64,000 nt of DNA from a bacterium. Its GTDB lineage: Bacteria > Zhuqueibacterota > Zhuqueibacteria > Residuimicrobiales > Krinioviventaceae. A program made the position numbers and the translations under genes. Positions 1 through 64,000 of this stretch are shown piece by piece; within the stretch, counting starts at the first letter, position 1; every line of letters begins with the position of its first letter. The notes under the pieces are model-generated. The model had not been told where the DNA came from and ran no database searches. It saw nothing but the letters and a program-made list of their open reading frames with translations. The DNA is taken from contig OY843751.1 of the NCBI GenBank assembly GCA_963693055.1, positions 3,392,001 through 3,456,000 on the forward strand, given 5' to 3'.

Positions 1-791
1 TAGTCACCGGTAGTCATATTGACCCAATTTACGCCTTCTATGGGGGTCGATTTGCCAATATTCAATTCTTTGTATCCGGGTTTGGTTTTATCCACCAGAT
101 GGGTATTACCCAGACGATGTACCAACCCAACCTCATATTTCATGGTACGATAGGATTCACCTGCCAGATGATAAATATCACCATCCCCCGTACAATCCAC
201 AATCATTTTTGCTACAATTGCACCGCGTCCCGATTTTGTTTCTACCAGTACAGCTTTAATATGGTCATTTTCAACAATCACATTACCTGCCCAAGCATGA
301 TACAACATGCGCACCCCGGCTTCTTTGACCATCTCTTCCATTACATACTTGCCGGCCTCTGGATCTATAATCGTGTTATAATCCCGTATAGCCATGCCCA
401 TATCACGCAGTTTTTGTTCAATTTCTCCACCAATGCCATACAAAACGCGTTTAAACTTTCCGGATTCATCAATTGCATGCGTAGATAACAATGGCAAAAC
501 CAATCCACCGGTCCATAAACCACCCAGATGGTTATAACGCTCAGTGAGAACAACATCAGCGCCGGCCCTACCTGCAGATACCGCCGCCGCTACACCGGCA
601 GGCCCTCCTCCCACCACAAGTACATCCGTTGTTGCCAGGATAGGTATGTCACGCGCAGGTTCACGTATGGTATCAACACCGGTCAAATCCGTAGTTTTAG
701 TCTTAACTGCTTCTTTATTTTCACATCCAGTACTACTCATGACCGCGCCGGCACCTGCAGCCAAAGTGGTTAAAAACCTGCGACGTTTCAT
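1..791 (-). CDS. Tat-exported FAD-dependent oxidoreductase (PF12831-like), 3' end runs off the window
   Basis: Absent from the ORF track. Read manually from ATG at 791 (RBS GGAGG): MKRRRFLTTLAAGAGAVMSSTGC...DVLVVGGGPAGVAAAVSAGRAGADVVLTERYNHLGGLWTGG...VDCTGDGD. Twin-Arg signal, GxGxxG motif, open to the left edge. Confidence 0.85.
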   Translation of the reverse strand, partial: MKRRRFLTTLAAGAGAVMSSTGCENKEAVKTKTTDLTGVDTIREPARDIPILATTDVLVVGGGPAGVAAAVSAGRAGADVVLTERYNHLGGLWTGGLVLPLLSTHAIDESGKFKRVLYGIGGEIEQKLRDMGMAIRDYNTIIDPEAGKYVMEEMVKEAGVRMLYHAWAGNVIVENDHIKAVLVETKSGRGAIVAKMIVDCTGDGDIYHLAGESYRTMKYEVGLVHRLGNTHLVDKTKPGYKELNIGKSTPIEGVNWVNMTTGD

Positions 792-868
792 TTTTCCTCC
801 TCCTGTATTATCTTTGTAATTTTTATAAATTAAGGATTTATTTACGAAAATCAAGCAGGAAACAAAAC

Positions 869-897
869 TTGCATTTCGAACATATGTTCATTATATT
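869..897 (+). promoter_or_regulatory. sigma70-type promoter TTGCAT-N17-TATATT with palindromic operator GAACATATGTTC (878-889) in the spacer
   Basis: Exact 17-nt spacing, 30 nt upstream of the DUF134 gene; perfect 12-bp palindrome. Confidence 0.65.
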
Positions 898-927
898 GTG
901 CCGCATGAATCATCATAAAGGATAAAA

Positions 928-1392
928 ATGTCACGCACAAAAAAACAAAAAATGGTTGAAACACCACCCGTATTTAAAACATTCAAACCGGTTGGGATCA
1001 AACGAAGTAACCTGCAACATCTGGCTCTGAATCTGGATGAATATGAAGCCATAAGACTTGCAGATTATATGGGTTTAGACCATAAAGAAGCTGCAGAAGA
1101 AATGGATATATCACGTCCATCCTTTTCACGTTTAATTGAACATGCAAGAAACAAACTGGCCACATTTCTAATTGAAGGTAAAGCATTGGCTATTGAAGGT
1201 GGAAACATACATTTCAGGGGGAACATATATCAATGTTTACAATGTGATCATATGTTCAATATTAGTATTGAAAACAGTATGAATGAATGTCCATCTTGCA
1301 GTTCAAAAACACTGGTCAATCTTGCTGGCGGCTTTGGTCATGGTGAGTGTTGTGTAAAAAATCTTGAACAGGATGATGAAAACCATGCATAA
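928..1392 (+). CDS. DUF134-family HTH regulator with C-terminal zinc ribbon
   Basis: FKPVG...LNLDEYEAIRLADYMGLDHKEAAEEMDISRPSFSRL...IEGG motif; CLQC...CPSC. Confidence 0.85.
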   Translation: MSRTKKQKMVETPPVFKTFKPVGIKRSNLQHLALNLDEYEAIRLADYMGLDHKEAAEEMDISRPSFSRLIEHARNKLATFLIEGKALAIEGGNIHFRGNIYQCLQCDHMFNISIENSMNECPSCSSKTLVNLAGGFGHGECCVKNLEQDDENHA

Positions 1393-1441
1393 TTTTAAAT
1401 AACAATATTTTAAAAACAAAACGACAAGACTCGAGGAAGTA

Positions 1442-2803
1442 ATGAAAAAGACAGACGTATTGGTAATTGGAAGCAGCGCAGCAGGTTTGGTTGCCGCAAT
1501 AACAGCAAAAACAGTTAATCCGGATAAAGATATCGCAGTAATTCGCAAGGAAGAAAAAACACTGGTTCCTTGTGGAATTCCTTATATTTTTGCTTCAGTA
1601 GAAAGCAGCGACAATAACATTCTGCCATCAGACAAAATGTTTCAAAGCGCAGGAGTAAACCTGACAATTGGCAGTGTATCATCAATATCACGTAATGATA
1701 AAAAATGTATTTTGGAAAACGGTGATGAAATAGCATATGATAAACTGGTAATCGCAACAGGATCTTCTCCCTCTATACCCAAATGGTTAAAAGGCGCAAA
1801 TTTGAATAATGTATTCACTGTTCCCAAAAACAAAGTATATCTTGATGAAATGCAGGAAAAGCTGCAAGACTGCAATAAAGTTATCACTATTGGAGCAGGT
1901 TTTATTGGCGTTGAACTTTCAGACGAGTTGAACAAAGCTGGCAAAGAGGTAACCCTGGTTGAAAAGTTGCCACACATATTAGGATTGGCATTTGATGAAA
2001 AGATTGCCAGCAGAGCAGCCACCCTTTTGACAGAAAGAGGTGTTAATATCAGAACGGGTATTGGTGTTAAAGAAATTGTTGGTGATGGCAAGGTTAGTGG
2101 TGTATTGCTTGAAAATGGAGAGACACTTGAGGCAGACGCCGTTGTTTTAGCAATGGGATGCAAACCCAACTCTCAATTGGCTCTGGACGCAGACTTGCCT
2201 GTCAGTTCAAATGGCTTTATCAAAGTAGATGAATATATGCGTACCGAAGACTCGGATATTTTTGCAGTTGGTGATTGTGCAGAAAAAAGAGATTTTATTA
2301 CCCGCAAGCCCAATTCCGTAATGCTTGCTTCTACTGCATGTGCAGAAGCCAGAACAGCCGGAATCAATTTGTACAAATTGTCCGTTGTTAAGACTTTTAC
2401 CGGAACTATATCTATCTTTTCAACAGCAATTGGAGACACTGGGTTTGGAGTTGCCGGGCTAAACGAGTCTAGAGCGAGAGCAGAAGGATTTGATATCATT
2501 ACCGGAGAGTTTGAAGGAATGGATAAACATCCGGGTACATTACCGGGAACACAAAAACAATTAGTTAAACTCATAGTCAGTAAAGAATCCGGAATCATTC
2601 TGGGTGGTGAAATTGTTGGTGGATTGTCCGTAGGAGAATTGACCAATACCCTGGGATTCATCATCCAAAACCGGATGGATGTAAATGACATTCTGACGTC
2701 ACAAATAGGAACACATCCGCTGTTGACTGCTTCGCCTGCCGGGTATCCCCTGTTAAAAGCAGCCGGTGATGCTGCCAAGAAAAAAATGGGGCTGGCCGCG
2801 TAA
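1442..2803 (+). CDS. FAD-dependent pyridine nucleotide-disulfide oxidoreductase (NADH oxidase / CoA-disulfide reductase family)
   Basis: VLVIGSSAAG; single redox Cys in PCGIPY; ATG motif; IGAGFIGVE; IFAVGDC; C-terminal dimerisation domain. Confidence 0.85.
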   Translation: MKKTDVLVIGSSAAGLVAAITAKTVNPDKDIAVIRKEEKTLVPCGIPYIFASVESSDNNILPSDKMFQSAGVNLTIGSVSSISRNDKKCILENGDEIAYDKLVIATGSSPSIPKWLKGANLNNVFTVPKNKVYLDEMQEKLQDCNKVITIGAGFIGVELSDELNKAGKEVTLVEKLPHILGLAFDEKIASRAATLLTERGVNIRTGIGVKEIVGDGKVSGVLLENGETLEADAVVLAMGCKPNSQLALDADLPVSSNGFIKVDEYMRTEDSDIFAVGDCAEKRDFITRKPNSVMLASTACAEARTAGINLYKLSVVKTFTGTISIFSTAIGDTGFGVAGLNESRARAEGFDIITGEFEGMDKHPGTLPGTQKQLVKLIVSKESGIILGGEIVGGLSVGELTNTLGFIIQNRMDVNDILTSQIGTHPLLTASPAGYPLLKAAGDAAKKKMGLAA

Positions 2804-2821
2804 ATAATTGATCTAAAATAC

Positions 2822-2865
2822 AATAGTCTTATTGCAAATTTATATTGCAATAAGACTATTTTTAT
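2822..2865. terminator. Hairpin between convergent genes, likely terminator
   Basis: 16-bp inverted repeat AATAGTCTTATTGCAA/TTGCAATAAGACTATT followed by a T-run on +. Confidence 0.65.
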
Positions 2866-2867
2866 AT

Positions 2868-4061
2868 TTAATCTGATGCATTCGATGTTTTGAAATGGAA
2901 TTTTAAAATAAAATACCCCAATATACCGGATGCAATAGAGCCTACCAGAATGCCCAGTCGTTCATCAAAAATCAAATCTACACCGGTTTCCTCAAATGCC
3001 AGAGACCCAATAAAGAGACTCATGGTAAAACCTATACCACATAGCGCAGCGGTACCATATAATCGGGTCCAGTTCATACCTTTGGGTAATACAGCTAGAC
3101 CAATTTTCACTGATAACCAACATAACAAGAATATTCCAACTTGTTTTCCAATAAATAATCCCAATGCAATACCCACAGGGACATTATGGAACAACTGGTC
3201 CATGCCACTGCCAATGAGCGTCAGACCCGCGTTTGAAAAAGCAAAGATGGGTAAAATGATAAAAGCGACCGCATCATGCAGGTCGTGTTCCATACTTTTC
3301 AAGGGAGAATAATCAGGATTGGTTTTAGACTGGATGGGTATAAACATTGCCAATACCACACCCGCAAGAGTAGCATGAATACCGGATTTCAACATGGCTA
3401 CCCACATGACGATTCCGATAAAAATATAAACACTTTTCGATTCCACTCCCTTTTTATTCAAAAGCCACAATATGGGGAGCAGCAAGACCACAACCAGCAA
3501 TGCAATTTTAGAAATATTTGATGTATAGAAAACTGCAATGATCAATATGGCCCCAATATCATCAAAAATCGCCAGGGATGTGAGAAAAATCTTGAGACTG
3601 GTAGGCACCTGGGGCCCAAGCAATGAAAGTATACCCAATGCAAAAGCGATATCTGTTGCCGCGGGTATGGCCCAACCCTGTATTGCAGAAGGATCGTTAT
3701 AGTTGAATGCAAAATAAATCAGTGCCGGCACAGCCATGCCTCCAATTGCACCAACACCAGGTAAAATAATGTTTCGCTTGTCGCGAAGTTCACCTTCAAG
3801 CACTTCACGTTTCAACTCCAGACCAATCATGAAAAAGAAAAATGCCATCAGTCCGTCATTGATCCATAAAAGCAGGGGCTTGGCAATTTTTAACGGTCCT
3901 ATAATCACTGCAACTTTAGAGGTTAACAGCAGATCATAATATTCCCGCAAAGGAGTATTGGCTACAACAAGCGCAAGTATAGTGGCAATCATCAGTACGA
4001 TACCACCAGATGATTCTTTTTTCAGGAAATTTGAAATTACGGAATTATTCTCATTCGTCAT
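2868..4061 (-). CDS. nhaA: Na+/H+ antiporter NhaA
   Basis: WINDGLMAFFF, GLELKRE, GWAIPAATDIAF, LAIFDD, GIGFTMSLFI motifs. Confidence 0.95.
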   Translation of the reverse strand: MTNENNSVISNFLKKESSGGIVLMIATILALVVANTPLREYYDLLLTSKVAVIIGPLKIAKPLLLWINDGLMAFFFFMIGLELKREVLEGELRDKRNIILPGVGAIGGMAVPALIYFAFNYNDPSAIQGWAIPAATDIAFALGILSLLGPQVPTSLKIFLTSLAIFDDIGAILIIAVFYTSNISKIALLVVVLLLPILWLLNKKGVESKSVYIFIGIVMWVAMLKSGIHATLAGVVLAMFIPIQSKTNPDYSPLKSMEHDLHDAVAFIILPIFAFSNAGLTLIGSGMDQLFHNVPVGIALGLFIGKQVGIFLLCWLSVKIGLAVLPKGMNWTRLYGTAALCGIGFTMSLFIGSLAFEETGVDLIFDERLGILVGSIASGILGYFILKFHFKTSNASD

Positions 4062-4120
4062 AGATTGTTCCTGTATTTAGTGAGTATTAATTTATACTAT
4101 ATACAAAAATTTCAACAACT

Positions 4121-5413
4121 CTATTTCCAAAACTCGTATACCCTGTCCAAACTTTCCCGTTCTTTTAATATTTTAAAGGATTCACCATCATTGAAATATC
4201 CAACAACTTTGGGTAGTTGTCGGCTATTGTGACGTGACCACATGCCCATGGTATACGCGCCGGTATCATGAATAATGAGATGGTCGCCTTCTTCTAACTC
4301 CGGTAATTCAACATCTCGCGCAATGATGTCCCCTGCAAAACACAAAGGACCGGCAATGGTATACTGGTCTGTTTTATCCAAAGATTTGAGATTCCCCTGC
4401 GCATCAGTAACGGCAATCTCGTGGTGCCAGTCCTGCGGCAAATAGCAGGCACGCATAAGCAGATCTGCTCCCACATGGATCATTGCCGTTTTCACTCCTG
4501 CCAGGTCTTTGACATACTCGACGCGACTAGCAGTCCATCCACAATTGGCGTGCATATATCGCCCAAATTCAGTAAAGAGTCTATATGTACCAATAAAAAG
4601 TTGAGGAAAACGGGACTGCAATGCATCCCGATAATCTTTCATACTGTCAGGAGCAACATCCCGAAAATAGGAAACCGGCAGACCGCCACCCAAATCAAAA
4701 ATATCGATACGTCTGTCACTGCCTGTCTGTTCTAGTTTAGCGTTGACAGTTTCCGCAAACTCTAATACCCGTTCAACGCCATTCAAGAGCAGCTCCATCT
4801 CGCACCCTTGCGATCCCACATGCAAGTGAACACCGGTCAGCCATCCATATTTCAAATATATATTTAAAAGCTCATCGTACATGTCATTCAGAGGAATACC
4901 AAATTTAGAGTATTTCCCCGCCACACTGGTAATCCCTATTTTTCCACTCCCCACCTGTGGATTAATGCGAATACCGATGGTGCTATTGCTTTTATTATCT
5001 TTAAGGAATTCATCAATACGTTCAAGTTCCTGAAAAGAATCAGCATTTACATGAGCACCCAGTTCAAGGGCGTATTCAAGTTCTTGCCGGGTTTTTGCCG
5101 GTGAATCAAAAACCATCTTTTGGGGATCATAACCGCATTTCTCTGCAAAATAGAGCTCGGGTAAGGTAGCGGCTTCTGCTCCGGCTCCCAGAGTTTTCAA
5201 ATAATCCAATAAAGCAATCAGAGGATTCGCTTTTATAGCAACCGAATGCAATGTATCTTTGGGGAACAGGCTTTTTAAATCGTTAAATTTTTCTTCAAGA
5301 AATGACAGATCATGAAACATGACAGCCGTATCGTCAACTGTTAACAGTTCTGAATATTTTAATGCATTTTGTAATGCAATAGATGCTTTTAGATCACTGA
5401 TTCGATTTTGCAT
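4121..5413 (-). CDS. Fold-type III PLP decarboxylase (diaminopimelate decarboxylase-like), second copy
   Basis: AIKANP (PLP Lys), HLHVGSQ, DLGGG, EFGRY, GPLCFAGD, DTGAY; start taken at MQNRISD. Confidence 0.8.
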   Translation of the reverse strand: MQNRISDLKASIALQNALKYSELLTVDDTAVMFHDLSFLEEKFNDLKSLFPKDTLHSVAIKANPLIALLDYLKTLGAGAEAATLPELYFAEKCGYDPQKMVFDSPAKTRQELEYALELGAHVNADSFQELERIDEFLKDNKSNSTIGIRINPQVGSGKIGITSVAGKYSKFGIPLNDMYDELLNIYLKYGWLTGVHLHVGSQGCEMELLLNGVERVLEFAETVNAKLEQTGSDRRIDIFDLGGGLPVSYFRDVAPDSMKDYRDALQSRFPQLFIGTYRLFTEFGRYMHANCGWTASRVEYVKDLAGVKTAMIHVGADLLMRACYLPQDWHHEIAVTDAQGNLKSLDKTDQYTIAGPLCFAGDIIARDVELPELEEGDHLIIHDTGAYTMGMWSRHNSRQLPKVVGYFNDGESFKILKERESLDRVYEFWK

Positions 5414-5497
5414 TTTTCTTCCCGGGTTCAAGTATAAAATAATATAGAAAAAAAAGAACAATTCACAAATGAAATCAGGGATGCAGCTTTAGAAATG

Positions 5498-5524
5498 AAA
5501 AAGCCCAATTCAAAGAACCGGGCC
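5498..5524 (-). terminator. Intrinsic terminator ending the 10074-5532 operon
   Basis: Minus strand GCCCGGTTC-TTT-GAATTGGGC followed by TTTT, just after the stop at 5532. Confidence 0.6.
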
Positions 5525-5531
5525 TGTAAAC

Positions 5532-6308
5532 TTAGATATTATAAATCGCGGATAATCGCACCATCCATCCATTTTTATCTGGGACCGTAGGCAATACACG
5601 CGGTGCCATGCTCGATTGATTGCTCTCGGTAAGGTAAAAAATAGGTCCGGCTCCCAACCGGATTTGCATGGATTCGGTCAACATCTTGACATTGGGACTC
5701 AGCAAAAGTTTTGCACCGCCATCGGCCTCTTCTTCTTCAAAAAAGCCTTCCAAATCTTCGCTCACAAACTCTATTCCCAAATGGAAGCGCTTGCTCACCT
5801 GCATATTGGTACCCATGGAAAACAAAACATCCACAGCATCGCGATCATCAGAAAAAGGCTTTTGTAAAACAAAATTTGCCGCTGTTCCCCATTTTCCTCT
5901 GATCCAGCTAGCAACTAACCGTGTTTGTGCAGTTTGCACAGCTTGGAATTCACGTATCCAGGCGCCACCTACACTAAAGGAAAGACCGTATTTTCTCATT
6001 TTATAGAAATCATACATTAACTCTATTTGTCCTGAAGAGATGGCATTATCATCATCTTTTTCAAATATGGTGGTAGCAACTGCCGATAAATTCAAATTAT
6101 CGCTAAATCCATAAACACCGCCAAGACGCTGTTCCAAACCATCTTCACCAAAGGGCTGTACCGCGCGTAAAGCATAGGCAGATTCATATTTTGTGCGCCA
6201 CTGGTTCTTTTCAACTTGTCCTGGAGTAACCAGATACAAAAAATTCCCATATTGCGCAAAACTCTGTACTGCAAACAACATAACTGCTAAAAGTATCCAT
6301 TTTTTCAT
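5532..6308 (-). CDS. Hypothetical secreted protein, possibly an outer-membrane beta-barrel
   Basis: Signal peptide MKKWILLAVMLFAVQSFA; alternating amphipathic strand pattern; C-terminus RLSAIYNI. Confidence 0.55.
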   Translation of the reverse strand: MKKWILLAVMLFAVQSFAQYGNFLYLVTPGQVEKNQWRTKYESAYALRAVQPFGEDGLEQRLGGVYGFSDNLNLSAVATTIFEKDDDNAISSGQIELMYDFYKMRKYGLSFSVGGAWIREFQAVQTAQTRLVASWIRGKWGTAANFVLQKPFSDDRDAVDVLFSMGTNMQVSKRFHLGIEFVSEDLEGFFEEEEADGGAKLLLSPNVKMLTESMQIRLGAGPIFYLTESNQSSMAPRVLPTVPDKNGWMVRLSAIYNI

Positions 6309-6342
6309 AATCGTTCCATTTGTAATATTATTAAACAGTAAA

Positions 6343-7113
6343 CTAGTTATCGAACAAACCATCAGGATAAAAAGAATTCAGAAAATCCTCATTTTCCAGC
6401 AAGTGTTTATTTACCTCGTTGGAATCCCGTTCAATCAGATATTTTAATTCTTTAATATTATCTGACCATCTTAATCCATTAAAAAACTGCACTCCCTCGA
6501 ACTGGGTCTTGTAGAGTGCTCCACGGCTGTAACATGAACCCAGGTATATATATTCCACTCCCTTTTCCTGCATAAACCGAACTGTCCAGGTCATCATATA
6601 CATGCCCAAATTATTGTGAAAATAATCCAGATCATAAAATGAATAGTAATAAAAGGCCATTTGTGGTTCCTGCAGATACAAAAACACAATACCCACATCC
6701 TGTCCGGTCTCTGTATCAGAAAAAATCAAAACATGAGATATAATGGGCGACTGCATTAACTTGTCCAGACGTTCATAGCTCATCACATCCTGACCGAATT
6801 TAGCATCCGCATAGGTTTTACAAAACTCGCGCCACTGCGATGTAAATTCAAAATCCTCACGAGCAATCAGCCTGGCATTAACACCCTCACCTTTACGTAA
6901 AACACGACGGTTCTCGGACGATGGCGAGAAATCCTTTAATTGAACGCGTATATTCCGGCACAAATAAAACCGGCTGAGATCCGGCTTGTTGGGTAAAAAG
7001 CCCCTGTCAAAAATATCGGCAGGGGTTTCATTTTCTTCCGGCTCAGCCCAAATAGCATAGGGGAATATATAATTTGAATAATCGGATTTATACTCTGAAA
7101 AATATAACTTCAT
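6343..7113 (-). CDS. ATE1/Bpt-like aminoacyl-tRNA-dependent transferase (ATE_C GNAT-like fold)
   Basis: FSPSSENRRVLRK, YYYSFYD, NLGMYM, YIYLGSCY, YKTQF resemble arginyl/leucyl-tRNA-protein transferase motifs. Confidence 0.65.
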   Translation of the reverse strand: MKLYFSEYKSDYSNYIFPYAIWAEPEENETPADIFDRGFLPNKPDLSRFYLCRNIRVQLKDFSPSSENRRVLRKGEGVNARLIAREDFEFTSQWREFCKTYADAKFGQDVMSYERLDKLMQSPIISHVLIFSDTETGQDVGIVFLYLQEPQMAFYYYSFYDLDYFHNNLGMYMMTWTVRFMQEKGVEYIYLGSCYSRGALYKTQFEGVQFFNGLRWSDNIKELKYLIERDSNEVNKHLLENEDFLNSFYPDGLFDN

Positions 7114-7134
7114 AAGATAATAAACACCTTTTCC

Positions 7135-8397
7135 TTATTCCTGTCCCGGAGGCCACATACTCTGGCCCACATCGGTACGATAATAACTACTCAAGCAATA
7201 GATCTTTTTAATGTTCTGATAAGCTTTGGCAATAGCAACATCTAGTGAATTACCAATACCCACAATATCTGCAATACGGTGACCACTCATAAACAAGTGT
7301 TTATTGTTCTTGTCAACCACTTCATTCCACCAGATATCACATTCTGGCTTGCCATTCATTTGTACAGTTAAATATGGTCCGGTTATCTTTGTATAAGGGT
7401 ATCCCCAGCCCGCAAGTGTAAGCACACAGGCATGAGACAAACCACTGTTAAACTCGATATTGAGTTTCTGATTTTTGGCCGTATCCATCATAACCTTGAC
7501 AGGGTGTTTCAACATGCGCAGCAGGGGTAAACCGGCAGTAACTCCGGTACGTACATTGTATTCAAGCACATACCACTTGCCATCACGCTGAGCAGCTGTA
7601 ACCTGAACAGGGCCATTAAAATTGGTCTCCCTGAACCACGGCATAAGTGGATGTAAAAGCTGTTTCGCGAGTCCATATTTATCTTCTGTATCCACCTCTA
7701 CCAGGCCACCCAAAGGTGCACCGGCAACCGGGCCCATATTTCCATCAAATGCGCGCTTGTATTCCTGGTTTGTTACCAGTGAATAGATCTCTCCTCCACT
7801 CACCAGGGCAATATGACCGGCTTCGCGTCTGCCCATATATTCCTGCAGAAATACACCTTCGGCGTAATCTACATTTTCCAGCCAACTTTTGGTATCCACA
7901 ACGGTTTCACAAACTATGGTGTGAACCGGGCTGCCGGGACGGCATAATGGATTTTTAATTACATAAGGACGGGGATTCGCATCAACATATTTTAGAGCAT
8001 CCAACCGATTGGGCGCAACATGAGATTTGGGAAACGGTACATCATACCGCTCACACAATTGACGGGCAAAGTCACGGTCCCGTTCCAATTGCATGGCATC
8101 GTGTATAGGAGAAAAGATGTGAGTACCGGATTGTAAAAATTCATGCGTCCATTTCTCCTGATGCCAGTTAATGGACATGGGAAATACCAGATCAATTTTA
8201 TTTTTTCTAATCAACTCGCAGGGATTAGGAAAATCTTTATTATCAAAAACCTCACCCTCTTGCTGCGGACCATAGTGTCCGTAATCCCGTGTCAAATAGC
8301 AAGAGACTTTGGCACCATCCTCAGACAATATGCGCATTGCAGATTGGGCAAAAGAGCCCATTCCAAACACCATTATATGTGGTTTTCTTCCTAACAT
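7135..8397 (-). CDS. PurD-like ATP-grasp ligase with non-canonical substrate motifs
   Basis: QLERDRDFARQLC, PYVIK, QEY, QEYKRAFDGNMGP, VLEYNVR, YYRTDVG align with PurD; GSGGREHA, GLAAGKGV, NTGGMG and FGDPE are replaced. Confidence 0.7.
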   Translation of the reverse strand: MLGRKPHIMVFGMGSFAQSAMRILSEDGAKVSCYLTRDYGHYGPQQEGEVFDNKDFPNPCELIRKNKIDLVFPMSINWHQEKWTHEFLQSGTHIFSPIHDAMQLERDRDFARQLCERYDVPFPKSHVAPNRLDALKYVDANPRPYVIKNPLCRPGSPVHTIVCETVVDTKSWLENVDYAEGVFLQEYMGRREAGHIALVSGGEIYSLVTNQEYKRAFDGNMGPVAGAPLGGLVEVDTEDKYGLAKQLLHPLMPWFRETNFNGPVQVTAAQRDGKWYVLEYNVRTGVTAGLPLLRMLKHPVKVMMDTAKNQKLNIEFNSGLSHACVLTLAGWGYPYTKITGPYLTVQMNGKPECDIWWNEVVDKNNKHLFMSGHRIADIVGIGNSLDVAIAKAYQNIKKIYCLSSYYRTDVGQSMWPPGQE

Positions 8398-8406
8398 ACT
8401 CTTCCT

Positions 8407-9003
8407 TTATTTAAGGGCGTTCCGTTTTTTAAACAATTCAAACTCTTTTTGTATCTTGTAACCTTTGAACTCTTTACGTATAATATCCATCAAGATGTCG
8501 TCATGATATTCTCCATTCAAATAACAGGCATGTCGTCTTTTACCTGCCGGTTTAAAACCCACTTTTTCATACAAGGCAGCAGCACGCTCATTAAACGCAT
8601 GAACACGTAGATAAAGGCTTTCCAGGTTCATTACATTAAACGCATAATCCATAACCAGCAGCAGGGATTCTTTGCCATACCCCATATTTTTACATTCATC
8701 CGGCCCAATAAAGATACCCAACTCTGCATAGCGATTAGTATAATCTAAACCCAATAGTGATATTGTACCAACTGGCTCACCGGATTTTTTAGCATAAATG
8801 GTAAAGAATCCTTCATTAGGCTTTGCCATATTCTGCAGCCAGTCCAGCTCCTGCTTGTGAGTTAGCAAAATATTTGTAGTGATACCGATCCCATTTTGCA
8901 TATCATGCACCCATTGGCGATATGTATCAGCCAGATCTTCTCGCATGGGACCTAAAATCACCTTATCCCCAACAAGCTTGGGAGAAATTAATTTTGTTTC
9001 CAT
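8407..9003 (-). CDS. GNAT N-acetyltransferase, RimJ/RimL/SpeG type
   Basis: AELGIFIG, NMGYGKE, NERAAALYEKVGF, YHDDILM; RBS GAGGTG before the ATG at 9003. Confidence 0.85.
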   Translation of the reverse strand: METKLISPKLVGDKVILGPMREDLADTYRQWVHDMQNGIGITTNILLTHKQELDWLQNMAKPNEGFFTIYAKKSGEPVGTISLLGLDYTNRYAELGIFIGPDECKNMGYGKESLLLVMDYAFNVMNLESLYLRVHAFNERAAALYEKVGFKPAGKRRHACYLNGEYHDDILMDIIRKEFKGYKIQKEFELFKKRNALK

Positions 9004-9015
9004 AAGGTTCACCTC

Positions 9016-10074
9016 TTAGCCACTAAAAAAGACAACCCATACCCAATCTATCAACAAATGTACTATGGCAGCAGCCATAATTTTTTTAGTTTTCACATAG
9101 GTTAATCCATAAGCATATCCTGCAATAGTTGCAAGGAGAATATAAGCCCACGGCATATGCCAAACACCCAAAGATCCCAAACTTATATCCAAAAAGGGAG
9201 CATTGCTGTTATTACCATGAGCAAGGCCGAATATTATTGACGAAATGACAAGTGCTTTTGTTTCAGCATTTTTTATTCCGTTCATTCGCCTCTGTATCAA
9301 ATTGTGAATAACGCCGCGAAAGAGCAATTCTTCAGGTATGGCCACAAAAAACAGGATTGTAACTAGACTGGAAACCATAAATCCCAGATCAAGAGAGTCA
9401 TCAGAAAAACGGATAAAATTAACCGCCATACCCAATACCAGGATGACCATACAAACAATCAGGAAATTTATAATTGCGGTTTGCCATTCCTTGTGTTTCA
9501 GGTTATATGTATATCCTACATCGGGCAATTGACGGATTACCAGATAATCATAAAACAACAACAGTAATCCAACCAAATGATATACCGCAATTCCACCATT
9601 CGGGGGTAAACTGGCAGAGGGAATTAAACCAAATTCTATAGGAAGCCATAATAATAAAATGATAGCAGCATCAATAGGTAAAAACTTTTTTTCTTTACCT
9701 CTTAAAAACTGCATCAAAAAAACAGGCAGCAGACAATAAATCAAACCGATACCAAGAATAAAAAATGCAAACGGGCCAGTCAGAACGGTATACAAGCTGG
9801 CAATAATCCATAAAGAAAAGGGGAAATACCATATGGTTGTTGGTTTATCATCCACATATTTTTGCAATATCTTGACAAGTGTACTACTTGAAAAAAAGAT
9901 ATAAATAGAAATCAGCACAAGAAAAACCAAAAAGCTGGTTAACAGTTCACCAACTGACAGTTGCATACGCAACACACTAAATGCATATGTGAATGCAAGA
10001 ATAGCAATAATGATAAGAGAAGAACGAATGTCTTTACTGAGCGATTGACGTTGATAATCTTTTAAAGCAACCAT
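9016..10074 (-). CDS. CPBP (CAAX/Abi) intramembrane glutamic endopeptidase
   Basis: Multiple TM segments; PEELLFRG, FGLAH and AAAIVH motifs; RBS GGAGG before MVALKD. Confidence 0.85.
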   Translation of the reverse strand: MVALKDYQRQSLSKDIRSSLIIIAILAFTYAFSVLRMQLSVGELLTSFLVFLVLISIYIFFSSSTLVKILQKYVDDKPTTIWYFPFSLWIIASLYTVLTGPFAFFILGIGLIYCLLPVFLMQFLRGKEKKFLPIDAAIILLLWLPIEFGLIPSASLPPNGGIAVYHLVGLLLLFYDYLVIRQLPDVGYTYNLKHKEWQTAIINFLIVCMVILVLGMAVNFIRFSDDSLDLGFMVSSLVTILFFVAIPEELLFRGVIHNLIQRRMNGIKNAETKALVISSIIFGLAHGNNSNAPFLDISLGSLGVWHMPWAYILLATIAGYAYGLTYVKTKKIMAAAIVHLLIDWVWVVFFSG

Positions 10075-10102
10075 TAATGGTCCCTCCTGTTTTATAGAAA
10101 AC

Positions 10103-10131
10103 AATATAAGAAATTCAACAACGTCTTTCAA
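10103..10131 (-). promoter_or_regulatory. sigma70-type promoter TTGAAA-N17-TATATT for the CPBP operon
   Basis: Exact 17-nt spacer; same -10 hexamer as the promoters at 869 and 55585. Confidence 0.6.
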
Positions 10132-10132
10132 T

Positions 10133-10168
10133 AAAAAGGTTGTCCCGGTTATCATCAAACCGGGACAG
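10133..10168 (-). terminator. Intrinsic terminator after lysA
   Basis: TGTCCCGGTT/AACCGGGACA stem followed by ACCTTTTT on the minus strand, about 12 nt after the lysA stop. Confidence 0.7.
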
Positions 10169-10179
10169 TTTGGCAAGAG

Positions 10180-11496
10180 CTACTTCAAAGGTACTTCATT
10201 TTGTATCATTTGTTCAACAGTTTGTTTTTTACGAACAATCTGTGTTTCACCGGATACCTTGAATAAAATTTCGGGGGTTTGAGAGTATGAATTATAATTG
10301 TGGAGCGCCATACCTGAGCAATAAGCACCACTTCCACCAATTACTACATGATCACCTATTTCAGGATCAGCCATCACTCGTGGAACAATATGCCCGTGAT
10401 CATCCAAACACTGAGAGTCTCCGGTTTCACAGCAACGTCCCACAACAACACGCTGGTCCTGTTCAGGATCCAGGTCATACAAATCAAATTCAGAAGATAA
10501 TATTTCACCATCATGAGCTACAACATAAAACGGATGCTGAGATCCATACAATAGTGGTCGGGTGTTGGATTCCATACCACCATCCAGAACCAGAAAACGG
10601 AACCCATCTTCACCAGTTTGTTTTTTATCGATTACCGTAGTTACCAGGTAACCCGCATTGGCTATCATAAACGTGCCGGGCTCAATTTCCATAACCAGTT
10701 TACGACCGGTCTTTTGATAAAATGCTTCCAGATGCTCAGTAGCATATTTACCCAATTTATCAATATCTGCTGCATATTCGTCAGGCATACGTGCTTCTTT
10801 GAATCCACCACCAAAGTTGATGGTGGTTGCTTTGGGAAACCATTTTTCAACAAAATCCAGTTCACGGTCAATACTGTCGCGCCATTCATCTGGATCACCA
10901 CCGGAACCGACATGATTATGGACCGTGTCAAACACCAAACCTTTTTCATTTGCAAATTTCATGGCATCATCCAGTTCGGTTATATGTACACCAAAGCTGG
11001 CATACTTGTCACCCGTATTGCGAGATTCAGATTCTCCTGTACCCACACCGGGATGAATACGCATGGAAAGCTTGATATTCTTTTGCGACGCAAAGTCTGC
11101 AATTAATTTTAATTGACGTAATGAACAGACATTGTATTTCAAGCCTTCAAGAATCATTTGTTCCATAGCTTCGCGATCATTGCCCATGGGTACTTCTTGC
11201 GTTGTCAGCATAATATCTTTATAAGGTATACCTGCCAGATATGCTCTTCGTACTTCATTTAATGAACTGGCATCAATATGACAACCTTGTTTATGCAAAA
11301 GCTGCAATATGGCCATATTGGGATTTGCCTTCATTGCATAACTTACTCCAAGTCCATACGCGTTAGGCATGGAAAGTACCTGGTTGCACTTTTCAAGAAT
11401 TAGTGCTTCGTCATACAAGTAAAAGGGAGTTTGAAATTCAGAAACAGTGCTGGCAATCACATCACCGGTAACCATTCCATGACCTGATAATAACAT
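10180..11496 (-). CDS. lysA: Diaminopimelate decarboxylase
   Basis: YAMKAN, HNHVGSG, NFGGG, EPG, GRCCETGD, SGAY; last gene of the dap operon. Confidence 0.88.
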   Translation of the reverse strand: MLLSGHGMVTGDVIASTVSEFQTPFYLYDEALILEKCNQVLSMPNAYGLGVSYAMKANPNMAILQLLHKQGCHIDASSLNEVRRAYLAGIPYKDIMLTTQEVPMGNDREAMEQMILEGLKYNVCSLRQLKLIADFASQKNIKLSMRIHPGVGTGESESRNTGDKYASFGVHITELDDAMKFANEKGLVFDTVHNHVGSGGDPDEWRDSIDRELDFVEKWFPKATTINFGGGFKEARMPDEYAADIDKLGKYATEHLEAFYQKTGRKLVMEIEPGTFMIANAGYLVTTVIDKKQTGEDGFRFLVLDGGMESNTRPLLYGSQHPFYVVAHDGEILSSEFDLYDLDPEQDQRVVVGRCCETGDSQCLDDHGHIVPRVMADPEIGDHVVIGGSGAYCSGMALHNYNSYSQTPEILFKVSGETQIVRKKQTVEQMIQNEVPLK

Positions 11497-11507
11497 ATAA
11501 TTGTATC

Positions 11508-12740
11508 CTATTCTAATCTCAAATTTTCTTTAATACTTTTAACTGCTGCTTTAATATCATCCAAATGTCCAAATGCACTCAACCGGAAAAAACCTTCACC
11601 ACTGGACCCAAAACCTGAACCCGGTGTACCAACAACATGAGTTTCGGTTAACAGCTTGTCAAAAAACTCCCATGATGTTAAACCATTGGGGGTTTTCATC
11701 CAGATATATGGAGCATTATCTCCACCGAAAACGGTAATTCCCAGCTCTTGTAAACCTGAACGAATGATCTTTGCATTGTTCATGTAATAATCAACTAGTC
11801 CCATACATTCTTTCATACCCTGTTCGGATAATGAAGCAAGGCCTCCCTCCTGCACAACATTAGCTGCTCCATTAAAAAAAGTAGATTGACGACGGTTCCA
11901 TAATGCATTAACTTTGCCTGGTTCGGCATCTTCGGTTACCAATGCTTCCGGCACAATAGCCCAACCCAAACGAACGCCGGTAAAACCGGCAACCTTGGAA
12001 AAGCTGTTAATCTCTATTGCGCATTCTTTTGCACCTTTTACCTCGAATATTGTACGGGGTAATGACGGATCTTTAACAAATGCAGAATATGCCGCATCAA
12101 AAATGATAACGGATTTGTTTTCGCGAGCATAGTCCACAAAAGTTTTTAACTGCGCGTGTGTTGCCACAGTACCTGTAGGATTATTGGGACTGCAAAGATA
12201 GATGAGATCTGCTTTTTCTTTTGGCAGATCAGAGAAAAAGCCGTTTTCTTCATTACATGGCATATAAATCAAACCATCATAGCAACCTTTATCCGGATTA
12301 TATTCACCGGTTCGTCCGGCAATAACATTGGTATCAACATATACCGGGTAAGCAGGGTCCTGAACAGCAACTACATTACTCTGTGCGAAAATCGATTGAA
12401 TATTACCTGCATCAGGTTTTGCTCCATCACTCACAAAAAACTCACTTACATCCAGATCTACATTGTAGGTTTTGTACAAAGCCTGCAATGCTTCACGTAA
12501 CCGAACATCACCCTGTTCATCACCATAACCGGAATAGGTGTCAATATTTGCCAGCTTATCTACACCCAAATGCAATCCTTTTACCACTTCCGGGGTCAGC
12601 GGCTCAGTGGTATTTCCAATTCCCAGTTTCATTATCTTTGCATTGGGATTATTTTCGAGGAACAATCGGGTGCGCTTCGCAATTTCGGGAAACAGATAAC
12701 CTGCAGCCAGTTTATTATAATTTGAATTTATTTTTGCCAT
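11508..12740 (-). CDS. dapL: LL-diaminopimelate aminotransferase
   Basis: GYLFPEIA, LGIGNTTEP, SDGAK, DPAYPVY, CSPNNPTG, DAAY, SFSKVAGFTGVRLG, GTPGSGFG. Confidence 0.93.
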   Translation of the reverse strand: MAKINSNYNKLAAGYLFPEIAKRTRLFLENNPNAKIMKLGIGNTTEPLTPEVVKGLHLGVDKLANIDTYSGYGDEQGDVRLREALQALYKTYNVDLDVSEFFVSDGAKPDAGNIQSIFAQSNVVAVQDPAYPVYVDTNVIAGRTGEYNPDKGCYDGLIYMPCNEENGFFSDLPKEKADLIYLCSPNNPTGTVATHAQLKTFVDYARENKSVIIFDAAYSAFVKDPSLPRTIFEVKGAKECAIEINSFSKVAGFTGVRLGWAIVPEALVTEDAEPGKVNALWNRRQSTFFNGAANVVQEGGLASLSEQGMKECMGLVDYYMNNAKIIRSGLQELGITVFGGDNAPYIWMKTPNGLTSWEFFDKLLTETHVVGTPGSGFGSSGEGFFRLSAFGHLDDIKAAVKSIKENLRLE

Positions 12741-12756
12741 AAAAATTTCCTTGTTG

Positions 12757-13611
12757 TCAAATTTGCGTTTCAAATACTTCCGGAACAATAACACCTTCAC
12801 CAATCCGGGTTACCGGACCGGTCATAACAATATCAAAATCATCCGAGATTTTTATAGACAGCACACCACCGGGCGAATGCACAGTGATATCATTATCACA
12901 CAGACCCAGTTTGTGCGCAACAGAAGCTGCGGCACTGCTGCTGCTTCCTGATGCCAAAGTATAGCCTGCACCACGTTCCCATATCTCTATCTGAATATTG
13001 TTTCGATCAAGCACTTTTAAAAACTGTACATTAATCTTGTTTGGAAACATTTCATGCGTTTCCAAAACGGGGCCATATTTCACAGCCAGTTCTTTGGAAA
13101 TTTCATCCAATGGAACAATACAATGGGGGTTGCCAATAGAGGCGGCACAAAAAGTAAATGTGCGCTCAAGCGCCTCTATCGGCTCTTGGATCACCTGACG
13201 GGGTTCACCTGCAACAGGTATTTCATTACTGGTAAAGGTAATCCGCCCCATTTCAACAGTTATACGTTTTCCATTATCCATCACTTTAGACTCAACCAGC
13301 CCACCGGGAGTATCAATGGTAAAGGGCTTATCAGACACCTTTTTCATGTCCCATAAATAGCGTGAAAAAATTCGTAAACCATTTCCACTTTTTTCTGCTT
13401 CGCTTCCATCAGGATTATAAATTCTTAATCCGAATTCTCCTTTATCCGAAGGCAGCGGGCCATACAAGATGCCATCCGAACCAATTCCAAAATTACGATG
13501 GCATATAACTTTGATCTGGTGCTCGGTAAAACCCGGACCAAAATCTGCAGGATCGATCACAATATAATCGTTACCCAAAGCATGATATTTAAAAAATCTT
13601 ATATTTTCCAT
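12757..13611 (-). CDS. dapF: Diaminopimelate epimerase
   Basis: KYHALGNDY, GIGSDG, NPDGSEAEKSGNG, GNPH, WERGAGYTLASGS; Ser at both positions where canonical DapF has catalytic Cys. Confidence 0.88.
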   Translation of the reverse strand: MENIRFFKYHALGNDYIVIDPADFGPGFTEHQIKVICHRNFGIGSDGILYGPLPSDKGEFGLRIYNPDGSEAEKSGNGLRIFSRYLWDMKKVSDKPFTIDTPGGLVESKVMDNGKRITVEMGRITFTSNEIPVAGEPRQVIQEPIEALERTFTFCAASIGNPHCIVPLDEISKELAVKYGPVLETHEMFPNKINVQFLKVLDRNNIQIEIWERGAGYTLASGSSSSAAASVAHKLGLCDNDITVHSPGGVLSIKISDDFDIVMTGPVTRIGEGVIVPEVFETQI

Positions 13612-13621
13612 TCATTCTCTC

Positions 13622-14515
13622 TTAGATCAGATTCATTTCTTTTAATACTGCTGCCAATTTATCTTTACTTTCCTGCTTCATTCCCACAAGTGGCAATCTG
13701 ACGTTTGCACCGTCAATCTTGCCCATCATTTGAAGGGCAGTTTTAGCAGGCACAGGATTAGTTTCTATAAAATTTATTTCCATCAGGTTTAATAATTTAT
13801 AATGGAGTTCTCGGGCCTTGTCCCAGTTGCCATCAAGAGCATAATGTACCATATCACTCAACATTTTTGGGGTTTCGTTGGCAACTACGGAAATAATTCC
13901 ATCACCACCCAGGGCCATCATGGCCAAAGAAATTGCATCATCTCCCGAGAGTACAAGAAAATCCTGAGGACGATCTTGAAGTATTGCCATAATCTGGTTA
14001 AAATTACCGCTGGCTTCCTTAACTGCAATAATATTTGGTATCTGTGCCAAACGTAATGTTGTTTCAGCAGATATATTACTGCTGGTCCGCCCAGGAACAT
14101 TGTACAAAACGACAGGAACGTTAATAGCTTCTGCAATGGTCTTAAAATGCTGGTACAGACCTTCCTGGGTCGGTTTATTGTAATAAGGAGCAACAGACAA
14201 CACTGCATCTGCGCCGGCTTTTTCAGCAAATTTTGAAAGTGAAATGGCCTCTGTTGTAGAATTACTACCTGCACCACACAGAACAGGTACGCGTCCATTC
14301 ACATGAGAAATAGTGGTTTCAATAACTTTTTGATGTTCTTCATGGGACATGGTTGCACTTTCACCTGTGGTTCCACAGGTCAAAATCACATCTGTTCCCT
14401 GTTCAATCTGCCAATCCAATAATCGCTTATAACCTTCATAATCAATATCACCATTGTTCATAAACGGGGTGATGATCGCTACGGAAGAACCGCGAAATCT
14501 GGAAGCATCCATCAT
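13622..14515 (-). CDS. dapA: 4-hydroxy-tetrahydrodipicolinate synthase
   Basis: GTTGES, PYYNKP, LYNVPGRT, VKEASG, SGDD, ETNP. Confidence 0.95.
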   Translation of the reverse strand: MMDASRFRGSSVAIITPFMNNGDIDYEGYKRLLDWQIEQGTDVILTCGTTGESATMSHEEHQKVIETTISHVNGRVPVLCGAGSNSTTEAISLSKFAEKAGADAVLSVAPYYNKPTQEGLYQHFKTIAEAINVPVVLYNVPGRTSSNISAETTLRLAQIPNIIAVKEASGNFNQIMAILQDRPQDFLVLSGDDAISLAMMALGGDGIISVVANETPKMLSDMVHYALDGNWDKARELHYKLLNLMEINFIETNPVPAKTALQMMGKIDGANVRLPLVGMKQESKDKLAAVLKEMNLI

Positions 14516-14532
14516 AACATCCTTTCTTTTTA

Positions 14533-15258
14533 TCATGACTGGTTCATGTCGTTCATAAAATCATCCATTGTAAAAACCCCCTTTTTCCCAATCAGCCATT
14601 CTGCGGCAAGCACAGATCCAAAAGCAAAACCTTCGCGACTATGTGCCTGATGACGAAGAGTTATGGTATCGTAAGCAGAATCAAAACCGATTTCATGGGT
14701 ACCCGGTATACGTCCCACCCGGGACGAGGTTACATGTAAACTTTTAGGATTAATTACTCCATGACTGGTTTCAAAAAAAGGGTTATCTTTATATTCAAGG
14801 TTTTCCAGCAATACCTCTGTCAGCTTTTTAGCAGTGCCACTGGGGCTGTCTGCTTTGCCAGTATGGTGCCATTCATGCAAATAACAATCATAGCTATCAA
14901 GTTTAGCCATGAGTTTTGCTGCCGCTTGTACAATTTTAGTAAACTGGTAAACACCAATAGAAAAATTGGGGCTTGTAATCATTGTTAGGTTCTCAATCGC
15001 TACTGCTTTATCATAATCATCAAGCCAGCCGGTAGTACCTTCAACAATGGGAACACCCAAACCAGCGGCTGTTTGCAGATTGTTCATAACTGCACCTGCA
15101 AGTGTAAAATCGATCAAAACCTCAGCACCGTTAAGATCAGAATTTAAATCAAACGGCTGATCAACATCAAAAACTGCGTTTATGGAATGACCTCGGGATT
15201 TTGCAATATCTTCTACCTGATGCCCCATTCGGCCGTATCCTAAAATACCTAATTTCAT
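14533..15258 (-). CDS. dapB: 4-hydroxy-tetrahydrodipicolinate reductase
   Basis: GYGRMG, IDFT, GTTG, NFSIG, EWHHTGKADSPSGTA, HSREGFAFG. Confidence 0.93.
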   Translation of the reverse strand: MKLGILGYGRMGHQVEDIAKSRGHSINAVFDVDQPFDLNSDLNGAEVLIDFTLAGAVMNNLQTAAGLGVPIVEGTTGWLDDYDKAVAIENLTMITSPNFSIGVYQFTKIVQAAAKLMAKLDSYDCYLHEWHHTGKADSPSGTAKKLTEVLLENLEYKDNPFFETSHGVINPKSLHVTSSRVGRIPGTHEIGFDSAYDTITLRHQAHSREGFAFGSVLAAEWLIGKKGVFTMDDFMNDMNQS

Positions 15259-15266
15259 AATAATCC

Positions 15267-16655
15267 TTAATTATTGTCTGCAAAAATATTTTTATCATAA
15301 TCTCCGCCAAAGAAATAATTATGCAAAGATTTGATAACTTTTTCAAGATCAGATTCATTGATAACAAAACTAAGATTAATCTCTGAAGCGCCCTGTGAAA
15401 TCATATGAATATGCACATCATCTACCAGATTAAAAATCTTGGCCGGCATTCCGGGAGTTCTTTTCAAATTTTCACCTACAAGGCAAACAATAGCATTATC
15501 GTGAGCTATATTTACAACTGCAAACGCGTTCAATTCCTGTGTAATTTCATCCAGATGTTCGGTACTATCAATGGTAATAGATACACTGACCTCGGAAGTA
15601 GATACAAGATCAACAGCTGTTTTATATTTTTCAAAGATATTAAAAATCGATGCCATAAAACCATGTGCCATCAACATTCGGGTGCTGTGTACGGTTATAA
15701 CCGTTAACGCTTCTTTATACGCTATAGATTTAACAACACATTCTTCCTCGGTCATTTTATCAGATGGCGCAATCTTGGTCCCATCTTTTTCCGGGTGCAT
15801 TGAATTTAATACATAAACCGGCACGCCTTTGGCAACTGCCGGTAACATGGTAGAAGGATGTAAGACTTTGGCCCCAAAATAAGCCAACTCGGCTGCTTCA
15901 TCAAAGCTCATTAATAAAATGCGTTTTGCTTCGGGCAATAAAGATGGATCAGCAGTTAAAACTCCACTCACATCCGTCCAAATTTCAACAGCTTCCGCAC
16001 CTATCATGGCACCAACCAGAGATGCTGAATAATCAGAGCCGCCTCTGCCAAGTGTAGTTATCTTGCCGTTCTCATCACGGCCAATGAATCCCTGCATAAC
16101 CGGAATTTTGCCTTCCTGCACAAGCGGTAACAGGATTCGTTTAGCATTTTCTGTTGAAGGGCCATCCTTTGGCAGCGCACTGCCATAATTCGAGTCAGTC
16201 ACCAATATATCTCTGGCATCTGCCATAATACCATTCATGCCGATTTTATCCATATAAGCAGCAAGAATATTGGATGATAAATATTCACCAATGCTTAACA
16301 ACTCGTCAATCAAATCTTTAGCAGGATTTCCTGCATAAGATAGTGCCTCACACACTGATTGAAGCTGCTCAATTGTATCATCCAGACGGGTTTTTAAAAG
16401 CGCATTATCATCAACCTGTAAATCATTAATTATCGTCTGATGACGATTTCTTATTTCAGACAAAATTCCTTTAACATTATCCAAATCACCTTTAACAGCA
16501 GTCTTGCTCAAAGCCACAAGATTATCGGTAAGGCCGCCAACTGCCGATACAACAATTACAGGTGATTTATCTTGACGGGATTGAATAATTTCTGTAACCC
16601 GACGCATAGCTGCAGCATCGGCAACCGATGTTCCGCCGAATTTCATTACGATCAT
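15267..16655 (-). CDS. lysC: Lysine-sensitive aspartate kinase (AKIII type)
   Basis: MKFGGTSV, TLGRGGSD, WTDVSG, GAKVLHP, two ACT domains; ATGA overlap with the upstream gene. Confidence 0.93.
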   Translation of the reverse strand: MIVMKFGGTSVADAAAMRRVTEIIQSRQDKSPVIVVSAVGGLTDNLVALSKTAVKGDLDNVKGILSEIRNRHQTIINDLQVDDNALLKTRLDDTIEQLQSVCEALSYAGNPAKDLIDELLSIGEYLSSNILAAYMDKIGMNGIMADARDILVTDSNYGSALPKDGPSTENAKRILLPLVQEGKIPVMQGFIGRDENGKITTLGRGGSDYSASLVGAMIGAEAVEIWTDVSGVLTADPSLLPEAKRILLMSFDEAAELAYFGAKVLHPSTMLPAVAKGVPVYVLNSMHPEKDGTKIAPSDKMTEEECVVKSIAYKEALTVITVHSTRMLMAHGFMASIFNIFEKYKTAVDLVSTSEVSVSITIDSTEHLDEITQELNAFAVVNIAHDNAIVCLVGENLKRTPGMPAKIFNLVDDVHIHMISQGASEINLSFVINESDLEKVIKSLHNYFFGGDYDKNIFADNN

Positions 16656-17650
16656 ATACTTGTTTCCTTTATCAATTTTCCAACAATATTCTCCAGATCC
16701 TGTACTCCGCATTCAAGATCAGATTTACGAATATATTCATCATCACAATGGGCTACATCAATAGAACCAGGGCCATACAATAATATCTTGCCCAGAGGAC
16801 GTAGGTATGAAGCGTCTGTTCCAAAACTGACAATTGATTTTTCAAATCCTTCAACAGTATAGAGATGCAAAGGCTCAGATTCGCTTAAATATTCAATACG
16901 AATTTTTTCAGTTTTAATAGTATTAATGATATTTTTGATATCATTAACCGATGTGGACACACGAAAAATACCTTCAACACTGGCAGCAGGTGCAATAACA
17001 TTCATTCCACTTCCACCGGAAATTTTTCCAAAATTCAGGGTAGACGCTCCAAATACAGGATCAACACCCCAATCCGTCTCCAACCATTGCGTCATATATT
17101 GTACAAGACGGTGAATTGCAGAATCACCATTATCAGGATTACAAGAATGACCGCCTTTTCCTGATGCTTGAATTCGAAATACAATGGTACCTTTTTGTCC
17201 GGCAACCAGTTTGTTTTCTGTTGGCTCGCCAATAATCACATATCTGGATTCCAGATCCAAACGAGCTGCCATTTTAGCACCATCAGAATCCAGTTCTTCA
17301 CCCACAACAAAGAGCAAACCAAAATTCTGTATACCTTTAGAACGCAAACGATCACCGGCTTCAACCATTGCAACAATCTGACCTTTTGCATCACATGCGC
17401 CTCTTCCAAATATTTTTTCTTCTGTTTTACTATACTCACAAAATGGCAATACGGTATCCATATGTGAATTGAGAAGAACGATTGGAGTATCATCTGTCAA
17501 GGCAAGAACATTGAATCTGTCTTTAGTAACTGGCTGCGCAGTAACATGATATCCCTTTTGCTTTAACAGATCCAGCAAGAATTGACCAACCTCCCCCTCC
17601 TGCCTGGAAGGTGATGGTATACGGATCATATTTTCAAGCAAAGAGATCAT
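16652..17650 (-). CDS. M20/ArgE/DapE family metallo-amidohydrolase
   Basis: SHMDTV, GRGACDAKG, GEE, GEPT, GPGSIDVAH. Confidence 0.85.
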   Translation of the reverse strand: MISLLENMIRIPSPSRQEGEVGQFLLDLLKQKGYHVTAQPVTKDRFNVLALTDDTPIVLLNSHMDTVLPFCEYSKTEEKIFGRGACDAKGQIVAMVEAGDRLRSKGIQNFGLLFVVGEELDSDGAKMAARLDLESRYVIIGEPTENKLVAGQKGTIVFRIQASGKGGHSCNPDNGDSAIHRLVQYMTQWLETDWGVDPVFGASTLNFGKISGGSGMNVIAPAASVEGIFRVSTSVNDIKNIINTIKTEKIRIEYLSESEPLHLYTVEGFEKSIVSFGTDASYLRPLGKILLYGPGSIDVAHCDDEYIRKSDLECGVQDLENIVGKLIKETSI

Positions 17651-17665
17651 TGAACACCACTATAT

Positions 17666-17707
17666 AAAAAAAAAGGTTGAAAGAATGGAGAACCGTTTCA
17701 ATCAACC
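17666..17707 (-). terminator. Riboswitch expression-platform terminator
   Basis: GGTTGA...TCAACC stem followed by 9 U, between the aptamer and the first gene. Confidence 0.7.
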
Positions 17708-17729
17708 AACTAATGAGTTATCAGCCTGT

Positions 17730-17908
17730 CAACTAATAGCGCTCCACGGCTTTTTTCTCCGTGACAGTCCGGCAGTTATTCACATACCGACCCAACAATA
17801 CACATTCGCAGTTGTGTATTGTTTCGGCCTGTTATCCTTTCACATGTTGTCTACAAAACTGCAATCTCTCAAACATGTTACTTTTATAACAAGCACCTCT
17901 ATCAAGTC
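17730..17908 (-). ncRNA. Lysine riboswitch (L-box) aptamer
   Basis: Minus strand ATAGAGGTGC...AAAGG...GCCGAAA...TTGGG...GAATA...GACTGTC...GGAGCGCTA, about 178 nt, upstream of the dap/lys operon. Confidence 0.9.
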
Positions 17909-17912
17909 AATA

Positions 17913-17941
17913 AACATACAAAAAATAGTATAAATTTGCAA
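17913..17941 (-). promoter_or_regulatory. sigma70-type promoter TTGCAA-N17-TATGTT for the lysine operon
   Basis: Predicted +1 falls at the 5' end of the riboswitch P1 stem. Confidence 0.55.
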
Positions 17942-18064
17942 CTTGTTTATTTTAAATTACAAGATATTACAAATGAAACACACAAAAAAAAACAATATAT
18001 ATTTGCAATATTTCATCACAAACTGTTGTTCTAATCACAAATCAAACTATATGGGAGGAATAAT

Positions 18065-18262
18065 ATGTTAAATACAATTGGAGAATTGTCTGGTAATATT
18101 TGGAAAGTACTAGATGATAAAGGTGAACTAACATTAGTTAAATTGAAAAAATCTTTAGACGCAGATGATTTTTCTCTCTACACTGCACTGGGTTGGCTGG
18201 CTAGAGAAGATAAAATCAATATTGATAAATCCGGACGTTCAGTCAAAATATCATTAAAATAA
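18065..18262 (+). CDS. Small winged-helix protein (DUF2582-like)
   Basis: IGELSGNIWKVL...ALGWLAREDKI signature; RBS GGAGG. Confidence 0.8.
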   Translation: MLNTIGELSGNIWKVLDDKGELTLVKLKKSLDADDFSLYTALGWLAREDKINIDKSGRSVKISLK

Positions 18263-18988
18263 TCAGATAAATTTTTCACGTTTTTGCAGGTTTAACAAAC
18301 CCGCAAGCAGCATAAGGATAGTGGCGGATAAAATGTACAAGCGATTTTTCATTTTCAAATCCGCCCATATCACCTCACTTATCTCTTCAGGAATGTGAAA
18401 TGGATTTAAAAACAGATTCCATTCACTCTCTCTTAAAATTCCACTCAACACCCAAAATGCCATACCAAATGCAACCAAAATTACCATAGATCCAAATCCA
18501 TTTCTAACCCAAGTAGACAGCATAAATGCAAAACACCCAATAAAAAAGATGGGAAACATGAGTTGGTAAACCATGGTGAGAATATGAAACTCGCTGATTG
18601 CTACAAAGCTGAGCAATGACAGAAAAACAAGCAAAGCAAATACCAATACATATATAATTGTCATTCTAACCAGCCAGACTTTGTATCGGTAATCCGGAAT
18701 ACCAAAGAGAATTTCAATCATCCGGTTATCCATATCGTGCTGTATACCAAATGTAGTAGGGTAAAAAATGAGCAACAGTCCGGGGAACAGCAATAAATAG
18801 TAGACAGTTGCTGCATCAGGAACAGTATCGCTGTTGAAAAATATCAGCAAACCAATCAACAGATAAAACACAAAAGCAGCTAACAAGAAATAGATAAACA
18901 GATTGCCAAAAATGATCTTTAAATTGTATCGAACAATCTTGTTGATGAGCGAAAATGAATTCCGGATTTTTGCTTTATCTATAAACAT
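18263..18988 (-). CDS. ABC-2-type permease-like membrane protein (about 6 TM)
   Basis: Hydrophobic segments with a DMDNRMIEILFGIP coupling-helix-like segment; overlaps the stop of the upstream RND-ABC gene; start could be 19003. Confidence 0.65.
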   Translation of the reverse strand: MFIDKAKIRNSFSLINKIVRYNLKIIFGNLFIYFLLAAFVFYLLIGLLIFFNSDTVPDAATVYYLLLFPGLLLIFYPTTFGIQHDMDNRMIEILFGIPDYRYKVWLVRMTIIYVLVFALLVFLSLLSFVAISEFHILTMVYQLMFPIFFIGCFAFMLSTWVRNGFGSMVILVAFGMAFWVLSGILRESEWNLFLNPFHIPEEISEVIWADLKMKNRLYILSATILMLLAGLLNLQKREKFI

Positions 18989-21900
18989 TATCTTTTTTTC
19001 CATATTGCAATAACCATAAATACGCATCTTCCAGTGTGGGCTGTACTGTTACCGCATCATCTGCCGGTTTTTCGATTGATAAACAACGAATTCTTATCTT
19101 TTCATCTACCCGCATATGATGTATTACTGTATATTTCTCACTCGTCTCACTAAACTCTGTAGGATCAATATAAAACTGCCAGATATGATCTTTGGCAAGG
19201 GTAACCATATTCATGGGATCGCCAAGATAACGCAATTGTCCCCTGTTCATAACCGCAACTTTATTACAGGAACTGGCTATATCTTCAATAATGTGTGTGG
19301 AAAAGATGACAATTCTTTCTCTGGCCAATTCTACCAGCAAGTTTCTAAAACGTATACGTTCACGGGGATCCAAGCCGGCTGTGGGTTCATCAACAACAAG
19401 AATACGTGGCAGATGTAACAGCGTTTGTGCAATTCCCACACGTTGCTTCATACCACCGGAAAATGATTCTATTTTTTTGTGCTGATGTTCCAGCATATGA
19501 ACAGCTTTTAAAACATACTCGATGCGTTCAAGCCGATCTTTTTCATTTAACAGTCCTTTAAGAATTGACTGGTAATTCAAAAACTCGAATGCCGTCATAT
19601 TCTCGTACATGCCAAATTCCTGCGGCAAATATCCAATCAATCCCTGTAATTCTTCACGCTTTTCATTGATATTGTAATGGTTTATCCAAATACGTCCACG
19701 GGACTGGTCCAAAATTCCACAGATAATGCGCATCAGTGTGGTTTTACCGGCACCATTGGGCCCCAGCAAACCAAACATACCACTGCCAATCTCGAGCGAG
19801 ATTCCATCCAATGCCCGGAACGGATTCTTTTTACGACCTATTACCGGAATAAACTGGACCAATCGATAAAAATTCTTTCGGATTCCCTTAAACTTGCCCT
19901 GTATGCGAACAATATCAATTTTTTCACGATGCAAACGATTAGAAGTGGTATAAATCGCCAATGCCAGATACCACACAACGCCGATAAAAGCAACGATGGG
20001 TATATTGTCCCATTTCATATAAAAAATAAACAGATTAATACAGGGTATCATCCACATGCAGAATTTAAACAATTTATCTGTTTTTGAACTTTTCCAGCGT
20101 TCCAACATGGGCTTGAGCAAATAAACCACAAAGAAAAATACAATATGGGACATGACAAACATCCAGAAACCACTGCGCAGGTAAAAATAGGTAAAGTAGA
20201 TCAATCCACCTAACAGGGGCAGTTCCCATACCAGGGTTTCCAGATCATGACGGGTTTTATAGGATTTAAATATACCGTCTTTTTCCCGCATATGTTTACC
20301 CTTGTTCCACTCTCTTGAAAAACGGGAATAGTCGTCATATACTTTAACCAGATGACGAATTTTTATAGTTATCGTTTCATCAGCTCCTATCATTTCAGCG
20401 TTTGCACGACGCAAGCTTGTCAAGATAAACAATGTCATGGATGGGATGACAAATAACAGTAAAAATACATCAATGAACCGCCAGAGAATACTGCTAACCT
20501 GCACATATACCAGCCAAATTCCCAGTGCCAGTAATATCACCTGAATGAGTTTAATTTTTAATGACAAACCGTTGAACCATTCAATAGCAGTTTCAAGTCC
20601 AACATAGACCGTAGGGATAAATACCAGCGTAAATAAAGTACTGAGTGATAATCCGCCTATCACAGTTATGGCAAAAGGAGCTCCAATCTGAGATACGTAT
20701 TCTGCTTTACCCATAGCCAGAGGAAGCATTGCAATAATTGTTGTAATAGCAGTGATCAGAATGGGGCGTGTTCTGGCATGTCCGGCCATCATAATCGCTC
20801 GGGTACGTGAATAATTGTTTCTAATCAACCAACGGGTATAATCTATAAAAATAATACCATTATTCACCACAACTCCCAACAAAATAAGAAATCCTATTAA
20901 TGTGTTGGCATTGAGGATGGAATTACCGGTAAAGATCAGCGCCCATAGAGATCCGATAGCAGCAAGCGGAATGGTGAACATCATAACCAATGGAGTAGAA
21001 ACCGATTCAAATACAGAAGCAAGAATCATAAAAATCAAAATAAATGCGGCTCCAATCAAAAAGTAAAAATCGTCAAGGCCCAGATCTTCATGTATAATTT
21101 CTACGGCTATACCGGAAGGGAATTGTAAATTTGCTACTAGCTGATCAATCTCGTAACGTGCATCATCAAGATACTCTTTGGAATCCAATACATCATCAAT
21201 AAACCGGTAATTGACTTGTATTAATTTTTCCTGATTTACTCTGTTAATGCCGGCAAGTCCTTCGGAATAGATAATCTGGCTGAGGTTCTGCAATTCATAA
21301 TTTCCACCGGATGAAGACGGAACCTGCAATTCCTGTAAATCCTGAAATTTCTTTTCTTCCGTATTATCACTACGGATTACAATATCATATTCTTCATCAT
21401 CAGTCTTGAAATTAACATTGGCGGAAAACTCTTCCTGAAACGCAGACAATTCACTGGACACAGAAGACAAGGGAACATTGTACATGCTGAGAATATTTTT
21501 ATCCAGCATTAAATGTATTTCGGGACGATTGTCAGAAACATTGACATTCGCATTATTAATGGATGTCAAATCTTCGAGATAGGTAACCAGATCATCAGCA
21601 ACATTACGCATGATCTGAAAATCCGTACCCTTGATTTCAATACGCTCTTCTTCCCCACCTATTCCCAGCATTCTCTCAAATGAAGCACCAGGATTACGAG
21701 AACCACCGCCTCCACGGAATCGACTGCTGGACGACGGTTCGGAAAAACTGATTTCAGATACCGGCAGCCGCATCCGGTCTATACCTTCTTCAATATTATC
21801 TTTGATCTGCGGAATGGTTCGTTTATTGATGTCATAATAATCATCTTTAAGGATGATTGTAAGTATGGCCTCTTCTTCATAAATTTTAGAGATCACATCC

Positions 21901-23678
21901 TGTTTTTCTTCCAGACTTTCAAGCTGACTTTCAACTTTGGCAACAAGCTGATCAGTATTCTCAAGTGTTGAGCCACTGGGCATGGTTACATACAGATTGA
22001 TCTCTGTGGTTTCAGCCTCACTTCCTACGTTGATACTGACAGCCAAAGCAATCAATAAAGTTACAAAAAACGCTACTACCGTCAAAACGATAGTTCGAGC
22101 AGGATACCGTAAACAGGATTTCAGCAAAACATTATAGATTTGAAACAATCGGTTTTTCATGGAAATCTGCACAAAATGGGTAATCTTGGTCATCCCCGAA
22201 TGCTTTAAAATAAAATGAATTGCCATGGGAATCAATAACAAGGCTACTACCAGAGAAACACCCAAAGTCGAAATAATAGAAACGCCTACATGTCTGCCAA
22301 GTAATTTCACAAAAACGTTGGAAGCAAAAATAAAGGGCAAAAAAACAGTAATGGTTGTCAGTGTTGCAGCAAATATGGAACGCCAAACCTGGGTTGTTCC
22401 ATTCAGTACCGCATAATCCGGATCTTTACGATTGGCATATAATCGATATATATTCTCCAGCACCACCACCGCATTGTCAAGCAGCATTCCTATGGCAAGG
22501 GCCATCCCTACCAGTGTCAGGCTGTTTATGCTGACATCAAAGGCATAAAAAAGATTAAACGCGGTAATAATAGAGATGGGGATTGCCAGGGCGATAATTA
22601 CAACCATGCGCATGTTTCTTAAAAATATCCACAAAACCAAAACAGCCATTAAACCACCGGTTAGAGCAAGTTCCTTGATCAGGTTAATATTGGTTTCAAC
22701 TGTTTCGGCAGAATCCGTTTGAATGATAACCTCAACATCATCATTCTTTAATTCGTGGTTTAATCGGTCAATAACTTTGCGTGTATTGTGAGACAACTCG
22801 ATGAGATTTACCTGAGTATCACGCACCAGCTGCAAAGTAATTGCATCTTTACCATTTACCCTGCTGATGGTCTCTTGCTGCTTTAAACCAAAATAAACAT
22901 CTGCAACATCTTTGAGGTAAACCGGACCCTCTACATCAACAATGATATTTTCAATTTGAGAAACATCCGTATAATCTGCAGTAATATTTACAAAATAATG
23001 TAAATCATTCTGATAAACATGTCCCGCAAAACTTTTGTATTGATTGTTTCTTGCAATCAATTGACGAATTGTTGCTGTTGTAATACCATAGGCCTTGCTG
23101 GCCTCTTCGCTTACAATCACTTCAATGGATTGCTGCTGCCCCCCCAGCGTTTCCACACTTGCCATACCGTCAATATTTGCAAGCTCGTCGGTAATCTTTT
23201 GATCAATGACTGCGCGTATCCGCTCAAGTCCGCCACTCCCCCGAACCTGCAATGTCATAAACATGTTTGCCAATTGTTCGGTATCAATCTTCATGACATT
23301 GATCATAAACTCGTCTTCAAGTTCGACTTTTAAAGCGGTAAGACGCTCTTCAAGACGGAGGTACGCGTACTTTATATTAACACTGGGATTAAAGTAAATA
23401 AATACCGTACTGCGACCACGATCAGCAAATGATTCTATTTTGTCAATCCCTTCAAGAGTACTGACTACACCCTCAACCGGGATAATGGCTTTTTTCTCAA
23501 TATATTCCGGGTCCGTATCCTGTGCACCGGCAATGGATACAATTAAATATGGCATTTCTGTGTTGGGCAGCAATTCCACAGGAAGCTGATAGTATGAAAC
23601 CAGTCCCAAAAGACACAGTCCCACGAATAGCATTGAGATAAAAACTTTACGATTAATAATAAAACGTACGATTTCCAT
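18975..23678 (-). CDS. AcrB-type RND permease fused to an ABC ATPase domain
   Basis: First ~1030 aa are RND (GMLLDNAVVVLENI, RTRPILIT); extra TMs follow; then GPNGAGKT, FSGGMKQR, VVDEPTAGLD and STH motifs, all in one uninterrupted ORF. Confidence 0.9.
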   Translation of the reverse strand: MEIVRFIINRKVFISMLFVGLCLLGLVSYYQLPVELLPNTEMPYLIVSIAGAQDTDPEYIEKKAIIPVEGVVSTLEGIDKIESFADRGRSTVFIYFNPSVNIKYAYLRLEERLTALKVELEDEFMINVMKIDTEQLANMFMTLQVRGSGGLERIRAVIDQKITDELANIDGMASVETLGGQQQSIEVIVSEEASKAYGITTATIRQLIARNNQYKSFAGHVYQNDLHYFVNITADYTDVSQIENIIVDVEGPVYLKDVADVYFGLKQQETISRVNGKDAITLQLVRDTQVNLIELSHNTRKVIDRLNHELKNDDVEVIIQTDSAETVETNINLIKELALTGGLMAVLVLWIFLRNMRMVVIIALAIPISIITAFNLFYAFDVSINSLTLVGMALAIGMLLDNAVVVLENIYRLYANRKDPDYAVLNGTTQVWRSIFAATLTTITVFLPFIFASNVFVKLLGRHVGVSIISTLGVSLVVALLLIPMAIHFILKHSGMTKITHFVQISMKNRLFQIYNVLLKSCLRYPARTIVLTVVAFFVTLLIALAVSINVGSEAETTEINLYVTMPSGSTLENTDQLVAKVESQLESLEEKQDVISKIYEEEAILTIILKDDYYDINKRTIPQIKDNIEEGIDRMRLPVSEISFSEPSSSSRFRGGGGSRNPGASFERMLGIGGEEERIEIKGTDFQIMRNVADDLVTYLEDLTSINNANVNVSDNRPEIHLMLDKNILSMYNVPLSSVSSELSAFQEEFSANVNFKTDDEEYDIVIRSDNTEEKKFQDLQELQVPSSSGGNYELQNLSQIIYSEGLAGINRVNQEKLIQVNYRFIDDVLDSKEYLDDARYEIDQLVANLQFPSGIAVEIIHEDLGLDDFYFLIGAAFILIFMILASVFESVSTPLVMMFTIPLAAIGSLWALIFTGNSILNANTLIGFLILLGVVVNNGIIFIDYTRWLIRNNYSRTRAIMMAGHARTRPILITAITTIIAMLPLAMGKAEYVSQIGAPFAITVIGGLSLSTLFTLVFIPTVYVGLETAIEWFNGLSLKIKLIQVILLALGIWLVYVQVSSILWRFIDVFLLLFVIPSMTLFILTSLRRANAEMIGADETITIKIRHLVKVYDDYSRFSREWNKGKHMREKDGIFKSYKTRHDLETLVWELPLLGGLIYFTYFYLRSGFWMFVMSHIVFFFVVYLLKPMLERWKSSKTDKLFKFCMWMIPCINLFIFYMKWDNIPIVAFIGVVWYLALAIYTTSNRLHREKIDIVRIQGKFKGIRKNFYRLVQFIPVIGRKKNPFRALDGISLEIGSGMFGLLGPNGAGKTTLMRIICGILDQSRGRIWINHYNINEKREELQGLIGYLPQEFGMYENMTAFEFLNYQSILKGLLNEKDRLERIEYVLKAVHMLEHQHKKIESFSGGMKQRVGIAQTLLHLPRILVVDEPTAGLDPRERIRFRNLLVELARERIVIFSTHIIEDIASSCNKVAVMNRGQLRYLGDPMNMVTLAKDHIWQFYIDPTEFSETSEKYTVIHHMRVDEKIRIRCLSIEKPADDAVTVQPTLEDAYLWLLQYGKKDNVYR

Positions 23679-23690
23679 AATTCAGTACCG

Positions 23691-26600
23691 TTAATCCGGA
23701 TATGTGGGATTGATTAACCGATCTATTTTCAGATAAACACATGGAATCACGATCAGGGTCAACAGTGTTGAACTCACCAAACCGCCAATCACTGCAAGGG
23801 CCAATGGAGATCGCAGCGAAGCGCCTTCGCCTATGCCCAACGTCAACGGCAATAAAGCCAGAATTGTCGTCAAACTGGTCATAATAATAGGACGGATACG
23901 TCGTTGTCCCGCCGCCAGTATAGCTTCTCTGCGAGGTTTTCCCTCTTGTTTGACCTGGTTTATGGCATCAACGAGAATAATAGAGTCATTCACCGCTATA
24001 CCTGCAAGCATAATCATACCAATAAATGCCATAACATTAAAAGATTGTCCCATAATCAGGAACAATAAAACAGAACCAACACCTGCAAGTGGTATTGTCA
24101 ACAAAATGGTAAAAGGATGAACCAGAGATTCAAATTGAGATGCCATTACCATATATACCAGAATGATAGATAATAATAATGCAAATTTCAAATTACCAAA
24201 AGCCTCACGGCGCATCAACTCTTCACCAGCGACCTCGTATCTGTATTCCGGAGGCAGTTCGAGCTGATCCATTTCATCCAGTATTTGAGATACAATAGCA
24301 TTCAAGGGTTTATCACTCTGGATTTGTGCAGATAATTTGCCAATTCGTACCTGATTACGACGATATATTTCATTCAATGTCTGACTGGTTTCAATTTCAG
24401 CTAACTGGTCAAGTCTATACACCTCGTCACCGGAACGAATTTCAAGCCCGGGAAGCTCGCTCAACGAGACATCCGGCACTTTGACAAGTATATCCTGACT
24501 TTCGCCTTCGTTCTGCCAGTCTCCCGCCTCACGACCGGAAAGATGGTCTTCAATCTGCTGGGTAATGGTTTCGATATTGATACCCAACAAACCCGAGCGA
24601 ACACGATCGACATGGACTTGGACTTCAGGACGTCCTTCATCAAAATTGGTAGTCATGTTTACCAGATCACTGATATTTTCCAAACGCTGTTTTGCCTGTT
24701 CAGTTAAAGTTTGGATGGTTTCCAAATCTTGTCCCTGGATCTCTACAACAATGGGTGAACTTTTAGTTCCAAGGATATTTTGCAATTCGGATTGCTCTTG
24801 AACAATGTCAAATTCAAAATCAGCAATCTGATGTAATGCTGTTGAAAGCCTTGAAACGATTTGTTTTCCGGTTCCTTTATGGTCAGGAACCAATTTAAAT
24901 AAAATGGATGCCGTATTTTCATCCTGATACTCGGTCTCTTCAAGGCCCGTCAGGCTGGTAGTGGGGCCAATAAGACTGTACAGAATTTCTATTTCATCAC
25001 CCAAAATATTTTGCACAATGGTTTCGATATTCTTTACTGTACCTTCGGTGCGATTGATCTCGGTTCCTTCCGCAAGGCGAATATTGATTGTAAAATCATT
25101 AGATTCGGTTTTGGGGATAAATTCACTGCCAACAACCGGAAGCAGAAAATATGTTCCAATAACCAGTATAACCGCAATTAATATAATTCTTCCGGAATTG
25201 TTTAATACCTTGGCCAGAAAACGGGGATACCCCGGAAATCCAACTGATGTCATTTTTTTGGATTTTTCATGCTTTAGCAACCATACACTTAGCATGGGTA
25301 TTACAAGAATTGCAACAAATAAAGACGATATCAAGGAAAACGCAACCGTCCAGGCCTGATCTTTGAACAACTCACCGGCAGAACCATGCAGATAGACGAT
25401 AGGTAAAAACACGACTATGGTTGTAAGGGTCGAAGCGGTAATTGCGCCGCCAACAGTAGCAGTGCCCTTGATGGCTGCCTCTTTGAGTGGTAAACCTTCT
25501 TCCAGGTATCGGTAAATATTTTCAACAACAATAATGGCATTGTCTACCAGCATACCGGCACCCAGAGCAAGACCTCCCAATGTCATAATATTGAGTGTTA
25601 ATCCTTTAAAATATAGCAAATTAAAAGTTGCCACAATAGATATTGGGATTGCTATACTGATAATGGATGTCACACCAATTCTTTTTAAAAACACAAACAA
25701 AACCAGTACTGCAAGCAGCACACCAATGAGTGCGGTTTGTTTGACTTCATTTACTGAGGAGATAATAAAGTCACCCTGATTTCGTATCAACTGGAATTCA
25801 TATCCGGGTAATGCGGCGTTTAATTCATCAAGCTCGTCTAGCAACCGTTCAACAGCTTTGACCGTATTGAACCGGGTTTCTTTATAAATTGCCAGAGCCA
25901 TACAGCGTTGACCGTTAACATGTACAATATTGTCCGGTTCATGGTTTATAAACTTGACCTCGGCAACATCTTTGAGAAAAACGGGAATCCGGTTTGCAAT
26001 ACTTGCATCTGAACCCGTGGTGGTAACGGTAGAAGCGGCTTCCTGTTTATAAGTCACAATTACATTTTCAATATCTTCAATGGTTTTAAACTCGCCTACA
26101 CCTTTTATAATATATTTTCGTCCCATTTCCTGAATAGAACCGCCAGACATGTTTAAATTATAGCTGGCCAGTTGCTGTGCAATCAAATCCGTTGTAATTC
26201 CAAAAGCTTCCAGCAAATAAGAATTGGTCTCAACGACAACCTCCTGAACCTCCTGACCTAACAATTCTACTTCGGCTATACCTTCAAGGCGAACCAGCTC
26301 ATTACGTATATAATTTTCAGCAACCTGACGCAATTCATCCATATCAGTAATTTCAGGATGGCTGAATCCCAACAGCATAACCGGAGCGGCGTTGGGATCG
26401 TAACGGGATATGGTCAACTCGTCAATGTCCGAGTTTTGCTCAAAACTGGTAAGAGCTTTTTGCAGATCCAGGAATGTTTCATCCATATCCGCATCCCAGG
26501 TGTATTCTACAGTAATCTCGGCAGTTCCTACACGTGAAATAGAAGAAACCTGTACTGCGTGACGCTGACGAATAGCTATGGATTCTATATTTTCCACAAA

Positions 26601-26789
26601 TTGCTTTTCTATCTCGTCAGGTGGACGTTCACCAGCTTTTAATTCAATAAAAATCTTGGGACTGTTTAAATCAGGGAACAGATCCATACCCAATTTTTTA
26701 AAAGAAATGAAACCCAGTAACAAAAATGCCAACACAAGCATTAAAATTGAAACGGGATATTGTACCGAAAATTTTGCCAGTTTTTCCAT
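23691..26789 (-). CDS. AcrB/AcrD/AcrF family RND permease
   Basis: GMLVDNAIIVVENI, RRIRPIIMT, AVIGGLVSSTLLTL; 1032 aa. Confidence 0.92.
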   Translation of the reverse strand: MEKLAKFSVQYPVSILMLVLAFLLLGFISFKKLGMDLFPDLNSPKIFIELKAGERPPDEIEKQFVENIESIAIRQRHAVQVSSISRVGTAEITVEYTWDADMDETFLDLQKALTSFEQNSDIDELTISRYDPNAAPVMLLGFSHPEITDMDELRQVAENYIRNELVRLEGIAEVELLGQEVQEVVVETNSYLLEAFGITTDLIAQQLASYNLNMSGGSIQEMGRKYIIKGVGEFKTIEDIENVIVTYKQEAASTVTTTGSDASIANRIPVFLKDVAEVKFINHEPDNIVHVNGQRCMALAIYKETRFNTVKAVERLLDELDELNAALPGYEFQLIRNQGDFIISSVNEVKQTALIGVLLAVLVLFVFLKRIGVTSIISIAIPISIVATFNLLYFKGLTLNIMTLGGLALGAGMLVDNAIIVVENIYRYLEEGLPLKEAAIKGTATVGGAITASTLTTIVVFLPIVYLHGSAGELFKDQAWTVAFSLISSLFVAILVIPMLSVWLLKHEKSKKMTSVGFPGYPRFLAKVLNNSGRIILIAVILVIGTYFLLPVVGSEFIPKTESNDFTINIRLAEGTEINRTEGTVKNIETIVQNILGDEIEILYSLIGPTTSLTGLEETEYQDENTASILFKLVPDHKGTGKQIVSRLSTALHQIADFEFDIVQEQSELQNILGTKSSPIVVEIQGQDLETIQTLTEQAKQRLENISDLVNMTTNFDEGRPEVQVHVDRVRSGLLGINIETITQQIEDHLSGREAGDWQNEGESQDILVKVPDVSLSELPGLEIRSGDEVYRLDQLAEIETSQTLNEIYRRNQVRIGKLSAQIQSDKPLNAIVSQILDEMDQLELPPEYRYEVAGEELMRREAFGNLKFALLLSIILVYMVMASQFESLVHPFTILLTIPLAGVGSVLLFLIMGQSFNVMAFIGMIMLAGIAVNDSIILVDAINQVKQEGKPRREAILAAGQRRIRPIIMTSLTTILALLPLTLGIGEGASLRSPLALAVIGGLVSSTLLTLIVIPCVYLKIDRLINPTYPD

Positions 26790-26798
26790 AATAAACCG

Positions 26799-27854
26799 CT
26801 ATCGTATTATTTTAACTTTGGAGTGATCACGCAATGTTTCATAACCTTTAATAATTATGCGATCATTTTCTTTCAGGCCTTCAAGCACTTGAACCTGGAA
26901 TGGATTTTCAATACCTGTTACAATCCGTCTGTCTTCTGCTGCTCCTTTTTCAACCACAAAAACCCGTTTTGAATCTCCCCGTGCTAAAATGATCTCTTTG
27001 GGAACAACCAACGCGCTGTCTTCACTGGCAACAATAATTTCAGACTTTACAAACATGCCCGGTCTGAATAATAACTTGGCATTATCTACTTCTACAGCAA
27101 CTTTGAAAGAACGGCTATCAGGATCCAGGGCCGGTGCAACCTGGGTAACATTGCCGTTCAGGGTATCATATTTAACCATATAATTCATAATACGCACAGG
27201 CTGTTCTTTATCAACTCGGCCTAATTCTTTACCGGGCAAAGAAAGCTCAAGATACAGTTTTCGATAGTCCATCAATTCAACGATTAACACACCCGTTTCA
27301 ACGCGTGTACCTGATGTAAAATAGGGTAAATCAACAATAACACCATCAAAAAGTGCAATAACTTTAGTTTTGGCAAGCTGTAATACAGCATTTTCATAAC
27401 TGTATTTGGCATCGATATAAGAAATTTCTGCATTTTTCAATTCTCGAAAAGTGACCCCTCCCTTTTCGTACAAGGATTGCTGTTTGGTATACTCGCTTTC
27501 AGACACTTCAAGGTTGAGCTTTTGTGACTCGAACGCGATGGAATTTTCAAGTTCAGGATTGTCCAGGAATACGATCACCTGGTCTTTTTTCACCTGATCG
27601 CCCATCTGAAACGGTTTTCCTGTCATCGGATTGTTAGCAATACGATAATATCCATTGGTTTCAGAATTCAGTTCAACAACCTTTGTTGCATAGACCGTTC
27701 CGGTTGCAGAAATATATTCCTGAATGGGCTGAGGCTTTAATTCTTCCACTGAAACCGGAACCGCAATCTGCATATCCATTCCGGCATCCTGGCGACTACA
27801 TGCCGAAAACATTACAAGAAAAGCAGCGAACAAAATGATTAAAAACTTTTTCAT
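26799..27854 (-). CDS. RND periplasmic adaptor (MFP), lipoprotein
   Basis: Lipobox FSAC; biotinyl-like/hairpin segment ALFDGVI, FRPGMFV, VLEGLKENDRII. Confidence 0.9.
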   Translation of the reverse strand: MKKFLIILFAAFLVMFSACSRQDAGMDMQIAVPVSVEELKPQPIQEYISATGTVYATKVVELNSETNGYYRIANNPMTGKPFQMGDQVKKDQVIVFLDNPELENSIAFESQKLNLEVSESEYTKQQSLYEKGGVTFRELKNAEISYIDAKYSYENAVLQLAKTKVIALFDGVIVDLPYFTSGTRVETGVLIVELMDYRKLYLELSLPGKELGRVDKEQPVRIMNYMVKYDTLNGNVTQVAPALDPDSRSFKVAVEVDNAKLLFRPGMFVKSEIIVASEDSALVVPKEIILARGDSKRVFVVEKGAAEDRRIVTGIENPFQVQVLEGLKENDRIIIKGYETLRDHSKVKIIR

Positions 27855-27874
27855 AAGATAATTCCTTGACACGT

Positions 27875-28216
27875 TTATTGTTTTTCCCTGCCGCGATACA
27901 ACTTGATTTCAACCTTTTCAAGTGTCACGAGTCCCTCTTTGATCACATCCTTAATGTGGGGCCAAAACGATTCTATTTTTTCTATTGTATCAACTATTTC
28001 AATTATAATAGGTAAATCTTCAGACAAGCGTAATATTTTTGATGTATGTAATTTACTGGTTGGACCAAATCCTTCAATACCGCGTATAACTGTAGCTCCT
28101 GCCAGCCCTTGTTCTCTGGCCTTACGTACTATCCATTCATACAAAGGTTTGTGCTCGTATTTATCACTTTCTCCAATAAAAATGCGTAACAGGTGTCCCT
28201 GTTCTTCGAGCTTCAT
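27875..28216 (-). CDS. DUF190 (PII-like fold) protein
   Basis: LLRIFIGESDKY, GLAGATVIRGIEGFG, LSEDLPIIIEIVD. Confidence 0.88.
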   Translation of the reverse strand: MKLEEQGHLLRIFIGESDKYEHKPLYEWIVRKAREQGLAGATVIRGIEGFGPTSKLHTSKILRLSEDLPIIIEIVDTIEKIESFWPHIKDVIKEGLVTLEKVEIKLYRGREKQ

Positions 28217-28226
28217 ACTGTTCTCC

Positions 28227-28604
28227 TTAAATCAAACGGGAGACAAAATCTCCCAGATAAACAGCGGATAATCCCAATACAATATGCACAACCACATTCA
28301 GTACAGCAGGTGCTATCTGTCCATCGCGAATAAAACTGAATGATTCATATCCAAAAGTGGAAAATGTTGTAAAACTTCCCAAAACGCCAACAAAAAGAAT
28401 CAACCGGGTTTCGGTATGAAACACGCCATGTGCTTCACCAATACCATTTAACAAACCAATTATAAAACAACCCAAAATATTTACAGTCATGGTACCATAA
28501 GGAAAGTATGCTTTGTCTAATATCTGGTGAACCAGACCTCCTACCGCATATCGTAATATTGCACCTACAAACCCACCTATACCTACAAGTAATGCTTTGA
28601 ACAA
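28227..28604 (-). CDS. crcB: Fluoride channel Fluc/CrcB
   Basis: GGFVGAILRY, PYGTMTVNILG, GSFTTFSTF; TTG start. Confidence 0.93.
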   Translation of the reverse strand: MFKALLVGIGGFVGAILRYAVGGLVHQILDKAYFPYGTMTVNILGCFIIGLLNGIGEAHGVFHTETRLILFVGVLGSFTTFSTFGYESFSFIRDGQIAPAVLNVVVHIVLGLSAVYLGDFVSRLI

Positions 28605-28622
28605 ATCATACTCCTGTTATTG

Positions 28623-30077
28623 CTATTTATATTCCGGAACTACCGGTTCATTTCTCACAAAATCCCACATGGATTCAATTTTTAAATTCAAAAGCGCCAG
28701 TTTATAATCAATCAAAGCAGAAATCAGGCTGTTTTTACGATCAGATAACTGGGTCTGGTACAAATTCAGATCCATACTTGTCAGGTCACCATTCTGATAT
28801 TTTTCCAGATTAATTTCATAGGTCAACTCTGAATTTCTAACATTCTGACGGGCAATTTCAATTTGAATTTCAAGGTTTTTCAGATTGCGCACAGCCTGAC
28901 GAATACCAATAATAATCTCGTCTTTTTGTGTTCTTTCACGCAATCTGTTTGTTTCTAGTGTAACTTCAGATGCTTTAATACGGGCCTTGCGTTCACCCCA
29001 GTCAAACAAGGGTATATCAAAAGAAACCGCAACTCGCTGGTTTTTGGTTGCCTCGTCATAGATGTTTGCATATTGCTCATTAGTACCAATAATACCATAA
29101 GAAACGGTTACATCCCCTTTGAATTCATTATAAGCTTTGGTTTCAGTCAAAGTAGCCAAAGCATTTTCAATATCAATACTACGTTGGCGCATTTCCATAC
29201 GGCTTGCCAGTCCGGTATCAATTGCCTTTTGCATATCAACTGTAACCGGTACATGAGTTACATCTGCGGTAACATCAACATCTTCAAGAATAGATATTCC
29301 AATCATCTGTTTAAACTGGTCCAGGGCATTGTCCCAGGTCAGTTTCGCATTCTGCATTGTTGATTTACTGGTAGCCAGGTTGACTTCTGCCTGATACAGT
29401 TCCTCCATAGCAGATATGCCAGCATCTACCTTGTTTTTAATGATCTGATAACTGGCTTCCTGATTATTATATTCTTCAACAGCGATGTTATAACTCATCT
29501 TGGCACTGTACACGCTGTAATAAGATTGTGTCACATTGTATTCCAGCATTAACATACGCAAAGCGTAATTGATAGAGGCATTTTCAAGGTCCAGCTCCAG
29601 AGATCTCAGCTCCAAACGGGTACGATTATACGTAAATATAGGCTGGTTATAACTGAGATAAAGGTTATTGCTATATGATTCCCGTTGGGTATCACTAAAT
29701 TCACTATACGCGTCTTGCCATTCCAGTTGATTGTTCAAAGATATGGTGCCATCTGTCCATTCAATAGGCTGAGAAATGCTGAAAACACCGGAATAAGACG
29801 TATTTTCATTATCATTCCATGTATTATAAAACGTATTAAACTCTCTAACCTTTGTATATTCAAAAGGTGTTACAGACAAGTTGAATTTGGAACGTAATGC
29901 AGCCTTTTGAGCTTTTAACAATTGCTGGCTGCGTTCAAGAGACAGTCGATATTGCATAATATCAGGGCTATTTTCGCGTGCTGTTTCCATTGCACTTTCA
30001 AGGGTAAACATTTTCTGAGCAAATGTCAGCGGCGTGATGCATAAAACCAAAACGATCAGAACATTGAAATATTTCAT
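28623..30077 (-). CDS. TolC family outer-membrane efflux protein
   Basis: Signal peptide; two OEP repeats (YNQPIF, FDIPLFDWG); coiled-coil helices. Confidence 0.88.
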   Translation of the reverse strand: MKYFNVLIVLVLCITPLTFAQKMFTLESAMETARENSPDIMQYRLSLERSQQLLKAQKAALRSKFNLSVTPFEYTKVREFNTFYNTWNDNENTSYSGVFSISQPIEWTDGTISLNNQLEWQDAYSEFSDTQRESYSNNLYLSYNQPIFTYNRTRLELRSLELDLENASINYALRMLMLEYNVTQSYYSVYSAKMSYNIAVEEYNNQEASYQIIKNKVDAGISAMEELYQAEVNLATSKSTMQNAKLTWDNALDQFKQMIGISILEDVDVTADVTHVPVTVDMQKAIDTGLASRMEMRQRSIDIENALATLTETKAYNEFKGDVTVSYGIIGTNEQYANIYDEATKNQRVAVSFDIPLFDWGERKARIKASEVTLETNRLRERTQKDEIIIGIRQAVRNLKNLEIQIEIARQNVRNSELTYEINLEKYQNGDLTSMDLNLYQTQLSDRKNSLISALIDYKLALLNLKIESMWDFVRNEPVVPEYK

Positions 30078-30086
30078 TTACATTCC

Positions 30087-33000
30087 TTACTGTTTAACCC
30101 ATTTAATTGCGTCTGCCAGAACCACTCTACCACCGGTCTTGTCTGACAATTCTACAACAGCTTTGCCCGATGACAGATAATAGTTCCCCAACAGTATCCA
30201 ACCATCATCAGCGGATTCAAGAGATACAGGAACTTCTTCCTTACCATCATCATGGTAGATAATATAATTAAATTCTTTTAATCCATCACTGTCTCTACCA
30301 CCACCAGAACCTCCGGGAGGTCCACCACGTCTTCTACTAAACATATTGAGCGAAGATGTATTAATATAGGTGTAAATATTATACTGTCCATTCGAGGGTA
30401 TGTCAGCAGTCCACGAAACCTTGTTGGTACCATTTCCTTTTTTCACAGCATATGCCGAGTGTATATTTTTACCCCAGAATTCATCGTTAACTGTTTTTTT
30501 CCACTGTGTAGGTATTCGCCAGGGATTTAAACCGATATATTCATCATCTTCAACTTCTTTTATACCCAGAAAACGTTTTAATATACTGGCTTCCTGTACC
30601 TGCTCAACTTTAAATCCGTCATCTTCATTATCCACAACAATTTCACCAGGAAGGATTGCGGCTTTATATTCTGCAGGGCGAATCAAATCCAAAGGAACGG
30701 CTCGCTCATTGAGCTCCATTTTTTCAAAACGCTCGCTAATTTCATTGGGAAGGTTCATAGATGTCAAAGTATTGATCGTCATACCACGGGGTTCCGTATC
30801 CAGAACTATTCCAACATGATAAGCATTTTTACTATCCAGTTTATATAACCGGGGTGGTTCTTCATCTTCATTTCCGCCGCCGCCGAATCCTCTAAAGCCA
30901 CCTCTTCCACCCATTCGGAAAGATACAGATATTACACCATCTACATCAGAATCATTCTGAATATCAAATCTGAGTTGGTAACGGGTACGGTTATTATCCA
31001 AAACTTTATAGGATTGCATGTTGGACACATAAAATGCAGGCAATTCAGTCTGATTATACCAGTTTTCTACAAAAGACTTGAACTCGGATTGGAAATCACC
31101 CGGCAGGGTCTTAACAAAAGATTCAAACCCTGCGGTTTGAAACCGGTTTTCTGCTAAATATTGTTTTAATAATTCGTCAAATGTATCAATACCAACCTGT
31201 GATTTAATTAATGAAAACAATGCTTCACTTTTTATTTTTAATACATCATTCCACATTTCAGATTCTTCTGAATTGCTCAAAACATTTGCAAGGCTGTTTT
31301 CTTCAAGAAGAAGATTGGCCTTTTCCTCTTCAACCAGGCCCTCCATCCTTCTAAAGAAACTTGGCCTGTTGTCTTGCATTTTTGTTAGCATAAATGCTTC
31401 AAATGCTTTATCCAATACCGGCCAATCTGTGGATTTTACCGTATTGATAAATGTATAAAAGTTCGGAAAAAGATTACCATCGGGTTGTTCCGCTTCATTA
31501 TTACCCCTGAAAGGACGACCAAACTGTTGTCCCTTGAATACATTGGTCACAAACATGTTGAACATTTGTGATTGACTTTCACCAGGACTTATACTGCGGT
31601 TACTGCGCTGACTGAAACGTTCCTGTCGACGAACAGACAGATTAAAATCAGCAGATTCATATTTTACCGCATTTTCTGTTAGAAAAACCTGTGCCGGTTG
31701 TACAACTTCCTGGTGGAACTGCAGCGGTTTTTCAAATGCAAGAAAATGCACCGGGACTTCAATTACTGACAATCGTTTATATGGATAATCGCTATTGAAC
31801 TGGATCTCAAGATCATTCATATTATCGCGAATCAAAGCTTCAAGTGTATCAGCAATGTCTGTAAAGAAAGGTTTATAGTAATTGTGGTTTTTATTGGTAT
31901 AAAGCTCATATTCAACACTGTCAACATTAATACTGGCTCTCTGATATTCACCAATGACAAGTGAAATTTGCGGAAGCGGAATTTCGGATATAAAATGATA
32001 TTCACCTTCTCCTGCTTTTTCAGTCTGTCCCTGGGATATCACTGTCAAGTCGGGACTGGTTTTTACGGTCATTTCAAAATCAATAAAATCCTGATTTTGT
32101 TGATAACCAAATCCATTGGTACCCATGGCACCAGCTACAGGATACCAGAGATTTTCACGGGTTAGCAAAACATAATCAGGTTTTACGAAACTGTGCTTTT
32201 TGCCCAATTTGTACATAGCCAGACTGTTTAGCAATTGTTCCTGCTCTACAGATAAATCAGGATAACAGGCAAAATCCAATGGAGCGCCTGAATAATTGAC
32301 TGTTAGCGTTTTGGTATCTCCTGCTGCAATACCGCCTGAATCGGTAATTATTAACAAGTGCTGGTTCTGTTTGAATTCAAGAGATGTATTATCTATAGAA
32401 ACCGATTTAACTTTAAATCCGGGGTTCAAGCTGAAAACAAGTTCGGTACTTTTTTTCCCAGTAGTATTCTGAATATTTAATACGGCAGTTGCTTGAATAA
32501 TGTTTCCCAGATGTTCAACATTCAGATTGCAATTTTTGACAGATACAATGGGATGGCTTTTATATTGTTCATTCAGGTTTAAAATTTGCGCACGAACATT
32601 TTTATGTTGAAAATATTGAGTAACATAACTCACAGAAAAAAATGATGCCAATGCAACAAAAATAACAAAAAACACCATAGACAAACGGTTCATGAAATTC
32701 GATTGGGGCAACCGTTTCATAAACGTAACGGTCAAGAATATGAATCCGAGTCCAAAGAAAAGATAAATTGAGCGTTGTAATATGATCTGATGCAGATCAC
32801 TAAAACCTACAAAGTCAGAAAAAGCAAGCGGCAGGTAAAACGCAACAAAGTCAAAAATATAATTCACCTTGCTGCCCAGATAAAAAATGGTCAATGCAAC
32901 CAGACCAATCATAATCACCCAGGTGACCGGAGGGTTCCGAAAAATTGACATAAAAATAAAAGCGATTCCAATGGCAAATATCATGGTTGGTAAACTGATA

Positions 33001-33458
33001 ATTAGAAAATAAACCAAAAAGTTTAATGCCTGAAACGGAACATCAGCAAAAATACCATTGACTATGGCCCCCATCAACAACACGAGTAAATTCAGCGTAA
33101 TAAAAACCGAAATTACACCTATTGTTTTACCAATAACATATTCAGCATTGGAAATAGAGCGCATATAGATAACTTCCACAGTGCTTGCTTTGGTATCTCG
33201 TTTTAAAAAGTCAGAAGCCAGAAAAACACAGAGAATAGCCTGTACCGTATTTAACATCATTAAATTGAAATAAGGTACAGAAGAAGGGATGCCTCGCAGC
33301 AGCCAGGGGACAAATTCACTCACCCCGGTAAAAAAAATAATATTTAAAAAAGTTAATAATCCAACTACAACCAATCCAAAAATCCGAAAAAACCAACTGC
33401 GAAACAACAACTTTTGTTCATAACGCGCTACTACCCAGAGATTATATAAAGAGAACAT
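30087..33458 (-). CDS. ABC-2-type permease fused to a non-catalytic M1-aminopeptidase-like ectodomain and a golvesin/xanthan-lyase-like C-terminal domain
   Basis: N-terminal TMs with EVIYMRSISNAEYVIGK; ENLWYPV and PYKRLSVIEVP but no HEXXH; IVVDNEDDGF...GWILLGNY...VLADAIKWVK. Confidence 0.7.
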   Translation of the reverse strand: MFSLYNLWVVARYEQKLLFRSWFFRIFGLVVVGLLTFLNIIFFTGVSEFVPWLLRGIPSSVPYFNLMMLNTVQAILCVFLASDFLKRDTKASTVEVIYMRSISNAEYVIGKTIGVISVFITLNLLVLLMGAIVNGIFADVPFQALNFLVYFLIISLPTMIFAIGIAFIFMSIFRNPPVTWVIMIGLVALTIFYLGSKVNYIFDFVAFYLPLAFSDFVGFSDLHQIILQRSIYLFFGLGFIFLTVTFMKRLPQSNFMNRLSMVFFVIFVALASFFSVSYVTQYFQHKNVRAQILNLNEQYKSHPIVSVKNCNLNVEHLGNIIQATAVLNIQNTTGKKSTELVFSLNPGFKVKSVSIDNTSLEFKQNQHLLIITDSGGIAAGDTKTLTVNYSGAPLDFACYPDLSVEQEQLLNSLAMYKLGKKHSFVKPDYVLLTRENLWYPVAGAMGTNGFGYQQNQDFIDFEMTVKTSPDLTVISQGQTEKAGEGEYHFISEIPLPQISLVIGEYQRASINVDSVEYELYTNKNHNYYKPFFTDIADTLEALIRDNMNDLEIQFNSDYPYKRLSVIEVPVHFLAFEKPLQFHQEVVQPAQVFLTENAVKYESADFNLSVRRQERFSQRSNRSISPGESQSQMFNMFVTNVFKGQQFGRPFRGNNEAEQPDGNLFPNFYTFINTVKSTDWPVLDKAFEAFMLTKMQDNRPSFFRRMEGLVEEEKANLLLEENSLANVLSNSEESEMWNDVLKIKSEALFSLIKSQVGIDTFDELLKQYLAENRFQTAGFESFVKTLPGDFQSEFKSFVENWYNQTELPAFYVSNMQSYKVLDNNRTRYQLRFDIQNDSDVDGVISVSFRMGGRGGFRGFGGGGNEDEEPPRLYKLDSKNAYHVGIVLDTEPRGMTINTLTSMNLPNEISERFEKMELNERAVPLDLIRPAEYKAAILPGEIVVDNEDDGFKVEQVQEASILKRFLGIKEVEDDEYIGLNPWRIPTQWKKTVNDEFWGKNIHSAYAVKKGNGTNKVSWTADIPSNGQYNIYTYINTSSLNMFSRRRGGPPGGSGGGRDSDGLKEFNYIIYHDDGKEEVPVSLESADDGWILLGNYYLSSGKAVVELSDKTGGRVVLADAIKWVKQ

Positions 33459-33472
33459 AGTTTGCCTCAAAA

Positions 33473-34372
33473 TTAAAAAATAATGTGTTCTTTATTTTCA
33501 ACACCAAACTCCATGCGGTAAACATATGCATGTTCAAGATTGGGTTCGATGGGTTTTCCGGGGAAATCGTTCAACTCTTCAGCAACAACCTGAACTTCCC
33601 AGCCATGGTCTGATGGAATTGTTGAAATAACCGGATACTTTTCTTTAATCCCTTCAAGCTCCTGGTCCACAGCTTCAATAGCCCATACATGACCGCGGCA
33701 TTCCTCAATTAACAGCTCGGGTGAATCATTAAAGATAACTTGTCCCTTGTTCAACAAAGCCATATCCGTACAGGTACTGGAAATATCGCCTACAATGTGT
33801 GTAGAGAGAATAATAATAACATCTTGTGTGCTTAATTCAGACAATAAATTCCGAAAACGAATACGTTCCTCAGGATCAAGACCGGTTGTAGGTTCATCGA
33901 CAATGATAATTTTAGGTGTACCAATCAAAGCCTGAGCAATACCCAACCGACGTTTCATACCACCCGAGAGTTTGGTTGCCTGTCTGTCGCGTACCTGAAA
34001 TAAACCAACGCGTTCCAGCATTTCATCAACAGCGTTCATGCGTTCGGCTTTCTTTTTCAAACCGGCAAGGCAACCTACATAATCAAGAAATTCCCAGGTC
34101 CTCAAACGTGAAACCACCTGAAAATCCTGTGGAAGGTAGCCCAGAACCGCACGAATTTCTTTGCGGTTCTTTTGCAGGTCCCAATCATTCACCTTGACGA
34201 CACCCTTACTTGGCTTTAACAAGGTTACCAAAATACGCATTAGAGAAGTTTTGCCCGCCCCATTAGGACCCAATAAACCAAACATCCCGTTATGAATTTC
34301 AAGGTTAACATTGTTTAAAGCCTGGTGTCCATTTTTGTAAATTTGAGCTAGATTTTGGATAGAGATGTGCAT
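33473..34372 (-). CDS. ABC transporter ATP-binding protein
   Basis: GPNGAGKT, LSGGMKRR, IVDEPTTGLD, STH. Confidence 0.93.
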   Translation of the reverse strand: MHISIQNLAQIYKNGHQALNNVNLEIHNGMFGLLGPNGAGKTSLMRILVTLLKPSKGVVKVNDWDLQKNRKEIRAVLGYLPQDFQVVSRLRTWEFLDYVGCLAGLKKKAERMNAVDEMLERVGLFQVRDRQATKLSGGMKRRLGIAQALIGTPKIIIVDEPTTGLDPEERIRFRNLLSELSTQDVIIILSTHIVGDISSTCTDMALLNKGQVIFNDSPELLIEECRGHVWAIEAVDQELEGIKEKYPVISTIPSDHGWEVQVVAEELNDFPGKPIEPNLEHAYVYRMEFGVENKEHIIF

Positions 34373-34443
34373 AATCAAGTCTTTATATTAGAGATGATAT
34401 AAAATTACCTGAAAGTTGGAATCCCAAATGGATTTCTGTAAAT

Positions 34444-34472
34444 AATAACGGATTGTTGAAATAAAAGTTCTA
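34444..34472 (-). promoter_or_regulatory. Putative ECF-sigma promoter GAAC-N16-CGTT for the ABC/RND operon
   Basis: Minus strand AGAACTTTTATTTCAACAATCCGTTATT, just downstream of the terminator and about 70 nt upstream of the ATG. Confidence 0.45.
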
Positions 34473-34477
34473 AAAAA

Positions 34478-34508
34478 AATAAAAAAATCCCGCTATTGAG
34501 CGGGATTT
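34478..34508 (-). terminator. Intrinsic terminator ending the valS...LOG run
   Basis: AAATCCCGCT-CAAT-AGCGGGATTT stem with a long T-tract on the minus strand. Confidence 0.75.
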
Positions 34509-34515
34509 ATATTTT

Positions 34516-35397
34516 TTACCAATGCCAGTATTTTCGCTTGCCAACAAATTCTTTTTCAAAATGCTTTCGCAGTGTGATAAATGCATCTTCAACATCATCA
34601 ACAAAACTGAAAAGATTCAAATCTTCAGCATTGATGACTCCCCATTCAACAAGCTTGTCAAAGTTAATTATGCTTTTCCAGTAATCAGTACCATAAACAA
34701 TAACATTCAGAGGTTTTTTAACTTTTTCGGTTTGCCTCAAGGTCAGCAATTCAAATAACTCATCAAATGTACCAAATCCACCCGGGAAAACCACCAGCGC
34801 TTTGGCTGTATAAACAAACCAGAACTTGCGCATAAAAAAGTAATGAAAATCAAATGACAAATGTGGAGTAATATAAGGATTCGGATCCTGCTCCATGGGC
34901 AAGCTGATATTAAAACCAACAGTCTTGCCACCAGCTTCAGCAGCGCCACGGTTTGCGGCTTCCATAATACCAGGGCCGCCACCAGAGCACACCATAAATC
35001 GCTGCTTTTCATCAAGATCTAACGACCATTTTGTCAATTGATAAGCAAGCTGCCTGGCGTCTTCATAATAGCGAGACATTTCAAGACCTTGTTTTGCGGT
35101 AAAAAGTTTTTTTTCAATTTCAGCTTTATCCGCGTTACCATTTCCTGCCGCAATCTCTGCTTCAATGGCTTTAAGATCTTTATCAGCATCTGCATGAGAA
35201 GGAATTCTCGCAGAGCCGTAAAATACAACCGTATCTTTGATATCATAATGGCGAAGACGGCTCGCCGGTTCAAGATATTCTGCAAGAATACGTATAGTTC
35301 TGGCATCCGAACTGTTTAAAAATTTTGAATTTTTATAAGCTTTGGAATATTCAAAAGCTTCATTATCATGCATTGCAGAATGATCAGTTTTATCCAT
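34516..35397 (-). CDS. LOG family nucleotide 5'-monophosphate nucleosidase (TIGR00730-like)
   Basis: YGSAR, SGGGPGIMEAANRG, YFFMRK, PGGFGTFDE. Confidence 0.88.
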   Translation of the reverse strand: MDKTDHSAMHDNEAFEYSKAYKNSKFLNSSDARTIRILAEYLEPASRLRHYDIKDTVVFYGSARIPSHADADKDLKAIEAEIAAGNGNADKAEIEKKLFTAKQGLEMSRYYEDARQLAYQLTKWSLDLDEKQRFMVCSGGGPGIMEAANRGAAEAGGKTVGFNISLPMEQDPNPYITPHLSFDFHYFFMRKFWFVYTAKALVVFPGGFGTFDELFELLTLRQTEKVKKPLNVIVYGTDYWKSIINFDKLVEWGVINAEDLNLFSFVDDVEDAFITLRKHFEKEFVGKRKYWHW

Positions 35398-35416
35398 AAA
35401 AAAACCTTTCTTTCGG

Positions 35417-36178
35417 TTAAAAATTTCTCATCAACCAGATCAATGTCTGGCGTATTGCTTGCCTGCGATGATTTGAGGTTTGAAATGTATGCCCTGCTTC
35501 GGGTATTTCCATAAAATCTGCCGGAGGTATAACAATATCCCTGAATTTATGAAATCCCTCAACAAATACGGGATTATCAGCGGTACCCTGTAATATAAAT
35601 TTGGGTATAGCTATCTCTTTTAACGAGTCTCTCACATCATACGCAAGTGCGTCAAGCATAAAATCTTTATGAATTCTCCACCCATTGTAATCAATCACGG
35701 TGATATCATTATCAACCGCCTTTTGGAATTCAGATGTTTTATCTTTAAAAATCTCCTGCATATCTGGCACCGATGACCACAATACTATTGCCTGAATATC
35801 CAGATCTTTTGCAGTAAGAATAGCGGTTGCCGCGCCCATACTTATTCCCAATACTGCAATTTGAGAATATCCTTTTTGCTTTAAAAATTCAAAAGCATCG
35901 CGCAGATTTTGAATATTGATAGACACACGGGTTTCTTCAAAATCACCCTCACTGTCTCCTGATCCATAAAAGTCAAAACGTAAAACATCACAATGTTGCT
36001 CAGCAAATATTCTTGCAGCTTCTACATATAATCTTTTATTTTCAATTTTACTTCCGGTAAAACCATGACACATAATCAGTGCCTTTTCATGTCCGGCGGT
36101 ATGCATTATACCAACCAGTTGACTATTGTCACTAATGAATGTTACAGGTGTTTCTGTTGTTTTTTTCTTTTTAGCCAT
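35417..36178 (-). CDS. Alpha/beta hydrolase
   Basis: CHGFTG, FDFYGSGDSEG, GISMG nucleophile elbow, QGTAD, AGH. Confidence 0.88.
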   Translation of the reverse strand: MAKKKKTTETPVTFISDNSQLVGIMHTAGHEKALIMCHGFTGSKIENKRLYVEAARIFAEQHCDVLRFDFYGSGDSEGDFEETRVSINIQNLRDAFEFLKQKGYSQIAVLGISMGAATAILTAKDLDIQAIVLWSSVPDMQEIFKDKTSEFQKAVDNDITVIDYNGWRIHKDFMLDALAYDVRDSLKEIAIPKFILQGTADNPVFVEGFHKFRDIVIPPADFMEIPEAGHTFQTSNHRRQAIRQTLIWLMRNF

Positions 36179-36193
36179 AAATATACAATCCGA

Positions 36194-37450
36194 TTACTTG
36201 AATTTTTCCGCAACAACCTGGCTGATATGTTTGACCTGTACCGGCATTTTATTTTTTCTGGTACCAAATGCCAACTGCATTACACATGCAGGACAGGCTG
36301 TTACAAGCACATCTGCTTCTGTTGCTTTTACATTGTCCATTTTAATATCAAGGATTTCAAAAGACATTTCAGGATGCGCAATATTATAAGATCCGGCTCC
36401 ACCGCAACACATGTCTGCTTTATCCATTTCAATAAAATCAACATGAGAAAGAGTTTGCAGTATATTACGAGGAGCTTTTCTTTCTTTTAAATGATGCACC
36501 AAATGACAAGGATCGTGATATGTCATTTTGATCATTCTCCCGTTTGTGGGAAATTCAACATCATTAATATTTTCATTAATCCAGTTGGTCATGTCTTTAA
36601 ACTTGGCAGCAACTTTTTCTGCTCTTTTTTTCAAACCAGAATTTTCAGTGATTTCAGCGTAACTTTTAATAAATGAAGAGCAGCTCCCACAATCACTTAT
36701 AATTACATCTGCATCTGTTTTTTCAAGAATTTCAATATTCTTTTCAGCAAACCATTGAACTGAATCCAGATCTCCGTATGCATATGCAGGCAATCCACAG
36801 CAGACATTATCCAAAATCTCTACATCATAACCAAAGTTCTGCATTACTTTGATGCTTGCTTCACCAATATCAGGCTGCGCGTAATTTATACCGCATCCGC
36901 TAAAGTAGGCAATTTTGCCCCTGGCATTGGGAACCGTTATATTTTTTGCTCCCATTCGTTCACGAAGATTTTTAAACGGGATCTTTTCCAACAATTGTTC
37001 AGCATTGGCAAGGTTTCGACCAAACCATCCCAACACTCTAAATACCTGAACAATTTTTGACAAACCGCTGTTTTTACCAACGGATACCAGCTTCAGCAAA
37101 TTAGCCAACTCTTTGGGATGGCGTAATAGATGTTTAAAAATATACTTTTGTAAAGCCGGTTGGCCATATTTTTTAATATATTCATGTCTTGCATGTGCAA
37201 TTACATGATCAGTCTTGACCGATGGAAAACAATTGCTATAACAGGCATTACACATTAAACACTCGAATATCATCTCTTTGGTATCGCGTGTTAATTCGAT
37301 CTTGTTCTCAATAATACCGCGAACCAGCTGGTGCCTGCCCCGTGCTACCTGATGCTCTTTACCTGACACAACAAATGTAGGACAAGTGGGTTGACAAAAG
37401 CCACATTTGCTGCATGATATTACATCATTATATACATTCTCAATCGACAC
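36194..37450 (-). CDS. glcF: Glycolate/lactate oxidase Fe-S subunit
   Basis: Two CxxCxxCxxxCP clusters and two CCG domains. Confidence 0.8.
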   Translation of the reverse strand: MSIENVYNDVISCSKCGFCQPTCPTFVVSGKEHQVARGRHQLVRGIIENKIELTRDTKEMIFECLMCNACYSNCFPSVKTDHVIAHARHEYIKKYGQPALQKYIFKHLLRHPKELANLLKLVSVGKNSGLSKIVQVFRVLGWFGRNLANAEQLLEKIPFKNLRERMGAKNITVPNARGKIAYFSGCGINYAQPDIGEASIKVMQNFGYDVEILDNVCCGLPAYAYGDLDSVQWFAEKNIEILEKTDADVIISDCGSCSSFIKSYAEITENSGLKKRAEKVAAKFKDMTNWINENINDVEFPTNGRMIKMTYHDPCHLVHHLKERKAPRNILQTLSHVDFIEMDKADMCCGGAGSYNIAHPEMSFEILDIKMDNVKATEADVLVTACPACVMQLAFGTRKNKMPVQVKHISQVVAEKFK

Positions 37451-37465
37451 GTTAACTACCTCTTG

Positions 37466-38719
37466 CTATATTCCATCAATAAACCGACCACCTGCAAATA
37501 CACCCTTGGGATCAAACTCCTGTTTCAATTTTCTATGCCAAATAGAATGGTCCGGCTGCACATCCCATGCGTCACATGAGCTCTCTGCAAACTCGGGTCC
37601 ATTAAAACATAAAAGCTTGCCCTCAAGATTATGCGCATGATTACGTAATTCTTGCAGAGTTTCTAATGTAAAACTATCTTTATCAATCCGGGCCAAAACG
37701 ATACCTTTACCCGGATAGCTTTCAATCTGCTTTGCAGAAAAACCAGCATCAGTATGTACTTGCTCCATTACTTCAGAAACTTTAGAAACCGGCACAATCC
37801 ATTTTAACAGTGTTTCTTTTTCAACATCCAATTTTTTTGATTGAAAGGATTCAAGATACTCATTCCATGATAAAGATTTCAGTTTACCAGTACTAAACAT
37901 ACTCTCCAGTTTGTTTTGATAAAATTCTTTCTCATTTGAAATACAGCCACATTCAACAAGCATTGATGTCTTTTGATCTTTTACAACACAGTTAAAAGCC
38001 AATAAAGGCAAGGCACTGGTATTTACCAGTTTTTGCACAGGCAGCATTTCTTTGGGTGAGTTGATATCCATTTCAACAACCAGAACAATCTCCGGGATGG
38101 GTGAAAGTTTTAGCGTCAATTCGGTAACAACTCCCAGAGTGCCCATAGCCCCAATGAATAGTTTAGCCATATCATAACCGGCGACATTTTTCACAGTCTT
38201 GCCGCCAAAGCGGATCTTGCTGCCATTTGCCAGTACCGCGCGACCGCCTAAAACCAGGTCTCGAAAAGTTCCATATCCTTCAATCCAGCTGCCATAAATA
38301 TTTGCCGAAACCAATCCACCAAGTGTCGCGGTTCCAGCACATGGATTTACCGGTAGCAACAATCCTTTTTCCCCGGCAATCTTTTGCAGTTCATCTAATG
38401 TCATTCCGCTACCAACACTGATTGTCAGGTTATCAGGTTCAAACTCGTTAACACCATTCAATAAACGTGTAGACAATGTAATATCATGAGCATTAAGCGG
38501 ATTACCAGGAATTTGATGCTGTCCGCTTCCCCAGATATTTACTACAGATCCTGAATGCGCGCATTCAGAAAGCAGATCGGCCATTTGGTCTACGTTTTCT
38601 GGTTCAATAACAGCAAAGGGAGATTTATTTTTTACTGAAAATTTATTACAGGTTTCCTGATCGAGATATATATGTTTGTGTTGAAATTTTTCAATCAAAG
38701 TTCGGGGATCATCAAGCAT
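37466..38719 (-). CDS. glcE: FAD-binding oxidoreductase subunit (GlcE-like)
   Basis: GGKTVKNVAGYDMAKLFIGAMGTLG; FDPKGVF. Confidence 0.75.
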   Translation of the reverse strand: MLDDPRTLIEKFQHKHIYLDQETCNKFSVKNKSPFAVIEPENVDQMADLLSECAHSGSVVNIWGSGQHQIPGNPLNAHDITLSTRLLNGVNEFEPDNLTISVGSGMTLDELQKIAGEKGLLLPVNPCAGTATLGGLVSANIYGSWIEGYGTFRDLVLGGRAVLANGSKIRFGGKTVKNVAGYDMAKLFIGAMGTLGVVTELTLKLSPIPEIVLVVEMDINSPKEMLPVQKLVNTSALPLLAFNCVVKDQKTSMLVECGCISNEKEFYQNKLESMFSTGKLKSLSWNEYLESFQSKKLDVEKETLLKWIVPVSKVSEVMEQVHTDAGFSAKQIESYPGKGIVLARIDKDSFTLETLQELRNHAHNLEGKLLCFNGPEFAESSCDAWDVQPDHSIWHRKLKQEFDPKGVFAGGRFIDGI

Positions 38720-38729
38720 AAAATTGACC

Positions 38730-40118
38730 TTATTCTATCAAACCTTGTACAAATATTTTTCCGGGATTACAGAGTTTGGAAGGATCAAAAACCTGTTTTA
38801 CCTGCTTCATAGCATTCAAGTCCTGATCATTAAACAAATATTGCATTGCTTTACGTTTTTCCATTCCAACACCATGTTCACCGGTAATTGTTCCACCCAG
38901 ATCAACACACAACTGCATGATCTTTTCGCAGCCTTGTATTACTCTGTCGGTTTCTTTTAAATCGCGTTCATCATAAACAATAATAGGATGTATATTGCCA
39001 TCACCTGCATGTAACAATGTGCCGTATTGCAGATCATATTCTTTACAAATCTTGTCAATTTCAATCAAAGCAGTAGGAAGCTGATTACGGGGAACGGTTC
39101 CATCAAACACTACCAGAGATGGATTTAAACGCGTCATAGCACCCAAAGCTCCGCGTCTTCCGGCCCACAAAGCATCACGCTCTTCATCGTTACCTGCTAA
39201 TCGGATTTCTCCCGCATTATTATCCCTGCATATTTGTGTTATTACATCTACCTGTTTTGCCAGATTTTGGACAAAACCATCTACTTCTATAATTAAAATG
39301 GCAGCAGCATCAACCGGATAGTCTACATTCAAAGATTTTACTACAGTTCTGATACACAAATTGTCCATATATTCAAGAGTTGCCGGTATAATTCCACGTG
39401 CAATAATATCTGACACTGCCTGTGCTGCATGCTCAATATCATTAAATGAAACCAGCAGCGTTTCAAGACTTTCTGGTTTGGGTTGAATATGCAAAAACAA
39501 TTTGGTAACAATACCCAGGGTTCCTTCAGAACCATTCATAACACCAACAAAATCATAACCCGATGATTGAAATGTTTTACCACCAAACTGTACGGTTTCA
39601 CCATTGGGCATCACTATTTCTAATCCCAGAACATGGTTAACAGTAACACCATATTTTAAGCAATGAGGTCCACCGGCGTTCATAGCAACGTTACCGGCAA
39701 GTGTAGAAACTTTTTGACTGGCAGGATCAGGAGCAAAGAAAAACCCGTATTTACTCAAAGCATTTTGCAATTCAAGATTAAAAACACCCGGTTCTACAAC
39801 CGCTACCCTGTTTTCAATATCTATCTCGAGTATATTGTTCAACTTTGAGCATTCAATTACAATACCCCCCATTTCTGCAATAGATCCTCCACACAAGTTT
39901 GTGGCAGATCCTCTTGCAATGTAAGGAATTTTCTCAGAAACTGCGAGCTGTACAATTTGCTTAATATGCTCTGTTTCCAAAGGAAAAACAACAACATCCG
40001 GTTTGCCCAGTTCTATACTTGCGTCAAATCCATAAAGAAACAGGTCCAGATCTTTACATAAAACATTTTCCTTGCCGCAAATTGATATTAATCTTTTTAA
40101 GACAGACTTTTCCAGCAT
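38730..40118 (-). CDS. glcD: Glycolate/D-lactate oxidase FAD subunit
   Basis: PDPASQ, NAGGPHCLKYG, GSEGTLG, HAGDGNIHP, GEHGVG, NPGKIF. Confidence 0.85.
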   Translation of the reverse strand: MLEKSVLKRLISICGKENVLCKDLDLFLYGFDASIELGKPDVVVFPLETEHIKQIVQLAVSEKIPYIARGSATNLCGGSIAEMGGIVIECSKLNNILEIDIENRVAVVEPGVFNLELQNALSKYGFFFAPDPASQKVSTLAGNVAMNAGGPHCLKYGVTVNHVLGLEIVMPNGETVQFGGKTFQSSGYDFVGVMNGSEGTLGIVTKLFLHIQPKPESLETLLVSFNDIEHAAQAVSDIIARGIIPATLEYMDNLCIRTVVKSLNVDYPVDAAAILIIEVDGFVQNLAKQVDVITQICRDNNAGEIRLAGNDEERDALWAGRRGALGAMTRLNPSLVVFDGTVPRNQLPTALIEIDKICKEYDLQYGTLLHAGDGNIHPIIVYDERDLKETDRVIQGCEKIMQLCVDLGGTITGEHGVGMEKRKAMQYLFNDQDLNAMKQVKQVFDPSKLCNPGKIFVQGLIE

Positions 40119-40181
40119 TACTTTCTTTCTATTATAATTGACTTGTAAATATAACAAGCATGTGACAGGAAAACAAGCGCT

Positions 40182-40898
40182 TTATAATTTACCAAATAGA
40201 CTCTGGAATTTTAACTTCCAGACCATCCAAATGGCTTCGCGAAGTATTTTTTTAGACATTTTGGAAATACCGGCACGACGATCAAGGAAAATGATAGGAA
40301 TTTCACCCAGTGTAAATCCTTTTTTCCATGCCTTGTAACTCATTTCAATCTGAAATGAATACCCATTAGATGTTACTTTATCGAGATCTAAAGATTCCAA
40401 TACTTTACGATTAAAACATTTAAATCCGCTTGTACAATCATGAAGAGGCAAACCGGTAATAATGCGGGTATATAAACTGGCACCCATACTTAATAAGAGC
40501 CGACTCAATGGCCAGTTAATTACATTAACACCATTCACATAACGTGACCCCATAACCAGATCATAATCTTTTGCAGCATTGATCAGGTTTGGCAATTCTT
40601 TGGGATCATGTGAAAAATCAGCATCCATTTCGATCATGTAATCATAATCACGTTCCAGAGCATATTTGAAGCCGGCAACGTATGCTGTACCTAATCCTTG
40701 TTTGCCTTCCCGGCTCATCAGGTGAATGCGGGAATCATTTTCAGATAAACGGGTAACCAAATCACCTGTACCATCGGGAGAATTGTCATCTACAATGAGG
40801 ATGTCAAGATTTTCAATATTTTGTTCAAATACGGCAGAGACCAGGTTTTCAATATTTTCCCGTTCATTATAGGTTGGAACAATAACCAATGTTTTCAA
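40182..40898 (-). CDS. Polyprenol-phosphate mannose synthase (GT2, Ppm1/DPM1-like)
   Basis: VPTYNE, VDDNSPDGT, GLGTAY, MDADFSH, GYSFQIE. Confidence 0.88.
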   Translation of the reverse strand: MKTLVIVPTYNERENIENLVSAVFEQNIENLDILIVDDNSPDGTGDLVTRLSENDSRIHLMSREGKQGLGTAYVAGFKYALERDYDYMIEMDADFSHDPKELPNLINAAKDYDLVMGSRYVNGVNVINWPLSRLLLSMGASLYTRIITGLPLHDCTSGFKCFNRKVLESLDLDKVTSNGYSFQIEMSYKAWKKGFTLGEIPIIFLDRRAGISKMSKKILREAIWMVWKLKFQSLFGKL

Positions 40899-40916
40899 AG
40901 GCTACTCCGCGATAAA

Positions 40917-41801
40917 TTAATATGCCATATATTTTTTCAGACCTGTAATTACATCACTGAATTTCATATTCAATTCCGATTCGGCACGTTTTACAATCAA
41001 ACCTGAATTCAAAGGCCTTGGGGCTGCCTGGCCCAATTCTGCAGTTGAAATTGATTGTATTAATGAAGCATCAAGTTTATATAATTCAGCAATTTTAAGT
41101 GCAAATCCGTATCGGTTCACAATTTCACTTCCGGCCGTATTCAATGTACCCGAATATCCGGTTTTTACAACATTCCAAACAGCCGTTGCCAGTTCTTCAG
41201 CAAGCGTTGTATTGCCATATTGATCATTTACTATTCTTACCGTATTGCCGACCTTGAGCTGTCCTACCAGCCAATCGACAAAATTGGGTCTGGTATTCAA
41301 TGTGCGGCCATATAAAACCATGGTTCGTAGAATTGCAAAATCGATGGTAGAGCCCAACAATTCATTTTCAGATGCCAGTTTGCTTCTTCCATAATACCCT
41401 AATGGATTGGGACGTGCATCTTCATCATAGGGTCCGTTTTTACCATCAAATATATAATCGGTCGATATGTGGACAAGTTTAGCTTTGAGCTTGCGTGAAC
41501 AATATACAAGATTACTAACAAGATCCACATTGATCTTCCAGCAAGTTTCTTTATCTGTTTCAGCAGCATCAACATTGGTAAATGCTGCAGCATTAACAAT
41601 CACATTCGGAGATAATTCTTTAATCAATCTCCAGGCAAGGTCTCTATCAGTCAAATTCTTTTGAATATATTGATGATCTTCAAGAGCTACTCCCTTTTCA
41701 TGGACATCTATACCGATTATATTAGAATTATCTGGCTGTGTAAACACTAAATTTTGTCCCAGCAGTCCATTACATCCAGCTATCAATATCTTTTTTTTCA
41801 T
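40917..41801 (-). CDS. rfbD: dTDP-4-dehydrorhamnose reductase family
   Basis: GCNGLLG, NAAAFTNVD, STDYIFDG, YGRSK, APRP. Confidence 0.82.
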   Translation of the reverse strand: MKKKILIAGCNGLLGQNLVFTQPDNSNIIGIDVHEKGVALEDHQYIQKNLTDRDLAWRLIKELSPNVIVNAAAFTNVDAAETDKETCWKINVDLVSNLVYCSRKLKAKLVHISTDYIFDGKNGPYDEDARPNPLGYYGRSKLASENELLGSTIDFAILRTMVLYGRTLNTRPNFVDWLVGQLKVGNTVRIVNDQYGNTTLAEELATAVWNVVKTGYSGTLNTAGSEIVNRYGFALKIAELYKLDASLIQSISTAELGQAAPRPLNSGLIVKRAESELNMKFSDVITGLKKYMAY

Positions 41802-41805
41802 AGAA

Positions 41806-42264
41806 TCAGATCTTGCAGCCTTTATCACGGAACTGTTTCAACTTTACTTTAATACTTTCATTGGTAAGAGAAAGCATTTGTGCTACATAGATAGCAGCAT
41901 TTGCCGCACCGGCTTTACCAATTGCCATAGTAGCTACCGGTACACCTTTGGGCATTTGCACAATAGCATAAAGAGCGTCAACACCATTCAATGCGGAACC
42001 TGCTAGAGGAACACCAATAACCGGAACAGTTGTCATGCTGGCAATTACACCCGGTAAATGAGCTGCCATACCGGCACCTGCAATAATAGCAGAAAAACCA
42101 CGTGCTTCGGCATTTTTTGCAAACTCGGCAGTTTGCTCAGGGGTGCGATGTGCAGATAAAGTAAAAACTTCGCTTTCTATCCCAAAATATTGTAAATATT
42201 CTTTTGCAAGGGCCATTACTTCAGCATCTGAAGTACTTCCCATAACGATTGCTGCTTTTGGCAT
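41806..42264 (-). CDS. purE: N5-CAIR mutase
   Basis: MGSTSD, SAHRTP, AGMAAHLPG, QMPKGVPVAT. Confidence 0.95.
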   Translation of the reverse strand: MPKAAIVMGSTSDAEVMALAKEYLQYFGIESEVFTLSAHRTPEQTAEFAKNAEARGFSAIIAGAGMAAHLPGVIASMTTVPVIGVPLAGSALNGVDALYAIVQMPKGVPVATMAIGKAGAANAAIYVAQMLSLTNESIKVKLKQFRDKGCKI

Positions 42265-42267
42265 TAT

Positions 42268-43326
42268 TTACTCCTGTTGCTTTTCAACTTGACCTTTAGT
42301 TCTAAATGTATGTGCAACGATGTCCAAGTGTCTTAAATAGGGCCATTTTCTTTCATCCGGAGCATAGACAGATCCATCAATTAAATATAAACGCTGATCG
42401 GATTCATTATAAAATCCATAACTCATGAAAGGACCACCGGCCACCAGTGAATCATTCTGCCAGATACCTTCCAGTTTAATGGCATAACGGTCCAGAAAAT
42501 TAACAACATCTTCTCTAACTTTGATATTATCATCTTCATATACTTCATCGCCGCTGTAATATTTTTTTGCCAATCTGGCTCGGGTTTCAAGCATCCATTC
42601 TTTACTCAATATAGAAGGATCTTCAACAGGTTCCCAGTAAACAAACAACTCACGCTGTGGACGCATTCTTCGTATCCAGACAAATCGATCTGAATCATTT
42701 TCCGTAGCAATAAACCATTCCAGGGGTACATCAACAGTCCAGCCATGGTTGTCCATAAGCTGTTTAACAAGTTCTTCCTGAGGTTCTCTAAAATACAACT
42801 GTTTTTTTACACGATAATTGGCATGTTCATCAAATGTATTAAAAATCAGATTATCATCATGTTTCAGGTTTTCAATCAGAGTAGCTTCATCTTTACCAAC
42901 AAGAATACCCAAAATTTGATCACGTGCCCAGGGTTCATCATATTGAAAGAAATATCTTTCATTGTCTTGAACCAGTTTGCGTGCTTCTGAATTTGGAGGC
43001 ATCATTTGGTCGAGCAAATTTTTGGTTTCCCCTTCCATATCCAGGGTACCGACAAACAATATCTGCGCGTAACGTTCCAAACGAGTAAATTCTTGAGGAG
43101 ATAACTGATTTAATGCAAAAATATATTCAGGTTGGGGTGTATAGCGTTCAGGAGAAAGCGCTTTCTTTACCTCGCCTTCAATATCTTGCCATAAAACTGA
43201 ATCAACTACAACGGCAATATTCCGGGTAGTCCCTCGGGACAAACTTTTCTGTTCACAGCCCGCAAAAACAATCAGGGTAAAGATAATCAGGGCTGCACCC
43301 AAATTTGTTAAATAATACTTTTTCAT
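42268..43326 (-). CDS. DUF4837-like lipoprotein
   Basis: Lipobox FAGC; PQPE, WARDQ, GIWQND...GGPF motifs. Confidence 0.7.
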   Translation of the reverse strand: MKKYYLTNLGAALIIFTLIVFAGCEQKSLSRGTTRNIAVVVDSVLWQDIEGEVKKALSPERYTPQPEYIFALNQLSPQEFTRLERYAQILFVGTLDMEGETKNLLDQMMPPNSEARKLVQDNERYFFQYDEPWARDQILGILVGKDEATLIENLKHDDNLIFNTFDEHANYRVKKQLYFREPQEELVKQLMDNHGWTVDVPLEWFIATENDSDRFVWIRRMRPQRELFVYWEPVEDPSILSKEWMLETRARLAKKYYSGDEVYEDDNIKVREDVVNFLDRYAIKLEGIWQNDSLVAGGPFMSYGFYNESDQRLYLIDGSVYAPDERKWPYLRHLDIVAHTFRTKGQVEKQQE

Positions 43327-43339
43327 AAGTAACCCCATT

Positions 43340-44326
43340 TCAATCAATTTCAGGTTTTTTATGTTCCTTACGAAATGCAAAAATAATCCCGCCCGGTATT
43401 GTTGCAATAATACCTACCAGGTAGGCAATAAATTCAAAGGCTACAACTCTGGCTGAAGCAATACCAACCTGGGCAAACAACGTTACACCACTTTGTTCCC
43501 TGACACCAATACCACCCAGAGAAATGGGTAAACTTGCAGCCATTGCCACAATTGGGATAAAAATAAAGAAATAATATCCATCAATATTGACACCCACCGA
43601 ACGAGCAGCAAAAAGGTGAGTAAGTATCCTCAAAGATTGAACACCTATAGCAATTACAAATATTTCAATCAGCATTATCTTGTTATGCCTGAATTCATTC
43701 AAAGCATAATACAATTCTTTGAGTTTACCGGTCAGAAATTTAGGCAGCACTAGCTCGAATAAAAAAGAAAATTTTCTGGCAACATCTTCACGAAATAACA
43801 AATACAATCCTAAAATCCAGACCACAAATACAACACCAATGGTCAACACAGTCAATTGCGATGACAACCGCTGTAACCAGATCAAAGTAACAATCATAGC
43901 CAGAGACGTCAGTGCAAAAAAGCCAACAAACCGATCAAAAAAAACGGTCGAGATTGCACTATTGGTATCTCCGGATAATTTATGTATATCATAGATCCTA
44001 AAAGCGTCACCACCAACATAACCGATTAAAAAATTATTAAAGAACAAACCAACATGATAATATTTAATCGCTTTCCACAGTGAAATGTTCACTTTTTTCG
44101 ATTTCAAAAGTAAAAACCATTGAAAAGCGCCCAAAATATTACTGGTCACAAAAGTTAATATACTTGTTATAATCCAAAATGGATTGGCCGTAGTGATGTG
44201 CATCATCAATTGATGCACACCAATACGCGCCATTAAAAATATTAAAAGAGCTACACTAATACAAACTTTGAGAACAGTAACTAAAACCTGACGAGTGCTC
44301 TGTTTCTTGCTTTGATCTGCTGCCAA
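43340..44326 (-). CDS. UPF0104 / lysylphosphatidylglycerol synthase TM (flippase-like) protein
   Basis: GLFFNNFL...GGDAFR, DRFVG, PISLGGIGVRE. Confidence 0.82.
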   Translation of the reverse strand: MAADQSKKQSTRQVLVTVLKVCISVALLIFLMARIGVHQLMMHITTANPFWIITSILTFVTSNILGAFQWFLLLKSKKVNISLWKAIKYYHVGLFFNNFLIGYVGGDAFRIYDIHKLSGDTNSAISTVFFDRFVGFFALTSLAMIVTLIWLQRLSSQLTVLTIGVVFVVWILGLYLLFREDVARKFSFLFELVLPKFLTGKLKELYYALNEFRHNKIMLIEIFVIAIGVQSLRILTHLFAARSVGVNIDGYYFFIFIPIVAMAASLPISLGGIGVREQSGVTLFAQVGIASARVVAFEFIAYLVGIIATIPGGIIFAFRKEHKKPEID

Positions 44327-44348
44327 CCGTTCATTCCTTCATAAAAGG

Positions 44349-47015
44349 TTAGTTTTGAACGGTCGCACTATCAGCACCTGCCGAACTTGCTTCATTCAAC
44401 AACTGTTTTTCTGATTCAAGTTTGCGTTTAGCTTCAGGATCATCAGGATGTTTCACAATCCAATCTTCCAGTAATTCAACCGCTTTGTCATGCATACCTT
44501 CACGACTGTATAGCTGGACCAAAGTACCTACAACATAGGTATTGTCTGGCTCATTTCTTAAAGCCCATTCCGCTTTTTCAACAAATTTATCAGTTTTACC
44601 TGCACGTTCATAGAGCAAGCCAATCTGAATGGGTAATCTTACATCTGGCGGCGGAATAACATCGTCAGGCATTACCGTATCCATTTTTTCCAATACGGTT
44701 AACAGATTTTCATAATCGCGATTGCTGTTATAATATGAAGCCAATTGCAGGAATGCTGCACGATAATTTTGCAGTAAACCTTTGGTATTATCGTTCAGAT
44801 AAACGTCAGGATCATTTAATCCACGGTATTGAAAAGTCTCCAGCATATTTTTATGCAGATTCCTGGCCATTACATCTTCATCCGGTTTTGGTGTTACCTC
44901 AAAACACATACCATCCATTCTCATATATCTATCGAGATTGATCTTGTTCTGATTGGAAACGGTAACCGCAAAATAGACCGGTTTTTGCCATTTGTTGGCA
45001 TATAAAATATTCAGGATCATAAAATCCTGTACACGGATTCCCTGGCCCATTATAGTGGGTTTTACAGTAAATGTAATTTCAGAAGGAATGCTGGTATCAT
45101 CAAATTGCTCCAATTCCTTTACTTCTTTGATATCACTCAGTAAATTCTGACGTTTTTGTTCAGGTACAGGAATAGAAATCGTGCGGTCAGCCCAGGGCAT
45201 TACCTGAAGCGCATCAATTTCCCTGTCTGATAATGTAATAGGTACTTTGGGATCTTCATATTTGAGCTGTTTAATATACCAGGGTGTATTTAGTAAACTT
45301 AGATTTACAACACGCACATCGGTACGGATACCATACACATATTGCAAGAACCACAGTGGAAACGTATCATTATCACCATTAGTAAACAGGATAGCATCTT
45401 TTTCACAGGTTTGTAATATATTATAAGAATAATCATAAGCCACATAATTACCGGTACGATCATGATCCTGGTAATTATTAGCCAGCAAATTGATAGGAGC
45501 AACCAACAACAATACAGCTGCTGTTGCTACCGACAATCCACGCCGCAATACCTGCTTGTCTTTGAAACTTTCCTGAATCATCTCAAGCAGGGCAGTAACG
45601 CCCATTCCTATCCATATCGCAAATATAAAGAACGACCCCACAAAGACATAGTCCCTTTCGCGTGGCTGGGGGTCCTCCTGATTCAAATAAATGACAATAG
45701 CAATACCCGTTAGAATAAAGAACGCAGTTAGAGACATGGCATGCCGCCAATGTCGATAAAAATGATGTATCATCCCCACAAGTCCAAGAAACAACGGCAG
45801 CCCCAATAATCCATTAAAGGATAGAGTTTCGACAATGTATCCATCAGATCCAATGGTGTTCCCCTTGCCAGCAAACTGCCAGAAAAAATAGCGTATGTAC
45901 ATTTTCTTTATTTGATAATTCCACATAAAATCCATTTGCTGTGACCAGTTAAAGGTCTTGTAGCTTTGACGAGGATATTGTTGTTCAAATTGCCATTCTT
46001 GTGGAATTCCGGGGAACCTGCGTGGAAACGTGCTCCAGGTTCCATATTGTTCACGATTCAGATAACTAACCATTTGCTTTGTGGTTTCCGGATCATTTTC
46101 ATCAATTTTGGGATCAAGTCCGGACCGAATATAAATCATAGAATAGGTTGAATATCCCATAATCACTAGTACAGCGGACATGAGTGCAAGACTGGCAATT
46201 TTCATTTTATTTTTAACTACATAAAAGACTGCGGCAAACAAAATCAAAATCAGCGCTAAAACGGCCCAAAGTGAAAACGCACCCGCTAAACGAGGAATGT
46301 ACTGTACAACACCGGGATATATGGCAGCAAAGATACCAACGGTTATGAGGCCAAATATTGCAAAGTTGGTAAAGGTAATTTTTTCATTTCGGCGTTCCAG
46401 GTAGCGAAAATAAACAATCATAAAGACAGCGGGTAATGCTAGAATCATTAACAAATGCACACCAATTGCAAGACCTACCGTATAAGCGATGAACAAAATA
46501 TAACGCTCAGCACCGGGTTCATCAGATTTTTCAAGCCATACCATAATCAACCACAGAATGATTGAAGTAAAAAACATACTGATAGCGTAAACTTCGGCTT
46601 CTACTGCATTGAACCAGAATGTATCAGTAAATGCAAATGCCAGTGCACCAATCAGGCCGCTGGCTACCAGGGTAAAAATATCTTCACCACTCTTGGGTTC
46701 GCCACGCCATTGTTTTACCAGGCGTACAATGATCAAATAGGTAAGCATTACGGTTGCGGCAGATGTTAATGCAGAAATAAAATTAACCCGCAAACCTATA
46801 TCCGTAGCAAAGGGAATCATGCTGAAAATACGTCCCAACAACAGATAAAACGGCGCACCCGGGGGATGAGGAATACCTAAAATATAAGAACAGGTAATAA
46901 ATTCACCACAGTCCCATAGCGACACAGTTGGCGCAATGGTTCTGAGATAAATAATGATTGAAAACAAAAAAGAAACACCGGCGAACACCCGGTTAATCAA
47001 CTTAAAGTTCTTCAT
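44349..47015 (-). CDS. DUF2723 / TMEM260-like GT-C glycosyltransferase with C-terminal TPR-like helices
   Basis: TVSLWDCGEF, HPPGAP, WFNAVEAEVY, RERDY, FTNGDNDTFPLW; many TM segments. Confidence 0.85.
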   Translation of the reverse strand: MKNFKLINRVFAGVSFLFSIIIYLRTIAPTVSLWDCGEFITCSYILGIPHPPGAPFYLLLGRIFSMIPFATDIGLRVNFISALTSAATVMLTYLIIVRLVKQWRGEPKSGEDIFTLVASGLIGALAFAFTDTFWFNAVEAEVYAISMFFTSIILWLIMVWLEKSDEPGAERYILFIAYTVGLAIGVHLLMILALPAVFMIVYFRYLERRNEKITFTNFAIFGLITVGIFAAIYPGVVQYIPRLAGAFSLWAVLALILILFAAVFYVVKNKMKIASLALMSAVLVIMGYSTYSMIYIRSGLDPKIDENDPETTKQMVSYLNREQYGTWSTFPRRFPGIPQEWQFEQQYPRQSYKTFNWSQQMDFMWNYQIKKMYIRYFFWQFAGKGNTIGSDGYIVETLSFNGLLGLPLFLGLVGMIHHFYRHWRHAMSLTAFFILTGIAIVIYLNQEDPQPRERDYVFVGSFFIFAIWIGMGVTALLEMIQESFKDKQVLRRGLSVATAAVLLLVAPINLLANNYQDHDRTGNYVAYDYSYNILQTCEKDAILFTNGDNDTFPLWFLQYVYGIRTDVRVVNLSLLNTPWYIKQLKYEDPKVPITLSDREIDALQVMPWADRTISIPVPEQKRQNLLSDIKEVKELEQFDDTSIPSEITFTVKPTIMGQGIRVQDFMILNILYANKWQKPVYFAVTVSNQNKINLDRYMRMDGMCFEVTPKPDEDVMARNLHKNMLETFQYRGLNDPDVYLNDNTKGLLQNYRAAFLQLASYYNSNRDYENLLTVLEKMDTVMPDDVIPPPDVRLPIQIGLLYERAGKTDKFVEKAEWALRNEPDNTYVVGTLVQLYSREGMHDKAVELLEDWIVKHPDDPEAKRKLESEKQLLNEASSAGADSATVQN

Positions 47016-47030
47016 TATGGATCTCCGATA

Positions 47031-48149
47031 CTAATTAATTACATCCTCCATGATTCTCACAGCCGTCTCTGCGGACTGGTCCCAACTAAATTTTTGAACC
47101 CAATGTAAGGAATTTTTTGATAAATTTTGCCTTATTTTTTCATTTTTCAACAGAAAAATCATCTTTTCCTGCAATTTTTCAACATTTCCAAAAGGATACA
47201 GGTATCCGGTTTCGGTATCAACCACAGAATCCCGCAACCCGGGTGAATCTGCTGCAATAACCGGGGTACCACAGGCATTTGCCTCGATAACCGTCAATCC
47301 CCAACCTTCTTTGGGTGATGGATTAACAGCAAACCACATTTTATTCAACCACTCCACTTTTACCTCATGTGGAACAAAACCGGTAAAAGTAATCTTTTCT
47401 GCAACACCCAATTCATTTGCCAAGATCTCTAATTGAGGTTGATAGTCTCCTCCTCCCATTATAACAAAACGGGTTTCAGGAACCGCCTCAATTACCGCGG
47501 GCATTGCTTTTACAAAATGCTCAACCTGCTTGTACTTTTTCAAACGTCCCAGATAACCCACTAGAGGTGTCTGACTTTTTAATATCTCATCATATTTATA
47601 ATCATTCAATTCAACGGCATTATACAGTAGATCTATTTTGCTTTTCACACCGGAATTCAGCAACTCTTGCCGGGTACTTTCCGAAACCACGGCAAAAGGA
47701 GTGTTTCTATATACAAATGGTACAAGTTTCTCTGAATAATAAACATAACTCGCAGGGATAAAAAAAGTTTCCATAAAAATACTTTTGCCAAACAGGTGGT
47801 GCTCAATAGCAAGCAAAGGTTTCTTGACGTAATAGGGAGTATAAAATGGAATCTTGTTAATATCATCTATAACAATATCATAATCATGTTTTTTTAAAAG
47901 CTTTTTGTACATAAACGGTACATAAAAATTGAACAAATTTCGTGAACCCGCACGCACAATTCGGATTCCATCAAGTTCTTCATACTCGGCAGCACCAGGA
48001 TATTTACAACACAACAACGTTACCTTGTGCCCCAAAGCGGCAACACGCTTAAATATCTCATGAAAATGGACTTCTGCTCCCCCGCCAAAGGGATTGGTAA
48101 TATCCTGCCAGTTGATAACCAGTATGTTCAAAGGTTTACTTTTTGTCAA
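47031..48149 (-). CDS. Glycosyltransferase family 4
   Basis: GGAEV, GRLKKYK, EGWGLTVIEANACG. Confidence 0.9.
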   Translation of the reverse strand: MTKSKPLNILVINWQDITNPFGGGAEVHFHEIFKRVAALGHKVTLLCCKYPGAAEYEELDGIRIVRAGSRNLFNFYVPFMYKKLLKKHDYDIVIDDINKIPFYTPYYVKKPLLAIEHHLFGKSIFMETFFIPASYVYYSEKLVPFVYRNTPFAVVSESTRQELLNSGVKSKIDLLYNAVELNDYKYDEILKSQTPLVGYLGRLKKYKQVEHFVKAMPAVIEAVPETRFVIMGGGDYQPQLEILANELGVAEKITFTGFVPHEVKVEWLNKMWFAVNPSPKEGWGLTVIEANACGTPVIAADSPGLRDSVVDTETGYLYPFGNVEKLQEKMIFLLKNEKIRQNLSKNSLHWVQKFSWDQSAETAVRIMEDVIN

Positions 48150-48152
48150 AGA

Positions 48153-48932
48153 TCAAACCTTTTTCTTTTTACCAATGATACCAATGTCCATAAATGTATA
48201 CAAGGCAAAGCGGGTTTTGGCAAACGTCTTTTCGAAAGACTTGACAAGTGGAGATAATACCGGAACCGGTTTGGGATACAAAGGTAGCTGAATACCCACT
48301 TTTTTCATCACTTCACGCAATGAACGATAAAAAAAGCTGGGACGCATCCAGTCTCCATAGGATTTATGGATATCGAAACCCAATCCTTTGAACATTTTAC
48401 CGAGCTGTCCAATTGAAAATTCAGTTTCCCAACCGGCAAACCACTTGTTCATCAAGATGAGTATATGTTTAACAACTGTATATAAATGATATCGTTGTGG
48501 AACGTCTGCCAGTGTATAACCACCGGGTTTTATTACCCTGTGATTTTCTGCCAGAATATCCTGGGGATTGGTAAAATGCTCAAGTAATCCTTGATGATAT
48601 ACCAGATCCAAGGCATCGGTTTTAAACGGCAATTGAAAGGCATCGCCCTGCACCAGAATTACAGGTTTATTAAATTCCTGTGCCAGCTTTTTCAAAACAT
48701 CAAGCGAACTCTGCGCATAATCGAGCAATATGACTTTGGCACCCATATCCACAAGTTTAAATCCATCGCGACCTGAGCCAGCACCAATTTCCATTACCCA
48801 TTTATCTTGCATGGAACCCAATTCCCGAATCTGATTAATAATCCGGTCATTGTTAGAATATACATTATGTATATCTTTTTTATCTTCCCAAAAATCTTCC
48901 CAAACTTGTCTACTGTGTTTTCCCATTTCCAT
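48153..48932 (-). CDS. Class I SAM-dependent methyltransferase
   Basis: MEIGAGSG, GDAFQLPF, GLLEH, RVIKPGG. Confidence 0.88.
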   Translation of the reverse strand: MEMGKHSRQVWEDFWEDKKDIHNVYSNNDRIINQIRELGSMQDKWVMEIGAGSGRDGFKLVDMGAKVILLDYAQSSLDVLKKLAQEFNKPVILVQGDAFQLPFKTDALDLVYHQGLLEHFTNPQDILAENHRVIKPGGYTLADVPQRYHLYTVVKHILILMNKWFAGWETEFSIGQLGKMFKGLGFDIHKSYGDWMRPSFFYRSLREVMKKVGIQLPLYPKPVPVLSPLVKSFEKTFAKTRFALYTFMDIGIIGKKKKV

Positions 48933-48938
48933 CCAAAT

Positions 48939-49217
48939 CTATTTCTTGTTTTTTTCTGATACGTATATGGTTTGCAGTTCTGTTAACGCATTGGTCAGGA
49001 ACTGTTTCTCTTCTTTTTCCAGATTGTTTTCAGTTTTCATTTTCAGCATTTCAAGTAAATCGATATAGTTTTCAGCCTGCTCAAGGTCTACTGTCATTTC
49101 ATCAGTCATTGGGTTTTCCTGTTGACCCAGATTTTGCAATGCAGCAGTCTGCATGCTGTAAACCAAATTCAGAAACAACATTTTGTAAATCTCGCTTTTA
49201 TCCCGGTTTTTTGACAT
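48939..49217 (-). CDS. DUF1844 family protein
   Basis: ALQNLG...DLEQAENYIDLLEMLKMKTENNL...L. Confidence 0.78.
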   Translation of the reverse strand: MSKNRDKSEIYKMLFLNLVYSMQTAALQNLGQQENPMTDEMTVDLEQAENYIDLLEMLKMKTENNLEKEEKQFLTNALTELQTIYVSEKNKK

Positions 49218-49235
49218 TTTAAAACCTCCGTTTTA

Positions 49236-51335
49236 TTATGCTACCCATGCCAGGTCAAATTTTTCATTATAGGTTCTGACAAAATGGTGCCGGGTACCAA
49301 GATCAGTATCCAGTTTCAACTGTGGATCTTTTTGCACCAGTTGAAACGCTTCTTTTCGGGCCTTGTGTAAAAGGTCCATATCTTTAACAATATCTGCAAT
49401 TTTCAATTCAGGGAACCCATGCTGCTTTGTTCCAAAAAACTCACCGGGGCCCCGTAATTCCAAATCGATCTCGGCTATCTTGAATCCATCATTGGTCATG
49501 GCCATAGTATCGAGGCGTTTTCTGGCTTCCGCGGATAATTGTCCATATCCTATCAAAATACACCAGGACTGCTTATCACCGCGTCCAACACGTCCACGCA
49601 ACTGGTGCAGCTGGGTTAAGCCAAAACGTTCTGCATGTTCTATCAACATGATGGTTGCATTGGGGACATTCACACCAACCTCAATCACCGTGGTACTGAT
49701 AAGGATTTGAATATCACCCTTTTTAAAAGCAGCCATTACCGCTTCTTTTTCTTCGCTTTTCATTCGACCGTGCAACAAACCCAATCGATAATCTTTGAAA
49801 AACGTGGTACTCATAATCTCATAACTATCGGTAGCAGCTTTTAAATCCGACTTTTCTGTCTCTTCCACCAATGGAAAGACAATATAAACCTGCGAACCTT
49901 TGGCTACCTGGTCCCGAACAAAATGATACACTTTGGAACGAGACCGTTCCTGCCGCCATTCTGTAACAATGGGCTTTCTTCCTGCAGGCAGTTCATCTAT
50001 AATCGATACATCCAGATCACCATAAACAGTCATGGACAACGTCCGGGGAATTGGAGTTGCCGTCATGACAAGAACATCAGGATTGATTGCTTTTTCCATA
50101 AGCTTTGCACGCTGCAATACACCAAAACGGTGCTGCTCGTCAATGATCACAAGTCCCAGATTCTGAAAATCAACAGTTTCCTGTATCAGTGCATGCGTGC
50201 CAACTATTATATGCGCTTGCTGTGTAGCAATTGCTTCAAGTACTTCCTCGCGAACCGCTTTGCTTTGTCCACCTACCAACAAGACGGCTTTAACTCCGAT
50301 AGAATCCAGCATTTCATGGATTGTAAGGTAATGCTGTTCTGCCAGAATTTCTGTTGGAGCCATAATAGCAGCCTGGTATTGGTTTTCCACAGCAATCAGC
50401 ATGCTGATAATGGCTACCATGGTCTTTCCTGAACCTACATCACCCTGTAATAAACGATTCATGGAACGGGGACTCTTCATATCCGCACGAATCTCGTGGA
50501 TCACACGTTTCTGGGCATCAGTCAGTTCAAAAGGCAGATTGTCAACCAACGTTTTTACCCGGTCTCCAACCTGTGTAAACTGAATACCGCCACGGCCATC
50601 CGAGTAATGGGTTTTCCGTAACGCAACCAGCAGTTCCATAAAGAACAACTCGTCAAACTTTAACCTTTTACTCGCTTCAGCTTTAACCTCATGACTCACA
50701 GGAAAATGGATTTGCTCAAGCGCGTCTGCCAGTCCCATTAACTTTTGGCGTTCAAGAATATCTTGCGGTATAGTCTCTCGTATGCTTTTTTTATAAAGCT
50801 TGATCAGATCAACCATCTGTCGCCGAAAACCACGACTGTCAAATTTGGTCTTTGTCAGGGCATCCGTAGAAGGATAAAGTGGTATAATTTTACCGGTGTG
50901 TATCAACTCTCCTTCCGCCTGATTGCCCAGCATATCAAACTCGGGATGTACCATCTGCATACCGTCAAATCGGGTTACTTTGCCGCTGAATGCATACCAG
51001 TCTCCCGGCTTGAACAATCGCTGCCAGATGGTAAACTTGCTGAACCAGATACATGTCAAGTACGATGTTCCATCAGTCACATACAAATGGAACCGATTCC
51101 GTTTACCACGAACAAGCTCGTATTTCACAACACGTCCAATAATGGTTGCTTCCTGGCCGTTTTTCAACTGGGCAATTTTGCCAATATAAGACCGGTCCAG
51201 ATAACGTCTTGGGAAATAGTAGAAAAAGTCAATGATCTGATAGATACCCACTTTATTCAAAGCAGCTGCACGCTTGGGCCCAATACTGGGTAACTTTTCA
51301 ATGGGCTCGTTTAATATGGATGCAGCCTGGGTCAT
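49236..51335 (-). CDS. recG: ATP-dependent DNA helicase RecG
   Basis: RLLQGDVGSGKT, DEQHRFG, TATPIPRT, QLHQLRGRVGRG, DLELRGPGE. Confidence 0.97.
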   Translation of the reverse strand: MTQAASILNEPIEKLPSIGPKRAAALNKVGIYQIIDFFYYFPRRYLDRSYIGKIAQLKNGQEATIIGRVVKYELVRGKRNRFHLYVTDGTSYLTCIWFSKFTIWQRLFKPGDWYAFSGKVTRFDGMQMVHPEFDMLGNQAEGELIHTGKIIPLYPSTDALTKTKFDSRGFRRQMVDLIKLYKKSIRETIPQDILERQKLMGLADALEQIHFPVSHEVKAEASKRLKFDELFFMELLVALRKTHYSDGRGGIQFTQVGDRVKTLVDNLPFELTDAQKRVIHEIRADMKSPRSMNRLLQGDVGSGKTMVAIISMLIAVENQYQAAIMAPTEILAEQHYLTIHEMLDSIGVKAVLLVGGQSKAVREEVLEAIATQQAHIIVGTHALIQETVDFQNLGLVIIDEQHRFGVLQRAKLMEKAINPDVLVMTATPIPRTLSMTVYGDLDVSIIDELPAGRKPIVTEWRQERSRSKVYHFVRDQVAKGSQVYIVFPLVEETEKSDLKAATDSYEIMSTTFFKDYRLGLLHGRMKSEEKEAVMAAFKKGDIQILISTTVIEVGVNVPNATIMLIEHAERFGLTQLHQLRGRVGRGDKQSWCILIGYGQLSAEARKRLDTMAMTNDGFKIAEIDLELRGPGEFFGTKQHGFPELKIADIVKDMDLLHKARKEAFQLVQKDPQLKLDTDLGTRHHFVRTYNEKFDLAWVA

Positions 51336-51346
51336 AATCCTGATAA

Positions 51347-52699
51347 TTATTTAAAAAGAACAGTATATTCAAATTGAGTTTCGCCATTCGATGGCACTTT
51401 GATTTCAAACTCTACCTTGTGCGCTTCTTTTTTAGAAATTTTTGGAGTATCACCAATAAACTCCCAATCACCCCAAAGATTTTCTACAACATAAACAGTT
51501 ACAGCCTCATCCTTGTGGTTACGGAGTTTAATGCGTACCGTTTGCTGCCGACTTTCACGTCCAATTTTCTTGGTATCTACAACAATGCGTTCACCAACAA
51601 TATCAAATGCATCTCCCAGGTAAATGCGCACGGTTTCATCCTTGGGAGTATGGTCAATAGTATCTTCTCCAATAAACTCTTGAGATCCATCAACATCGGT
51701 TTTATACACCCGAATCTTGCCTTTTGGCAGCGGCATACCCAAACCATTATCTTTACTATTTTTCATCTCAAGGGTAACATTGACCTTGTTTTGCCTGTTG
51801 CCGTTAAAAGTATATATCTTTTTTACATCGGCACCGGCCGGGGGAAACAAAGAAAGTTGTTTAATTTGACGATCTTTGATTGTAGCGGGGCGTTGAAGCG
51901 TATATAAATGGTATTCAAAAAAGGATTTTTCTTCAAATTGCGGTTCAGCAGCTGCATATAAAACATCAGCTTTGGCCATACGGTCATAATTACGACGAGA
52001 TTCGGGTTGTTCAATATTCACATCTCCTGCAACCAGTTTTAGCTTGGCATTCTCATAGGTTGCTCCGGAATTGTTTTCAACAGAAACCCAGCCACTCATG
52101 TTTAGTGCGGTATCATCAGTATTTACCACAGCAACATACTCGGCATGCCAGTTGATGCCCCGTGTAAGATAGCTGATCTGAGCATTATAATCACCTGTTT
52201 TGGGGGAATCGAGAAGCCATACCAGTGTTGGCCGGGTTATCAAACCATCAGGTAATGAGGGAAATTCTACACTTTCAAGTGAAGTGGATTTTAATGCTTT
52301 TATCGTTCCATCAGATGTCTGAACGATGATATCACCACCCATTGCACTCAGCAACGTGCCATTTATGGTTCCACCGTCTTTGATGGTTGCAACAATATTC
52401 TGGTCAATATATTTTTCCAGTAATCTGTTTGTACCAACCAGATCATATTCATAATTCTGCTCAAGCATATTTACACTATTATTGCCTGAAACAGCTTTAA
52501 AATGCACAGATGTAGCATCAATTTGTGATGCAACATTGGTAAACCGAAAAGGTTTTACACCTTTTTCAAGAGATACATTACGAGAATCTCTTACAAGTGC
52601 CAAATTATCATTATATATTGTTACTGCCATATCATTAGCAAAAACAACCGCAGTAGACAGCAATAACAGCATAATTATAATTCCTTTTACTGTTTTCAT
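51347..52699 (-). CDS. DUF4139/DUF4140 domain secreted protein
   Basis: Signal peptide; VTIYNDNLALVRD, EQNYEYDL, WHAEY, EYHLY, LGMPLPKG. Confidence 0.8.
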   Translation of the reverse strand: MKTVKGIIIMLLLLSTAVVFANDMAVTIYNDNLALVRDSRNVSLEKGVKPFRFTNVASQIDATSVHFKAVSGNNSVNMLEQNYEYDLVGTNRLLEKYIDQNIVATIKDGGTINGTLLSAMGGDIIVQTSDGTIKALKSTSLESVEFPSLPDGLITRPTLVWLLDSPKTGDYNAQISYLTRGINWHAEYVAVVNTDDTALNMSGWVSVENNSGATYENAKLKLVAGDVNIEQPESRRNYDRMAKADVLYAAAEPQFEEKSFFEYHLYTLQRPATIKDRQIKQLSLFPPAGADVKKIYTFNGNRQNKVNVTLEMKNSKDNGLGMPLPKGKIRVYKTDVDGSQEFIGEDTIDHTPKDETVRIYLGDAFDIVGERIVVDTKKIGRESRQQTVRIKLRNHKDEAVTVYVVENLWGDWEFIGDTPKISKKEAHKVEFEIKVPSNGETQFEYTVLFK

Positions 52700-52775
52700 A
52701 TTAAACCCCTCTCCTTTGTTTAATAAACATAACTTGTGTTCCTGTCAGTAAAACAACAGGTTTGCTTTATTAAAC

Positions 52776-55511
52776 CTAATCCTGGAGCAAAAGTTGCAAA
52801 TTCTCTTCCAACTTTTTCAAGCTGGTTTGCCAATTTTCCTGCTTTTCTTTTTCTTTATCAATTACATCCTTGGGTGCTCTGGCAATAAAATCACGATTTG
52901 ACAGTTTTTTACTCAATCCGGCAAGTTGTTTATCAATTCTTTCGATCTCTTTTGAAAGCCTGCTTTTTTCCACTTCAATATCAATCAATTCGGCAAGCGG
53001 AACAACAATATCCATTCCCTGCACAACAGCAGTTGCAGAAAGTTTGGGACGTTCATTGTCAAAGGCAATATGAGATACTCTTGCAAGTTTCTGAATAGAA
53101 TGTGAACTGCTTTTGATCAATGCCTGTTTTGCTTTTGATGCACCCAGAACAATTAAATCCGCTTCTTTGGCCGGGGGAACATTCATTTCACCGCGTATAT
53201 TTCGAATGGCACCTATAATCTGCTGCAACAGTGACATATCTTTTTCTACAGATGCATCAATTCTTTCGGTCTCTGCCTTGGGATATGGCTGGCTCATAAT
53301 GGATTTCACATCACTTTCCTGATGTAATACATCCGGCAGGTTTTGCCACAATTCTTCTGTAATAAAAGGCATAAACGGATGCAGCAAACGTACTATATTA
53401 TCAAGTATATATACAGCTACGGAACGTGCAACCTGTTGTTTTTTCGGATTATTACTATCATATAACCGGCTCTTGATCAGCTCAATGTACCAGTCACAAT
53501 ACTCGGTCCAGATAAAGCTGTAAAGCGCATGAGTAGCATCATTCATTCTAAAATCATGTAATGACTTTTCAATCTCGATAATAGCGCGGTTCAAACGTGA
53601 CAAAATCCACTTGTCTGCCATTTCCAGATTAGATTCAGGAATATCACTCAGTAAAAGTACCGGTTGGTCTTCATCCAGATTCATCAATACAAAACGTGAT
53701 GCATTCCAAAGTTTATTGGTAAACTTTTGACCCAATTCAATCAAGGTGTGGTCAAATTTTATATCTCCACCCAGGGGTGTTAAATAAACCATGGTTAAAC
53801 GGATAGCATCCGCTCCATATGCAGTTACACCTTTTTTATAAGATGGATTCACTTTTGAAAATGCTGTAATATCTTTACCTTCAACTCCATTGATCAGCCA
53901 AAGCGGATCAGGAGAGTTGCCAAGTGATTTTGACATTTTCTTACCTGACAAATCACGGATCATTCCATTGAAATAAACATCTTTGAAGGGTATATCATCC
54001 ATAAATTCAAGTGAAGCCATAATCATACGGGCAACCCAGAAGAAAATAATATCCGGGCCGGTTGCCAGTGTATCTGTTGGGAAAAACTTTTTCAGATCTG
54101 TTGTTTCGTCAGGCCAACCCAGTGTACTGAACGGCCACAACCAGGATGAAAACCAGGTATCCAAAACATCCTGTTCCTGTTCAAGGTTGGTACTGCCACA
54201 TTCAACGCATGCTTTTGGTTCGTCAATGGAAACCGTTACATGTCCGTGTTCACAATACCAGGCAGGAATTCGATGTCCCCACCAGATTTGACGGCTTATA
54301 CACCAGTCACGGATGTTTTCCATCCAATGAAAATAGGTCTCTTCCCAATGTTTGGGATGGAATTTGATCTGACCTTCACGAACGACCTTGATAGCCGGCT
54401 TAGCCAGGGGTTCCATTTTAACAAACCATTGGTCTGAAAGATGCGGCTCTACAATATCTCCGGAACGGTAGCATTTGGGAATTGCAACGATTTTATTACG
54501 CTCACCACGCAACAGTTTCAAATTCTCAAGATCAGCAAGGATCTTTTTACGGGCTTCAAAACGGTCCAAACCGTTATAATGCCCTGCATTTTCATTCATT
54601 TTACCATGTGCGTCAATTACCGAGATCTGTTCCAGATTATGACGTTGGCCTACTTCAAAATCGTTAAAATCATGTGCGGGTGTTATCTTGACTGCTCCAC
54701 TTCCCAATTCAGGATCAGCATGTTCATCACCAACAATGGGGATCTCACGTCCAATCAAAGGTAAACGCACTTTTTTACCAATCATTGCCTTGTAACGTTC
54801 ATCTTCGGGATGTACAGCAACAGCGGTATCACCCAGCATGGTTTCAGGACGTGTAGTAGATACAATGATCTCTCCTGATCCATCAGCTAATGGATATGCC
54901 AGGTCCCAAAACTTGCCTTCGGTTTCTACATTATCTACTTCTTCATCAGCCAGAGCCGTATAACATTTGGGACACCAGTTGATTAAACGGCGTCCTCTAT
55001 ATATCAAACCTTTATCATACAAACTTACAAATACTTTTTTAACCGCAAAACTGAGGTTTTCATCCATGGTAAAGCATTCACGGTCCCAGTCACAAGCAGC
55101 ACCCAGATGACGTAATTGTTTAAATATAATGCCGCCATACTTTTCTTTCCATTCCCACACGCGCTCCAAAAACTTTTCGCGTCCCAGCATGTGGCGGTCC
55201 AAACCTTCTTCTGCGATGGCAGCTTCTACCTTGTTCTGAGTAGCAATACCGGCATGGTCCGTACCCGGCATCCACAAGGTTTCATAGCCCTGCATTTTTT
55301 TCCATCGAATCAACAGATCCTGAATCGTATTATTCAAAATGTGCCCCATGGTCAACATACCGGTCACATTAGGCGGTGGAATTACAATAGAATAATGCTT
55401 TTTCTTGCTTGTTTCATCACCATGAAAAAGCTTGTGCTCTTCCCAATAAGTGTACCATTTATCTTCAACTTTGGTCGGATCGTATACCTTGTCAAGTTCT
55501 TTAAAGCCCAT
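52776..55511 (-). CDS. valS: Valine--tRNA ligase
   Basis: PPPNVTG, GTDHAGIATQ, TTRPET, DWCISRQIWWGH, KMSKS, C-terminal coiled coil. Confidence 0.97.
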   Translation of the reverse strand: MGFKELDKVYDPTKVEDKWYTYWEEHKLFHGDETSKKKHYSIVIPPPNVTGMLTMGHILNNTIQDLLIRWKKMQGYETLWMPGTDHAGIATQNKVEAAIAEEGLDRHMLGREKFLERVWEWKEKYGGIIFKQLRHLGAACDWDRECFTMDENLSFAVKKVFVSLYDKGLIYRGRRLINWCPKCYTALADEEVDNVETEGKFWDLAYPLADGSGEIIVSTTRPETMLGDTAVAVHPEDERYKAMIGKKVRLPLIGREIPIVGDEHADPELGSGAVKITPAHDFNDFEVGQRHNLEQISVIDAHGKMNENAGHYNGLDRFEARKKILADLENLKLLRGERNKIVAIPKCYRSGDIVEPHLSDQWFVKMEPLAKPAIKVVREGQIKFHPKHWEETYFHWMENIRDWCISRQIWWGHRIPAWYCEHGHVTVSIDEPKACVECGSTNLEQEQDVLDTWFSSWLWPFSTLGWPDETTDLKKFFPTDTLATGPDIIFFWVARMIMASLEFMDDIPFKDVYFNGMIRDLSGKKMSKSLGNSPDPLWLINGVEGKDITAFSKVNPSYKKGVTAYGADAIRLTMVYLTPLGGDIKFDHTLIELGQKFTNKLWNASRFVLMNLDEDQPVLLLSDIPESNLEMADKWILSRLNRAIIEIEKSLHDFRMNDATHALYSFIWTEYCDWYIELIKSRLYDSNNPKKQQVARSVAVYILDNIVRLLHPFMPFITEELWQNLPDVLHQESDVKSIMSQPYPKAETERIDASVEKDMSLLQQIIGAIRNIRGEMNVPPAKEADLIVLGASKAKQALIKSSSHSIQKLARVSHIAFDNERPKLSATAVVQGMDIVVPLAELIDIEVEKSRLSKEIERIDKQLAGLSKKLSNRDFIARAPKDVIDKEKEKQENWQTSLKKLEENLQLLLQD

Positions 55512-55584
55512 GAAACTCCTCAATCTCTGTCATCGGTTTGGTTCATTACTGCATAAAAGCAGACCTAAATATATATAGTTTATT

Positions 55585-55613
55585 AATATAGTAAAACCCT
55601 TTACAAGAGTCAA
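55585..55613 (-). promoter_or_regulatory. sigma70-type promoter TTGACT-N17-TATATT for the valS operon
   Basis: Near-consensus hexamers with an exact 17-nt spacer. Confidence 0.65.
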
Positions 55614-55717
55614 CGAATTTTGGCTCCTCTCAATAGAGAAAAATCATTTTAAAATGAATATTGAAAACAATTCATCAGTTTTACGTATAAAGATTAAATA
55701 ACAGAAAGGATGAATTC

Positions 55718-55951
55718 ATGCAGATCAAAACCATTATTATCACCGTACTATTAACTCTATTTACTATAATCCTAATCCAGAATACAACAATTGTTACTTT
55801 TCAATTGTTATTCTGGCAGGTATCCACATCATTAATTATTCTAATGATCATTATGCTGTTGATCGGTTATTTAATTGGATTATTTTCAAGAGCATTATTT
55901 AAAAAGCGTAAAAAGCAGGAAAATAAACAAACGGAAACCAGCGAAATTTAA
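55718..55951 (+). CDS. LapA/DUF1049-type small membrane protein
   Basis: IILIQNTTIVTFQLLFW...IGYLIG pattern, two TMs, basic tail. Confidence 0.7.
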   Translation: MQIKTIIITVLLTLFTIILIQNTTIVTFQLLFWQVSTSLIILMIIMLLIGYLIGLFSRALFKKRKKQENKQTETSEI

Positions 55952-56005
55952 AAACTTCCCCACTATCCAATTCAACTTATAATAATTAAATTGAACACTT
56001 TTGCA

Positions 56006-56035
56006 CACAATCTGTACCTGTAGGTACAGATTGTG
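56006..56035. repeat. 14-bp perfect inverted repeat (possible upstream activator site or terminator)
   Basis: CACAATCTGTACCT-GT-AGGTACAGATTGTG. Confidence 0.8.
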
Positions 56036-56104
56036 ATTCTCCTGTAAACGGCTAAAACAAACCAATCCCTTGTAAATTATAAACTTGCAAACCAGAAGAT
56101 AATT

Positions 56105-56121
56105 CTGGCATATCCATTGCC
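56105..56121 (+). promoter_or_regulatory. sigma54 (-24/-12) promoter
   Basis: CTGGCATATCCATTGC: GG-N10-GC matching TGGCA-N6-TTGC, about 47 nt before the ATG at 56168. Confidence 0.65.
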
Positions 56122-56167
56122 AAAACAAGGGCAGAAACAAAAACAAACTAACATACAGGAGAACATC

Positions 56168-57037
56168 ATGAAAGTCTTGACCACCAAACGAATCGCATCA
56201 TTCATTTCTACAAGTATTTTGGTATCAATCATTACCTTGACAGGTTGTAGTGAAAACAGTCCTATTGAACCAGAGAGTAACTTTGCATATGATGAAAACG
56301 CAGATGTTGCTGAATCTGTTGCCGGAACCGTTGGTGAAGACACCGGTGGTATGATGGACCAAATGAACGATATGATGGTTCTGGCCGGTGAAGAATCTCT
56401 GGCAAAAACTGAGGGTGACTTTTTTGAATCCAAAGAAAAAAACTGGGATGAAGCCACACAATCGTGGATTATATCAGTTAAACGTGAACGCGGATATGAA
56501 GAAAGCTCTTTTTACGCATTGATTGAAAGAGAATACCAGGTCCAGTTCCTGAATTCAGGCAATGTTCCTCAAAAATTCTGGATAACCAATAATGATACAG
56601 CCACCACAATGACGTTTAAAATTGTAACAGGAGAAGGACGTCATAAAACACTCAAATTATCACAGGAATTGCTAGAACTGGATGGCAGCTTTACTGCAAC
56701 GGGTGTAAATACAGATACTGTAACATTTGTAGGAAATTACTCACGCGCGGCTGTAGATACCATTACTACAGAAAGGTTTACACGCATACATAATCATTCA
56801 ACAGCATTATCCTTTACTTTGGCAGGTCCTCGTATGAGCAGTGCAGACCTGACCCAGCACTATACAGGACAAATTACCGGTACTTATAATGCCGATATAG
56901 AATTCAACGGAGAAAACGGCATGGTAGATCGGTCAATTGAAAAATCATTTACCATTGATGTAGATGAAGGTAACGCAGAAATCATCATCAACAAGCACTT
57001 GTACATGTGCAGTTTAATAACCGGACAGGTTGAATAA
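56168..57037 (+). CDS. Hypothetical beta-rich lipoprotein
   Basis: RBS AGGAG; signal peptide with lipobox LTGC; Thr/Gly-rich strands. Confidence 0.75.
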   Translation: MKVLTTKRIASFISTSILVSIITLTGCSENSPIEPESNFAYDENADVAESVAGTVGEDTGGMMDQMNDMMVLAGEESLAKTEGDFFESKEKNWDEATQSWIISVKRERGYEESSFYALIEREYQVQFLNSGNVPQKFWITNNDTATTMTFKIVTGEGRHKTLKLSQELLELDGSFTATGVNTDTVTFVGNYSRAAVDTITTERFTRIHNHSTALSFTLAGPRMSSADLTQHYTGQITGTYNADIEFNGENGMVDRSIEKSFTIDVDEGNAEIIINKHLYMCSLITGQVE

Positions 57038-57073
57038 ATATTCTCTCTCTCTCCCCCTCAAACACACTCTTCT

Positions 57074-57107
57074 AAAAACGACAGTCAAAATATGACTGTC
57101 GTTTTTT
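57074..57107 (+). terminator. Intrinsic terminator
   Basis: AAAAACGACAGTCA-AAATA-TGACTGTCGTTTTTT. Confidence 0.8.
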
Positions 57108-57271
57108 AATTATAAATTAAAAAAAATGAGAAAAATCATTGAAAATTAATTTTTTATTTTGAAATTTAAAAATCTTTACTATTTTATAAATGAATATGGA
57201 CATCTAATGTATCTTTATAATTATTTAAAGGTTACATTAACGAACATTTTCTCCACAAAAGGGGAAAATTA

Positions 57272-58831
57272 ATGCAAAATATGCGCGATTTTGACAAACC
57301 CTATATACTCCTGGTTGAAGATAATAAAGACCAGGCATTTGTAGTATCTTATTTTTTAAAAGAAAAAGGCTACCATGTAGACTGGTGTAACACTGCTAAA
57401 TCCGCTGTGCGTAAAGCCTACCAGCATGATTACAATTTAATTTTACTTGATGTAATGTTAAATTCGGACAAGGACGGATTTGAATTGATCCAATTTTTCA
57501 AATCTTCTCCCCCACTCAAGGAAATACCGGTAATTATGCTGACGGCAAGATCAAACAGCAAGGATAAAGTCAATGGTTTAAAACTGGGGGCAGACGATTA
57601 TATTACCAAACCATTTGACAGGGATGAGCTTCTTGCAAGAATTGAAAGTACTATCGAACGCAAGAATAAAGTCAGATACATTGAACAGTTTAAAGATCTT
57701 TTAGAAAACACAGATGATATTGTTTTACTGTTAGACAGCAAAGGGATTATTGATCACGCCAATAAACAGGCCAAGATCATCATTCCTCAATTAAAGAACA
57801 AAGATAAAAAATATAAACTTGTAGACATATTTGATCCCATGTTTTCTTCGGCTATCCTGGCATTTTTTGACAGGGTGCTTCAAGGTATGGAAGTAAAAGG
57901 CACAGATTGGAAATTAAGGCAATCAGCAGAAACAGTCACATCCGTTGATGCCAAATTATTACCCATCTTGCAGGGAGAACGGATCATTGGTGTGGGATGT
58001 ATTTTTCGGGATTCTTCACAACGTATACAGGCAATTCAGGAATTTGAAAAACGGAATCGTGATTTACAGCAGCGAGTCAGACAAACTGATGCCCGTCTGA
58101 ACGAAGTACAGGAAAAGCTAATCATGTCTGAAAAGCTGGCAGTTATGGGAGAACTTGCAGCCGCTATTGCACATGAAATACGAAATCCGTTAAATACAAT
58201 CAGTTCTTCCATATACTTTTTGCAAAGGATATTAAAATCAGAAGAGCCCAAGGCACATGAGCATTTAAATATCATCAGGCAAGAGATACAACGCACCCAG
58301 AATATTATTGTCAATCTTTTAGATTTTTCAAGAAAATCAGGTTCAGACAAAACAGAAACAGAAATTAACCAGCTTGTAAACCAAACCCTGGTTCTGGTTG
58401 AAAAAGAACTATTTATCAACAATATTTCACTAAATAAGGAATTAAACAATGTTGAAAAATGTTTTGTGAATCCAGATGATATGAAGCAAATTTTTTTAAA
58501 CCTGATTCTGAACGCTAGAGATGCTATGCCTAAAGGTGGTGATTTAACCGTAATAACGGAAATGAAAGACGACAAGATACGGGTGACCATATCAGATACA
58601 GGCAAAGGGATCCCAAAACACATTTTAGACAAAATTTTCGATCCATTTTTTTCCACCAAAGAAGAAGGGCAGAATGTAGGTATAGGGTTATCGATAGTAC
58701 AAACTGCTATAGAACGAAACAATGGTACAATTCAGGTTTCTTCCAATGGTAACTCGGGAACGACATTTACAATTTGTCTCCCAGCGATAGATTCTAATCC
58801 CAAGAACCCTTTAAATGAACTAAAAAACTAA
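57272..58831 (+). CDS. Cytoplasmic hybrid histidine kinase (REC-PAS-HisKA-HATPase)
   Basis: LLVED...LLDVML...ITKPF receiver; PAS-like region; AHEIRNPL, NLILNARDA, DTGKGI, FFSTK, GIGL. Confidence 0.9.
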   Translation: MQNMRDFDKPYILLVEDNKDQAFVVSYFLKEKGYHVDWCNTAKSAVRKAYQHDYNLILLDVMLNSDKDGFELIQFFKSSPPLKEIPVIMLTARSNSKDKVNGLKLGADDYITKPFDRDELLARIESTIERKNKVRYIEQFKDLLENTDDIVLLLDSKGIIDHANKQAKIIIPQLKNKDKKYKLVDIFDPMFSSAILAFFDRVLQGMEVKGTDWKLRQSAETVTSVDAKLLPILQGERIIGVGCIFRDSSQRIQAIQEFEKRNRDLQQRVRQTDARLNEVQEKLIMSEKLAVMGELAAAIAHEIRNPLNTISSSIYFLQRILKSEEPKAHEHLNIIRQEIQRTQNIIVNLLDFSRKSGSDKTETEINQLVNQTLVLVEKELFINNISLNKELNNVEKCFVNPDDMKQIFLNLILNARDAMPKGGDLTVITEMKDDKIRVTISDTGKGIPKHILDKIFDPFFSTKEEGQNVGIGLSIVQTAIERNNGTIQVSSNGNSGTTFTICLPAIDSNPKNPLNELKN

Positions 58832-58857
58832 CAAATTCATTCAAGCAGGATTGTATT

Positions 58858-60192
58858 ATGCAAGACTATGAACCAACAATTTTACTGGTAGACGATGAAG
58901 ACAATTGCTTACGGGTCATTAGTGATGTATTCGAACTTGAGGGAATTGAATGCATTACAGCAAATTCGGGGGAAAAGGCCCTGGAGATATTCGAACTCAA
59001 TGATATTGATATTGTTGTGACGGATATCAAAATGCCGGGGGTCTCCGGATTGGATTTGTTAAAAGAGGTTAAGGCCAGAAAGCCCGAAACTGTAGTAATT
59101 ATGATGACTGGTTATGGTTCTATAGGAAACGCTATAGAATCAATCAAGCAAGGAGCATATCAGTACATTATAAAACCCATTGTTATGGACGATTTCCTTG
59201 CACAAATCAGAGACATTATGAGCCAGGTCCAAAATGGTAAACCTACTAATGTCTACAAACCAGATAGCAATTATTTTAACAATAATCTCCAAGGAACAGC
59301 ATTCCGTATCCAAAACATTAACAAGATTATTGGTCTGGTTTCAAAATCTGATTTACCTTTACTCATAACAGGTGAAAGTGGAACCGGAAAAGAATTGGCC
59401 GCTTTACAAATCCACAAATCTGGTGATCGTGCTGACCAGAACTTTGTAACACTCAATTGTACAACATGCAAAGATGTACATCTTGAAAATGACCTGTTTG
59501 GCTCCAAATCCGGCTCAAAACCATCCGAGATAGAAAAAGCTAATGGCGGCACTTTTTATCTGGAAGAAATTGGAAATCTCAAATCATCGTTACAAACCAA
59601 ATTATTAGAAGTAATTAAAACCGGAGAAATTAAATATGCCGGTAATCCGGAGCCGGTCAAAGTAGATGTAAGATTCATAGCATCTACAAGCCACAATCTT
59701 GAACAGGAAGTTGAAGAAGGCGTTTTTGATTTCGAACTGTTCCATGTTTTCAATTCAATTACCATCAGAATGCCGGCACTTCGCGAAATCACAAATGACA
59801 TTCCTGCACTTGCACAGCACTTTGCTAATGAGTACAATTCCAAATCCACCAAAAAGATCAAGATCAACAAAGAAACGCTGACAACCTTGCAAAACTATTC
59901 CTGGCCGGGTAATGTTAGGGAGCTTATCAATGTTATTCGCAGCGCAGTATCTATATGCGAAAGCAATGAGATTATGAAATTTGATCTCCCTGCCCATTTA
60001 ACCAATGGTAAAGCTAAAGAAAAACCCGGGAAAAAAGAAAAACGTTCTTCATTACTTTTAGCAGATGTTGAGCAGGATCATATTATGGGTGTACTTGATA
60101 TGGCCAAAGGTAACAAGAGTATGGCTGCAACCATGCTGGGTATACACAGGGATACGTTATTGAGGAAATTGAAAAAATACGGTGTAGATTAA
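58858..60192 (+). CDS. NtrC-like response regulator (REC-AAA+-Fis HTH) with degenerate AAA+ domain
   Basis: Intact receiver, GESGTGKE, WPGNVREL and HTH; GAFTGA missing, Walker B reads EEIG. Confidence 0.88.
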   Translation: MQDYEPTILLVDDEDNCLRVISDVFELEGIECITANSGEKALEIFELNDIDIVVTDIKMPGVSGLDLLKEVKARKPETVVIMMTGYGSIGNAIESIKQGAYQYIIKPIVMDDFLAQIRDIMSQVQNGKPTNVYKPDSNYFNNNLQGTAFRIQNINKIIGLVSKSDLPLLITGESGTGKELAALQIHKSGDRADQNFVTLNCTTCKDVHLENDLFGSKSGSKPSEIEKANGGTFYLEEIGNLKSSLQTKLLEVIKTGEIKYAGNPEPVKVDVRFIASTSHNLEQEVEEGVFDFELFHVFNSITIRMPALREITNDIPALAQHFANEYNSKSTKKIKINKETLTTLQNYSWPGNVRELINVIRSAVSICESNEIMKFDLPAHLTNGKAKEKPGKKEKRSSLLLADVEQDHIMGVLDMAKGNKSMAATMLGIHRDTLLRKLKKYGVD

Positions 60193-60223
60193 AAAAAAGC
60201 CCCTTATTTAGGGGCTTTTTTTT
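60191..60223. terminator. Bidirectional intrinsic terminator
   Basis: A8-GCCCCT-TATTT-AGGGGC-T8 between convergent genes. Confidence 0.85.
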
Positions 60224-60233
60224 ATTTAAAGCT

Positions 60234-61661
60234 TTAATTGACTTTGCCATTTGTTAAATATTCATGTATAGATTTTGCTGCTTTTCGTCCGGCTCCCATT
60301 GCCAGAATAACCGTAGCGCCACCCGTTACAACATCACCACCTGCATAAACACCTTTTTTACATGTTGCACCTGTTTCTTCATCCACAACAATGGTTCCGC
60401 GTTTTGAGCATTCAAGATCCGGTGTTGTCTGTTGGATCAATGGATTCGATCCATTACCAATTGCAATAATGGCTAAATCAATATCAATTACATATTCTGA
60501 TCCTTCCATAGGAACAGGTCTGCGGCGACCGGAAGCATCGGGTTCACCCAACTCCATTTTAATGCATTTCACACCATTCAACCAACCTTTACCATTATCC
60601 AAAAATTCTAATGGACTGGTAAGCATTTTAAATTCAATGCCCTCTTCTTTGGCATGATGAATTTCTTCATTACGCGCTGGCATTTCAACCTCTGAACGAC
60701 GATACAGAATATAAGCATTTTTAGCACCCAAACGTTTAGCGGTACGTACAGAGTCCATTGCGGTGTTTCCACCACCTATAACTGCTACATTCTTGTCTTT
60801 TACACTGATTACCGGTGAATCATATTCCGGGAAACGATATGCTTTCATCAGGTTTACGCGGGTTAAAAATTCATTGGCAGAATATACGCCAATCAGATCT
60901 TCACCGGGAAGGTCCATAAACCAGGGTAATCCTGCACCTGATGCTACAAAAACAGCATCATAACCATCGCTCAACAACTCGTCAATAGTATCTACACGAC
61001 CAATAACAGCATTAGGCTCAAATTCCACACCCATTTTACTGAGATTATTAATTTCCTGCTTTACAATATCTTTTGGCAGACGAAATTCAGGAATACCGTA
61101 AACCAATACACCACCAAGTTCATGAAAAGCTTCAAAAACGGTTACGCCATAACCCATCTGCACCAAATCACCGGCACATGACAAACCGGCAGGGCCGCTG
61201 CCAACAACTGCTACTTTTTTATCGGATTTCCGTTCAGCTGCTTTAACTTCAAGAGGTTGGTTTGTTCGCTCGTAATCGGCTACAAAGCGTTCCAGGTTAC
61301 CAATAGCAACGGGATCGCCTTTCTTTCCGACAATACACAGATTTTCGCACTGTTCTTCCTGGGGACATACACGTCCGCAGATAGCTGGCAGCATATTATC
61401 TTCTTTAATAGACTGACTGGCAGCCGCAAAGTCACCTTCTACGATATAATTGATGAATCTGGGTATATTGATATTAACAGGACAACCTGACACACAAACC
61501 GGTTTTTTACATTGCAAACACCGAAGGGCTTCTTTTTGGGCCATTTCAACGGTATAACCCAAATTAACCTCTTTAAAATTCGTAACCCTCTGCATGGGAT
61601 CCTGTTCGGGCATCTTTTGCCGCGGTATTTGTCGTCTTTCTTTGGCTGAAAGTTCATTCAT
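60234..61661 (-). CDS. nfnB: NfnB/SudA (GltD-like) subunit of electron-bifurcating transhydrogenase
   Basis: RCLQC..CVSGCP, CGRVCPQEEQC, GSGPAG, YGIPEFRLPK, GGGNTAMD, AGGDVVTG. Confidence 0.88.
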   Translation of the reverse strand: MNELSAKERRQIPRQKMPEQDPMQRVTNFKEVNLGYTVEMAQKEALRCLQCKKPVCVSGCPVNINIPRFINYIVEGDFAAASQSIKEDNMLPAICGRVCPQEEQCENLCIVGKKGDPVAIGNLERFVADYERTNQPLEVKAAERKSDKKVAVVGSGPAGLSCAGDLVQMGYGVTVFEAFHELGGVLVYGIPEFRLPKDIVKQEINNLSKMGVEFEPNAVIGRVDTIDELLSDGYDAVFVASGAGLPWFMDLPGEDLIGVYSANEFLTRVNLMKAYRFPEYDSPVISVKDKNVAVIGGGNTAMDSVRTAKRLGAKNAYILYRRSEVEMPARNEEIHHAKEEGIEFKMLTSPLEFLDNGKGWLNGVKCIKMELGEPDASGRRRPVPMEGSEYVIDIDLAIIAIGNGSNPLIQQTTPDLECSKRGTIVVDEETGATCKKGVYAGGDVVTGGATVILAMGAGRKAAKSIHEYLTNGKVN

Positions 61662-61690
61662 AGGGTTGATCCTTTTACATTCTATAGTTA

Positions 61691-62563
61691 TTACTCTAAT
61701 TCTTTAACAGCAGCATCAAGTCTGCATCCATCCTCGCCATGATCATGACCAATAGATTCAAGCGATGCTTTTTCCTGATTAGCATAAGCAGTATTACGGT
61801 TCAATAAACTCTGAAAATCTACCTGATGTGCATCAAATTCCGGTCCGTCTACACATACAAATTGTACCGAATCACCGATATTTACACGACAACCACCGCA
61901 CATACCAGTGCCATCTACCATAACCGGGTTCAAGCTAACCATGGTTTTTATACCGTATTCGCGAGTAATATCCGCAACACTTTTCATCATCATGATAGGT
62001 CCAATTGCCAGAACAAAATCGGGTTTATTGCCGCTATCAATCAGTTCTTTCAACTTGCCGGTCACAAAGCCGTGATATCCGTAACTGCCGTCATCGGTAG
62101 TGACATAGGTTTCATCACAAAATTCCTGCATTTCTTTTTCAAGAATGACCAGATCTTTGTTCTTGGCGCCAATAATAGAAATAACATGGTTATCGGCTTG
62201 CTTTAACGCCTTTGCTGTTGGAAAAGCAATAGCAGTACCTACACCACCACCAATTACACATGCTTTACCAAATTTTTCAATTTCTGAGGGTTTTCCCAAT
62301 GGACCTACAATATCCATTACCTCATCACCGGTATTGAACCGGTTCAATAACTTTGTAGTCTTACCGATACCCTGTACAATGATAGTTACACTCCCTTCAA
62401 CCGGATCAGAATCCGCAATGGTCAGCGGAATACGCTCACCTTTGTCATGCACACGCACAATCACAAACTGACCGGCCTGACGTTTTTTACTGATCTTGGG
62501 TGCTTCAATTCGGAATAATTTGATATCTTTTGCCAGGAATTCAGCATGCAGTATCTTCGGCAT
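61691..62563 (-). CDS. nfnA: NfnA/SudB subunit (ferredoxin-NADP reductase-like, 2Fe-2S)
   Basis: GERIPLT, GPLG, GGGVG, MVDGTGMCGGCR, CVDGPEFD. Confidence 0.9.
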   Translation of the reverse strand: MPKILHAEFLAKDIKLFRIEAPKISKKRQAGQFVIVRVHDKGERIPLTIADSDPVEGSVTIIVQGIGKTTKLLNRFNTGDEVMDIVGPLGKPSEIEKFGKACVIGGGVGTAIAFPTAKALKQADNHVISIIGAKNKDLVILEKEMQEFCDETYVTTDDGSYGYHGFVTGKLKELIDSGNKPDFVLAIGPIMMMKSVADITREYGIKTMVSLNPVMVDGTGMCGGCRVNIGDSVQFVCVDGPEFDAHQVDFQSLLNRNTAYANQEKASLESIGHDHGEDGCRLDAAVKELE

Positions 62564-62618
62564 CTATCTTCCTTTCATCTCTAATATTTTGTTCAAAACT
62601 ACATTTACAGAATACAAG

Positions 62619-62636
62619 TTAGGAAATTTTTCACAA
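62619..62636 (-). promoter_or_regulatory. Rex-like operator upstream of nfnAB
   Basis: TTGTGAAAAATTTCCTAA versus the consensus TTGTGAANNNNTTCACAA (2 mismatches). Confidence 0.5.
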
Positions 62637-62697
62637 AAATGGAATGAATTTTTTGCAGAAATACAAAAAGAGGAAATAAATATGTTACAAAATATGT

Positions 62698-62728
62698 TCA
62701 TTCCGGCAGTTTAATTCTGCCGGAATGA
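62698..62728. terminator. Hairpin downstream of the GH2 gene (possible terminator)
   Basis: TCATTCCGGCAG/CTGCCGGAATGA 12-bp stem; weak U-tract. Confidence 0.5.
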
Positions 62729-62737
62729 TACAAATGC

Positions 62738-64000
62738 CTAACGAGATATTATTTCACAACTGCCTTTTAACGCTTTTGCTTTGGCAGTAACTGTAATGTT
62801 GCCAGATTTGCCAGTGGATTGTACGAGTACCACTGCACTTCCATCTGCACTTTCAGCAGATTTTGCCCCGCCAATACCTATAATTTTACCGCCATTTGTT
62901 GATTCGAATGCAATCTCTACTCCATTAACGTGAACAGGATTACCATCAGCATCCACCAGTTGCGCGGTAACGGGAATTGCGTCGTATCCATCTGCAAACA
63001 TTTCATTGCTCAAAGCCGTCAATTGGATAGCTGCAGGATCACCTGGTGTGATCAATACATGCTCAACCTGCTCTCTGCCCTGCTTTGCAACCGCTTTTAG
63101 CTTGCCGGGTTCAAAAGGAACATTCCATTCACATTCTTTTTCTTTAGAGGATTGGATCTTTTTTCCATTTAAATACAGATCCACTTTATCACCATTGTGC
63201 CATACATTAACATTAACAGGTTCACCCGGGGATTTATCATTATCCCAGGTACCGGCTATATGCACAAAAGGCTCTTTACTCCAGCGCGCTTTTATATACC
63301 AAGCCGGTTCCTTGTAACGACGGTAATAATCTACAACACCTGAGGTTTGTATGGGCCATACTGGCTTGTACTCGCTGCCATAATCATGGAATCCCCAAAT
63401 ACATGCACCGGGCAAATAGCTTTTACTTTCTATCAAGTCTAAATCTTGCTTTACACTTGCAAAAGATTTCATTTCACTGGTATAATCGCCAATATATGTT
63501 TTATCAGGATTGGTACATTCGGAACTGATGAGTATAAGCTCGGGATAATTCTTGTGCAGTTCATCATACGCTTCAATTTTGTAATTGAGAGCCAAAATAT
63601 CGGGTATAAACGCCGTACCTTGTTCAAGTGCTTCTTTGATATGATTTTCAGCATAACAAGTGGGACGCGTAGAATCCAAACGATCCGCAGTGGCTTGCAG
63701 CAACTTGAACATTTCAGCAGAACGTCCTTCATTCATTAATCCCCAGAGAATGATGGATGGGTGATTGCGGTCCCTTCGCAACATGGCATCGAACATATAG
63801 TCCATATTTTCCATAAACTCTCTACCGCCAATATGCTGCCACGACACCGGCTCTTCATAAACCAGGATTCCCAAACTGTCGCATGCGTTTAAAAAATCAG
63901 GATGCTGGGGATAATGCGAACAGCGTACAAAGTTAACTCCCAAATCCTTTAGTATCACTGCATCCTGGACCTGTAGGCGCTTGGGTACTGCGTTTGCCAA
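62738..64000 (-). CDS. Glycoside hydrolase family 2 (beta-galactosidase-like), 5' end outside the window
   Basis: RCSHYP, DRNHPSIILWGLMNE (acid/base), SSE nucleophile region, C-terminal Ig-like domains. Confidence 0.9.
   Translation of the reverse strand: MANAVPKRLQVQDAVILKDLGVNFVRCSHYPQHPDFLNACDSLGILVYEEPVSWQHIGGREFMENMDYMFDAMLRRDRNHPSIILWGLMNEGRSAEMFKLLQATADRLDSTRPTCYAENHIKEALEQGTAFIPDILALNYKIEAYDELHKNYPELILISSECTNPDKTYIGDYTSEMKSFASVKQDLDLIESKSYLPGACIWGFHDYGSEYKPVWPIQTSGVVDYYRRYKEPAWYIKARWSKEPFVHIAGTWDNDKSPGEPVNVNVWHNGDKVDLYLNGKKIQSSKEKECEWNVPFEPGKLKAVAKQGREQVEHVLITPGDPAAIQLTALSNEMFADGYDAIPVTAQLVDADGNPVHVNGVEIAFESTNGGKIIGIGGAKSAESADGSAVVLVQSTGKSGNITVTAKAKALKGSCEIISR

Follow-up and report, generated by a model that had tools for sequence, protein, structure and literature searches.

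A conserved bacterial gene joining an RND permease to an ABC ATPase, and the exporter of which it may be part

In the window examined here, a stretch of 64,000 nucleotides of bacterial DNA, a single open reading frame of 1567 amino acids (18975-23678, minus strand) encodes a full RND permease and an ABC ATPase with all its motifs, joined as an earlier note on this DNA had proposed, and six additional membrane helices. The fusion is confirmed as a real and widely conserved gene and not an assembly error. The best explanation for it and its neighbours is that a type V ABC exporter is linked by a tether to a heteromeric RND-MFP-TolC pump, to which it would hand over its cargo, a reading that we hold with a probability of about one half. 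ABC and RND pumps are normally treated as separate machines. According to PMC8277102, tripartite exporters are classed by their inner-membrane engine, which can be ABC, RND or MFS.

The fusion has 18 predicted membrane helices, and Pfam places ACR_tran (3-1027) and ABC_tran (1291-1434) in one frame. All genes and domains given with coordinates in the following lie on the minus strand. The RND2 domain occupies residues 1-1027 (20598-23678) and is followed by two extra membrane helices after RND TM12 (approximately residues 1040-1089; 20412-20561), recognised by hydropathy and as helices in the AF2 model. The first beta-strand of the ATPase, with the A-loop Tyr, then follows (residues 1103-1114; 20337-20372). 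An insert of about 170 amino acids with four membrane helices in the AF2 model (19821-20336) separates this strand from strand 2 and from the remainder of the ATPase, in which the catalytic motifs are complete (18975-19820). The junction is more than a simple linker: it adds six membrane helices, four of which are located inside the ATPase fold by hydropathy, AF2 and structural alignment. The four-helix insert follows a positive-inside pattern. Across 91 sequences, I1105, K1112 and Y1114 are invariant, and so are the GPNGAGK, YLPQ, SGGMKQ, DEP and STH motifs. The AF2 model of the fused ATPase superposes on 1vpl with a Z of 27.3 and an rmsd of 1.6 over 234 of 238 aligned residues, and in solved ATPases the counterparts of model residues 76-78 are residues 1-2. 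In a structural search with the model of the ATPase and extra helices, the matches listed were all ATPases, and comparison of the linker with the Atlas gave no usable match. A membrane bundle placed within the first beta-hairpin of an ATPase is unusual.

The possibility that the fusion reflects an assembly error or the chance loss of a stop codon was considered, and a one-base frameshift in the linker of a genome of the same genus (G085) speaks in its favour. It is nevertheless rejected as having virtually no chance of being correct, as contigs cross the junction, the linker is unbroken in 67 of the 76 carrier genomes of the host phylum, and it is structured and under purifying selection, with a dN/dS of 0.016-0.047 in four segments of the fusion. 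In particular, two contigs, probably from the source sample, cover 18200-24000 with zero differences, and a contig from a second study spans 20272-24000 with 275 substitutions and no gap. PF00873 and PF00005 occur together in all of the 120 best protein matches, and RND, linker and ATPase form one open reading frame in 107 of 113 distinct related loci. In one Bacteroidota family, 107 of the 121 genomes sampled also have the linker. The outcomes that the earlier note had named as speaking against it, namely a fusion unique to this assembly or homologues always split and not syntenic, did not occur.

The gene is split in 5 of the 76 carrier genomes of the phylum, and the split looks genuine in three of them (G147, G160 and G163); in the two of these that were examined, the ATPase motifs are intact and dN/dS is 0.13-0.20. 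The genuine splits with intact halves indicate that the covalent link is not indispensable. Natural splits fall at two places in the linker and both halves are retained, which would be in line with a tether that fixed only assembly and stoichiometry, with ABC and RND sharing a membrane scaffold, and perhaps TolC and MFP, while carrying different cargoes. The single TolC and single MFP available to both modules agree with such an arrangement. Two points make it distinctly improbable: the fusion and the permeases are present or absent together almost strictly, and in the loop-split genomes the first ATPase strand remains on the RND half, so that the ATPase would even then need the RND for its assembly.

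The cassette had been described as nine tightly spaced co-directional genes. Nine minus-strand open reading frames are indeed found there, with gaps of 2, 9, 18, 10, 2, 9 and 12 nt between them, except for one pair that overlaps by 53 nt, but the conserved unit is made of seven. The parts list of two ATPases, two putative ABC-2 permeases, two RNDs, an MFP and a TolC holds across related loci, while the Fluc/CrcB fluoride channel (28227-28604; Pfam CRCB, TIGR00494 above cut-off) and the DUF190 protein (27875-28216; Pfam DUF190), previously counted as members of the system, are a local insert whose two genes travel together in the same 2 of 113 related loci. Fluoride export was thus rejected as the role of the cassette, there being also no fluoride riboswitch in the window. 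A link to lysine synthesis was likewise rejected, since the dap operon comes with a lysine riboswitch of its own and the neighbouring genes vary by lineage. The core genes for the envelope-spanning parts are a TolC-family outer membrane factor (28623-30077; Pfam OEP, E 1e-45) and an RND-type periplasmic adaptor (26799-27872; Pfam HlyD_D23, TIGR01730 at 177 bits against a cut-off of 95). A terminator-like hairpin (34485-34508) lies just upstream, between the cassette and the preceding gene; it is a consensus match only, found on both strands, where 0.3 would be expected. Promoter scans gave results at or near chance, and no RNA run was listed among the sequencing runs carrying the sequence.

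Among loci with room for the comparison, the complete seven-gene order is found in 24 of 34, the order OMF-MFP-RND1-RND2 in 75 of 82, and TMD2 as the next gene after the fusion in 94 of 97. The fusion and both permeases are inherited together almost without exception. In 167 genomes of the phylum, where the distribution is patchy, the linker occurs in 76, TMD1 in 81, TMD2 in 82 and all three in 73; among the 105 good genomes, linker, TMD1 and TMD2 occur in 49, 50 and 51, respectively. In the Bacteroidota family, 106 of 121 genomes have both linker and TMD1, 12 have neither and 3 have one only. These counts were taken among kin and are not independent evidence. In four genomes (G076, G077, G079 and G091) the locus holds only RND1, the RND2-ATPase fusion and TMD2, yet TMD1 is encoded elsewhere. 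Neither a recurring gene pointing to the cargo nor a conserved regulator gene was found among the neighbours of related loci.

The free ATPase, NBD1 (33473-34378; Pfam ABC_tran, E 4.9e-31), is DrrA/GldA/ABCA-like, with complete catalytic motifs; its Walker A, Q-loop, signature, Walker B and H-switch are present in 29 of 29 distinct homologues. Its top NCBIfam matches are drrA, which is the best, and GldA, both below cut-off, and GldA is also the best ABC match of the fused ATPase, again below cut-off. The A-loop, Walker A and B, Q-loop, signature and H-switch are found in both ATPase domains, as in a type V exporter. That the two are paralogues, as previously suggested, was borne out by 40% identity and by their placement as sister groups against 14 other ATPases of the genome (99/95). 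Each ATPase gene adjoins one permease gene, and the trees of NBD1 and of the fused ATPase divide into the same two subtypes.

The large permease, TMD1 (30087-33470, likely start 33458), consists of a putative ABC-2-type membrane domain followed by a periplasmic M1-aminopeptidase fold and a C-terminal beta domain. Its membrane domain has seven helices, and the AF2 model (pLDDT 91, pTM 0.90) shows an elbow helix and 6-7 helices. Pfam detects Golvesin_C and a weak Peptidase_M1, and Foldseek places only M1 aminopeptidases among its top matches (E 1e-18 over some 640 columns); the xanthan-lyase/golvesin-like C-terminal domain has a profile match to the xanthan lyase C-terminus (E 2e-11). An active peptidase was rejected, as the HExxH zinc motif occurs in 0 of 131 members and the catalytic Tyr of YxKG is replaced, aligning to K-L-K-G; as judged from sequence and model, the ectodomain contains a dead M1-aminopeptidase fold. 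The reuse of a peptidase fold as a likely binding platform is unusual. A comparison of TMD1 with plasmids gave no match. The small permease, TMD2 (18263-19027), also putatively of ABC-2 type, has six helices and a likely start at 19003, overlapping the fusion stop. PF12679 is found in some TMD1 relatives, and the window's TMD1 itself has no ABC-2 membrane Pfam match; similarly, the window's TMD2 has no Pfam match, with ABC2_membrane_3 (PF12698) matched by 12 of 96 family members. The TMD2 profile found no match among solved sequences, and the profile comparison of TMD1 with TMD2 is weak (probability 1%, E 0.046, 206 columns).

An M1 fold that is kept without its zinc motif is what would be expected of a binding domain, and the ectodomain may thus be read as a sensor or gate, in which it would bind a peptide or glycopeptide in the periplasm, with the ABC part transporting nothing and only switching the RND on or off. 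The lack of a conserved regulator gene beside the cassette would fit such a role. However, the system keeps both putative ABC-2 permeases complete and all motifs in both ATPases, which a working exporter would also need, and we consider a pure switch rather improbable.

The two RND subunits have 12 helices each, and ACR_tran covers 1019-1020 of its 1021 positions, as in a full RND permease that includes the periplasmic porter domain. RND1 (23691-26789) is HAE-like (ACR_tran, E 1e-212), with D-N in TM4, N-D in TM10 and R-P in TM11, and RND2 carries D-N, N-N and R-P at the same places. The curated MdtB, MdtC and RND_permease_1/2 models give at best 589 bits, short of the cut-off of 1250. The full AcrB-type relay is absent in both: the equivalents of D407 and R971 are kept, and those of D408 and K940 are Asn, as in nearly all RND1 and RND2 homologues. 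AcrB requires D407, D408 and K940, as stated in PMC8277102, which counts against an ion-driven hand-off; in the FemT/SwrC preprint nothing was found on relay residues. The loss of two relay residues would be consistent with an ATP-powered RND, in which the six extra helices mechanically transmit the ATP-driven closure of the ATPase pair to the RND trimer, and the ion relay is replaced or assisted. Membrane helices built into the nucleotide-binding A-loop hairpin point in the same direction, as does MmpL7, the partner of DrrABC, which PMC11539658 reports to be without the proton relay. Nonetheless, the TM4 Asp is retained in 81 of 82 RND1 and 93 of 93 RND2 sequences, and the D-N/N-N signature is common to four of the nine other RNDs of the same genome, which lie in plain MFP-RND operons. 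Three of these four have no co-directional ABC genes nearby; upstream of the fourth, on the far side of a TetR gene, lies a separate MacB-like set. This in-genome control weakens the D408/K940 loss as proof of ATP drive, which we regard as unlikely, and, together with the kept D407 and R971 equivalents, it makes ion coupling of RND1 and RND2 plausible.

In terms of parts, MdtABC-TolC is similar in having two paralogous RNDs, one MFP and a TolC-type channel, with MdtB the closest solved chain to RND1 (9lyq, E 1.7e-95). However, Mdt has no ABC part, RND1 and RND2 are far below the MdtB and MdtC cut-offs, and the D-D of TM4 and Lys of TM10 in MdtB are replaced by D-N and Asn here. MdtBC is a heterotrimer, according to PMC8277102. 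The nearest functional precedent is the unfused mycobacterial DrrABC and MmpL7: as reported in PMC11539658, export of one lipid, PDIM, requires type V DrrABC as well as RND MmpL7, and their cooperation is inferred from genetics, with "no direct evidence" of contact. The resemblance lies in the combination of an RND with a type V ABC that has two different permeases, and in drrA as best NCBIfam match of NBD1, whereas DrrABC-MmpL7 are separate proteins with an MmpL-type RND and one ATPase gene, and lack MFP, TolC and a peptidase-like ectodomain. MacAB-TolC and type 1 secretion also bring together ABC ATPase, MFP and TolC, but there the ABC is itself the inner-membrane pump, while the present system has two full RNDs and an MFP that scores as RND-type. 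Among named Atlas clusters, ABC-2 permease/M1 aminopeptidase fusions, which share the M1 fold, come nearest to TMD1 (score 0.88), which is no more than a lead. The present system differs from them by the lost zinc motif, the added golvesin-like domain, a second permease in a separate gene and the tie to RND. Of the solved sequences, those of ABCA1 and ABCA3, type V proteins with large extracellular domains, come closest to the fused ATPase. GldAFG and NosDFY are further type V exporters with large extracellular domains. None of these is known to be joined to an RND or to have membrane helices in the first ATPase hairpin. NodIJ/NolG/NodT may be a further parallel. No description of an RND-ABC fusion was found in the literature searched, which covered few subscription journals.

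In the tethered exporter that we favour, the fused ATPase would pair with the free one beneath the TMD1/TMD2 permease pair, and the six extra helices would keep it at the membrane beside the permeases. RND1 and RND2 may form a heterotrimer with one RND2, like the MdtB2C stoichiometry of MdtBC, giving one ABC per trimer. The ABC part would flip or lift an amphipathic cargo derived from the membrane, which would be held in the periplasm by the dead peptidase and carbohydrate-binding-like domains and pushed out via TolC by the ion-driven RND. As a guess, the cargo might be a peptide or glycan attached to a lipid and belonging to a housekeeping pathway of the envelope. Tether and hand-off are favoured by co-inheritance on a patchy background, gene order, kept ATPase motifs and low dN/dS, by the retention of TMD1 elsewhere in the four genomes with reduced loci, and by the ATPase-permease adjacency with matching two-subtype trees; the genuine splits, the lack of a cargo-hinting neighbour and the weak TMD1-TMD2 match count against them.

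Both halves of the fusion belong to known kinds, and the system would count as categorically new should ATP prove to drive the RND, as a transporter class defined by ion coupling would then run wholly or partly on an ABC motor. Named TMD1 relatives come from Mangrovibacterium, Sunxiuqinia and Gaoshiqia, which are cultured genera, so that an experimental test is within reach, and a natural fusion would turn ABC-RND hand-off into a single purifiable object for cryo-EM. All in all, RND and ABC in one polypeptide have been kept over long evolutionary times, and the arrangement is near-core in one Bacteroidota family.

The cassette consists of nine open reading frames on the minus strand (18263-34378), which, according to ORF calling, lie 2-18 nt apart except at one overlap, bearing out the tightly spaced, co-directional run described in the earlier note. 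In order of transcription, Pfam and NCBIfam assign these minus-strand genes to a free ABC ATPase (NBD1); a 1127-aa membrane protein (TMD1); a TolC-type channel; Fluc; DUF190; an RND-type periplasmic adaptor (MFP); a first RND permease (RND1); a 1567-aa fusion (18975-23678) of a second RND permease (RND2; ACR_tran, residues 3-1027) with an ATPase (ABC_tran, 1291-1434); and a 254-aa membrane protein (TMD2). A terminator-like hairpin (34485-34508) lies directly upstream, and a lysine riboswitch (17729-17909, minus strand; Rfam RF00168, 125 bits) heads the next operon downstream, which encodes an M20 peptidase, lysC, dapB, dapA, dapF, an aminotransferase and a PLP decarboxylase. Two LysA-family PLP-dependent decarboxylases (4121-5461 and 10180-11496, minus strand) belong to a single gene run, with CAAX protease-like, GNAT, GARS-like ATP-grasp and Arg-tRNA-transferase-like genes between them, and a glycosylation-type cluster (40182-48932, minus strand) comprises GT2, RmlD, DUF4837, lysylphosphatidylglycerol synthase-like, TMEM260-like O-mannosyltransferase, GT4 and methyltransferase genes. 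The other scanned genes of the window are housekeeping genes, the GC content of the cassette is like that of the remainder, and the source genome carries one copy; named close relatives bear the title candidate division KSB1.

The RND-ABC fusion is genuine and conserved. A search with fusion residues 1000-1567 scored 7999 candidates, 4094 of them at E 0.001 or better and many of these surely via the ATPase alone; the architecture that the earlier note had proposed to look for, RND plus ABC Pfam domains, is present in all of the best 120 of the 4094 matches, at 56-69% identity. Within the phylum, a linker-only profile matches 76 of 167 genomes (67 unbroken in one frame, four at contig edges, five split), and RND, linker and ATPase share a single ORF in 107 of 113 distinct related loci. 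Thus, the fusion is neither confined to this assembly nor always split in its homologues. Support at the junction is also available, as contigs of the likely source sample cover the entire fusion gene with zero differences and a second-study contig crosses the junction gap-free. That the fusion is an artefact appears extremely improbable. Titles among 80 of 319 loci include KSB1, Calditrichota, Bacteroidales, Prolixibacteraceae, Marinilabiliaceae, Melioribacteraceae, Krumholzibacteria, Latescibacterota and Zixiibacteriota; Actinomycetota and Chloroflexota occur as a single title each, both on small contigs that are possibly misbinned. The fusion is rare in Bacteroidota at large (4/401 sampled genomes, centre genome counted, with shallow scoring), and present in 107 of 121 genomes in the family of a locus titled Prolixibacteraceae (L120). 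At 50% clustering, the linker profile yields 149 representatives, many of which are fragments.

In the fusion protein, RND TM12 is followed by two extra membrane helices, the segment IKIRHLVKVY (1105-1114), four helices and the remainder of the ATPase from about residue 1287. The segment resembles the start of NBD1 (ISIQNLAQIY). Across 91 sequences, its I1105, K1112 and Y1114 never vary, nor do the Walker A, Q-loop, signature, Walker B and H-switch of the fused ATPase. An AlphaFold2 model of residues 1026-1567 (pLDDT 89, pTM 0.77) places strands at 1105-1114 and 1287-1297; it aligns with 1vpl at Z 27.3 and rmsd 1.6 (234/238 aligned), residues 1101-1103 falling on residues 1-2 of solved ATPases. 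By modelled strands and alignment, a four-helix membrane bundle is thus inserted within the hairpin bearing the A-loop Tyr. Lys/Arg counts place the long loops and the ATPase on the cytoplasmic side.

The fusion is interrupted in some genomes. In the same-genus genome G085, a one-base insertion lies within the linker; since dN/dS against this genome is so low on both sides (RND 0.016, linker parts 0.019 and 0.047, ATPase 0.036), the insertion probably arose very recently or reflects an assembly error. In G126 (L154:5500-5720), a short palindromic insertion, an inverted-repeat element, interrupts the fusion immediately ahead of ATPase strand 1 and leaves a possible new start codon. Three other genomes, G160 (locus L151), G163 (L152) and G147 (L056, L153), are split at the basic loop that separates insert helices two and three, and their halves each begin or finish as a clean ORF, the second half of G163 running off its contig and those of G147 lying on different contigs. 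In both G147 and G160, the ATPase half retains all motifs, with dN/dS of 0.20 and 0.13, respectively, when set against an unsplit relative (comparisons at high dS), so the covalent RND-ATPase link can be lost. As strand 1 remains on the RND half in the loop-split genomes, any functional ATPase would need to be put together on the RND. Genome G140 (L155) has an intact copy and a short RND-side fragment, whose end falls in the loop where G147 is split and which may be a binning artefact.

Of the nine-gene machine proposed in the earlier note, seven genes stand as a core. Indeed, of the 34 loci that offer enough room, 24 carry the complete order NBD1-TMD1-TolC-MFP-RND1-RND2/ATPase-TMD2, conserved across genomes, and the remaining 10 are rearranged, split or partial; TMD2 directly follows the fusion in 94/97 loci and RND1 precedes it in 87/90. 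Fluc and DUF190 (27875-28604, minus strand; between TolC and MFP, gaps of 2-18 nt) turn up in 2 of the 113 related loci, each belonging to the window's own family, and are therefore passengers. In two loci (L051, L055), the five upstream genes are inverted, so that they diverge from the fusion gene, with all seven still together. No recurrent neighbour gene across lineages was found in the flanks of related loci. Among the 167 phylum genomes, the linker is present in 76, TMD1 in 81 (counting one unpublished genome, G162, on which no conclusion depends), TMD2 in 82 and all three in 73; in 105 good-quality genomes, the counts for linker, TMD1 and TMD2 are 49, 50 and 51. In the above Bacteroidota family sample (n=121), linker and TMD1 are both present in 106, both missing in 12 and found alone in 3. 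Because the genomes are kin, no test statistic is given for co-inheritance.

When 14 further ATPases from the source genome are included (a small sample with long outgroup branches), NBD1 and the fused ATPase, previously taken as paralogues, indeed group as sisters, and their trees divide into the same two subtypes. Two genomes (G008, G170) have two TMD1 copies, in G008 one of each subtype. The solved sequences closest to the fused ATPase are ABCA3 and ABCA1, and an ABC-2 family match is found in 12 of 96 TMD2 relatives. In the TMD1 model (pLDDT 91, pTM 0.90), an elbow helix and seven membrane helices lead into a large domain, for which all top Foldseek hits are M1 aminopeptidases; a xanthan lyase-like beta domain forms the C-terminus. 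HExxH is absent from all 131 members of the TMD1 family and the YxKG Tyr of M1 peptidases aligns with Lys; therefore, the M1 domain is a dead peptidase, likely serving as a binding platform. As a lead only, the nearest Atlas neighbours of TMD1 are ABC permease/M1 aminopeptidase fusions (0.88).

On the RND side, MdtB is the closest solved chain to RND1. In AcrB, the relay consists of D407, D408 and K940 with R971, and change of one abolishes efflux (PMC8277102). TM4 carries D-N in 81/82 RND1 (a set that may include a few non-cassette RNDs) and 91/93 RND2 sequences, and the equivalent of the AcrB TM10 Lys is absent from every matched RND1/RND2 TM10. This incomplete relay could suggest an RND pump driven by ATP, which we consider unlikely, as the same D-N/N-N signature is found in 4 of 9 other RNDs of the genome, in plain MFP-RND operons, one with a separate MacB-like ABC set upstream. 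The signature is a subfamily trait.

No description of an RND-ABC fusion was found in the portion of the open-access literature covered, in keeping with the lack of a characterised example in the earlier note. The JGI automatic protein name gives both domains, so the fusion is annotated yet, as far as seen, unstudied. Collectively, the cassette is a real, conserved and apparently undescribed hybrid of two known transporter kinds: judged by sequence, its parts would make one heterodimeric type V ABC, composed of NBD1, the fused ATPase, TMD1 and TMD2, together with one heteromeric RND pump. Such parts might act as a sensor and gate, which is less likely still than ATP drive, or as a shared scaffold for separate cargoes, which is marginally less so again. 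Our main reading, predicted from the genes at a probability of about 0.5, is a tethered two-stage exporter, in which the ABC would carry an amphipathic envelope cargo over to the periplasmic side, the dead peptidase domain would retain it, and the RND would drive it out via TolC.
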